From: a virus
Lineage: Duplodnaviria > Caudoviricetes
Reading direction: 5' to 3' (one strand)
Virus record (IMG/VR): IMGVR_UViG_3300016474_000578
Location: 1 to 33,688 of that record
DNA length: 33,688 nt
Shown here one piece after another: positions 1 to 33,688 of this stretch (positions are counted from its first letter, which is position 1; every line of letters starts with the position of its first letter). The translations under genes and the position numbers were made by a program. The notes beneath the pieces are model-generated. The model saw nothing but the letters and a program-made list of their open reading frames with translations, made no database searches and was not told the DNA's origin.

Positions 1-143
1 CCGCCGCCGCCGCCAGCAACAACAACATAATTAACCGTAAATCCAGACTGTCCCTGTAATAGATTGCTAAATACAGGATCAGGCAAGTTGGGAGACACCC
101 CCTGCGATTTCAGCAACCAAAAACCATCTGATTTTCCAGGCAT
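1..143 (-). CDS. Glycine-rich tail fibre-type protein, 5' part (continues at 33688..32962)
   Basis: ATG at 143 overlaps the upstream stop (TAATG); MPGKSDGFWLLK...VNYVVVAGGGGG joins in frame to GGSGGSGSSGGGGAGGMLES at the window end. Confidence 0.8.
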   Translation of the reverse strand, partial: MPGKSDGFWLLKSQGVSPNLPDPVFSNLLQGQSGFTVNYVVVAGGGG

Positions 144-460
144 TACGACACCTCGATATACGATGCAATAAAATCAACGTCCGCGCCGGATGAAGTGACG
201 CGGATCTTCTCTCCGCTGTCAATATTGATCGGACCTGGCACCCGCAACGTGTCATCCGCACCAAGCACATAGTTGCTGACAATTTGCGATTGCAACGTGT
301 TTGATCCATTTGTCACACGCATATTGACTGTGCGCGATGACGCATTGCGATTGACAATAAATATTGATCCAATCACTGCCACTGCCGCCGCCGTGAAAAG
401 ATCGGTCTCGGTCGCCGCAGTCGGATTGCTGAGTGTTGCGCTTTTAATTGTGTCCACCAT
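143..460 (-). CDS. Tail fibre/baseplate-associated beta-rich protein
   Basis: 105 aa ORF with GGAG RBS in the tail module. Confidence 0.6.
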   Translation of the reverse strand: MVDTIKSATLSNPTAATETDLFTAAAVAVIGSIFIVNRNASSRTVNMRVTNGSNTLQSQIVSNYVLGADDTLRVPGPINIDSGEKIRVTSSGADVDFIASYIEVS

Positions 461-475
461 TTCAATCTCCTTAGA

Positions 476-949
476 TTATCCAGCGACCCAAACGCTTGAA
501 AGGCTCGAGCCGCCACTACTTGTTCCTGTAGATCCACCACCACCAGATATAAATATCTTTGTCCCATTCGAGAACCAGAACACGCACCCGTTGGAAATGG
601 TAATATCTGCATTGCCTACACAAAGAATGTTACCGGTGTTGTGCTTGATTGTGATGGTATCAGTTCCAAAATCCGCGACGTAGATCACGCCGCTTTGCCC
701 GTTGCTCGTTCCGTTGATGGTATCCAAGTCGTCGGAGGTTCCACTTTGCGGCTGCAGCTTGTGATTGAGTTGTGTAAACGTCACAGCGCCGGCAGAAATG
801 GTCAGTTCTGACGCTACTTCTCGAAACGCGTCGAGCATTGTTATTTTTTTTGTGTTTGGCGTTCCGCTTGGGTCGTTTTCAACGATTAGTAGATCCGTTA
901 AGACTCTCGTGGTTAATGCTGTTAGTTCTGTGATTTTGCTGTCAGGCAT
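476..949 (-). CDS. Tail fibre-associated structural protein
   Basis: 157 aa; N-terminus MPDSKITELTALT...KKIT typical of phage fibre proteins; AAGGAG RBS. Confidence 0.6.
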   Translation of the reverse strand: MPDSKITELTALTTRVLTDLLIVENDPSGTPNTKKITMLDAFREVASELTISAGAVTFTQLNHKLQPQSGTSDDLDTINGTSNGQSGVIYVADFGTDTITIKHNTGNILCVGNADITISNGCVFWFSNGTKIFISGGGGSTGTSSGGSSLSSVWVAG

Positions 950-958
950 GGTTGCTCC

Positions 959-3241
959 TTATGGGTTTCGTCCAATCGGCGACCCGTTTGGCGTGCCGAC
1001 TACGCCATAAATCCGGTCGCGCACTTTCATATCGCTGGTCAGTGTTGCGTCAACATAGTTATTCAGTCGAAAGGTCGGCACCACGAAGGCTTGGAATTTC
1101 AAGCCGTCTGTCACCAGATCCATATCCGGTGTTCCGCTGTTGTAGAGGGTGGTCACTTCAGCGCCGGAAAGGATTCGGTCATAAACCCTAAAGTCTTTCA
1201 ATTTTCCATCAAGGGCATATTGATTGATACCGGAGGAGGAAGTCACATTCCCCAAATAGGTGATGGCGTCTGGTTTGTTTACAGCCGTTCCAACGGGTGC
1301 CGCCAATTCGTTCACAGTAACCGACGCGCCATCTATATAAATAATGGGGTCGTTGGACGTGCTTGAATTGTTGTAAGTAAATACAATATGGTGCCATCCG
1401 CCGGTTGCAAATGGGTTTGCATTGGTTTCCCAAATCCCTGCAGCGGTCGAGAATTCGTGCCCTATTCTCATCTTGCTGTTGTACAGCGCAATAAAGAACG
1501 CAGTTGGCGGATAATATCGGTAGTAAATGACATCTAAAGACGAAGACGCCGTACCGCTGGGGAATACGTCAAGATAAACCCAAAACGAATAGCTTTGCGT
1601 GGACAATTTGTTGGTATGCTCCAAAATACCAAAATTCACCGCATCAGTGGTCGTTCCCCCGCGAAACTCAACCGCAAGCTGCGACATTCCCAACGCAAGG
1701 CAAAGGAACGGCTTTATGATCCAGTCGAACATTACAATTCCTCCTGGGCGCGTCTGGTATGAAACGCCCTGAATGTAGTAATACGAGTCAACATTTGATT
1801 TATCCTCGGTCACCCGTATCAGGTCACCAACGTCTAACTGTAAGAATGCCAAAAGGACATCCTCGTTTTTATTGGCGTTCAGGTAAATTCGCTTCACAAC
1901 CGTGCGCGGGTCTTTTTCATCATCAACTACCATATCTACATAGAGCGTGCCATACGCCAGATCGTTCTTATATTTCTGCGTGATAGATTCCGAGATGATG
2001 CCGTATTCATCTTGTGAGGCGCTGTCGTTGGCTTGGTGCTCAATGGGGTTGTAGATGTAAATTCCATATCCTCGGCAGTTGAACAGCGTTACATAGCCAG
2101 ACGATGCAGAGGCGTTATAGACAGTATGTGCAAATCCTTCTGTGCCGTAAGATGGCGTCACCGTCAGGCTGGCGGTAAATTCTGTGCCTGTACCATCTGA
2201 ATTGACAAACGCCCGATAATCCGTCGTCGCTGCTGGTGTGATCATGTCGTCAGGGTTGGCGTTGATCGGCAAGCCGCCGTCAGGGTTGGCGTATGTGCCG
2301 CGGATTGTGATGGTCTGCCCGCTGGCAATCGATATAGGCGCGTTGAGCCGGAATAGCACCTGCGCCGAGGTATCCACCTTGCGCGGTACGGCGTAGCATG
2401 TAAAGCGGTTGAGAATGTTTTCACCGTCCTCAATCTCGTAATCCAAAACAGAAGGGTCATTGTCAAGATGCAGAGTTGTTGTTAAGGCGGTGTTGACCTG
2501 ATAGATCAACTTGCCGCCGTCAGACGTCAACAAAAACCCGTTGTCCGCTTTTTTCAAAAAGCCACTTGAATAAATATATTTCTCAAACTCCGTCAGCGTC
2601 CTAAGACCATTTCGAGCGTGCGCATTCTCGAAAACCAACGTTTCGCCATAGGTCGCGTCCTTGATGAGATAGACTCTCCCGATTTCAGACAGCGCAGTTT
2701 TCACAAACTCGTTGATTGCCTTTGTTTTACTCGTCACGGTATCAAACGCGGTCGGGAATGTGTTTATCCCTATATCAAAATTAGTACTCTGCGGCGGGAT
2801 AGGCATCAGCGCAAGCGTGTCTGTCAATACCTGGTCGCCGCGTTTGTTTTCCAGAATCCCAGGGTTTTTGATGGGGTTTCTCGCCGCATATTCGAGCCAA
2901 TCCACGGCAGTAATGCGCTTGCGCTCGTCCTTGCCGCCAGCGTTCTGCACATCATCCACATACGCGCGGTATCGTTTGGTTTTGCCGTTGTATGTGATGC
3001 TGTGACGCACGGCAACACCCTTTTTCCATCCGCTTGTACAATTTGGGTGACCAGGCGAATATTTACCAACGGGGTTATGGTTTTGCAGGTCAAAGCTCAG
3101 CTCGCCTACATCTGCGACCAAGTCAGTCGGACCAGATCCACCCATCCCCCACTCAGCCCGCACCACGCCTAAAACGTCGTCGGTGATGTCCACCCACGAC
3201 CCGTTGAGATAGGCTTCCATTGTCCATGTCGGTTTATACAT
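959..3241 (-). CDS. Tail tip/baseplate hub protein with C-terminal LamG (concanavalin-like) domain
   Basis: Follows the tape measure gene; N-terminal WVDITDDV..GELSFDLQN; C-terminal SFWVY..WHHIVFTY..IYIDG..GKLKDFRVYDRILS. Confidence 0.8.
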   Translation of the reverse strand: MYKPTWTMEAYLNGSWVDITDDVLGVVRAEWGMGGSGPTDLVADVGELSFDLQNHNPVGKYSPGHPNCTSGWKKGVAVRHSITYNGKTKRYRAYVDDVQNAGGKDERKRITAVDWLEYAARNPIKNPGILENKRGDQVLTDTLALMPIPPQSTNFDIGINTFPTAFDTVTSKTKAINEFVKTALSEIGRVYLIKDATYGETLVFENAHARNGLRTLTEFEKYIYSSGFLKKADNGFLLTSDGGKLIYQVNTALTTTLHLDNDPSVLDYEIEDGENILNRFTCYAVPRKVDTSAQVLFRLNAPISIASGQTITIRGTYANPDGGLPINANPDDMITPAATTDYRAFVNSDGTGTEFTASLTVTPSYGTEGFAHTVYNASASSGYVTLFNCRGYGIYIYNPIEHQANDSASQDEYGIISESITQKYKNDLAYGTLYVDMVVDDEKDPRTVVKRIYLNANKNEDVLLAFLQLDVGDLIRVTEDKSNVDSYYYIQGVSYQTRPGGIVMFDWIIKPFLCLALGMSQLAVEFRGGTTTDAVNFGILEHTNKLSTQSYSFWVYLDVFPSGTASSSLDVIYYRYYPPTAFFIALYNSKMRIGHEFSTAAGIWETNANPFATGGWHHIVFTYNNSSTSNDPIIYIDGASVTVNELAAPVGTAVNKPDAITYLGNVTSSSGINQYALDGKLKDFRVYDRILSGAEVTTLYNSGTPDMDLVTDGLKFQAFVVPTFRLNNYVDATLTSDMKVRDRIYGVVGTPNGSPIGRNP

Positions 3242-4819
3242 TTATCCACCTGCCGCATTCAAGGCGTCGCGGATGGCGCGCCCCATCTTTTTGTAATCGA
3301 TCAGGTTCTTATCTGCATTCGGCACAAACGAGCCGCCTTGATTCGGGATGAACACCTCTGGCGAGGCGGCAGGCGAAACGATATGAGCGCCTCCGGCATA
3401 TCCCTGCGCTGGCGCGTCGCGGTACAGCGCCGCCATGGCATTCGAGCGCGCTGAATACACCTGCTGAAAGCTGGCGGTGATGTTCGTGCTTATGTTCTTG
3501 GGGATGTTATTCAACGAGGCAGTAATCTTGTCGGCTTCCTGCCATACAGCGCGAGCCTTGGCAACGGTTTCCGCAGAGTACAAACCCCATTCCTGGCGCT
3601 TCTGGAGTAACCACTCGAACTCTGTATCTGTCAAAACACCGTCCTGCATCAACTTGCGCTCTACCAAACCAGAAAGGATCTCATTGTTGACGCGCTGGTG
3701 CTCATTTTCCAACTCGTTGAGCTTCGCCATGCGCTCATCGTCCGAGAGGTTCATGTCATTTGTGATTTCGCTATACTTCTTGTGATACTTTTCTTCCGCG
3801 CTCTGAATATTACCGATCAGGGCAAGCATCCCTTTATTTACGTCGGTGATTTCCTTCAATTGTTCAGCCGTCAAAACCGCCTGGCGACCGTTACTGTCTA
3901 AACTTCCAGTGAGACCTTGTGTCGCCTCGTCTGCGGCGATAACACTTTCAGCATATTCGTAAATACTCATGCCGGATTGCTGGGCTCGATACGCGAATTC
4001 GCGCTGGCTCATTCCAGAAATGTCAAGGGCTCTAGCGTAGTTATTATTTCCTTCAATCCCCTTTGCCATATACTCAATCAATGGAGCAAATGTTTCTGCG
4101 GTGTCCTTTTTTATTCTATCGGTCACATTTTTCCATTGAGCTTCAAACCGCTTGAATGCTCCAATACTTTCATCCGCTGCATTGCCGACCTTATCAAGCT
4201 GCTCTTCGGCTTGTTGCAAAAAGGCTTCTTTAAAAGCCTCGTTAGTGCTCATACCAGTAGCTTTGAGTTGTTTTACTTTCTCATCGAAGCCATCCACCGA
4301 AACGCCCAACGCATCAAAGCGCATGGTGGTTTGGTTGGTCAGTGTCAATACAAGCTGGTTCATATCCATCGATAGACCAGATTGCACCGTCGCAAGGCGC
4401 ACGGCTTCATCCGCGTTTTTGGCAAGTCCCAGCGACAGCAGATCCGCCGCCAGCGCCATGGCTTCCATGTCAGAAAGTGTCCCGCGTGTTGCGGTCCGCA
4501 GTTCCCCGAGTAGCGCATCCGAGGTCGTGCCGATGGATTGGGAAAGACGCTCGAATTTGATCCGCGTATATTCGATCTCCGCCCCTTCCCGCGCCGTCTC
4601 GTACAACTTCCGCAATGCCAGCGCCGCGCCAGTGGCAACGGCAATCAAACCGGCATTCTCGCCGATAAAATCCGTCATCTGACGGCGGGCGTTCTCAATG
4701 CCAGGGGCGAGGGCTTGTGTCTCTTGTTTGGTCTGCTTGATCTTCTGATTGACGCGCTCAATAACCGGCGAGCCGTCGTCTTTTACAGAAAATCGAATGA
4801 TGATGTCTTCAGTTGGCAT
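3242..4819 (-). CDS. Tape measure protein (525 aa)
   Basis: Long Ala/Glu-rich helical ORF after the tail chaperones; start reassigned to MPTEDIIIRF; C-terminal PEVFIPNQGG motif. Confidence 0.85.
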   Translation of the reverse strand: MPTEDIIIRFSVKDDGSPVIERVNQKIKQTKQETQALAPGIENARRQMTDFIGENAGLIAVATGAALALRKLYETAREGAEIEYTRIKFERLSQSIGTTSDALLGELRTATRGTLSDMEAMALAADLLSLGLAKNADEAVRLATVQSGLSMDMNQLVLTLTNQTTMRFDALGVSVDGFDEKVKQLKATGMSTNEAFKEAFLQQAEEQLDKVGNAADESIGAFKRFEAQWKNVTDRIKKDTAETFAPLIEYMAKGIEGNNNYARALDISGMSQREFAYRAQQSGMSIYEYAESVIAADEATQGLTGSLDSNGRQAVLTAEQLKEITDVNKGMLALIGNIQSAEEKYHKKYSEITNDMNLSDDERMAKLNELENEHQRVNNEILSGLVERKLMQDGVLTDTEFEWLLQKRQEWGLYSAETVAKARAVWQEADKITASLNNIPKNISTNITASFQQVYSARSNAMAALYRDAPAQGYAGGAHIVSPAASPEVFIPNQGGSFVPNADKNLIDYKKMGRAIRDALNAAGG

Positions 4820-5084
4820 GGTTTCGCATCTCGCGGACTTCTGCGACGATTGCAAATTGCAGCGGATTAGATTCCGCCCATCGTGCAAAGTCGCTCGATC
4901 CGGCTTTATAGCTCTCAAATGCGCTGTAGGTGTTCAGCGCAACGGTCATGTGATTAAGCAGCATGGCGGGCAGTTCGCCGTCAAATACCGCAGCGACTCC
5001 CCATCGTTGAATGCGCCATGCCAAAATCAGTTCTGGCGGCGGTGGCGCATTTTGTTCCGCACATTCCGCCGCCGCCAGTATTAG
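4809..5084 (-). CDS. Tail assembly chaperone GT extension (-1 frameshift product, about 233 aa in total)
   Basis: C CCA AAA AAC TAA at 5093-5081; the -1 frame reads LILAAAECAEQNAPPPPELILAWRIQRWG... open to 4809. Confidence 0.8.
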   Translation of the reverse strand, partial: LILAAAECAEQNAPPPPELILAWRIQRWGVAAVFDGELPAMLLNHMTVALNTYSAFESYKAGSSDFARWAESNPLQFAIVAEVREMRNHAN

Positions 5085-5509
5085 TTTTTTGGGACTTGAG
5101 TAACCTGCAAGTACAACTCACCCACCCGCTCGGCGATCCATGTCACCTGCCATGGCGGCATGTTGTCCACGTCATCCAGTTGCATAACGGGCGCAACGAT
5201 CCAACCCGACTCAATCGCCGCTTTGACCATCACGCTGTGATTTGCCGAGACGGTCAACACCTCGTTATTGTTTAGCACTTCGATGGCTTTCTCGAGTGCC
5301 TCTGCAATCGTGCGATAGGCAGCCACAAAGACATCCGGCTTGTTCTCCGCAATGCTCAGCTTTTTGATGGCTTCAAATGCACGGTTGAGTTCCGGCTTTG
5401 CGTCGTCATTGCGCAAGCGGCGGGCGACCTTTTCCCATGCCACAACGTGCCGTTGTTTTGGCTCATCGATCAGCTCAATGGTCAAGTCGCGGATAGCGTG
5501 AGTTGACAT
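5081..5509 (-). CDS. Tail assembly chaperone G
   Basis: Between major tail and tape measure genes; ends PKN* on a slippery site. Confidence 0.8.
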   Translation of the reverse strand: MSTHAIRDLTIELIDEPKQRHVVAWEKVARRLRNDDAKPELNRAFEAIKKLSIAENKPDVFVAAYRTIAEALEKAIEVLNNNEVLTVSANHSVMVKAAIESGWIVAPVMQLDDVDNMPPWQVTWIAERVGELYLQVTQVPKN

Positions 5510-5907
5510 TATGCGACGGTCGAATCTGTGACCGCTCCGGTCACGCGATAGGTGATCGTAATGGCTGCCGCCTGGTTGTGCGTCACAGGACGTGAGCGCG
5601 ATGTCACAAATGCGGTCGCGGCGCGCTTGGGCTTGCCAGAGCTATTGCCCTGCGGGTAAAACTCAATCGCCACCGAATCAACATTCAGCGGAGCAGCTGC
5701 ATGGATGGTATTGGCAGCGTCATCCCAGGCGTTCACGGTAATGGTTGCAGATCGTTCTGACGGCAAAAATTCCTTGTCGTCCTGCGCCGCGCCGGTCACA
5801 TCCAACTCGTCACGCTGTTCGGGCCAATCCACAGAAACCAACGTTCCGGTCGGGAAAGTAAAGGTCCCATGCTTGAACACCATGTCCTTGCCATCGTATT
5901 TAGCCAT
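5509..5907 (-). CDS. Major tail (tube) protein
   Basis: 132 aa; ELDVT..DKEFLP..G..K...AFVTS..ITYRVTGAV pattern; synteny. Confidence 0.8.
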   Translation of the reverse strand: MAKYDGKDMVFKHGTFTFPTGTLVSVDWPEQRDELDVTGAAQDDKEFLPSERSATITVNAWDDAANTIHAAAPLNVDSVAIEFYPQGNSSGKPKRAATAFVTSRSRPVTHNQAAAITITYRVTGAVTDSTVA

Positions 5908-6098
5908 TATTTATTCTCCTTCGGCGTTTCGGCAGCCGCGCCTTTTTCTGTGATCTTGCCAGCGTCCTTGAGGGCTTGAATTTCTGCAGGACTCAAATGC
6001 GACAGGTCAATCACCTGCCCTTCGTGATAATCTTTGCCATCCGCGCGACTCGAAAGAATTGCGCCAACAGCAACAACGTATTGTTTTTTTTCTGCCAT
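5907..6098 (-). CDS. Small hypothetical virion protein
   Basis: 63 aa, AAGG RBS, translationally coupled to the tail tube gene. Confidence 0.6.
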   Translation of the reverse strand: MAEKKQYVVAVGAILSSRADGKDYHEGQVIDLSHLSPAEIQALKDAGKITEKGAAAETPKENK

Positions 6099-6107
6099 GG
6101 TTTTTCC

Positions 6108-6566
6108 TTATGAATATTTCACAGCACGAACAGGGACGATCTCATAGCGATACGGCACTCCGCTCAGGTCTTCCGAAAGACCCACGCGAGAGCGCCCATT
6201 CGGCATGAGCTTGTCCCAGTATCCGTTCACTTTGTAGTTGTCGCGGATCACATCCGCGATTTTTTTGCGACCCAGGTCGAGCGCGTCTTCCGAGTTTTGC
6301 GCCGTCCAACTCTGCGCAGCATTGGCGTACAGGACAAACACGGTGATGTAAAAATCGAACTCGGCGTCACCGGTTGCAACGTCGTTGCTGTCCGCTGCCG
6401 GTTCGGTGTAATCACTGTCACCCGATGCAATCACGATGTTTCGCGCCTTGCCGTTGAACTCAGCCGTTCCATAGTTGTAAACGTCCCAGGTGCTATCAAA
6501 CGCGGCATCGATCAGGCTTGCAAGTTGTTCCCGCCATGTCTGGCGGTTAATCGAGTTACTTGGCAT
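6108..6566 (-). CDS. Tail terminator/completion protein
   Basis: Size and position before the tail tube gene. Confidence 0.6.
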   Translation of the reverse strand: MPSNSINRQTWREQLASLIDAAFDSTWDVYNYGTAEFNGKARNIVIASGDSDYTEPAADSNDVATGDAEFDFYITVFVLYANAAQSWTAQNSEDALDLGRKKIADVIRDNYKVNGYWDKLMPNGRSRVGLSEDLSGVPYRYEIVPVRAVKYS

Positions 6567-6978
6567 AGATCAACGCCTCCATGATATGACGGCTCGCTCG
6601 TGCGCTCACCTGTCCGCCGATCTCCTCAACCGTTCGGTCGTAGAACGCATGTTCGCCTCCGCGCTCATGCTCATAAACGCCATACTCAGCAGGTCGGTAT
6701 TTGCGCTTCCCGCTGCGACGCGGAGAGACGACCGAGGGGTCGATGTAGATGATCGCCTCCAGTCCGTCAAGTCGAATTCGGTGACTGTTCTTCAACGCCC
6801 CGCCGCCGACGTACTTGCCTACATGCGTAATTTGCACCGCGTGACGATGTAACGCAACGGCGGCATCACGCACCGCCTCCCCTGCTGCGCCCTCCGGCTT
6901 CATGTTTGCAATGCGGCGAAGATTGCGTTCCTGCGCCTCTTGAGCACCTTCAAGCGTGTATTGTGGGATATACGGCAT
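6556..6978 (-). CDS. HK97 gp10-like neck/tail completion protein
   Basis: GGALKNSH, YGVYEHERGG, FYDRTV motifs; synteny. Confidence 0.6.
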   Translation of the reverse strand: MPYIPQYTLEGAQEAQERNLRRIANMKPEGAAGEAVRDAAVALHRHAVQITHVGKYVGGGALKNSHRIRLDGLEAIIYIDPSVVSPRRSGKRKYRPAEYGVYEHERGGEHAFYDRTVEEIGGQVSARASRHIMEALIYAK

Positions 6979-7301
6979 TAGTTTCGCGTGTCCTCAAGGA
7001 TCAGGCGCATACGGGTATCACTCGTCGGCAACCAGGTATAAGGCTCAACCGTCTTGATGGGATACTTCACCGCGCCAATCGTCAAACGGTCACCCGCCTT
7101 GATGTCTGGCGCATTCTGTAAATGCACTTCCCACAAAATAACGGGAGTATTGAGCTGTAGGCGAGTGCGCGTTTCCGCATCCACTGGCGCAAGCGGAGTG
7201 CATTTCAGGCTTGATAAGTTTGCAGAGAAACCACCCGTCAGGGTGGCTCTCTCTGTCCCGCATGTTACGGTTGCCATGGCTGCAAATGAGCTATCAGTCA
7301 T
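6978..7301 (-). CDS. Head-tail joining (stopper) protein
   Basis: DIKAGDRLTIGAVKYPI motif; synteny. Confidence 0.65.
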   Translation of the reverse strand: MTDSSFAAMATVTCGTERATLTGGFSANLSSLKCTPLAPVDAETRTRLQLNTPVILWEVHLQNAPDIKAGDRLTIGAVKYPIKTVEPYTWLPTSDTRMRLILEDTRN

Positions 7302-8124
7302 AGGTCATTTTTCTCTGGATGACTGCGCCGCCTGAACTTCCGCCGCTTCCGCTGCCCTTGCCATTCCCAATGATCTGCCCGATCATGGCAGACTTCTGCG
7401 AAAGATTTTGACGATACGGTCCGGTGGTGGTATCCACTTCGACGGCATACTCGGTTTGTAACTGCTCGAGCATTTCACGTCGCACAGTTTCGATCAGCGT
7501 TTGCACCTGCTCGGGATCAACATAACGAATCGACGGAGTTCCGTCTTCATCGTCTATTGCACCAACTGTGCGCAATCCCGCGTCAATGGCATAGGTGTAC
7601 GAGCCTTCAGTCAATGCGCCATTTGGTGTTGTAGAAAGACTGCGTTCACTGGCGAGCCGCCCAAGTTTGGCATGCACAGACGCCGCAACCTGGGCGCGGG
7701 TGATCGGCACGAACCAGATCCAAACGTCATCGATCTTGATGTCACCCGCCGCAGAGTTGTTGGCAATGGTGACGCGGTAACTTGTTCCCTCGGTCAAGCC
7801 GAGGTTATAGGTCGTTTCTGTCCATGTGTTGGCGGTTCCGCTCAGGTTCTGCGTGATGACCGCATTGCCGTCGCCGTCAATGATGGCGAGCGTAGCTTGT
7901 GCGCCGCTTAGGTTTGCACCAACAGCTTTCACCGATATATGCACGCTCTGCAAACGGGTGTCATCAACGGCGAACTCCTGCCAGATCGAACCACCAACCG
8001 GAAGAACGGCGACGCCATAATGCTCGTCACCGTCACCGGCTGAATATGACGCACCGCTTGAGGGCGTCCATCCGTTCAGATTATGCAGAAACTTCCCGTT
8101 GATCAGACTGTTGCGATCTGTCAT
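7294..8124 (-). CDS. Head-tail adaptor with N-terminal carbohydrate-binding-like domain
   Basis: N-terminal LINGKF..NGW..SIWQ..IKIDDV pattern (CBM4/9-like); helical C-terminal half at the adaptor position. Confidence 0.55.
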   Translation of the reverse strand: MTDRNSLINGKFLHNLNGWTPSSGASYSAGDGDEHYGVAVLPVGGSIWQEFAVDDTRLQSVHISVKAVGANLSGAQATLAIIDGDGNAVITQNLSGTANTWTETTYNLGLTEGTSYRVTIANNSAAGDIKIDDVWIWFVPITRAQVAASVHAKLGRLASERSLSTTPNGALTEGSYTYAIDAGLRTVGAIDDEDGTPSIRYVDPEQVQTLIETVRREMLEQLQTEYAVEVDTTTGPYRQNLSQKSAMIGQIIGNGKGSGSGGSSGGAVIQRKMTYD

Positions 8125-8416
8125 GAGTTACCTTCTTTTTGGCAGCATCCGCCTTTACGCCTGGCTCCGGTTGGGATTTCTTTGTCGGCAGCATTTCCGC
8201 CTCGCTCAACGCCTCCTCTTCCAGAGGCTGCGGAGAGAACGGAGAGGCGAGCGGTCGATCAAATCGTTGATTGCCGCTCGCTTCAAAATAGGCTTTTTTT
8301 TCATCAGGGCTTGCCAAACGCCAACCGGCGAGCTTTAGTCGTTGTCGCGCGTGTTCCTCGCTCACAACGTGCATAATCCCTTTTGGGTTGACGATCAAAT
8401 AAGACTTTTCAGTCAT
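8081..8416 (-). CDS. Hypothetical protein (head module)
   Basis: 111 aa ORF in the operon. Confidence 0.6.
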   Translation of the reverse strand: MTEKSYLIVNPKGIMHVVSEEHARQRLKLAGWRLASPDEKKAYFEASGNQRFDRPLASPFSPQPLEEEALSEAEMLPTKKSQPEPGVKADAAKKKVTHDRSQQSDQREVSA

Positions 8417-8430
8417 TCAGAACCTTTCTA

Positions 8431-8814
8431 CTAGGCGAAGGTGATGGCGCTGGAAGGGTAGAGCTTTCCGTCTGGCGCAACAAGGACAAGATAGAACGAC
8501 TTGGCGGTTGATTCGGTGATGGTGACATCGATGTCGCCATCCACCTCAGAGACGACCACGCCCGCGACGTTGTTGGTGTGCTCAATGAGCAAACCATCGG
8601 TGCCGATGGCAATACCACCATCAGGCGCGGTTGCAATGGCATCGCCGGTGGCGTTACTGGCGAGATACCACATAAGCGCCACGCGCTCAGCAATATCTCC
8701 GCCGTTTTTGCGGTCGGTCAACTGAATGGAGACGTTGATCGCGTTGGCAGCTTCAGACCCGATGGTAAACACCGGCTTGATAAGTAGATCGCGGTTATTG
8801 TTGAAATTGGTCAT
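8431..8814 (-). CDS. Putative capsid decoration protein
   Basis: Beta-rich protein directly after the major capsid gene; start MTNFNN with GAAGGA RBS. Confidence 0.5.
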   Translation of the reverse strand: MTNFNNNRDLLIKPVFTIGSEAANAINVSIQLTDRKNGGDIAERVALMWYLASNATGDAIATAPDGGIAIGTDGLLIEHTNNVAGVVVSEVDGDIDVTITESTAKSFYLVLVAPDGKLYPSSAITFA

Positions 8815-8827
8815 GTGGGAATCCTTC

Positions 8828-8854
8828 ACGGGGCAGGGTCATCCCCTGCCCCGT
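8828..8854 (-). promoter_or_regulatory. GC-rich stem-loop after the major capsid gene
   Basis: acggggcaggg/ccctgccccgt inverted repeat with no U-tract. Confidence 0.55.
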
Positions 8855-8864
8855 TGTGCTTGCT

Positions 8865-9761
8865 TTAGATCTCGTCGGTGGAAACTGCCACGCCGTGGCT
8901 ATCGCGCATTTCAGCAACACCGTAAAGGGTGTCGATGGTGAACTTCGCGCCGAGATAGTCGGGGTCGTAGGACATGGTCACGCGGAGAGCGACACCGTCT
9001 TCCGCCATCACGCGCTGGACCGCACCCATGCCAGCAGGGGCAACGGGCAACGGGCGATTTGCCATCACGATGGCGTTGCGGTGGAAGAACAGGTTTTTGC
9101 ACTGTCCGCCTGCAACAGCGATCTTCTGGTCGAGGAACACATCGAAGCCCATGAAACGACCGGTGAACGCGCCGGCAGCCTTGGAGCCGAGCGATTCGGC
9201 ATAGTCGCGGTTGACGACCTTTTCAATGCCGAGCATTTCATACTCAGCATCTTCATGCAACACAGCGAAGCGGTTTTCGAGCGGGGCTTTCGCGGCATTG
9301 AGCAAGCGGCGAGCTTCGCGGAAGGTCAACTCGCTCAAACCGGCGGTGGCGTCGATGGTCTGGGAGAGACCGGAATACAGCGCGGCGATGTCGGCGTCGA
9401 TCTGCTCAGCCAACACAGCCATGGCATCGGCGGCGTACACAGAGAACCAGTCAGGGCGGGCGAATGCCTTGGCGAGGTCTTCGATCAAGAACGAAACTTC
9501 CTTGTGCTTGTTCAGCGTCAAGGTATAAACGGCGTCGTCGGGTTGCTGCAGGGTGACGGTGGAGCCGGCGCTCTTGTCATTGACAGAGAGCGAGCCGCCA
9601 TAAGGGATCTTGACGACGTTACCGTACTGCGCGACTTCGTTCTCGTAATCACGATTGACGAGGCGGGCGAGGACGGTGTTTGCTTTGAGATAACCGAGCG
9701 CCTGGGCGGCGACGATGGTCGGGGTACTATCCGCGACCTGTGAGGTGGTTATATTAGCCAT
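8865..9761 (-). CDS. Major capsid protein (P22 coat/HK97 fold)
   Basis: LVNRDYE..GNVVKIP..LTLNKHKEVSF..LAEQID..GRFMGFDVF..FHRNAI..DTLYG. Confidence 0.92.
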   Translation of the reverse strand: MANITTSQVADSTPTIVAAQALGYLKANTVLARLVNRDYENEVAQYGNVVKIPYGGSLSVNDKSAGSTVTLQQPDDAVYTLTLNKHKEVSFLIEDLAKAFARPDWFSVYAADAMAVLAEQIDADIAALYSGLSQTIDATAGLSELTFREARRLLNAAKAPLENRFAVLHEDAEYEMLGIEKVVNRDYAESLGSKAAGAFTGRFMGFDVFLDQKIAVAGGQCKNLFFHRNAIVMANRPLPVAPAGMGAVQRVMAEDGVALRVTMSYDPDYLGAKFTIDTLYGVAEMRDSHGVAVSTDEI

Positions 9762-9831
9762 TGCATATTCTCCAAATTAGGTTGATGTGTGAATGCACGG
9801 CGTTTCGTTTTTAACGTCCTACGCGACGAGC

Positions 9832-10335
9832 CTACTGCTTGGATTGACTTGCCAAATACTGCCGCACCTGTTCGGGTGTGGCGGTGGCGAAGTCAAAATT
9901 AGAACTGCTTCCGCCTTTGGGCGGCGGGGTGACTCCGAGTGGAGTCTCTTTTTTCATGAAAGCGAGCAGGGAGTCGATGTCTTTTGCGATCTCGTCCTCG
10001 GTCGCGCCTTGTATCCTGTTTACAAGATCAACGGGTAAACCTTTTGAGGACGCCAGCTTCAACTTCATGTTGGTAACTTTTTCAGTGCTCAACTGCGACT
10101 GCAGATCTTCATACAATTTCTTGTAATCGCCCTGCTCTTTGAGCCGTTTCTCTTCCTCGACCTTCTGGCGGTCTTGAATTTCCTTGAACTGCTGCTCGAG
10201 CGTTTTGTATTTTTCGTTTACCTCTTTGAAACGCTCATAAGGAACCGGAGCCGGCTCCTGGGCTTGCGTCTGCTGCGGTTCTGCCTGCGGCGTGGTTTCC
10301 ACTGGGTCGCTGTTCGTGGTTTGGGTTTGTCCCAT
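9832..10335 (-). CDS. Capsid scaffolding protein
   Basis: VPYERFKEVN motif and coiled coil, upstream of the capsid gene. Confidence 0.85.
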   Translation of the reverse strand: MGQTQTTNSDPVETTPQAEPQQTQAQEPAPVPYERFKEVNEKYKTLEQQFKEIQDRQKVEEEKRLKEQGDYKKLYEDLQSQLSTEKVTNMKLKLASSKGLPVDLVNRIQGATEDEIAKDIDSLLAFMKKETPLGVTPPPKGGSSSNFDFATATPEQVRQYLASQSKQ

Positions 10336-10359
10336 GCAATGCCTTTCTGGTAAAAAAAT

Positions 10360-10457
10360 AAAAAAGCCCGCGTGTCTACGAGAGACACAGCGGGCTTTAG
10401 GGCTCTAGCTGTCTAACGCATCCACCGAGCGCAAAGGCGCGAAAGGTGGCACGCGGG
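10360..10457 (-). ncRNA. Structured leader RNA with intrinsic terminator, copy A
   Basis: Homologous to 18641-18737 with compensatory changes; AAGCCCGC..GCGGGCUUUUUU terminator. Confidence 0.7.
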
Positions 10458-10472
10458 TATGAGGTTTTTTTA

Positions 10473-10501
10473 TTTATACCACCATTCCAAATTATTCTCA
10501 A
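10473..10501 (-). promoter_or_regulatory. Sigma70-type promoter for the scaffold/capsid operon
   Basis: TTGAGA-17 bp-TATAAA with extended TG. Confidence 0.6.
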
Positions 10502-10550
10502 GCGCCCATACATTACATCAGTACTCATTTGGATCATCAAATAAGTACCA

Positions 10551-10587
10551 AAACAAAAACACCCTGCCAGCAACAGGGTGTTTTTGT
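10551..10587. terminator. Intrinsic terminator, potentially bidirectional
   Basis: aaaaacaccctg-7 nt-cagggtgttttt. Confidence 0.75.
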
Positions 10588-10669
10588 GACAAAGGAGGAG
10601 ATGAACAACCTTTGTGCGCTACCAGTAAATCGCGGTTGACAGAATGAGGGGTGCACCCTGCCAACCACT
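10551..10669 (-). ncRNA. Candidate small RNA (about 120 nt) with C-rich loops
   Basis: Own promoter, 15-bp G.U-rich hairpin, second hairpin with CUCCUCCUU, terminator, no ORF on this strand. Confidence 0.55.
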
Positions 10670-10675
10670 ATTTAC

Positions 10676-10703
10676 ATTTTACTGATTTAGATTCGAGTGT
10701 CAA
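10676..10703 (-). promoter_or_regulatory. Sigma70-type promoter of the candidate sRNA
   Basis: TTGACA-16 bp-TAAAAT. Confidence 0.6.
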
Positions 10704-10726
10704 TAAGCCCAACCGTTCTATTTTGC

Positions 10727-10906
10727 TTATGAGTTCTCGCGGCGAGGTTGTGTGGTTTGATACCTACTTCCCCCCTTCACCAGCTCATGGCGGTGACGGT
10801 AATACCAACGTGAACACGCCAGGCGCGCCCGCTCGTATTTGCAATCCTGGTTATCGCATGTAACACGCTTGCCCTTCGTGGGTCGGTGACAGTATTTGCA
10901 GGTCAT
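10727..10906 (-). CDS. Small zinc-finger protein (59 aa; not in the ORF track)
   Basis: ATGA overlap with the upstream gene; MTCKYCHRPTKGKRVTCDNQDCKYERARL. Confidence 0.6.
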   Translation of the reverse strand: MTCKYCHRPTKGKRVTCDNQDCKYERARLACSRWYYRHRHELVKGGSRYQTTQPRRENS

Positions 10907-11745
10907 GTTGTTTCAAGCACCGAAAAGCGCGGCAATGTGATCGAACCATCCGCTTTTATCTCATGGCGCACGCCGCCTATTTTGTTATTGCTAACAGGCG
11001 CTTTCATCCAGGCGTATGTTGTTTTTGCCTGCCACGATGGCAGAATAATTCCGTGCATCATGCGAAAATCCATTTTCTCGCGGTACACATGCACGTTATA
11101 GGTCGGGTTGTGAACGTGTCCGGTGTAAACAATATCAGGCGCAGCGCTTTTATCATTGACAGAATCGAAATAAATATTTTTGAGCCATGACTTTACGGGG
11201 TTTCCTTCATTTGCGCCATTGCCCCTGCCTGGGCCATGATGCACAAACCAAGAGGTCACGCCGTTGGTTTTCAGCTCGAGGAAATCCCAACAAAAGAAAT
11301 CGCCATCCGGCACCGCGTTCATTTCACGCCCGATATAGTTCTCAAACTCGTTGACGTGAACTTGCGTCCCGCGTGTGTAATACAGCTTGTCACTCTTGCG
11401 CCAGTCGATCCGCTTTTGGAACTCGACCATCAGCTCAATATGCAGATCGGCTTGTTCAACAGGGTCAAGCGTACAAACGTCACCGCTGTGATGATGGTCG
11501 CCGTCTATCGCGTCACCATCATGGATAAGTTCGATAGACTTGCCTTCGCGTTCTGCAAGAACCTTATCAGCAAACCGCTCAAACTCTCCGCGTATTGCGA
11601 TCTGAATAGAGCGCGGAATATGGGTCGTGTGCTTGCCCTGCCACTGTCGGTTTGGAAATAACGCGTAGTTACTACCGGAATGAAAATCACTTACAACAAC
11701 ACGCAAAACGTCGTGGGTCGTATTTTGTGTCTTTTTCTTTTTCAT
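10903..11745 (-). CDS. Calcineurin-like metallophosphoesterase
   Basis: VSDFH, GDAIDG, GTQVH, HHG, GHVH motifs. Confidence 0.8.
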   Translation of the reverse strand: MKKKKTQNTTHDVLRVVVSDFHSGSNYALFPNRQWQGKHTTHIPRSIQIAIRGEFERFADKVLAEREGKSIELIHDGDAIDGDHHHSGDVCTLDPVEQADLHIELMVEFQKRIDWRKSDKLYYTRGTQVHVNEFENYIGREMNAVPDGDFFCWDFLELKTNGVTSWFVHHGPGRGNGANEGNPVKSWLKNIYFDSVNDKSAAPDIVYTGHVHNPTYNVHVYREKMDFRMMHGIILPSWQAKTTYAWMKAPVSNNKIGGVRHEIKADGSITLPRFSVLETT

Positions 11746-12672
11746 TTATCCTCTTCGAGCCGTCGCGTGCGATGGGTAAATTTCCTCACGTGTTCCGGTT
11801 CGGTCGCGGGCTTCGATCTCAGCATTCGCCGCGTCTCGCATCTGCATCGTGCTGATTCCAAATTCCTCAAATTTCTCGTTGTATAAAACTTCGGTCGTCC
11901 TGCAATACCAATGGAATGGCGGGTCAGGCACGCGGTCACCAAATCGCGGCGTGCCCGTCAATTTGAACGGCTTGTCGAGTGGTTGGATCTGTCCATGCAC
12001 CCGCAGGCAACAATCCGTCGTCCGTTCATCAATGGTGGCGATGGCTTGCTTTTTGTACTCGGTCGCCGTCACAAGCTGGTTCATCGTCGCCAGATACGCA
12101 GCGATCAACCCGCTGGCATATGTCCACACGTCGCGGGTCTCCTCGAGCTGCGCCTCGTTACCAGACGAGCGCCACAAACTAACGCGCCCATCCCCCACCG
12201 TCTCAGAGACAAGCCGCGCCAGGATGGCGGCATCATCCGCGCCAGCCATCCGCAACCGTGCCGCCGCAACGTCGAGATTGCTCTCGAGCGTATCCAACCA
12301 AACCGGCGAAGACGTGAGAAACGCCTCCTCTCCGTCGCGCTGAATGTCCGAGTTGGATACCTCAAGCTGTGCCGGCTCCACAACAGGCAAGCCAGCCCGC
12401 CGCGCCATGTCGATTTGTTTACGCGTGTAATTGCCAACAGTGCGGCGAATGTCACGCCCTGCCTCACGTCCCAGCGCGGAAATCTCACGCCGCAACGACT
12501 GAATTTCACCCCGCAGCTGACCAACGGCAGAACGGCTCACGCCCTCGCGGGTGAGAATGTCAAGCCACGCCCGCCGCGCTTCACGCCGCTTGACTTCCAC
12601 TTGGCGCAAATACTCCGTCTCGACGGCGGTCAGCTTCCTGATGAACGTCGTTGCCACCTGAATATCAGGCAT
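11746..12672 (-). CDS. Minor head protein (Mu gpF/SPP1 gp7-like)
   Basis: DERTTDCCLRVHGQ and PPFHWYCRT motifs; follows the portal gene. Confidence 0.85.
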   Translation of the reverse strand: MPDIQVATTFIRKLTAVETEYLRQVEVKRREARRAWLDILTREGVSRSAVGQLRGEIQSLRREISALGREAGRDIRRTVGNYTRKQIDMARRAGLPVVEPAQLEVSNSDIQRDGEEAFLTSSPVWLDTLESNLDVAAARLRMAGADDAAILARLVSETVGDGRVSLWRSSGNEAQLEETRDVWTYASGLIAAYLATMNQLVTATEYKKQAIATIDERTTDCCLRVHGQIQPLDKPFKLTGTPRFGDRVPDPPFHWYCRTTEVLYNEKFEEFGISTMQMRDAANAEIEARDRTGTREEIYPSHATARRG

Positions 12673-13906
12673 TCACACCCTCGGCATTGCCAGCGCCGCG
12701 CCGCATGTTCTCAAGCTCGATTTGCGCCATTTCCAGATCGATGGCGTCCTTCGGCATGATCGGCAAGATCGGGCGCTCTGCATCCAGGATGAGCTGCGGG
12801 TCGTCCAATGGCGCGATCTCGCTCAGTCCCAGCCGTTTTGCTGCAACGCCAGCGATCTGCATGGCTTCGACCATGGCGCGGTCATAGTTCGGGCGCGTGC
12901 GTTTGATCTTCAATATCAATTCCATAAGCTGCAGTTCGAGCGTTTGGGTCGCAACCTGCCCCGCCTTTTTCAGTTCATCAAACGACAACTCCGGCAGCGC
13001 CTCATGCACACCGCTCTTGATCTCGCGAATGAACTCCAACACGCCGTTGATGTCAATGTCCGAGGCGAGAAATTCTGCACTTGCGCCAGCCGGCAGGAAC
13101 CACGCAATATCACTACCGCGCTGCAAGTCAGTCGGCTCCGCGCCAGCAATTACCGTCTGCGGCTCGTCATGGCGCTTGATGATGCTCAACAATCGGGTCG
13201 CCATGTCGTTGGTCTCGTCCAGGAGCGTGATGGCTTTTTGGTAGGTGCATTCTCCGAGATCTGTCCCATCGTTGATGTGGACACATTCCACAATCGGGAT
13301 TCTGCCCTGCGTGTTTTCCATCACCGCGTCTCGACCATCGTAACCAAACGGCTCGCCTGCCTTGAATGTGGTGATCGTCTGTGCGGTGATGACCTCAGCA
13401 TATTCGTACAACTTGCCATCGTCGCCGGTTCGGGTCTCGATCCAGAATGCCATGTCAGGACGGTCAGAATACAATCCGCTGTACACCAACATAAAACGGG
13501 TCGGGTCAGCAGGCGAAACGATCACGCTTCCGTTATCGCTCACACGCAAGCCGCTCACGCCATACACCGCGCCATAATGCACGAACAACACGCCGTTGGT
13601 GTCCCATTTCGACGCATCAAACAGCGCATCCCGCGCCGGTTGCCACGTTTTTGAGCGCGGGTCTTCTTTCGGGAACGACCATCCACTTGGGATTATTCCA
13701 GCGTCCACATCAACGGCACGTGCAAAAGGCAAAAACAACGGCTTAATGCCGCCATTCGCCTTCGGTCCCAAAAACCAAAAATTGTCCTTGGTCTTTTGGT
13801 AGATACTGCCGTCGTAATATCCGCCGCGCGCAGAAAGTTCCTTCTGGCGTGCGTCCCATTGTTTTTTGTAAGGCTTGAACTGCGGTAAATTAAAAACAGA
13901 ACTCAT
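12665..13906 (-). CDS. Portal protein
   Basis: 413 aa directly after the terminase; GRIPIVE..HIN motif of SPP1 gp6-like portals. Confidence 0.85.
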   Translation of the reverse strand: MSSVFNLPQFKPYKKQWDARQKELSARGGYYDGSIYQKTKDNFWFLGPKANGGIKPLFLPFARAVDVDAGIIPSGWSFPKEDPRSKTWQPARDALFDASKWDTNGVLFVHYGAVYGVSGLRVSDNGSVIVSPADPTRFMLVYSGLYSDRPDMAFWIETRTGDDGKLYEYAEVITAQTITTFKAGEPFGYDGRDAVMENTQGRIPIVECVHINDGTDLGECTYQKAITLLDETNDMATRLLSIIKRHDEPQTVIAGAEPTDLQRGSDIAWFLPAGASAEFLASDIDINGVLEFIREIKSGVHEALPELSFDELKKAGQVATQTLELQLMELILKIKRTRPNYDRAMVEAMQIAGVAAKRLGLSEIAPLDDPQLILDAERPILPIMPKDAIDLEMAQIELENMRRGAGNAEGVNA

Positions 13907-15234
13907 GACTCATACTCCTGTAGCATCCGCTCAACCTCGCTCTCACTGCGGGTCGGCTGGCGCTTGATGGTGGGTTGTGGCTTGCCATATAGATCGACCT
14001 TGTGCGCCTGCGCCTTTGCGCCCTTGCGCTTGATATATCCGATGATGTACCGCTCCGCATCCAAAAGGTGAAACGTCGCCTTGTCTGCGATCCGTTCTGT
14101 CGGTTGGTCGCGGTCATCCAACTCGCGGGCGTATGTGTGTTTCTGGTCAAGGTATTCATGCAGATCGTTGAATACGATGATCTCATTGTTGGCGTGCGCC
14201 TCGTAAACGCGGTCAATGCCTACCTCCACCATTTTGATATCAGGCTCACGCACGGGCAGACCGTTGGCGCGGAACTCTGCACGCCAGTTCCCTTCACTCT
14301 TGGCACCGCCAACACAGAACGGGACACGCGGCTCGCCTTTCATGATGGCTTGCACATGCGCCGCAACGGAAAACCCGCCACTGTGATAAGTCCGGTATAA
14401 AAACATTCGTCCGCTGCGCGGCTCTTTGGCGTAGAAACAAGCCGCAAGGTTCACAAGACCGAAGTCAAGCCCGATGTATCGCTCCCAACTTGCAGGGATG
14501 TTGAAGCGCGGGCAGGTGTGTAACTCGTCGTCGAAATTGTCATAGATCAATCCGGCAGGACGTGAAAAATTGCCGTTGTAAAACATCTCGAACTTCCATG
14601 CCGGCATGGTCTTTTTGCGCTCGTAATATTCGTCTTTCGGGAACGCCGGATTCATGATGCTCTTGAATTGGATGACGTCAATGTCATCGTCACCCGCTCG
14701 CCAGCGGTCAAACACCAGCGTCTTGAGCCAGCCGAGGTTGTAGGGGGTCGTCCCCGCCAGCAACCGACCACGCGCCAGCGATAGGCGGCGTATGATTGCC
14801 TCATACGCTCCAACGCCGAAACGGTCTTGCCCACACTCGTCCAGGATGGCACCCTTCGCCGTCGCAGACTCAAGCCCACCCTCGGCATCTGCCGAGCGGA
14901 GAATGATTCTGGAAAACATGCGCGGCTTGTATTGCTTGACGATCATGCGCTCGCTGGGTGAGTACTGCCATCCGAACAGGTCGCAGAAAAACCGCTGCAT
15001 TTCCGGCAGGAACTTGAGTTTCAGCAGGTCATACGTCGCAGTCACGGCAAGATAATCGCCCTCCCCTCGTGCGAGTATTTCCCGATTGAGTAGCAACGGC
15101 AGAAACGACGTTTTGCCGCTTTGCGTGCCGGCGATGATGAAGACCTGCCGGCGCGTGCTATCCCATGCGCGGGTTTGCCCTGGGTGCAGGCGCACGGTCA
15201 CTTTGCCGTTGTGTACCGCAAGGAGGTCGCTCAC
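13903..15234 (-). CDS. terL: Terminase large subunit
   Basis: HPGQ, Walker A AGTQSGKT, Walker B ILDE, TTP, nuclease IGLDFG and HLLDAERY. Confidence 0.95.
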   Translation of the reverse strand: MSDLLAVHNGKVTVRLHPGQTRAWDSTRRQVFIIAGTQSGKTSFLPLLLNREILARGEGDYLAVTATYDLLKLKFLPEMQRFFCDLFGWQYSPSERMIVKQYKPRMFSRIILRSADAEGGLESATAKGAILDECGQDRFGVGAYEAIIRRLSLARGRLLAGTTPYNLGWLKTLVFDRWRAGDDDIDVIQFKSIMNPAFPKDEYYERKKTMPAWKFEMFYNGNFSRPAGLIYDNFDDELHTCPRFNIPASWERYIGLDFGLVNLAACFYAKEPRSGRMFLYRTYHSGGFSVAAHVQAIMKGEPRVPFCVGGAKSEGNWRAEFRANGLPVREPDIKMVEVGIDRVYEAHANNEIIVFNDLHEYLDQKHTYARELDDRDQPTERIADKATFHLLDAERYIIGYIKRKGAKAQAHKVDLYGKPQPTIKRQPTRSESEVERMLQEYES

Positions 15235-15593
15235 TCGCTCGCCTCTCCGCTTTTGATTACTTCGATAATGGTCGGCTTTACGGTTTCGCCGTTACTGGTC
15301 ACATCCAGACGGTCGCTGTATCCTTCGTCACGCCCATCCTTGCTGTTTTTCAATTGCAAGGCAATCGCCCAGCCTTCGCCGCGTTCAATGGCTTCGTCTA
15401 GCTTGTACATGGCTCGCTCGGTTCGGCGTTTCTTCCAATGACCGATAACCTCACGCGCTTCTTCGCTTTCGGCTATATACCGTTCGATGGTAGGGAAAGA
15501 CACACCCAAAATCTCAGCCGCGCCGGTCTTCAACCCGTGCGACTGCTTGAGTGCCTCTACCACTTGTTCGGTTTTTAGCTTCTTTTTTGCCAT
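15231..15593 (-). CDS. terS: Terminase small subunit (HTH)
   Basis: N-terminal HTH (GAAEILGVS); C-terminal DRLDVTSNGE; directly upstream of terL. Confidence 0.75.
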   Translation of the reverse strand: MAKKKLKTEQVVEALKQSHGLKTGAAEILGVSFPTIERYIAESEEAREVIGHWKKRRTERAMYKLDEAIERGEGWAIALQLKNSKDGRDEGYSDRLDVTSNGETVKPTIIEVIKSGEASE

Positions 15594-15603
15594 ATAAGAC
15601 TCA

Positions 15604-16932
15604 TTAATCGATTAATTCCGGCGTAATCCCTGTCGCTGTGTAGAAGCGTTCGAGGATGACAGCACCGTATTTCTCGCTCAGTTCCATTGCGTAACAGCGG
15701 CGGTTTAGGTTGTGGGCGGCGATTATGGTTGTGCCACTGCCTGCGAAGGGTTCGGCTGTAATGTCGTTCTCGCCTGTCATAGCCTCAATATATTGTTGCG
15801 GCAATGTAACGGGCATGACTGCGGGATGATATTTTGTCATATCCCTTGCTTGCTCATTTATCAGAGTTGAAACAGTCCCTAATTGCCTATGAGAGCGAAT
15901 AACTAAATTTTTACCCTTCTTTACGCTTCCATCAGTCTGCCTATTGCTCGAATGGTCGTTATACTCTCCACCGCTTTTGTTGGGGATAGTTAGGTTTAGT
16001 TCTTTCCTGCTCCTGCCGAAAACGAAAATAAACTCGTGCTGAATTGCAAACATAGCCGTAATCTGCGCCATCGAAAAGCCCGCGTCTTCTCTATTCCAAA
16101 CATTCCACGATAAAAACTTATATCCGCTATCTTTTGCGGTCTTTATGTAATCATTCCAATACTCAAATATTTCGTTTTCTTTTCTTTGTATTCCTAGATT
16201 GACAACCTGATAATTGCAGAAATCAGAAAAAGCATGAATAAACCTTACGAGATTCTCTACACCTAAATCCCCGCCTTCGTAATCCCGCATATCTGAATAA
16301 GGCGGGCTTGTAAACAATAACTCCGCCCTCTCCCCGCCCATCAGCCTTTCGACGTTCTCCCGCACCGTACAATCGCCAATCAGCAAACGATGCTCCCCCA
16401 GCCTCCACAACTGCCCCGTCGCCGTTTTCCACTTCTCCGCCAGTTCCCCAGCGCGGTCAATCTGCGGCTCTGCGTCAACGGGTTCGACCGTCTCAGACTT
16501 GAGCAATTCCTTCAAGTTATTTGCATCGTTGTTCCATTGCTTCAGCGTATCCGCGTTCATGCCCCACGACTGCAAATCGCCAGCGTTCCAGCCGGAAAGC
16601 TGCTGCCAATTCCATTCACCCGTCGCGCCAGTGTGCAACGTAATAATGAGTTCCTTATGCTCTGCTTCCGTCAATTTGCGGTCTGCGACCATTGCGTCCA
16701 TGACGTGATCCGCGCCGTACACCGTCAACCACGCGCTCAAGCGTTGGTGTCCATCCAATAACAGATAACGCCCGTTCTCCTCAGGGTTGAGAAGGAACGG
16801 GACAGGCTGCCCGAATTTTGTTTCCGAGTCAATGATCCGCTTCGCTTGCGCCTTCGTACTCATGCGCGGGTTTCCTTCCCACGCTGCGATCTGCCCAAGT
16901 TTTACGCGGACGGGTGTCCATTTTGGTTTCAT
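15604..16932 (-). CDS. ParB-like N-terminal domain fused to N4C/N6A DNA methyltransferase
   Basis: NPR..LLDGHQRL (ParB-N); TSPPY catalytic motif, HPAVMP, EPFAGSGTT SAM-binding motif. Confidence 0.9.
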   Translation of the reverse strand: MKPKWTPVRVKLGQIAAWEGNPRMSTKAQAKRIIDSETKFGQPVPFLLNPEENGRYLLLDGHQRLSAWLTVYGADHVMDAMVADRKLTEAEHKELIITLHTGATGEWNWQQLSGWNAGDLQSWGMNADTLKQWNNDANNLKELLKSETVEPVDAEPQIDRAGELAEKWKTATGQLWRLGEHRLLIGDCTVRENVERLMGGERAELLFTSPPYSDMRDYEGGDLGVENLVRFIHAFSDFCNYQVVNLGIQRKENEIFEYWNDYIKTAKDSGYKFLSWNVWNREDAGFSMAQITAMFAIQHEFIFVFGRSRKELNLTIPNKSGGEYNDHSSNRQTDGSVKKGKNLVIRSHRQLGTVSTLINEQARDMTKYHPAVMPVTLPQQYIEAMTGENDITAEPFAGSGTTIIAAHNLNRRCYAMELSEKYGAVILERFYTATGITPELID

Positions 16933-16937
16933 CTGCT

Positions 16938-17072
16938 CTATCTTTCTCTTGTCACACAAAGCGTCTCACCACACCAACAACGCGCAAAGGCATGGTCGCA
17001 CTCAAAATACTTAGGCGGCTTGAAAACGTGACCAAGCCAGCCATGCACCCGACGGATTGCCCTATGAAGCAT
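16938..17072 (-). CDS. Possible small hypothetical protein (44 aa)
   Basis: Fills the gap and overlaps both neighbours; Cys/His-rich. Confidence 0.3.
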   Translation of the reverse strand: MLHRAIRRVHGWLGHVFKPPKYFECDHAFARCWCGETLCVTRER

Positions 17073-17856
17073 GTAAAACCACTCCATACGGCGCACCCGC
17101 CGACTTGATAAACTCATCCCACGAATAAACCTCGATCCGGTTCGGGAATGGGTTATACACCTCCACCCCACCGTAGCCCGTCCGCTCAGGAATAACATCA
17201 GTCACCACAACCCAATGCAACACACCCGAAGGCTTGAGCCTGCCGGTGTGCTTGTCGATCCGCACCGAAACAATCGCCCGCCCTGCAATCGCCTTGAGTC
17301 CGCTCACGGTATAACGCGCTCGAGCAACCACCGGATCGGTCAACACCGAAGCCAGCGAAACAGAATGACGGTCAAACGCCGTCAGCATAGATTGAACATC
17401 CGCCACGCCCGTCCCTCGCGCCTGCTTGCTGCTGAATAGATTGAATACACTCTGATAGATCTTCGGCTCGTCCTTCTGCCATTCGGCTAAAACGTCCTCG
17501 AGCGATACACCAAGCACATACGCGGCACATAATTGCCCGCATAAATTGACCTGCTTGACGCCGTGAACGAGCGCGAATTGTTCCGCGTCCGTTGGGTCTG
17601 CGGTTGCACTTGAGATCTTCACGCAGTTGGACGGCAGGTTTTCGATGTACCCTTCGAGAAAGCCGACATAGACAAAACCGGTATATTTGCGGGTCGCCGT
17701 CGTGTACGTCACCATCTCGCGCTCGATCATGAGATAGCCGGAGGGAAACATTTCGCTCCACCCGTCCGCCTCTACGATGGTGCGTTCAGGCACGACGGTT
17801 ATTTTTTTCCCGTCGTAGTCGTACATCGGAGCCGTGGCATTGACCCATTTTTTCAT
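17062..17856 (-). CDS. C39-like cysteine peptidase, putative endolysin
   Basis: Q..NLCG, HWVVV, VYNP motifs; SH3-like N-terminus; near the holin gene. Confidence 0.7.
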   Translation of the reverse strand: MKKWVNATAPMYDYDGKKITVVPERTIVEADGWSEMFPSGYLMIEREMVTYTTATRKYTGFVYVGFLEGYIENLPSNCVKISSATADPTDAEQFALVHGVKQVNLCGQLCAAYVLGVSLEDVLAEWQKDEPKIYQSVFNLFSSKQARGTGVADVQSMLTAFDRHSVSLASVLTDPVVARARYTVSGLKAIAGRAIVSVRIDKHTGRLKPSGVLHWVVVTDVIPERTGYGGVEVYNPFPNRIEVYSWDEFIKSAGAPYGVVLHAS

Positions 17857-18158
17857 TTTGGGGATGGGATGGAAAACGCAAAAAAGACCAGGCGAATAAC
17901 AACATCACCCAACACCAACAACGTGATGGCGTTGATCTTCGTCTCCCAGCCGAGCACCTTGTCGCGGATGGCGACAAATCCAGGCTTGCCGTTTCCCAAC
18001 AAAAGCTCATGGTCTTTTGAGACAGTCTCGTCAATATGCTTGCGACTGGCAAGTTCAAGTTTTATTTCCGCCTGCCCTTTGCTCAGGTCGTCAAGCCTCT
18101 GGATCAACCCGTCATATTGCTCTTGTGTCAGTACAATATTTTTTTCTGTTCTTGGCAT
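17853..18158 (-). CDS. Coiled-coil protein with C-terminal TM helix (lysis module)
   Basis: Start MPRTEKN with AAGGAG RBS; LLGNGKPG motif; hydrophobic C-terminus. Confidence 0.65.
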   Translation of the reverse strand: MPRTEKNIVLTQEQYDGLIQRLDDLSKGQAEIKLELASRKHIDETVSKDHELLLGNGKPGFVAIRDKVLGWETKINAITLLVLGDVVIRLVFFAFSIPSPK

Positions 18159-18285
18159 GATATTGGCTCCTTGATCCCCCGCCCTGTCGCCGTGACTCTG
18201 GATTCTCGCGGGCGAGCGTATCGGGCGGGGGTCGGTACAGCCTGTCCGTTTCATTGCGCAGAGAGCGGGACAGACCAGGAGTACC

Positions 18286-18615
18286 CTACGCGAGCAGGCT
18301 CGCCGCCTTGAGTTTTTCATGCGCCAAGTTGGACGCAAGCATCAAAAGCAAGGCATTGACCAATTTCAAAAGCTCAGGATCAAATCCGTCAAGGACAGAT
18401 ATATATTGAGTAATATCCACGCCAAAGAAGTGCACAACAAAGAACGCCACCGCTGCCGCAAAGATGAACGTCAGTCGATTACGCAGACTCAGCCACTCCC
18501 ATTTGGCGGTGACCATGTTCCAAAACACCTTCAACAATTCAATGCCGCGCTCGGTCGAAAGACCCAGCACCAACAACGCCACGAGCAGCTTTCCAAGTTC
18601 GATCAAAATATCCAT
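18286..18615 (-). CDS. Putative holin
   Basis: 109 aa, 2-3 hydrophobic helices, first gene of the late operon, AAGGAG RBS. Confidence 0.65.
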   Translation of the reverse strand: MDILIELGKLLVALLVLGLSTERGIELLKVFWNMVTAKWEWLSLRNRLTFIFAAAVAFFVVHFFGVDITQYISVLDGFDPELLKLVNALLLMLASNLAHEKLKAASLLA

Positions 18616-18640
18616 GGTTTCTCCTTATGATGTAGAAAAC

Positions 18641-18737
18641 AAAAAAGCCCGCGCACCTTTGGAAAGGTACAGCGGGCTTAAGGCTCTGGCTGTCTGGCGG
18701 TCTGCCGAGTGTTTGATCACGGAGGGCAGGACGCGGG
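18641..18737 (-). ncRNA. Structured leader RNA with intrinsic terminator, copy B
   Basis: Homologous to 10360-10457; TATAAT at 18758-18753 just upstream. Confidence 0.7.
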
Positions 18738-18782
18738 CTTGATTTTTGTGTGATTATACTCTCGATTTTCCAACGATGGAAA

Positions 18783-19013
18783 TTATACGCTCCTTGAGAA
18801 TGACCCCTGGTTAGCAGATACAACCCCGTCGAGGTCGCCTTCCATGCCGCTCCATAACTCGAACTGCTTGAGCTGTTGGTCTGCTTGGTTCTTATACCGC
18901 CGATGAGCAGATCGGGCAGCGCCAGCTTTCTCACGCACGATCACCAGCAGCATGGACTCAATCGCATCAAGCCGATTCTTGACCTTCTCAAATTCTGCGA
19001 GCGTCACTTCCAT
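18783..19013 (-). CDS. Hypothetical protein (candidate late regulator by position only)
   Basis: 76 aa, GGAGG RBS, last gene before the late promoter. Confidence 0.55.
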   Translation of the reverse strand: MEVTLAEFEKVKNRLDAIESMLLVIVREKAGAARSAHRRYKNQADQQLKQFELWSGMEGDLDGVVSANQGSFSRSV

Positions 19014-19378
19014 TCACAATCCTCCACATAATCAGCGTGAACATACCCAGTAAATATTTCGTCACCAACCAACACGGTCACCGCCAGCCAATCACCAGAA
19101 CGACCGTTCATTTCCAGATTTTGCCCATCACGCAGAACAGCGACCACCGCATACGATGTACCAGCACCAGCCCGTAAATTGAGCATCCCGTCACCGCCAG
19201 GCAGGGCGTGAACAATCAGGCAGTTGCCCGCCTCAAGCGTTGGCACAGGTTTAGCAAGCGTTGGCAATCGGTCGGCAGATGTTTTTCCAGCTTCGCCGTC
19301 TGTTACGACTACAATTCTACATGCCAACGCCTGCAATACGAGAATAGATAGACATAACAATAATTTGGATTTTCTCAT
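19004..19378 (-). CDS. Lipoprotein with bacterial SH3 domain
   Basis: Signal peptide ending QALAC; LNLRAGAGTSY..GDWLAV..GYVHADYV. Confidence 0.8.
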   Translation of the reverse strand: MRKSKLLLCLSILVLQALACRIVVVTDGEAGKTSADRLPTLAKPVPTLEAGNCLIVHALPGGDGMLNLRAGAGTSYAVVAVLRDGQNLEMNGRSGDWLAVTVLVGDEIFTGYVHADYVEDCEWK

Positions 19379-19407
19379 ATTTTCCGTTTCCACGTGTTGC
19401 CAACACT

Positions 19408-19611
19408 TCACAGCGTTGGCACTTCTTCAGTGTCGATTAGGTCGTATATATCCGATCCGCTTTTATCCTTGCCAACGCACTTGACCTTAGCGTTGGCAAT
19501 CCCAAACCAGGCGCGACCCGTCGTTTTGTCATTGTAAATAATGAGTTGACGGCTCTTTGCCAACGCTTCGAGACCTGTCCAACTGACTGCCAACGCTTGC
19601 CGGCGTGTCAT
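19408..19611 (-). CDS. Hypothetical protein (start uncertain)
   Basis: 3' part of ORF 19408..19869; fills the gap before the SH3 lipoprotein gene. Confidence 0.4.
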   Translation of the reverse strand: MTRRQALAVSWTGLEALAKSRQLIIYNDKTTGRAWFGIANAKVKCVGKDKSGSDIYDLIDTEEVPTL

Positions 19612-19921
19612 TGCGTCCGAATTTTGGGCGGAGCCGCTCGAATTGTTCTTTTCTTGCACCTTTGCTTTTTGAACCGACATACCAAACCGTATTCCTTTCT
19701 GCGTTTCGCGTTCTCCAACAAATACCGCGCAGATCGCCTTTTTCGTTGTATCGCGGCTCCATACGACTGCCAACGCTTGCCGAAGCGTTGGCAATGACAA
19801 TTTCTTCGACGTCATGGCTTGCCAACGCTTCAGGCATGCTTGCCAACACTTGATTTTTAGCGTTGGCAAGTGTTGGCAATACTTCCTGGGCAGGGTGGTC
19901 TTTTACCTCTGCCCGTTGGTA
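19529..19921 (-). CDS. Predicted -1 frameshift extension of the membrane protein (basic, possibly DNA-binding)
   Basis: A AAC CCT at 19927-19921, 6-nt spacer, GGGCAG/CTGCCC hairpin; -1 frame open for 130 codons. Confidence 0.55.
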   Translation of the reverse strand, partial: YQRAEVKDHPAQEVLPTLANAKNQVLASMPEALASHDVEEIVIANASASVGSRMEPRYNEKGDLRGICWRTRNAERNTVWYVGSKSKGARKEQFERLRPKFGRNDTPASVGSQLDRSRSVGKEPSTHYLQ

Positions 19922-20772
19922 GGGTTTAGCGTCAGATCTTCGATATAGTTTGGAGTGTTGGCAGCAAAAGCGGTCACAGGCGCCGAAGCGTTGGCAATCG
20001 GTGTCGAAGCGTTGGCAGGCGTTGGCACATATTTATTGCGGTCTTTTTGCCACTGATTCTCGCCACGTGCCGCGCCAATGCCGGAAGACTCAGCTCGCGC
20101 CTTTTCTGCATACACCTGTGCGGCATGTACAGCGATGTCTTTTTGTGCTTCCATCTGCGCGAGACGCACCTCCATATCCGCATCAACCTGCGCCTCGCGG
20201 AGGCTCATCTCAGCCTGGCGGCGCAAAACCGCCTCCTGCGAAAATTGGCGGTACAGCTCGCCAGCCGCCACGTTGATCATCAGCATGGTCGGCAGGGCGT
20301 ACACGATCCAGCGTTGCACACTCGGCGGCACTTCCTGAAATGAGCTAAAGAACCCGAAAGCGGTGGCGATCACATCACTGGCGGCATATGCAGTAACACA
20401 CGTGCCCAAGAACGTAAAAATGACCATCACGGAAGATGTGATCAGTTGCGTGTTATTGTCCGGCTCTCGCATCATAAATTTTTTGAGCCAATTTGCAAGC
20501 CCATACTCAAAAAAGATGGGGAAGGACACGCCATACAGGAGAGCTGCAAAAATATTAGGTAGGTCACCTTTTGCGGTAACAATCCCACCGTCAACACGCA
20601 CGCCCAGCCCGATGGCAATGCCGGAGAACATCGAGAGCAGCGCACTCAGAAACAGCGCAATATACAAAAGCGGGTGATCGGTAAAATCTTTCGTCGCCAC
20701 CTTGAGGCTTTCGGCTCGCGCTTGTGCCTGCTTCCTCATTTCGGCTTTCACTTTTTCGACGTATGTGCTCAT
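19903..20772 (-). CDS. Multi-pass membrane protein with C-terminal coiled coil
   Basis: About 4 hydrophobic helices, then an Ala/Gln/Glu-rich coil. Confidence 0.85.
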   Translation of the reverse strand: MSTYVEKVKAEMRKQAQARAESLKVATKDFTDHPLLYIALFLSALLSMFSGIAIGLGVRVDGGIVTAKGDLPNIFAALLYGVSFPIFFEYGLANWLKKFMMREPDNNTQLITSSVMVIFTFLGTCVTAYAASDVIATAFGFFSSFQEVPPSVQRWIVYALPTMLMINVAAGELYRQFSQEAVLRRQAEMSLREAQVDADMEVRLAQMEAQKDIAVHAAQVYAEKARAESSGIGAARGENQWQKDRNKYVPTPANASTPIANASAPVTAFAANTPNYIEDLTLNPTNGQR

Positions 20773-20799
20773 AATACAAAACCTTTCGTGGTAGGTAGA

Positions 20800-21246
20800 T
20801 TAATCAGAGAGGACAGGCATTCGAGCATCCAGAGCCATATATAACTGGAAGGTATCGAATGCCGCGTCCGCTCCGTGACAAACTGCAGCCATGGCGCCGG
20901 CAGCCTTTGCCGCCTGCAGCCATTCCAACTGATCCTCAGACGCGCCGCCGTGCTTTTTTTTGGCTCGCGCTTCCGTTTTCATTTCGATGGCGAGATACGC
21001 ATATCGTCCTCGCGGTTGCAAATACAGCAGATCCGCCACACCGTTGACCCATCCCTCGCGTTTGTATTTCATGATCAGCGCCATTTTGCGGCGATAGTCT
21101 CGCCCAGCGATCCAGACGCCGTTGAGGGTGGCAAAGAATAACGGGCGGCTAAAATCCGACTGGTTGCGGTATTCATACAGCACACGATCCACAAAAACAG
21201 ACTGTTCGTTATGCTCCGATGGGGCGGCGGCTTTACGTGTTGGCAT
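20800..21246 (-). CDS. VRR-NUC domain nuclease
   Basis: SEHNEQ, GVADL, AIEMK, SEDQLEW motifs. Confidence 0.85.
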   Translation of the reverse strand: MPTRKAAAPSEHNEQSVFVDRVLYEYRNQSDFSRPLFFATLNGVWIAGRDYRRKMALIMKYKREGWVNGVADLLYLQPRGRYAYLAIEMKTEARAKKKHGGASEDQLEWLQAAKAAGAMAAVCHGADAAFDTFQLYMALDARMPVLSD

Positions 21247-21499
21247 ACTTTCCCAAATTCTCGTTGACCATTTTTTCCCACCATGCTGGCACGTATTTAG
21301 CACCGCCCCTGCATGGCAAGATTGCGATTCGACCCCGCCTCACGCCACTATCCAGCCGGTGCTTCATGACCGATTTAGAGGTCGTGCCGGTTGCGTCCAT
21401 CAGGTCGAGAATAGACGGTGGCATTTTGCGCTCAATGGTCAATCGGTCGAGCGCGTCCCAGGCGGCGAGTTGGCATGAGGTAGGGTGTCGGTCTGTCAT
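21233..21499 (-). CDS. LexA-like winged-HTH DNA-binding protein
   Basis: MPPSILDLMDATGTTSKSVMKHRL..GRI resembles the LexA N-domain. Confidence 0.65.
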   Translation of the reverse strand: MTDRHPTSCQLAAWDALDRLTIERKMPPSILDLMDATGTTSKSVMKHRLDSGVRRGRIAILPCRGGAKYVPAWWEKMVNENLGKYANT

Positions 21500-21723
21500 T
21501 TTGCGTTTCCTTTGCGCGTCAATACCCACACAAACTGACCACGAGAATTACGCACACCATTTTTCATAAACTCCCAGCCGGTCAAGCGCGATTCCTTCTC
21601 GACCAAAACGAGCGCGGCTTGCTGTCCGATATTCTCCCAGCAGGTCACAGAGGCGGCGTGTCCGCCTTCCCATGCGCCCCAGTACACATGCGGCGTTTCC
21701 AGGTCTTGCAGTTGGTCGGTCAT
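21496..21723 (-). CDS. Hypothetical protein
   Basis: ATGA-coupled on both sides. Confidence 0.6.
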   Translation of the reverse strand: MTDQLQDLETPHVYWGAWEGGHAASVTCWENIGQQAALVLVEKESRLTGWEFMKNGVRNSRGQFVWVLTRKGNAK

Positions 21724-22013
21724 AAAAGCACCTCATTTTCACTTATCACATCACGGGGGTGTAATGTATAATACGGTCCACTCGCGCGAGTACCGGTCGC
21801 ATCTGCAAAGACATAAAGGCGGATGCTGTCAGCAGTTTCAAATGTGACCCCGCAGCGCATCCCCGCAATCTCCATTTTTTCAGTTTCATCCGTCCTGGCA
21901 ACTCGTCCAAATCGGATATAACGCCCTTGTTGAGGGACGATAAATTTCGGTTGAGTCTGACCCGCCGCGATCAGATCGGCGAGTAATTCAGCGGCATGTC
22001 GTTTTCCCATCAT
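21720..22013 (-). CDS. Hypothetical protein
   Basis: Start MMGKRH with GAGGTG RBS. Confidence 0.6.
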   Translation of the reverse strand: MMGKRHAAELLADLIAAGQTQPKFIVPQQGRYIRFGRVARTDETEKMEIAGMRCGVTFETADSIRLYVFADATGTRASGPYYTLHPRDVISENEVLL

Positions 22014-22119
22014 GCACCTCGAAATTGATAAAAAGCAATGACTTTGTTTGTCGCTTGCTTTGGAATTTTTATGTTTAATTTGAGTTCGTGGCTCATTTCG
22101 GCTCCTGTTTTTTATTGGT

Positions 22120-22803
22120 TTATTGCGTTTGTAATTCGCCAAATTCTGAAATAGAAACAAACTTCACGTAATATCCGCTCGTTGTATTGATAAGCGTTTG
22201 AATATGACTCTCGAGCCATTGAACGGCGTAAGAGTTCCTGCACGTAACAACCATAAATTGATCTTGAATACCGTTTACCTCCGTGTCTTTTAGCCAGGTC
22301 TCAAATTGCGCCTTTGGCATTTCGGCTTGCATTCTGTTTTTGATTTCAACCCAATTATCTTTAATAGATTGATTAATATATAAATTTTGGGGGTTAATGT
22401 TTTTAAGTTCGGGTGACATCTTGTCACCCGAAGGAATGTCACCCGAAGGGATGTCACCCAATGATTTTCCAATTTTGTCACCCTGACAACTTGTCAGGGG
22501 TGATAACTTGTCACCCCCATCGCTAAACGGGATGTAATATCTATTGGTTCCTCTTGGTCCCATTCCGTCAGGTATAAGAATTTTCATATCCTCAAGATCG
22601 CGCGCTAAACGTTGAACGCTTCGAGCGTCATAGCCTGTTTTCTTCGCTATGGTTTCGACTGCTGGGTAAATATTGCGCCCGTTATGGTCTGCATGATCGG
22701 CGTATGCAACGAGAACGTATTTATGATTGGGTTTGAAGTCTATCCCGTTTACATTTGCAGGACATGGAAAATCCCAAACAAGCGACATGGCTTTCACGCT
22801 CAT
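22120..22803 (-). CDS. Replication initiator: HTH_36-like N-domain plus C-terminal DnaA domain I-like module
   Basis: VLVAYADHAD..IYPAVETIAKKTG..RSVQR; C-terminal WVEIKNRMQAEMPKAQFETWLKDT..NSYAVQWLE; internal iterons. Confidence 0.85.
   Translation of the reverse strand: MSVKAMSLVWDFPCPANVNGIDFKPNHKYVLVAYADHADHNGRNIYPAVETIAKKTGYDARSVQRLARDLEDMKILIPDGMGPRGTNRYYIPFSDGGDKLSPLTSCQGDKIGKSLGDIPSGDIPSGDKMSPELKNINPQNLYINQSIKDNWVEIKNRMQAEMPKAQFETWLKDTEVNGIQDQFMVVTCRNSYAVQWLESHIQTLINTTSGYYVKFVSISEFGELQTQ
22350..22518. repeat. Putative replication origin: TGTCACCC iterons plus AT-rich tract
   Basis: TGTCACCC at 22422, 22437, 22452, 22476, 22509; inverted copies at 22411 and 22498; AT-rich 22350-22406. 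Confidence 0.8.
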
Positions 22804-23015
22804 TATCCAACTCCCTGAAGCCGAATTTGTCCGCGCTGTTGGAATGCCTTGCGCACACGCAGCGCCTTGATCGTCACCTGAATGGCGCGGTCGTTATTGC
22901 GGTTGGTCGTGGTGCCGTAGATCTGAAACTGAATATGCGAGCGGGGGATCGGTTTTCGCGCCTTACTTACGATCTTGAGGACATCAGATTGCAGGTCAGT
23001 CAGTTCGTTTTTCAT
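22803..23015 (-). CDS. Small basic protein, possible winged HTH
   Basis: 70 aa, AAGGAG RBS, coupled to the initiator gene. Confidence 0.55.
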   Translation of the reverse strand: MKNELTDLQSDVLKIVSKARKPIPRSHIQFQIYGTTTNRNNDRAIQVTIKALRVRKAFQQRGQIRLQGVG

Positions 23016-23018
23016 CGT

Positions 23019-23333
23019 TCATCTCCTTTTTGAATTCATTAGTTTTATGACCTCACGCCGCAGATCTTCGTGGCGTGCTTTCAACTCGTCTATCGGGTCG
23101 CCCATCATGTCGATTTTTGCGATAATGTTCCCGAGTTCGTCCTTTACATCCCGACTCAGTCCGCCGCTTGCGGTCATATGTCGGGATTTCAGGCGTTCCA
23201 CCTGCGACTGCAGGTCTTCAATGGTTTGCGCGTCCCGCTGCTCCCTCTCGTCAGCCTGTTTTCGGTCTTTGACAATCCGATAAAATAGCAAAACTACAAC
23301 AGAAAGGAGGATAACGCCGGCTATATATTCCAT
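23019..23333 (-). CDS. Membrane-anchored coiled-coil protein
   Basis: N-terminal TM helix IAGVILLSVVVLLF; GGAG RBS. Confidence 0.7.
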   Translation of the reverse strand: MEYIAGVILLSVVVLLFYRIVKDRKQADEREQRDAQTIEDLQSQVERLKSRHMTASGGLSRDVKDELGNIIAKIDMMGDPIDELKARHEDLRREVIKLMNSKRR

Positions 23334-23402
23334 TTGCATATCTCCATTTCTCACCACTAAACATTGACGAAAAACTGACAAATAAGAAAATAGGGTATAT
23401 AC

Positions 23403-24281
23403 ATGATTGCAATGATGCAGGAAGTGGAAAGATTTCTTAGAACATGCAAATCCCCCAATACCGCTGCCGGTTATCGCCTGGTGCTCACTCGACTCGTTGA
23501 GTGGCTATCGGTGCGTTCACTTGCGTTCACTGACATCACCCCAGTGCTATTCGATGAATTTCTCAACGATCAGCACCAGTGGAAGGCTGTTTCAAAACAC
23601 CTGGCATTTAATGTCACCCGATCATTTCTGCGCTGGCAGTATGGGGAGGAACACGCACTGTCAAAGGTTCGCCGTAAACGTCCAAAATCCAAACCGCAGC
23701 CGACAATCACCCAGGCTCAGTTCGAGCGGCTGCTCGAGTTTTTCAATACGATGACCCCCATCGGCGCGCGCGATCTGGCTCTTTTCTCGCTCGCCGCTGA
23801 AACGGGTCTCAGGGCAACCGCTCTATGCAACCTCAAGATGGCAGATCTGCATCTGGAGTCGTTGTCTCTTATTGCGCTGGATAAAGGGGCGGATGGTGGG
23901 GAGTGGCGCATCTGCAAATTTAGCGCGCCGGTCGCGTCGTACCTTGCCGCATGGCTGGCTCATCGTCAGACGATTGCCCTGCCTGATACTGATACCGTAT
24001 TCTGTTCCGTGTATGGAATCAAAAAAGGCAAGCCGAATCATCGTTTCGGCTTGCTGTCACGCTGCAGGGAAATCTCCGAGAAGGTCGGATTCAAATTCAC
24101 CCCTCACGTGTTCAGGCGCTTCATGGCAACGCGTATGTTGCAGCTCAAAGCCTCAACGATTGCAACCATGCGCCAGGGTGGGTGGAAAGATGAGAAAGAG
24201 TTCCGAAAGTACATCACAACCTACCAGTTGGACGACATGACGGACTATTCTGCGGTCGTGGACTATCTCAAAAAGAGATAA
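23403..24281 (+). CDS. int: Tyrosine integrase (probable tRNA-targeting phage integrase)
   Basis: TGLR, DKG, TPHVFRR, GGW, KY catalytic set; attP 57 bp downstream. Confidence 0.9.
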   Translation: MIAMMQEVERFLRTCKSPNTAAGYRLVLTRLVEWLSVRSLAFTDITPVLFDEFLNDQHQWKAVSKHLAFNVTRSFLRWQYGEEHALSKVRRKRPKSKPQPTITQAQFERLLEFFNTMTPIGARDLALFSLAAETGLRATALCNLKMADLHLESLSLIALDKGADGGEWRICKFSAPVASYLAAWLAHRQTIALPDTDTVFCSVYGIKKGKPNHRFGLLSRCREISEKVGFKFTPHVFRRFMATRMLQLKASTIATMRQGGWKDEKEFRKYITTYQLDDMTDYSAVVDYLKKR

Positions 24282-24288
24282 TCAAAAG

Positions 24289-24324
24289 AGTCGGCTCGGC
24301 TCGCGTGTGTTGAGCCGACTTTTG
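24289..24324 (+). terminator. Probable terminator after the integrase
   Basis: agtcggctc/gagccgact stem followed by T-tract. Confidence 0.55.
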
Positions 24325-24338
24325 AAACTCCGCAAAAC

Positions 24339-24383
24339 CTCATAAGCCCTTGGTCGGGAGTTCAAATCTCCCCCTCGGCACCA
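24339..24383 (+). other. attP core: 3' half of a tRNA with CAU anticodon (Met or Ile2)
   Basis: CTCATAA anticodon loop, GGGAG-TTCAAAT-CTCCC T-arm, CCTCGGC-A-CCA acceptor end; no 5' half upstream. Confidence 0.9.
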
Positions 24384-24452
24384 TAATCGAGGACGCATAA
24401 GTCGTTTTTCGTAAATATTCAGTTTGTAAGGTTCAGCCGTGCGCCCCTCTGA

Positions 24453-24481
24453 CTCCCCCGCTGTTCGTGGCAGCGGGGGAG
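24453..24481. promoter_or_regulatory. 11-bp GC-rich hairpin
   Basis: ctcccccgctg-7 nt-cagcgggggag. Confidence 0.6.
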
Positions 24482-24523
24482 GGCGGCGAACCGCCAGATC
24501 AAGGAGGAGGGGAATGAACAAAA

Positions 24524-24634
24524 CTACGCCGGTCTTCCCATCAGGAAGCGGCGCGGTTTACGAAAGATAGCCAGCAAAACAGCAATGCTGGCGATGATAT
24601 AGGTTAGTGGGGATGATGCAATTTTATAAGCCAT
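24524..24634 (-). CDS. 36-aa hydrophobic peptide (not in the ORF track)
   Basis: MAYKIASSPLTYIIASIAVLLAIFRKPRRFLMGRPA; GGAG 5 nt upstream. Confidence 0.5.
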   Translation of the reverse strand: MAYKIASSPLTYIIASIAVLLAIFRKPRRFLMGRPA

Positions 24635-24765
24635 TACAGCTCCGGCTGTTTGGTTCCCATCTCCTTGTGTAGCTTGGCGGTTACTGAAAGAAGATTGGGA
24701 ATGACGGGAGACGATCTACTACTTCGGTGGCGGGTCGTCTTTCTTTTTGTCTGCCACCGGTGGAT

Positions 24766-24999
24766 CTATTTTTTTGATGGGAGTTTAATTTCGATTATTT
24801 CACCAATCGATTTAACTCCCAGAATAGTTGCGACCTTTGCGGCGTTTATTGCAGTGATGTTCGTTTCGCCTTCGTAGATACGTTTTGCAGTACCTTCGCT
24901 TACTCCGGCTTCCGCGATCATCTTGCCAACAAAATACCTGTCGCTCCATCCCTTTGCGTTGCACAGGCGGCGGACATGGCTCACTAAAACTACATCCAT
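24766..24999 (-). CDS. Cro/CI-type (XRE) HTH regulator, probable repressor
   Basis: AAGGAGG RBS; IAEAGVSEGTAKRIYEG..KVATILGV..IGEII. Confidence 0.8.
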   Translation of the reverse strand: MDVVLVSHVRRLCNAKGWSDRYFVGKMIAEAGVSEGTAKRIYEGETNITAINAAKVATILGVKSIGEIIEIKLPSKK

Positions 25000-25041
25000 G
25001 CCGACCTCCTTAGGTTGGGTAAATGTTCTTAACATGCGGAA

Positions 25042-25070
25042 ATAATAAACCATCATATTAAATTTGTCAA
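25042..25070 (-). promoter_or_regulatory. Leftward promoter (repressor)
   Basis: TTGACA-17 bp-TATTAT. Confidence 0.75.
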
Positions 25071-25102
25071 TGTATTTATACAGAATTTTATACAATTTTT
25101 TC

Positions 25103-25131
25103 TTGACAAGCCCACGCCCATCGTTTATACT
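25103..25131 (+). promoter_or_regulatory. Rightward early promoter (may also drive the cassette array)
   Basis: TTGACA-17 bp-TATACT. Confidence 0.8.
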
Positions 25132-25204
25132 CCAGACTGTAACCGCCAAATTACACACCCCACGCCCGCCATGGGCGGGGGACATCATAAAAGGAGATGA
25201 ACGT

Positions 25205-25615
25205 ATGTCCGAACAAAAAGCAGATTATTCAATTACGGGGGTAAAAAATCTGGCTGCAAGCCTTGAGGAGCTTTACGCAAGGCGCGACCTCTTGAAGATC
25301 CAGCACAATGACGCACGAAACGCAGTTGTCCCCGAAGACGTGAAATCCGCTGTTGCAGATGTTGACGCGGAATTTGCTCCCATGCTCGAAGGCATTGCAC
25401 AGAAGATCGAAGAGGCTGAGGCTGAGGTCAAAAAAGCCGTTTTAGATATTGGGGAAACCATCAGCACAGAAAATATCCAGGTCATCTACAAAAAAGGTGC
25501 TGTATCTTGGGACTCTAAAAAATTAGATGGACTCATGATCGTAATCCCGCAGCTTGAGCAGGCACGCAAGCAAGGTGAGCCGTCTGCCTATATCAAGACC
25601 AGAAAGGCAGCCTAG
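25205..25615 (+). CDS. Siphovirus gp157/Gam-like coiled-coil protein
   Basis: AAGGAG RBS; coiled coil followed by KKGAVSWD..KQGEPSAYIK; upstream of bet. Confidence 0.6.
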   Translation: MSEQKADYSITGVKNLAASLEELYARRDLLKIQHNDARNAVVPEDVKSAVADVDAEFAPMLEGIAQKIEEAEAEVKKAVLDIGETISTENIQVIYKKGAVSWDSKKLDGLMIVIPQLEQARKQGEPSAYIKTRKAA

Positions 25616-25617
25616 CC

Positions 25618-26031
25618 ATGGGACTCACTCGCAACGGTAAACGCATCGGCATGGCTGCCTGGGCAGAAAAGCGCGATTTTCGCGACGCCATCGAAGCTAG
25701 AGGTCCGTCACTACTGACAGACCTTGACCATGCGCGAATCGAACTCATTGTCGCCACATCGTTCATGGATAATATGCGCTGGATGGACAGCAAGCACGGC
25801 GGATATGACGCGCAGGTCGCCGATGCTGAAAAACGCCACGCCGCCTCCCTCGAGCGCTTCAACGAATTGCAGGTCAACGCACTGGTGACACGCCGCGACT
25901 CCCTGCTCGCTGCCATGCGCGAAGAGGCTATCGACCAGGAAACCGCCTTCGCCATTATCGAAGAACTTGCAGAGATCGAGACCGCGTTGCAGTCAAGCGG
26001 GTATGTCTCAGTTGATGAATATCCATTCTAA
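25618..26031 (+). CDS. Hypothetical protein
   Basis: 137 aa ORF in the operon. Confidence 0.7.
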   Translation: MGLTRNGKRIGMAAWAEKRDFRDAIEARGPSLLTDLDHARIELIVATSFMDNMRWMDSKHGGYDAQVADAEKRHAASLERFNELQVNALVTRRDSLLAAMREEAIDQETAFAIIEELAEIETALQSSGYVSVDEYPF

Positions 26032-26043
26032 GGGAGATTGAAC

Positions 26044-26835
26044 ATGAACGAATTAGCTCTTGTGAAAAACGAAATTAGCGCAGATCAAGTCGATCTTATC
26101 AAACGTACGATTGCCAAAGGTGCAACCAATGATGAGCTTGGATTGTTTCTGCAGCAATGCAAACGCACTGGTCTTGATCCGTTTGCCCGTCAGATCTACA
26201 TGCGCAAGCAATGGGATAGCAAAGAACAGCGCGAGGTTATGACTGTTGGTACGGCAATCGATGGGTTTCGGGTGGTTGCCGAGCGATCAGGCGAATACGA
26301 GGGACAGGTTGGCCCGTTATGGTGCGGTGAAGATGGAAACTGGATCGATGTGTGGATTTCCAATAATCCACCAGTCGCAGCAAAGGTTGGTGTTTGGCGT
26401 AAGGGATTTCGGGAGCCAATCTGGGGAGTTGCAAAATACAGCGAGTATGTGCAGCTCAAGAAGGACGGAAACCCCAATAGCATGTGGTCGAAAATGCCAG
26501 CCAACCAATTGGCAAAATGCGCCGAGTCTCTTGCTCTGCGTAAAGCGTTTCCGCAAGATTTGAGCGGACTTTACACAGCCGAGGAGATGGAACAAGCCAA
26601 TACCACAGAATACGCGGGAAATGATATTGATGTTATCGACGGAAACGCGACGCATGAACCGATGGATTATGACGAGGCTCGTCAAATGACCGTCAAGGTA
26701 AAAGGCAGAGATAGATTTGTAGGCGAGTTGACAAAAGAGCAGTTAGATTACATCCTGGAGAACGGGAAAGATAACCGTGTGATTGAAGCAGCAAAAGTTG
26801 TGCTAAAGAACGACTTTAATATGGTGCAACCATGA
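26044..26835 (+). CDS. bet: Phage recombination protein Bet (RecT/Red-beta family annealase)
   Basis: [54 protein letters not shown]. Confidence 0.93.
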
Positions 26836-26993
26836 CCACAACAATTGATGGGTTTATCGTCACCGCAACAATGAAAGCGTATGGTATTTACACCTGCATC
26901 GTCACAAAAGGCGCAATGTACAAACAATACATCGTATTTGCCATTGACGCTGAAACCGCCTGCCGAAAGGCATACGAGCACGCATCCAAATAA
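26832..26993 (+). CDS. Small hypothetical protein (53 aa; not in the ORF track)
   Basis: ATGA overlap with bet; [18 protein letters not shown]... Confidence 0.55.
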
Positions 26994-27044
26994 CAATATA
27001 TTCGCCCTGCCTCATCCAATGGGGCAGGGCAGGAGTCACCACGA

Positions 27045-27254
27045 ATGACCACAAACACACAAAAACCAATCGCATATATTACAAGCAATCACGGTCGGCA
27101 CGAAGTGATAGTCCACGAAATACACATTGACAAGAGCGGCGTCATGATCGCTCGTGTGCAATATGCCGCAGATCGCCTCGGTCACATATTCGAGATTGTT
27201 GCAAAGCGCGTCAGTGTTGAAAATGCGCCAGCACACGAATCGGAGGCGGCATGA
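27045..27254 (+). CDS. Hypothetical protein
   Basis: AGGAG RBS; coupled to the next gene. Confidence 0.65.
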   Translation: MTTNTQKPIAYITSNHGRHEVIVHEIHIDKSGVMIARVQYAADRLGHIFEIVAKRVSVENAPAHESEAA

Positions 27255-27604
27255 AGGCACAGGATTATCTAGCCGGAATGACTCAATCCGAGGCGATACA
27301 CTACATCCAAACCCTGCCAGGACTCAGCCGCGAGGAGTTTGCCGAGCTTATGAGAGTGGCGCAAACGAAACCATCAAAACGCTATGGCCCAGAGACGGAT
27401 CTCGCGCAAATATCCAAACAGCGGGTTGAGGAGATTGTCAGATTTGTGCGCAAACGCAGAACAACGACTAGGCGCGAAATGATCAAGCACTTTCGCTGGA
27501 ACGGGACAACACTATATTTCACGATTCGACACGCCCAGGCACTCGGATTTATTGCGTCGGACATGAACGAGAGACGCGAGAAAGTTTATAGAGTGGCAAA
27601 ATAA
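27251..27604 (+). CDS. Possible winged-HTH protein
   Basis: GGAGG RBS; basic C-terminal IVRFVRKR..TRREMIKHF..LGFI..YRV. Confidence 0.6.
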   Translation: MKAQDYLAGMTQSEAIHYIQTLPGLSREEFAELMRVAQTKPSKRYGPETDLAQISKQRVEEIVRFVRKRRTTTRREMIKHFRWNGTTLYFTIRHAQALGFIASDMNERREKVYRVAK

Positions 27605-27614
27605 AAATCCGATC

Positions 27615-27845
27615 ATGCACACACCCAATCCCAACAATTACCGCATGTGGTTAGGCGAGGAAGTAAACAAGGCTTTATTTACTCTTGTTGCCAATAAGAA
27701 CTCCAACGCCCTAAAGGAGCTATCCGTCACAGAGTACGTCGAAAAGATGATCGCGCACTGGTGGAAGCAAGAATTTCCCGATGTTCCCGTGCCGTTTAAT
27801 GTCAAGCGGTACGATGCAGATTTAGATTTTGTACAATCTGGTTAA
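27615..27845 (+). CDS. Possible ribbon-helix-helix protein
   Basis: YRMWLGEEV..L..SVTEYVEKMI pattern. Confidence 0.45.
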   Translation: MHTPNPNNYRMWLGEEVNKALFTLVANKNSNALKELSVTEYVEKMIAHWWKQEFPDVPVPFNVKRYDADLDFVQSG

Positions 27846-27860
27846 ATCATAGTTAGTTGC
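27820..27860 (+). other. Candidate attI-like primary insertion site (crossover G27852|TT)
   Basis: GTTAGTTGC at 27852-27860 is the reverse complement of R'' of attC1; no attC hairpin upstream. Confidence 0.65.
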
Positions 27861-27871
27861 TTAGGAGAAAA

Positions 27872-28114
27872 ATGATAACTGTTCAAACTGAAATAGCCGA
27901 GAAGGTAGCATGTATTTGTTGCGGTGCTGAAAAGTATGCCACGCAATCACCGTATCTATGTCACAACTGCTGGAAAAATGGCGAAGCTGCCAAACTTATT
28001 CAGCAACTAACACAGCGTGCACTTGACGGGCTGTGGGCATGTGAAAATTGCGGAGACTGGCTTGAAAATGGAGAGTGTAAGAATTGCGAGTCTCCATTAG
28101 CCGCCCGCAAGTAA
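27872..28114 (+). CDS. Cassette 1 gene: Cys-rich zinc-finger protein
   Basis: AGGAG RBS; four CxxC motifs; stop codon in L' of attC1. Confidence 0.75.
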   Translation: MITVQTEIAEKVACICCGAEKYATQSPYLCHNCWKNGEAAKLIQQLTQRALDGLWACENCGDWLENGECKNCESPLAARK

Positions 28115-28129
28115 CGCAAACCGTTAGCC
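28005..28129 (+). repeat. attC1 (125 bp)
   Basis: aactaac-acagcgtgcacttgacgggc...gcccgcaagtaacgcaaacc-gttagcc. Confidence 0.9.
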
Positions 28130-28150
28130 CGCTCTGGGCAAAGGAGAATA

Positions 28151-28531
28151 ATGTCTAAAATATTACGATTACTTGATTTATCTTTTGAGGCTTGGGCAAC
28201 TCTCGACCACACATTTCACGAGAGGCTGGCAGGCGATTTGTACGAAGCCATCGAGGATGTTAGAAACGAAAATAACACATCTCAAATGGAGGCTTTCGAC
28301 GAGGCTCTTGAATGGGCAGCAAGTTGGATCACTGGGGCGCAGTTACTTGGTCGCAGTGAAGAAATCCAAGAATATGCCAGCAACATGGCAATGTCCATTC
28401 GGGCGGCTAAACGCGGGCTAACACAGCGTGCACCCGACGTTTGCCCCGCAGATGGTGGTAAGCATAGTTGGCATCCAAACAAAGATAATTATTTAATTTA
28501 CTCGTGTCGCAAATGCGGGGCACGCGGGTAA
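28151..28531 (+). CDS. Cassette 2 gene: hypothetical with C-terminal Cys/His motif
   Basis: AAGGAG RBS; stop codon in L' of attC2. Confidence 0.75.
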   Translation: MSKILRLLDLSFEAWATLDHTFHERLAGDLYEAIEDVRNENNTSQMEAFDEALEWAASWITGAQLLGRSEEIQEYASNMAMSIRAAKRGLTQRAPDVCPADGGKHSWHPNKDNYLIYSCRKCGARG

Positions 28532-28546
28532 CGCAAACCGTTAGCC
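28416..28546 (+). repeat. attC2 (131 bp)
   Basis: ggctaac-acagcgtgcacccgacgt...acgcgggtaacgcaaacc-gttagcc. Confidence 0.9.
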
Positions 28547-28567
28547 CGCTCTGGGCAAAGGAGTGTC

Positions 28568-28852
28568 ATGGTAGATATTACAAAAATTTCAGAAGAAGAA
28601 TTGAACAACGATTACAGAATCGCGCATAACGAAAGGCAGTTTTGCGAAATGGCTATGTTTGCAGGTCTTAAAGAATACAATGGTGTTGACCTTGCAGAGC
28701 AGATTATGAAAGCAAATACTATTATGGAAAAGATAATGTCTGAAATCAATCGGCGCGGGCTAACACAGCGTGTACCTGACACTTTGGACTCTGTCGCATC
28801 TAAAGCAGTTTTCAAAGCCTCAGCCAAATTCACTTTAGAAGATGAATCTTAA
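28568..28852 (+). CDS. Cassette 3 gene: hypothetical protein
   Basis: AAGGAG RBS; stops inside the attC3 loop. Confidence 0.75.
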   Translation: MVDITKISEEELNNDYRIAHNERQFCEMAMFAGLKEYNGVDLAEQIMKANTIMEKIMSEINRRGLTQRVPDTLDSVASKAVFKASAKFTLEDES

Positions 28853-28886
28853 CCTGCCAAAGTGCAGGTAACGCAATCCGTTAGGT
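28758..28886 (+). repeat. attC3 (129 bp)
   Basis: ggctaac-acagcgtgtacctgacactttgg...ccaaagtgcaggtaacgcaatcc-gttaggt. Confidence 0.9.
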
Positions 28887-28893
28887 GGCTGAA

Positions 28894-29214
28894 ATGCAAA
28901 ATTTGATAACTGATGAAGAATGGAAAATGTTGTCAGCGGAAAGCCGTCATCGGCTGAATCTCTTGCTTGCTTATCCGTGTGAATGGCAAATCCACGATGA
29001 AGAAGCAAACGCATGGGAATCTGCCTGCGGGCTTGTGTGGTGGTTTGAGGTCGGTTCGCCAGCAGAAAATGAAATGGCGTATTGTCCTAAATGTGGTCGC
29101 CACCTAACACAGCGTGCAGTGGATGAAGGGGATTCGTCCGCTCCCGAAGGTGATGCGTCACCCGAAGTTTTACCCGCTGGTGAGGCTGGTTCTACGCCCG
29201 CCCTTCACCACTAA
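28894..29214 (+). CDS. Cassette 4 gene: zinc-ribbon-like protein
   Basis: CEW..WESACG..YCPKCGR; stop codon in L' of attC4. Confidence 0.75.
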   Translation: MQNLITDEEWKMLSAESRHRLNLLLAYPCEWQIHDEEANAWESACGLVWWFEVGSPAENEMAYCPKCGRHLTQRAVDEGDSSAPEGDASPEVLPAGEAGSTPALHH

Positions 29215-29229
29215 CGCAAACCGTTCGGC
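29102..29229 (+). repeat. attC4 (128 bp)
   Basis: acctaac-acagcgtgcagtggatgaaggg...cccttcaccactaacgcaaacc-gttcggc. Confidence 0.9.
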
Positions 29230-29263
29230 GGACGCTCACTGAACATAACGAAAGGAAAATAAA

Positions 29264-29488
29264 ATGACAAAGGTAATGGTGTTCAATTTCAAAACTATGC
29301 AGTTTGAGCAAGCCAGCGAGGAAGAGGGCAATGATCTTCTTTCGCTAATCAGTGCTATGAATAGCGAATGCGCCGCCGAACAAAACATGCACGCGGACGG
29401 GGCTTGCCCCAAGTGCGGCGCAGAAGGTTACGTCATCTTAGGTGATGGGCGAAAATATTGTAATATCTGCAAAACGCCCCGCCGGTAA
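29264..29488 (+). CDS. Cassette 5 gene: small zinc-ribbon protein
   Basis: AAGGA RBS; CPKC..CNIC encoded within attC5. Confidence 0.75.
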   Translation: MTKVMVFNFKTMQFEQASEEEGNDLLSLISAMNSECAAEQNMHADGACPKCGAEGYVILGDGRKYCNICKTPRR

Positions 29489-29502
29489 TGCAGCCGTTAG
29501 CC
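29375..29502 (+). repeat. attC5 (128 bp)
   Basis: gccgaac-aaaacatgcacgcggacggggc...gccccgccggtaatgcagcc-gttagcc. Confidence 0.85.
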
Positions 29503-29538
29503 GCAAACTGGCTTGAAGTTGGAGAAAAGGAAATTATC

Positions 29539-29748
29539 ATGCCTCTAAAAGTTACTATCATCGTATCCGTACAAGACGCAGAACATGATCGCTATAGCGA
29601 CCCAAGCGGTCAAGAAAGTGTTGAGCTTTATTGCATTGAAACTTCCGAAATTGAACAGGCTTCAAACGCGGTAGCCTCGTCACTCGTGAAGGTTGCCAAT
29701 CTGAAATATAAGGCTGAAATCGCCGAGAAAGAATTAGAAGGCGGCTAA
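29539..29748 (+). CDS. Cassette 6 gene: hypothetical protein
   Basis: AAGGA RBS; stop TAA lies in R'' (canonical cassette layout). Confidence 0.75.
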   Translation: MPLKVTIIVSVQDAEHDRYSDPSGQESVELYCIETSEIEQASNAVASSLVKVANLKYKAEIAEKELEGG

Positions 29749-29831
29749 CAAAGCGTGCACCCGACGCCGCGCCACAGTCGCATTTTTTGGACAGGTTACG
29801 GGCGCGGCGCGGGTAACGCAAGCCGTTAGGT
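29743..29831 (+). repeat. attC6 (89 bp)
   Basis: ggctaac-aaagcgtgcacccgacgccgcgcc...ggcgcggcgcgggtaacgcaagcc-gttaggt. Confidence 0.9.
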
Positions 29832-29838
29832 GGCTTCC

Positions 29839-30234
29839 ATGCTATCCGTTTACGACAAAATACAAAACGCTTGTTTTCAACTCAATCACGACGCATATAT
29901 TTTGCAGTCGAAAACCAAGAAGCACATGCGCCAATTCTCGCCGTGTGAAAAATCGCTTGTCTTGCTAGAGTGCTTGCGTGAAGAAACTCACTTCGGTATG
30001 GCTATGGCTGTTGCTTCTAGAACTCACTGCAATTGTCACAACAATCTTTCCGAAGATGGCTTGTGGGCTATGTGTTTCGATGACACTGCCCGTCAAAATC
30101 ATTATGCTGGTGCGGCGCGCCACCTAACAAAGCGTGCAGGCGACGAAGGGGATTCTCCCGCTTCCAAGCCTTTGTCCACACTCGAAGTTAGTCCCGCTGA
30201 GCAGGCATTATCTACGCCCGCCCTTCGCGCCTAA
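29839..30234 (+). CDS. Cassette 7 gene: hypothetical Cys/His-rich protein
   Basis: Stop codon in L' of attC7. Confidence 0.7.
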   Translation: MLSVYDKIQNACFQLNHDAYILQSKTKKHMRQFSPCEKSLVLLECLREETHFGMAMAVASRTHCNCHNNLSEDGLWAMCFDDTARQNHYAGAARHLTKRAGDEGDSPASKPLSTLEVSPAEQALSTPALRA

Positions 30235-30249
30235 CGCAAACCGTTGGGC
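30122..30249 (+). repeat. attC7 (128 bp)
   Basis: acctaac-aaagcgtgcaggcgacgaaggg...cccttcgcgcctaacgcaaacc-gttgggc. Confidence 0.9.
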
Positions 30250-30265
30250 GCAGGAGCGAAGTAGC

Positions 30266-30979
30266 ATGAAAGCAAAGAAAGTTCTCAACCTTTACGCTGG
30301 GCTTGGCGGCAATCGTAAGTTATGGCAAGATGTCGAAGTTACTGCCGTTGAAATGGAACAAGATATAGCCGATGTTTACAAGGCACAATTTCCAAACGAC
30401 ACAGTTATTATCGGCGACGCTCACCAATATCTTTTAGATCACTCCGATGAGTTTGATTTTGTTTGGACTTCGCCACCTTGCCAGAGCCATAGTCGAATGA
30501 TGAAAGCCACTCGCCACAAGGTACGCAAATATCCTGACATGGCTTTATATCAGCAAGTGATTTTCTTGCAAAACTTTTTCAAAGGTCAATGGGTTGTCGA
30601 GAATGTGAAGCCTTATTATGAGCCTTTGATAAAGCCAGCGGCAATACTTGGCAGGCATTATTTCTGGTCAAACTTTGCCATCTCACAGTTTGAAGTACCA
30701 AGCCCGAAAGGTTTTATCACAGCAGGCACGGTTGCCGAAACTCAAAAATTGAAAGATTGGTTAGGTATCCAATACGAAGGAAATATTTATTACAAAGGCA
30801 ATCACTGTCCTGGTCAGGTGTTGCGTAATGCAGTTCATCCGCTTTTAGGCGAGCATGTTTTCCTTTGCGCCCAACAAACGGTTGCACCTGACCGCTTTCA
30901 GCGTGAGTCCGCCGCCGTCATTCCCCTGCAAAGTAATCTCTTTGCGGATGTACCGCCCGCTACAATCAGCGGCAGGTAA
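30266..30979 (+). CDS. Cassette 8 gene: C5-cytosine DNA methyltransferase
   Basis: LYAGLGG (I), SPPCQ (IV), VENV (VI), GRHYFW (VIII), RNAVHP (X); AGGAG RBS. Confidence 0.9.
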   Translation: MKAKKVLNLYAGLGGNRKLWQDVEVTAVEMEQDIADVYKAQFPNDTVIIGDAHQYLLDHSDEFDFVWTSPPCQSHSRMMKATRHKVRKYPDMALYQQVIFLQNFFKGQWVVENVKPYYEPLIKPAAILGRHYFWSNFAISQFEVPSPKGFITAGTVAETQKLKDWLGIQYEGNIYYKGNHCPGQVLRNAVHPLLGEHVFLCAQQTVAPDRFQRESAAVIPLQSNLFADVPPATISGR

Positions 30980-30994
30980 ACCGAGCCGTTAGCC
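30869..30994 (+). repeat. attC8 (126 bp)
   Basis: gcccaac-aaacggttgcacctgaccgct...agcggcaggtaaaccgagcc-gttagcc. Confidence 0.88.
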
Positions 30995-31086
30995 CGCTAT
31001 CCCGTGACCCGTCAAGCCGCCCGTGTGGCAAAAGTGCAAAAACGGTCTTTAAGTCACCGCGTAGGTGGTAAGCGCGCGGAAATAAT

Positions 31087-31118
31087 AAAAACCGACTCCC
31101 ACCACGAATGGGAGTCGG
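31087..31118 (-). terminator. Intrinsic terminator downstream of the second recombinase
   Basis: ccgactccca/tgggagtcgg stem; T-tract on the minus strand. Confidence 0.65.
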
Positions 31119-31180
31119 CAGCGCAGAAAGACGGAGCCGATCTGCATTCATATTCTACCAAATACCAAAGTCAAATAAAA

Positions 31181-31211
31181 GATTATGTGGTTAGGCTATA
31201 ACCACATAATC
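31181..31211. repeat. Perfect 13-5-13 inverted repeat (terminator or recombinase site)
   Basis: gattatgtggtta-ggcta-taaccacataatc. Confidence 0.7.
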
Positions 31212-32116
31212 TATTTTTTATTGAAAATCCTATCATACGCCTCATCCAGGGCGCCACCCAAATGAGCGTAACGGTTCGTCGTCTGAATGCTCTTATGACG
31301 CGCCAACTCCTGCGAGATCTTGAGGTCGCCAGACGCAAGATACGTGACGGTCACAAAATAATGACGAAAATCGTGAATTCTTATGGAGTTTCGATCAACA
31401 CCCGCTTCCGCAATTCGACCAACCACACCGCGCGCTGGATCTCCCTTTATCGCTTTCCACATCCCAGACGGCACAACCCGTTTTATTTTTTTTGATGCAG
31501 ACTTATCGTGTCTCGCAAAGACAGGCTGAGAGGCGAGGGGAGAGCGCGAATTTGTGTCGATGCTTGCCCGTGCCTGTAAATATTCCTTTAGCGCCGCAAT
31601 GGCACGATTCGAGAATCGCACCACCGCTTGTTTGTCGCCCTTGCCAACAATAACCGCCCACTGCTCCCTCCAGTCAATATCACCGCGTTTCAGGCTGCAA
31701 GCCTCGGAAATACGCAGTCCTGTATCAACAAGCGTCAACACAAATGCCCTGTCGCGTAGAGCGAGCAAGTCACCGCGCAGCTTTTCGCAATATTGAATAA
31801 CGCGCTCAATTCCCTCTCGGTCGAAGTTGACAACCCTATCCCCCTGTAAGCTGATATAGTGTCGATCTGCCGCGTCCATCCTGGCTGTGTCGCCAACGCC
31901 AATGAAATTATATAAACTGCGAACTGCTGTCCTGTATTGTTTTTGAGTGGTGGGGGAGTGGTCATGAAGCGCGTGCAAAAACCTGGTGTAATTCTCAACC
32001 GTCAACTCACCGCCTGTTATGATGACAAATTGATTGATCGCGTTCTTATACGACCGGATTGTTTTGGGAGAGCGATTCAAGGTTGTTAGAAAGTGGTTTA
32101 TTTGAGCCTGGGTCAT
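31211..32116 (-). CDS. Second tyrosine recombinase (XerC/D-like)
   Basis: SPKTIRSY, RDRA..TGLRISE, GKG, HDFRHY, LARH, RYAH; start MTQAQ with AGAGGA RBS. Confidence 0.92.
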   Translation of the reverse strand: MTQAQINHFLTTLNRSPKTIRSYKNAINQFVIITGGELTVENYTRFLHALHDHSPTTQKQYRTAVRSLYNFIGVGDTARMDAADRHYISLQGDRVVNFDREGIERVIQYCEKLRGDLLALRDRAFVLTLVDTGLRISEACSLKRGDIDWREQWAVIVGKGDKQAVVRFSNRAIAALKEYLQARASIDTNSRSPLASQPVFARHDKSASKKIKRVVPSGMWKAIKGDPARGVVGRIAEAGVDRNSIRIHDFRHYFVTVTYLASGDLKISQELARHKSIQTTNRYAHLGGALDEAYDRIFNKK

Positions 32117-32169
32117 TTTTCCTCTCTTTATTTTAGGTGAATGTTCCAATAATTATACTTACCTAAGAT

Positions 32170-32207
32170 AAAAAACACAACGGGAGGTCGTTTTGACCTC
32201 CCGTTGT
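32170..32207 (-). terminator. Terminator of the late operon
   Basis: acaacgggaggtc/gacctcccgttgt 13-bp stem plus T-tract. Confidence 0.8.
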
Positions 32208-32232
32208 TACTCACCCATCGTTGTATAAAACA

Positions 32233-32427
32233 TCACTTAATCACACCCTGCTCATTCGCCATACCAAGTAACCGCAAAGCCGCAGCAAGCGCATTTTCAA
32301 GTTCCTTCTTGGTCAAGCTGCTCACTGGCTTCCCTTTGCTCTTCGCGGTTTCCGCCTTCAGTGCATCCAGCCGCGCCTTTTTCGTTTCGTCAGTATAGGT
32401 CACACGTTTTCCATTTTTTTTGATCAT
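32233..32427 (-). CDS. Small hypothetical protein
   Basis: GGAGG RBS; ATGA overlap. Confidence 0.6.
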   Translation of the reverse strand: MIKKNGKRVTYTDETKKARLDALKAETAKSKGKPVSSLTKKELENALAAALRLLGMANEQGVIK

Positions 32428-32960
32428 ATTGCAGCAACCTCCAGACTGATGTTGTTCCATGCGATTACCAAAAGGACAGTCGTATCACTAGATAGCTCGA
32501 ACTCACCATACCCATCTGCGTCTGTAGATATATCCAACAGCTCATTATTGACCATGACTACCTCTGTTGAATTTGCAACTCCCCCCGCAATGTAAACAGT
32601 TACAAAATCAACGCCATTCGCAGTAATAATCGGATCTCCATTTTTAATTCCGATCTCTGGAGCCTTTACCCACAAACATGTAGTATCATTCAAAATATAG
32701 TTACCTTCCGGTTTAGGCGGAATGAACGCATCTCGTGCATGATCGTATGAATATCCTATACCTGCATAATTTTTGCGATACGGCTGTCCAGTGGATGACT
32801 CTCCACCATGCGTGTCATACGATGTGCGCTTACATGTCAGACCGCGATACTGACCATACCAAGTTTCAGGGTCTAATCCTTCTATCAATTCAGTTTCGTC
32901 AATACCTGATATGACTTCAACAACAATATTGTTTTCATTCAAAAATGCATAATGTGCCAT
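32424..32960 (-). CDS. Tail fibre-associated protein
   Basis: MAHYAFLNENNIVVEVI..KRTSY..RKNYAGIGYSYD..DAFIPPKP, a family usually found after Gly-rich fibre genes. Confidence 0.7.
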   Translation of the reverse strand: MAHYAFLNENNIVVEVISGIDETELIEGLDPETWYGQYRGLTCKRTSYDTHGGESSTGQPYRKNYAGIGYSYDHARDAFIPPKPEGNYILNDTTCLWVKAPEIGIKNGDPIITANGVDFVTVYIAGGVANSTEVVMVNNELLDISTDADGYGEFELSSDTTVLLVIAWNNISLEVAAI

Positions 32961-32961
32961 A

Positions 32962-33688
32962 TTAGCTCCAACTCACATTCCCGGTCCCAGCCGTGATGGT
33001 CGTCACTTTATACCCACCCGAAGGTGCAGCTGTAGATCCCGTCAACCCTGCCCCGATTGTGATCGTAAACGTGTCAGGGTACTTCAATAACACAACGCCA
33101 GACCCGCCAGCAGAGCCTACTTTGCTAGATCCACCACCACCACCGCCGCCGCCTGTATTTACAGTGCCCGCCGTTGAACTATTTGTGCCATCTGCACCAT
33201 TGCCCCCACCGCCAGTTCCACCTGTTCCCCTCGTCGTATTCTGTGCGCCGCCCCCGCCACCACCTGCATAAGTGGACGCATTTATCGAGTTTGTTGATCC
33301 CGCGCCACCGTTACCAGTTGTAGATCCATTAACGCCAACGGCACCCTTTCCGCCGCCACCTCCGGCTCTAACAGTACCAGACAGATTGTTATATTCAGTA
33401 CCGCCATTATTGCCCTGCCCAGACGTACCGTTTCCGAGCGTCTTGCCATTGTACGACGCGCCTCCACCAGATCCGCCATTACCAGCGTTACCGTTTGTAT
33501 TGTCTGCACCTTTTCCGCCGCCAGTTGCAGTGATGCTATAAAAAACAGAATCGCTACCATTGGTATTTATGGCACCACCACCGCCAACCGTGACAGTATA
33601 ATTTGTAGATATTGTGATGTCCGGCATTGAAGATTCCAACATGCCACCAGCCCCACCCCCCCCAGAAGAACCTGAGCCGCCAGATCCA
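32962..33688 (-). CDS. Glycine-rich tail fibre-type protein, 3' part (289 aa in total, starting at 143)
   Basis: YTVTVGGGG, GGSGGG, YAGGGGGG, NTGGGGGG, GGSGVVLLKYP motifs. Confidence 0.85.
   Translation of the reverse strand, partial: GSGGSGSSGGGGAGGMLESSMPDITISTNYTVTVGGGGAINTNGSDSVFYSITATGGGKGADNTNGNAGNGGSGGGASYNGKTLGNGTSGQGNNGGTEYNNLSGTVRAGGGGGKGAVGVNGSTTGNGGAGSTNSINASTYAGGGGGGAQNTTRGTGGTGGGGNGADGTNSSTAGTVNTGGGGGGGGSSKVGSAGGSGVVLLKYPDTFTITIGAGLTGSTAAPSGGYKVTTITAGTGNVSWS

Follow-up and report, generated by a model that had tools for sequence, protein, structure and literature searches.

The DNA analysed here (the window, all 33,688 nucleotides of the tailed-phage record IMGVR_UViG_3300016474_000578) carries behind its early genes what looks like the cassette array of an integron. 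This raises the question of whether a phage can own such an array, which enzyme would move its cassettes, and what the recombination sites do inside genes. We consider it quite probable that the locus is an integrase-less integron-type module, carried by a phage that is likely temperate and whose hosts are likely Anaerolineales bacteria, that its cassettes vary at the G|TT of an attI site, that recombination likely occurs in trans, and that attC interiors are coding.

As judged from assembled contigs, the window represents the whole of a circular phage genome. A single contig connects position 32500 with 26000, the 27,187 letters in between being exactly the remaining window, and the reading frame is continuous across the junction of the window ends. 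Genes for terminase, portal, capsid, tail, integrase and a repressor-like protein were all detected; the phage is likely temperate, with lysogeny predicted from these genes. An early promoter (25103..25131, + strand) is predicted solely by a sigma-70 consensus scan (11 of 12 matches), which also places it back to back with the promoter of the HTH repressor-like gene. The ORF map shows an operon on the same strand (25205-30979) that contains the array. Its last fixed early gene (27615..27845, + strand) has a homolog before the same attI-type site in L197, and its stop codon lies within that site. The search for a cassette promoter (Pc) yielded no candidate other than the consensus-predicted early promoter, at a distance of 2.7 kb upstream. 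Two terminator-like hairpins (31091-31119 and 31180-31212, together 31091..31212) close the array. A contig of RNA run X15 ends at 27856 and cannot show transcription.

The initial annotation had warned of a chimera between phage and host integron DNA, to be recognized by a coverage drop at 27850 or 30990. Although attC repeats do break the assembly graphs, contigs of the probable source run (X1) bridge both borders at a flat depth of 13.9-15.1, both array flanks recur in three other studies, and dozens of other viral records contain such arrays. With the bridging contigs refuting it, a chimera has practically no chance of being the explanation.

All eight of the imperfect palindromes reported earlier are present, measuring 89-131 nt from box to box, and the eight attC sites are real. 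They show inverted R'' (AAC) and R' (GTT) boxes with L'' and L' boxes, a bottom-strand hairpin, extrahelical bases on the L'' arm, an unpaired central spacer and a variable terminal structure, as these elements are defined in passages of PMC5027507. The covariance scan suggested at that stage was run with our own model R1, for which 40 metagenome attC sites but no window sequences were used (alignment 94.5% paired, 13 pairs with a double change). R1 finds exactly these eight sites on the bottom strand with scores of 34.7-95.9 bits, the next best match scoring 10.9 bits. The suggested folding check gave z-scores of -3.0 to -7.3 against shuffles for the bottom strands of the circular forms. The covariation of the arms was also seen in the stems of 153 phage sites, whose extrahelical positions have top-strand C in 145 and A in 142 (bottom-strand G and T). 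An Rfam scan of the window gave 0 matches.

At sites 1-8, R'' is the exact reverse complement of the start of its own cassette over 10, 10, 10, 10, 9, 9, 10 and 10 nt, versus 5, 10, 5, 3, 3, 5, 3 and 3 nt for the adjacent R'. The claim that R'' fits its own cassette start holds at 8 of 8 sites, but the addition "rather than the adjacent R'" at only 7 of 8, because cassettes 2 and 3 begin alike. When the assignment of the eight starts was shuffled, 4 of 40,320 orders gave matches of at least 9 nt at all eight sites. At other viral loci R'' matches its own start at 117 of 159 junctions and the adjacent R' at 15 of 159. With eight sites (at least two define the class) in a complete genome without intI, the locus is a CALIN. 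IntI would be expected to recombine these attC sites with a bottom-strand preference.

All cassettes lie on the + strand. Cassette 1 (27853..28123, attC 28005-28129) has an ORF of 80 aa (27872-28114) whose stop codon is the TAA of L' and whose attC loop encodes CxxC..CxxC. The stop also lies at L' in cassette 2 (28124..28540, ORF 28151-28531 of 126 aa, attC 28416-28546), cassette 4 (28881..29223, ORF 28894-29214 of 106 aa, phrog_10312, attC 29102-29229), cassette 5 (29224..29496, ORF 29264-29488 of 74 aa, attC 29375-29502), cassette 7 (29826..30243, ORF 29839-30234 of 131 aa, attC 30122-30249) and cassette 8 (30244..30988, ORF 30266-30979 of 237 aa, attC 30869-30994). Cassette 3 (28541..28880, ORF 28568-28852 of 94 aa, attC 28758-28886) stops within the loop, and cassette 6 (29497..29825, ORF 29539-29748 of 69 aa, attC 29743-29831), which sits behind another attC arm in run X2, has the canonical stop in R''. 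The body and tail of cassette 2 are found elsewhere in different combinations. Residues 46-69 of the cassette 5 protein, entirely within attC, give a weak Zn-ribbon match below the cut-off (PF11781, E 2.9e-4), and the ESM Atlas returned only leads for it (under 0.9, and TM under 0.5 by query). The cassette 8 ORF is C5 DNA methyltransferase-like (PF00145), and a 56% identical cassette lies at another array position in L051.

Behind cassette 8 lies the remnant of a ninth cassette (30989..31076, + strand), a cassette start fused to an attC interior without R'. Over 84 nt it shows 96% identity to the interior of an attC in L100, and its interpretation as a cassette leader was rejected; the ninth gene was likely lost at a 5-nt microhomology. 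This decayed site, the attI-type head site and the read-through of ORFs into attC were absent from the initial annotation.

At the head of the array lies a conserved site of the attI type, of the kind found in Anaerolineales (27830..27858, + strand; crossover G|TT at 27852|27853), to which the enzyme is predicted to bind. Scored with a leave-one-out matrix derived from 42 other head sites, it comes out top among 1171 GTT (23.8 versus 12.1 bits). A short attC of another family was considered for this position and rejected, as R'' is absent upstream. Phage arrays and host-like arrays have this type of head site in common; one example is Ca. Denitrolinea symbiosum with its chromosomal integron (L228).

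Close relatives from other studies, whose comparison had been proposed, keep both flanks and carry other first cassettes at the same G|TT. All read data were assembled contigs; joints between attC sites (sides of 20-26 nt) were left out of the run comparison, and uncovered cassettes in X2, X3 and X7 were counted only along with junction reads. In three runs, X8, X13 and X14 (of which X13 and X14 appear to be a single data set), the backbone depth of 32-47 stops at 27846-27856, the depth over cassette 1 is 0, and behind GTT the graph leads off into different first cassettes. Cassette 1 is also missing from the X15 contigs, and X2 and X3 likewise branch into other first cassettes. The array is polymorphic inside single samples. 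Loci L157 and L071 encode 100% identical IntI and have different first cassettes. The conserved head site followed by a varying first cassette is the attI expected at the head of a complete integron, and the view that attC-bounded cassettes are inserted at G|TT gains natural support from relatives that differ in content exactly there.

The phage likely infects Anaerolineales bacteria: its capsid cluster (95% identity) is named Anaerolineales bacterium, host names being MAG labels. The sole metagenome locus demonstrated to be chromosomal is L228, the sedentary chromosomal integron of Ca. Denitrolinea symbiosum (IntI GER80211.1). It has the attC family (R1) and attI type of the window, and the first 10 nt of its first cassette are identical to those of window cassette 1; the host intI is divergent from the array, unlike the co-oriented intI of some related phages. 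Phage cassettes have a median size of 357 bp versus 783 bp in host-like arrays, coding fractions of 0.87 versus 0.73, and, counting ORFs of at least 95 aa, DNA methyltransferases in 29 of 93 versus 2 of 69; the two sets of cassette bodies share only methyltransferase motif matches. The attC sites of host-like metagenome arrays are mostly 118-119 nt long, their genes end before R'' in 63 of 73 cases, and their cargo includes GNAT, TIR, Abi_C and similar proteins. A passively captured, frozen piece of the host chromosomal integron would account for the common attC family and attI type and for the decayed distal end. However, the differences in size, coding fraction and content, together with the polymorphism within single samples, already largely refute this explanation, and we rate it as very unlikely.

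Among capsid relatives the module is sporadic: 22 were fetched regardless of attC, many of them fragments, and one had a clear array, one a single site and one a weak site. Queries of IMG/VR with int2 and ORF 27251-27604 found no close relatives, arrays were absent from the fetched flanks of 18 RecT relatives, and a GTDB scan with a strict attI pattern, which fits only some head sites, gave a single unrelated archaeal match. INPHARED blastn returned four records, three methyltransferase-only and Rctr41k.

The acting enzyme was not named in the initial annotation. No window protein passes the cut-off of 265 of the IntI profile TIGR02249, and the window has no intI with the IntI-specific insertion, which separates the locus from complete integrons. 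As the genome lacks IntI, any activity would have to be supplied in trans or by an enzyme other than IntI. The tyrosine recombinase int1 (23403..24281, + strand) is not an IntI and is likely the prophage integrase; a tRNA-like 3' fragment lies 3' of it at 24338-24383, and ARAGORN found no whole tRNA. The XerC-like tyrosine recombinase int2 (31211..32149, - strand), convergent with the array, is a candidate for the phage's own cassette recombinase. It lies ~220 nt from the array and is retained in close relatives, and homologs are found after the array in L039 (33% identical) and before a degenerate attC in L030 (52%). However, int2 is not an IntI, scoring 49.8 bits with TIGR02249 and lacking the insertion (GK-to-HxxRH distance 90 versus 107), and the attC and attI types here are those used by genuine IntIs. 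Moreover, 8 of the 15 records with these sites that are at least 90% complete have no tyrosine recombinase (PF00589) at all. We judge a role of int2 to be quite unlikely; the same 8 records speak for action in trans.

We propose that the early operon ends in the attI-type site and that this site stands at the head of the eight attC cassettes, which would be recombined in trans by an integron integrase supplied by the host or by a co-infecting phage and transcribed from the early promoter. Some related phages have their own co-oriented intI and attI. IntI with the insertion is encoded in related records G003 and G019, and the G005 protein falls just under the cut-off. The IntI tree is a quick search only, in which two groups were sampled by two separate queries and are split partly by construction.

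Sites of the attC type are usually treated as non-coding structure. The ORF runs into attC in 160 of 206 phage cassettes versus 9 of 83 metagenome cassettes, and the L' stop is in the ORF frame at 119 of 147 phage sites (84 of 103 loop families). A two-knuckle Cys/His motif occurs in the gene frame of 24 of 83 loop families and in 0, 0, 0, 1 and 1 in the other five frames, and CxxC in 0 of 72 host-like attC sites in any frame. Openness of the loop by itself is weak evidence for coding (host attC loops are open in 50, 61 and 40 of 72 by frame), and across 8 pairs of homologous loops a test by codon position came out flat (27/23/37). The pattern QxSLF, which we take to be a clamp-binding-like motif, appears in methyltransferase tails (7 of 29 versus 4 of 131); it was set aside, having been written after the data were seen and being carried by one loop family on unrelated genes. 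In the explanation we prefer, phage cassettes are compacted, their genes usually crossing attC and stopping at the L' TAA, unlike those of host cassettes. The hairpin loop would then be the C-terminal tail of the protein, often a predicted zinc ribbon, and read-through may bring ribosomes to within ~35 nt of the next gene.

Gene bodies and attC tails of phage cassettes occur in reassorted pairings. RecT-type annealing between conserved attC arms could now be the main route of exchange, with the sites as relics of past IntI action: the phage encodes RecT, attC arms have ~20 nt in common, and in some proteins sharing the cassette 2 tail the spacer-encoded residues vary with the body. In 25 loop-sharing pairs, however, the spacer follows the loop (0.78 versus a background of 0.65) and the variable R'' does not (0.55 versus 0.51). 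Where the first cassette changes, the break lies at the G|TT behind attI, a place with no arm homology, and extrahelical bases and stem pairing are conserved. We hold annealing to be unlikely and prefer recombination by an IntI in trans. Tentatively, and as a possibility we would not bank on, the attC interior may itself be a coding unit open to exchange: in addition to ordinary bottom-strand shuffling at G|TT, crossing over at the AA|C of R'' (top-strand IntI activity) would swap interiors and graft C-terminal domains, often zinc ribbons, in an integron branch of the Anaerolineales phages' own.

The statement that integrons are not a recognised phage feature does not stand. Qi et al. 2023 (PMC9892861), in the sections cited here, surveyed 10,705 phage genomes and report 3 complete integrons, 1 In0 and 17 CALINs; of 6 phage attC sites, IntI1 recombined 5. 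The CALINs described there resemble the window in having attC arrays without intI and methyltransferase cassettes, and that of Shewanella prophage M16-3 is also headed by attI. In those sections the cases are sporadic, and the array of a Vibrio phage is presented as a piece captured from the host's chromosomal integron. Relative to these accounts, we observed natural variation at the attI junction, one site family in many phages, a separate co-oriented IntI group in some phages, and attC interiors that appear to be coding. Passages of PMC8876359 and PMC11511950 indicate that the stop overlaps attC in most resistance cassettes, and that translation over attC or the 3' UTR can make the following cassette more strongly expressed (2-fold in one engineered example). 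The examples given are separate mini-ORFs or engineered read-through, whereas here the main gene covers the whole site. Polarity as the sole reason for read-through is weakened, because attC sites are minor determinants of polarity in the portion of Carvalho 2024 (PMC11511950) used here.

What would be new is the read-through of attC by genes, with the Cys/His motif in the loop frame and the reassorted bodies and tails, and with the hairpin predicted to encode exchangeable protein tails. Nivina et al. reportedly embedded synthetic attC sites in coding sequence in 2020; those sites were engineered, and the coding attC sites of the window would be a natural counterpart. Phage integron parts had earlier been known as rare oddities; in the present case attI visibly serves a phage population to vary its early accessory genes, among which DNA methyltransferases are abundant, whereas in hosts this site family carries defence-type and detoxifying cargo. 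Natural attC sites selected as protein tails and swapping partners at R'' would bear on how cassettes are made, and coding attC sites could be substrates for tests of top-strand recombination and for the design of coding recombination sites. If interiors are indeed swapped, the integron would be a combinatorial protein-building device, and in these phages one could follow, in nature, how an attC comes to be joined to a gene.

The initial annotation had proposed eight attC gene cassettes at 27853..30994 of the window, and all eight palindromes, of 89-131 nt each, are present. An attC covariance model, the scan it had suggested, was derived from 40 attC sites of metagenomes, the window sequence being excluded, and returned exactly these eight sites on the bottom strand (34.7-95.9 bits), with the next match at 10.9 bits. 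The attC architecture also held, with the extra bases of the L'' arm (as defined in the available part of Nivina 2016, PMC5027507) conserved across 153 phage attC sites. Each of the eight R'' boxes is the reverse complement of its own cassette start across 9-10 nt, which bears out the first part of the claim that R'' fits its own start rather than the adjacent R'. The adjacent R' agrees across 3-5 nt, cassette 2 being the exception because its neighbour starts alike. The own-start pattern was reached by 4 of 40,320 permutations of the cassette starts. The window array is real, and integron parts in phages are already known: the view that integrons are not a recognised phage feature gives way to Qi et al. 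2023 (PMC9892861), the available text of which reports phage integrons, CALINs, an attI-headed CALIN and methyltransferase cassettes, the last two being common to those phages and the window.

The window encodes terminase, portal, capsid and tail proteins, RecT, a replication initiator, an HTH repressor-like gene and two tyrosine recombinases. Its circle is closed by one contig of the probable source run (X1), which contains the rest of the window at its exact length of 27,187 letters. The two ends of the window meet in frame within a tail gene. A coverage check at the array borders, suggested against a chimera with host integron DNA, revealed no break, as contigs of this run span both borders at a depth of 13.9-15.1. 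The array forms the end of a + strand operon with a sequence-predicted promoter at 25103-25131; its distal end carries two terminator-like hairpins, and a remnant of a ninth cassette lies 3' of cassette 8. The capsid cluster (95% identity) is labelled 'Anaerolineales bacterium', and because this label comes from a MAG, Anaerolineales are an inferred host. A tRNA-like 3' half (CAT anticodon to CCA) is found at 24338-24383, directly after the recombinase int1 (23403..24281, +), where ARAGORN detected no whole tRNA gene; it is likely the core of an attP through which the phage integrates into a tRNA gene. At 15604-16959, upstream of the terminase genes, the window encodes a further DNA methyltransferase (N6/N4 type), which is not part of a cassette.

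A 16-nt attC pattern search of viral records gave at least 137 loci, in which our array detector, silent on 764 kb of shuffled DNA, recognised arrays with as many as 10 attC sites. At 117 of 159 junctions in other viral loci, R'' agreed with its own cassette start for 8 nt or more; agreement with the adjacent R' was seen at 15. The arrays share a conserved start site without R'' upstream, and when the window's 1171 GTT triplets are scored with a matrix of 42 head sites from elsewhere, position 27852 ranks first. The same type of site heads metagenome arrays, including L228; its divergent intI, which carries the name Ca. Denitrolinea symbiosum, and a gene for threonine aldolase mark it as a chromosomal integron. 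The window head site (27830..27858) can thus be assigned to the attI type on sequence grounds.

Neither tyrosine recombinase of the window is an IntI: int2 (31211..32149, -) scored 49.8 against a profile cut-off of 265, int1 gave no match to this profile, and both are without the IntI insertion. Among 50 viral records chosen by attC pattern, two passed the cut-off and one more fell just short; many of the 50 are fragments, and only 18 matched one terminase family. A search with one such phage IntI returned 17 loci, 10 of them 67-100% identical. At the nine loci with downstream DNA examined (L163 is left out; L162 and L164 repeat earlier records), intI is co-oriented and attI follows within ~14 nt. 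L157 and L071 have identical IntIs and different first cassettes, and the first cassettes of L159 and L166, which are close to each other, likewise differ. A quick tree placed the phage IntIs apart from host-named Chloroflexota IntIs (SH-aLRT 99), the groups having been sampled by separate queries. Of 15 records with a completeness of 90% or more, 8 have no tyrosine recombinase, and therefore an adjacent enzyme is not needed; recombination would proceed in trans through the IntI of a host or helper phage. Among capsid relatives chosen irrespective of attC, 0 of 30 had IntI and 1 of 22 a clear array; the module is therefore sporadic among them.

The position of the module varies (gene names by eye): at L158, L160, L161 and L165, intI, attI and array lie in the late operon immediately behind a terminase-like gene, at L160 preceding portal- and protease-like ORFs, and at L071, L157, L159 and L166 they follow a DnaC-like gene instead. 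One phage (L039, G005) has two arrays (868-1908 and 2620-5828). A divergent IntI begins directly after the final attC of the first array, and the final attC of the second is immediately followed by an int2-like recombinase. A second viral IntI-like group (L167-L170; 37-42% to L071) shares a motif ahead of the gene start and lacks arrays of the window's attC family. The GenBank phage Rctr41k (L352, KX853513) has at 4680-10101 a co-oriented IntI (55%), annotated as xerD, and six attC sites, a complete integron that appears to have gone unrecognised. A term search of its paper (PMC5099504) did not find 'integron', and one supplement of Qi et al. 2023 gave no match to the phage name.

In the window, the L' TAA is the stop codon of six of the eight ORFs; one of the other two stops within the loop and one at R''. 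A wider set comprised 206 non-redundant viral cassettes, 7 of them window cassettes, with ORFs picked solely by their coverage up to R''. In this set 21 ORFs stop before R'' and 25 at it, 39 stop inside attC, 110 at L' and 11 beyond. Nine of 83 metagenome cassettes read into attC, in a set with flanking DNA from 80 of 174 matches and with Rctr41k and two loci apparently repeating a viral record removed. ORFs enter attC in all three frames, and site length compensates (24/27, 33/42 and 62/78 in frame; 84/103 counting each loop family once). Among the 110 L'-stop cassettes, a two-knuckle Cys/His motif occurs in the ORF frame of 24 of 83 loop families and in the other five frames 0, 0, 0, 1 and 1 times; no CxxC was found in any frame of 72 host-like attC sites, from which six further phage-like loci had been taken out, five judged by their compact cassettes themselves. 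The attC sites of phage cassettes thus read as coding; against this stand the host loops, which are often open as well, and a codon-position test of 8 pairs, which was flat. Median cassette size is 357 bp in phages vs 783 bp in host-like arrays, with 3' trailers of 8 vs 148 nt. DNA methyltransferase families account for 29/93 phage vs 2/69 host-like ORFs (at least 95 aa), and methyltransferase motif matches are the sole overlap between the two pools. The available parts of two papers (PMC8876359, PMC11511950) indicate that translation through attC can aid downstream genes in some cases; our searches of the freely accessible literature turned up no publication describing coding attC loops or integrons in Anaerolineales phages.

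Three further loci were noted. An attC at L030 (7880-8016) has its R'' AAC turned to AAA with read-through kept, and is likely a frozen cassette. L042 has a hairpin-bearing cassette leader twice, at the array head and the array end (7373-7430 and 10705-10760). At L071, a plain early gene outside cassettes (2337-2705) resembles by eye, in its C-terminal part, the body of window cassette 4, and is not among the BLAST matches at E 1e-4.

Cassette 2 as query returned 39 proteins, with putative cassette status judged from the linker. The bodies of P0407 and P0408 are nearly alike and their tails unrelated, and the cassette-2 tail sits on unrelated bodies in eight proteins. Homologs without the attC-type linker (e.g. 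P0437, P0441) stop where R'' would start. The tail thus derives from attC and not from the native end of the gene. In 25 disjoint loop-sharing pairs, identity of the variable R'' is at background (0.55 vs 0.51) and rises from the spacer onward (0.78 vs 0.65); the join therefore lies at or near AAC. Top-strand cleavage by IntI takes place at the AAC of R'' and is far less frequent (PMC5027507), and a top-strand attC x attC event would swap attC interiors while keeping the own-start match. Tails may otherwise have been exchanged through RecT annealing, or may come from repeated cassette genesis off a template attC.

Eight of 23 listed runs were compared with the window as assembled contigs, so that cassette order and circles are not visible. 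Both array flanks are present at high identity in X2, X3 and X7; one X3 contig ceases to match at 27854, and in X2 the first cassette differs and cassette 6 sits behind another attC arm. In the dominant relatives of these three runs, other sequence replaces the RecT region (26030-26818), and this replacement beside the array is ordinary mosaicism. The proposed comparison of relatives for cassette change at G|TT bore out the prediction in X8, X13 and X14 (the last two apparently belong to the same data set): the backbone is covered at a depth of 32-47 up to 27846-27856, cassette 1 is uncovered (depth 0), and the contigs fork into several continuations behind GTT. Formally, the window is an attI-headed CALIN and not a complete integron. 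On the junction evidence in the contigs, its array is active in nature and this CALIN works like a complete integron.

What the first reader, a model, noticed from the sequence alone, without database searches (positions are those of the whole stretch)
28005..30979. attC sites are protein-coding and three encode zinc-ribbon motifs
Seen: 7 of 8 genes read into their attC, and six (1, 2, 4, 5, 7, 8) stop exactly at the TAA of the L' box. The arm gives a recurring LTQRAxD-type peptide. attC5 and attC8 enter in another frame, but a one-base length difference restores the in-frame GAC (AEQNMHAD, AQQTVAPD). The loops of attC1 (CENC..CKNC), attC5 (CPKC..CNIC) and attC2 (C..H..CRKC) encode metal-binding motifs. 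Even attC6, where the gene stops in R'', keeps an open LTKRAPD...RG* frame. Established: cassette ORFs typically end before or within R''. Inference: dual-coded recombination sites, perhaps selected for genome compaction, with attC acting as a portable C-terminal tag or domain.
Basis: partly seen in the sequence, partly recalled or inferred. Interest (0 to 1): 0.85.

Follow-up and report, generated by a model that had tools for sequence, protein, structure and literature searches.

The report
Phage recombination hairpins encode swappable tails
In this bacterial virus and many relatives, small mobile genes read straight through the DNA hairpins that bound integron gene cassettes and stop at a fixed point inside them, so each hairpin likely doubles as a protein tail (often a predicted zinc finger), and related sequences show the same tails joined to many different protein bodies.

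Summary
Observation confirmed and general. The window is a temperate phage with eight integron-type cassettes, an attI-like site and no integron integrase. Six genes stop at the L' TAA, one in the loop, one in R''. Among genes of 100 aa or more, 72 of 94 read past R'' in related viral contigs, against 2 of 116 in bacterial (mostly Chloroflexota) records with the same attC arms. Entry frame matches the L' frame in 175 of 245 read-through sites. Cys-rich loops are under protein-level selection (pN/pS 0.27, 7 pairs) while keeping attC stems. Tails are shuffled: the gene-2 body carries 39 distinct tails, and the attC2 tail sits on 16 other bodies, joined in the left arm. The methyltransferase gets a clamp-motif-like QSNLF from attC8. 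Twelve of 50 related viral records encode IntI just upstream of their arrays. Translation, zinc binding, host and swapping enzyme are inferred. The attC6 open frame is chance-level; compaction is untested. Nine literature searches showed phage CALINs and engineered coding attC, no natural case. This scan noted the phenomenon before on other DNA (e1-5345148, of which part later fell; e1-6067167).

The parts
25103..25131 (+). sigma-70-type promoter-like site, likely driving the rightward early operon (RecT, small genes, cassette array); partner of a divergent site at 25042-25070
   Evidence: 11 of 12 consensus matches each; function inferred
26044..26835 (+). RecT-family single-strand annealing protein, one candidate for left-arm tail swapping
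   Evidence: PF03837 E 6e-33; phrog_2780; role inferred
27615..27845 (+). 76-aa ORF ending just before the attI crossover, at the place where related phages carry intI
27834..27858 (+). attI-like site; crossover G|TT between 27852 and 27853; left boundary approximate
   Evidence: GTTAGTT at 27852-27858 is the exact complement of R'' of attC1; resembles the sequence behind intI in related phages; contigs from two other runs match 27600-27856 and stop, and one loose end continues into another GTT core
27872..28114 (+). cassette gene 1 (80 aa); last 35 codons inside attC1; Cys4 tail CENC..CKNC
   Evidence: DZR E 0.002, under cut-off; 6 of 6 listed loop variants synonymous
28005..28129 (+). attC1 (125 nt)
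28151..28531 (+). cassette gene 2 (126 aa); body found with 39 distinct tails; tail C-x5-H..CxxC found on 16 other bodies
28416..28546 (+). attC2 (131 nt)
28568..28852 (+). cassette gene 3 (94 aa); stops inside the loop, 17 nt before the L' TAA
28758..28886 (+). attC3 (129 nt); loop partly like a loop from the bacterial set (83% over 41 nt)
28894..29214 (+). cassette gene 4 (106 aa); CPKC motif in the body, Ser/Pro/Ala-rich tail from attC4
   Evidence: phrog_10312 E 1.5e-12
29102..29229 (+). attC4 (128 nt), related to attC7
29264..29488 (+). cassette gene 5 (74 aa); Cys4 tail CPKC..CNIC found on 5 other bodies; body found with two other Cys4 tails
   Evidence: Zn_ribbon_RRN7 E 7.5e-5, under cut-off; model with separate body and tail joined by a low-confidence linker
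29375..29502 (+). attC5 (128 nt); R'' reads GAA instead of TAA
29539..29748 (+). cassette gene 6 (69 aa); canonical stop in R''
29743..29831 (+). attC6 (89 nt), not covered by its gene
29839..30234 (+). cassette gene 7 (131 aa); Ser/Pro/Ala-rich tail, apparently weakly constrained
   Evidence: 2 of 3 listed loop variants change the residue
30122..30249 (+). attC7 (128 nt); loop weakly like bacterial loops (71% over 77 nt)
30266..30979 (+). cassette gene 8, C5 cytosine methyltransferase (237 aa); tail from attC8 carries QSNLF
   Evidence: PF00145 E 1.5e-8; 37 of 120 homologues end in Q-x-x-[LM]-F
30869..30994 (+). attC8 (126 nt), 6-nt spacer in the left arm
31180..31212 (.). bidirectional terminator-like hairpin closing the operon
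31211..32149 (-). Xer-like tyrosine recombinase, not an IntI and probably not part of the system
   Evidence: 49.8 bits against the 265 cut-off of TIGR02249; lacks the IntI insertion; homologues in 3 of 50 attC-bearing records

Best explanation
The array is a set of integron-type cassettes in the predicted early operon of a temperate phage that likely infects Anaerolineae; its genes read through the attC hairpins to the L' stop codon, so each loop likely supplies a translated C-terminal tail, and tails occur joined to different bodies at the left arm, likely by recombination there. How it works, step by step. (1) Shown: each cassette's R'' complements its own 5' core site, and the L box, inner stem and extrahelical positions are kept. 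Inferred: normal G|TT shuffling by an IntI in trans (host, or a co-infecting phage that has one). (2) Shown: genes run through the site and prefer the L' TAA. Inferred reason: it is the last stop that travels with the cassette, since the TAG of GTTAG lies past the crossover and is absent from about half of the cores. (3) Shown by sequence: Cys-rich loops are under purifying selection as protein, loops of the Ser/Pro/Ala type much less. Inferred history: read-through of host-type attC came first, probably favoured because ribosomes on the hairpin relieve polarity in a dense operon, and loops were then recruited as zinc-ribbon or clamp-motif modules. (4) Shown: bodies and tails reassort with the junction between the R'' AAC and L''. 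Inferred: one crossover between two left arms would pop out a circle of tail n plus body n+1 that is still a valid cassette. The enzyme is undecided: top-strand IntI cleavage at R'' or RecT-type annealing in the roughly 20-nt arm, about even odds.
For: Window: R'' complements the cassette's own core in 8 of 8; 195 of 253 in viral neighbours against a shuffled mean of 29. Stops: viral L' 144, loop 79, R'' 49, upstream 37, R' 12, through 10 of 331; bacterial L' 9, loop 5, R'' 31, upstream 129, R' 1, through 4 of 179. Genes of 100 aa or more: 72 of 94 vs 2 of 116 past R''. After removing related loops and genes, about 77 of 165 stop at L'. RBS-based gene calls: 67 of 132 vs 1 of 31. Non-gene frames reach the L' stop in 45 of 588. 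Inner stem 83-99% paired over nine positions in 95 loop families; cross-paired control 33-53% at the seven variable positions. Two CxxC motifs in 14 of 144 loops in frame, 0 and 1 in the other frames. pN/pS 0.27 (0.15-0.38, 7 pairs) in frame vs about 1.3 in other frames. Gene-2 body with 39 tails, 23 of the 28 long ones with 3 or more Cys, against 40 of 103 in the small-gene pool (p 8e-5) and 1 of 17 for long genes. attC2 tail on 16 other bodies, attC5 tail on 5. 31 of 34 multi-site loop clusters follow two or more gene clusters. IntI over cut-off in 12 of 50 viral records, all co-oriented upstream of attC sites. GTTAG in 180 of 372 viral cores.
Against: No ribosome or peptide data; RNA-run contigs cannot show transcription. 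No recombination assay. The window has no intI, and 38 of 50 relatives have none over the cut-off; read-through is as common without it. Many tails look like low-information linkers: pN/pS 0.72 (0.51-1.03, 15 pairs) for loops with fewer than 2 Cys; a looser pairing gave 0.71-0.74 for all and for Cys loops. 79 of 331 genes stop inside the loop. Only 1 of 46 tails reached a Pfam cut-off. Indels between loop pairs were not mostly multiples of three (26 of 57). The junction profile fits neither route cleanly. Neither strand folds better. Host is inferred from the attC family only. Sites were collected with exact arm patterns from this window, so the sample is biased to this arm type.
Confidence: 0.72

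Rival explanations
1. Read-through is selected only to keep ribosomes on the mRNA across the hairpin (anti-polarity); the tail residues are tolerated filler and tail swapping is a by-product of repeated arms.
For: Untranslated stretches lower downstream cassette expression, and extending a frame up to the attC gave a 2-fold rise (PMC11511950, passages). Short ORFs in attC relieve the stem-loop barrier (PMC8876359, passages citing Jacquier 2009). Non-Cys loops are near neutral. Tails are replaceable on the same body.
Against: Cys loops show pN/pS 0.27. Gene-2 and gene-5 bodies keep Cys-type tails when the tail changes, while long genes, mostly methyltransferases, avoid them. attC deletion had little effect on most cassettes in PMC11511950.
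Confidence: 0.2
2. The sites are dead integron relics that have been absorbed into phage genes and now act only as homology spots for phage mosaicism; IntI no longer uses them.
For: No intI in the window. RecT lies upstream. Viral loops are far more diverse than host loops (191 clusters of 331 vs one cluster holding 213 of 255).
Against: Covarying stems in 95 loop families, R''/core complementarity 195 of 253, modelled probability of the recombinogenic fold above 0.1 in 88 of 95, intact intI at the head of relatives' arrays, and other contigs leaving the window's sequence at the attI core.
Confidence: 0.05
3. Artefact: open frames arise from the stop-poor attC sequence and longest-ORF gene calling, and chimeras from mis-assembly at repeated arms.
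For: Bacterial loops are mostly open in all frames (185-206 of 255). The source run's contigs break at the duplicated arms.
Against: The same pipeline gives 2 of 116 in bacterial records. Gene frames were chosen from upstream length only, and an RBS-based call agrees. Mis-assembly would not keep frame or give synonymous bias.
Confidence: 0.03

Closest known systems
CALINs and integrons in phage genomes (Qi et al. 2023, PMC9892861; main text read, parts 1-4 of 7, supplements not seen)
   Same: attC clusters without integrase in phages, cassettes with DNA methyltransferases; five of six tested phage attC recombined with IntI1
   Different: That paper reports no translation through attC (no passage on it) and its complete integrons are Vibrio, Shewanella and class 1 cases. 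Here genes read to the L' stop, loops are coding modules, and relatives carry their own co-oriented intI.
Chromosomal integrons of Anaerolineales / Chloroflexota
   Same: Same arm sequences, L' TAA, extrahelical positions; 129-130-nt sites; IntI directly linked in 3 of 3 arrays fetched with their intI region
   Different: Host genes stop upstream or in R''; loops are uniform; intI is divergent. Phage genes read through, loops are diverse, intI is co-oriented and ends at attI.
Synthetic attC sites embedded in coding sequence (Nivina et al. 2020, PMC7439510; passages)
   Same: One sequence serves as recombination hairpin and protein code; domain shuffling proposed as an application
   Different: Engineered, with short loops and shuffling at the normal crossover. 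Here natural, with 30-37-codon tails and exchange in the left arm, upstream of the loop.
ORF-11 in attI1 and short ORFs in attC (review PMC8876359 and PMC11511950; passages; Jacquier 2009 seen only as cited there)
   Same: Translation over a recombination site that helps the next cassette
   Different: Those are short separate ORFs whose sequence matters little; here the cassette's main gene covers the site and Cys loops are selected as protein.

Membership tests
integron attC site | R'' (RYYYAAC) and R' (GTTRRRY), with R'' complementary to the cassette's own core | tested here: met
   AAC/GTT in 8 of 8 and exact complementarity in 8 of 8; several deviate from the strict RYYY consensus (e.g. 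GCCGAAC)
integron attC site | paired L''/L' box and stem with extrahelical bases | tested here: met
   7 of 8 window sites pair 7 or more consecutive positions once the extra base is skipped; attC5 has a shifted register. Extra base A on the top strand (T on the bottom) in 86 of 95 viral families. Features as in PMC5027507 (passages)
integron attC site | length 57-141 nt and a foldable recombinogenic form | tested here: met
   89-131 nt; range from PMC5371416; modelled fold probability 0.29-0.95 for bottom strands in cassette form
integron attC site | bottom strand favoured over top strand in folding | tested here: inconclusive
   no bias in phage (32 of 95) or in host sites (20 of 90) with this model, so the test does not discriminate
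integron attC site | recombined by IntI | not testable with these tools
   needs an attC x attI assay
CALIN in a phage | two or more attC within 3 kb and no intI nearby | tested here: met
   8 sites; TIGR02249 not reached in G000; record is 92% complete, but the place of intI in relatives is covered and holds another ORF
complete integron | intI with the IntI-specific insertion | tested here: not met
   both window recombinases lack it; met in relatives, 12 of 50
complete integron | attI at the head of the array | tested here: met
   sequence likeness, core complementarity and divergence of other contigs at that point; activity inferred
zinc ribbon | two metal-ligand pairs 10-20 residues apart | tested here: met
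   attC1 and attC5 Cys4; attC2 Cys3His; Cys kept across homologues
zinc ribbon | assignment to a curated Pfam family | tested here: inconclusive
   attC1 and attC5 tails hit DZR and Zn_ribbon_RRN7 below cut-off, attC2 no hit; 1 of 46 tails over a cut-off
zinc ribbon | binds zinc | not testable with these tools
   needs metal analysis
beta-clamp binding motif | Q-L-x-L-F near the C-terminus (PMC4549789, passages) | tested here: inconclusive
   QSNLF has Q1, L4, F5 but not L2; the looser Q-x-x-[LM]-F ends 37 of 120 homologues and lies in 10 of 223 viral tails in frame vs 1 and 0 in the other frames

The most novel reading that the evidence does not exclude
These phages run a natural two-level gene assembly system: whole cassettes are shuffled at R' as in any integron, while a second exchange in the attC left arm, catalysed by IntI on the top strand, pairs protein bodies with a library of loop-encoded C-terminal domains. 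That would make them factories of new cassettes and new chimeric proteins, with their own phage IntI lineage, and give a testable route for how new gene-attC combinations arise.
Probability: 0.3. Interest if true: 0.92.

Novelty: new variant of a known kind. Interest (0 to 1): 0.78.

Why it matters
attC sites are treated as non-coding punctuation that at most overlaps a stop codon; coding attC sites were found in my searches only as engineered constructs. Here hundreds of natural sites keep hairpin geometry while their loops are read as protein, and bodies and tails reassort. This shows integron parts used for protein domain shuffling, shows complete co-oriented integrons in phage genomes, and offers an assay for the open question of how genes get paired with new attC sites. 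It also means that attC-derived peptide ends in such phage proteins are not simply annotation errors.

Tried and rejected
Rfam found nothing in the window; ARAGORN found no whole tRNA. Recombinase 31211-32149 as a dedicated array enzyme: no relatives by pattern scan, homologues in 3 of 50 records; rejected. Strand bias in folding: none by MFE (46 of 95) or by constrained ensemble, in phage or host. First pN/pS pass included badly matched pairs and was redone with ungapped close pairs; both are reported. Deciding between top-strand IntI and homologous exchange from the junction profile: mixed result. Fold search of the gene-5 model: best Z 2.4, nothing clear; the tail aligned over 30 residues at 1.3 A to a chain of 6cnb at Z 2.1, too weak to use. 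Complex prediction of the attC8 tail with an Anaerolineales clamp: no answer, score 0.02. RNA runs held only 6-15% of the words and as contigs, so they do not show expression. Loop variants of attC2 in further runs were not obtained. IntI tree: bootstrap not settled, two long outgroups; used only as a hint.
Full report
Setting. The window is a whole virus record, linear, 92% complete. It encodes terminase, portal, capsid, a replication initiator, RecT and two tyrosine recombinases. A tRNA-like 3' half follows recombinase 23403-24281 (my reading), which suggests a temperate phage. Divergent promoter-like sites at 25042-25131 and a bidirectional terminator-like hairpin at 31180-31212 bracket a rightward operon that ends in the array. 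Neither recombinase is an IntI: 49.8 bits at best against a cut-off of 265, and both lack the IntI insertion.

The observation. Six genes end at the L' TAA, gene 3 in the loop, gene 6 in R''. In all eight, R'' is the exact complement of the cassette's own 5' core (seven shown; the first core is GTTAGTT at 27852-27858, as the script was one base off there). This is what a cassette that has passed through a circle looks like. The first core sits in an attI-like stretch: it resembles what follows intI in related phages, contigs from two other runs match 27600-27856 and end there, and a loose end in a third continues into a different GTT core.

Is it chance? The gene frame was chosen from upstream length alone. 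Of 372 viral sites, 331 had a gene of 40 aa or more: L' 144, loop 79, R'' 49, upstream 37, R' 12, through 10. Of 255 bacterial sites, 179 had one: L' 9, loop 5, R'' 31, upstream 129, R' 1, through 4. Phage-like loci in the bacterial set (L343, L344, L352) were left in. For genes of 100 aa or more, 72 of 94 against 2 of 116 read past R''. Keeping one site per loop and gene cluster leaves about 77 of 165 at L'. A call based on an ATG with a ribosome-binding site gives 67 of 132 against 1 of 31. The entry frame matches the L' frame in 175 of 245 read-through sites, while the phase is 29/29/28 where the gene stops earlier.

Origin of the sites. Every locus with three or more sites in the listing has a Chloroflexota title, mostly Anaerolineales. 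Twelve of 17 such genomes hold an IntI over the cut-off, and in the three arrays fetched with their intI region the gene lies next to the array, divergent. Host loops are uniform (213 of 255 in one cluster); viral loops fall into 191 clusters of 331, and 55 of 331 still resemble loops of the bacterial set. The host is therefore inferred, not shown. Twelve of 50 attC-bearing viral records encode an IntI over the cut-off (50 of 72 chosen loci were searched). All 12 lie on the array's strand upstream of attC sites, one across the record's ends, and the intI stop abuts the attI core in 5 of 11 examined. Seven of the 12 also hit Terminase_6N at E 0.001 or better. A rough tree puts 8 of 14 phage IntI-like proteins in one branch with one genome copy (99/98; bootstrap unsettled).

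Both codes are maintained. In 95 distinct loop families the L box and inner stem pair at 83-99% over nine positions, against 33-53% at the seven variable ones when arms are cross-paired. The modelled chance of the recombinogenic fold exceeds 0.1 in 88 of 95 and in all eight window sites. On the protein side, two CxxC motifs occur in 14 of 144 loops in the gene's frame and in 0 and 1 in the others; overall Cys frequency is not higher than in one of the other frames. Close loop pairs give pN/pS 0.53 (22 pairs), 0.27 for loops with two or more Cys (7 pairs, 0.15-0.38) and 0.72 for the rest (15 pairs, 0.51-1.03); other frames give 1.1-1.3. A looser first pass gave 0.71-0.74, and 0.82-0.90 for host loops. 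Of the variants listed (40 of 80 rows shown), 6 of 6 in the attC1 loop and 3 of 3 in attC5 are synonymous, three of the attC1 ones in Cys codons, whereas 2 of 3 in attC7 are not. The attC1 variant rests on one contig of depth 4, and homologous proteins show one Ile/Val change in the attC5 tail. Pfam hits are to zinc ribbons but weak: 1 of 46 tails passes a cut-off (39 were the most Cys-rich of 111 viral tails). A single-sequence model of gene 5 has body and tail as separate units with a low-confidence linker at the arm (mean pLDDT 75).

Tails are exchanged. Of 100 homologues of gene 2, 81 share only the body, 16 only the tail, 3 both. The 76 with the same body end carry 39 distinct tails; 23 of the 28 long ones have three or more Cys, against 40 of 103 for small genes in the pool and 1 of 17 for long genes, which are mostly DNA methyltransferases. 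Of 8 hits for gene 5, five share only the tail and two have the body with other Cys4 tails. Across the viral set, 31 of 34 multi-site loop clusters follow two or more gene clusters, and 29 of 33 gene clusters have two or more loops. At DNA level R'' follows the body and the stem from the end of L'' follows the loop, so the junction lies in the 15 or so bases between. For gene 8, 37 of 120 homologues end in Q-x-x-[LM]-F; the window's copy gets QSNLF from the attC8 loop. This resembles the clamp-binding consensus Q-L-x-L-F (PMC4549789, passages); binding is a prediction.

Mechanism. Shown: cassette anatomy, read-through, preference for L', selection on Cys loops, reassortment at the left arm. 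Inferred: translation; IntI acting in trans; the L' TAA is favoured because it is the last stop that stays with the cassette (only 180 of 372 viral cores read GTTAG) and because a tail's frame is fixed; anti-polarity as the first benefit (PMC11511950 and PMC8876359, passages). A crossover between two left arms would release a circle of tail n and body n+1 whose R'' still matches its core, and leave body n with tail n+1. Top-strand recombination at R'' is known but disfavoured (PMC5027507, passages); RecT is encoded upstream. My data do not separate the two. Confidence in the whole account is 0.72; in dual coding and reassortment alone about 0.85-0.9.

What is known. Qi et al. 2023 (main text read) report phage CALINs, some with methyltransferases, and show IntI1 activity on them; they do not describe read-through. 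Nivina et al. 2020 (passages) built coding attC sites. Nine searches showed no natural case, but the library lacks most subscription papers, and I did not open any supplement; the annotation file of Qi et al. could show such overlaps. This scan has noted the same thing on other DNA: e1-5345148 in Anaerolineae phages, marked as partly fallen on a later check (which part is not shown), and e1-6067167, e1-5917174, e1-5917195. I saw these after the tests above; they are unchecked notes and not support.

Verdict. A real, family-wide feature: a new variant of the integron in which attC loops are coding modules that reassort with gene bodies. Interest 0.78.

Noticed in passing
L447:7869-8816 and G023, G025, G029, G044, G045, G050, G053, G056, G061, G065, G067: Related phages carry a full IntI co-oriented with the array, its C-terminus running into attI; most fall in one phage-rich branch. 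The G056 copy has one internal TAG.
   Followed up: partly
window 24340-24383: 3' half of a tRNA-like sequence with a CAT anticodon and CCA end directly behind recombinase 23403-24281: probable attP of the prophage.
   Followed up: no
window 31211-32149 and L469:4905-5825: A second Xer-like recombinase sits at the end of the array here and in G058, but homologues occur in only 3 of 50 records.
   Followed up: partly
L469:934-1878 (G058) and G049:13305-14261: Divergent IntI-like proteins under the TIGR02249 cut-off (257 and 204 bits), on long branches; the G058 one lies in the middle of an array.
   Followed up: no
window 30988-31120: After attC8 a ninth core site starts a short stretch with a weak 65-codon ORF (31004-31201) and a hairpin; other runs have deep contigs over it.
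   Followed up: no
L344, L343, L352: Loci in Chloroflexota genome bins that show phage-type read-through cassettes; probably prophages and a way to pin the host.
   Followed up: no
one search hits P0070-P0095 (96-aa group), P0003: Gene 2 also seems mosaic inside its body: several proteins share only residues 1-41 at 90-98%, and P0003 shares 1-69 plus the tail.
   Followed up: no
viral loci: Long cassette genes in these arrays are mostly DNA modification enzymes (C5, N6/N4, Dam, MT-A70, one Mom-family).
   Followed up: partly
window 19235-20027: Short repeats of AGCGTTGGCA in both orientations within two ORFs.
   Followed up: no
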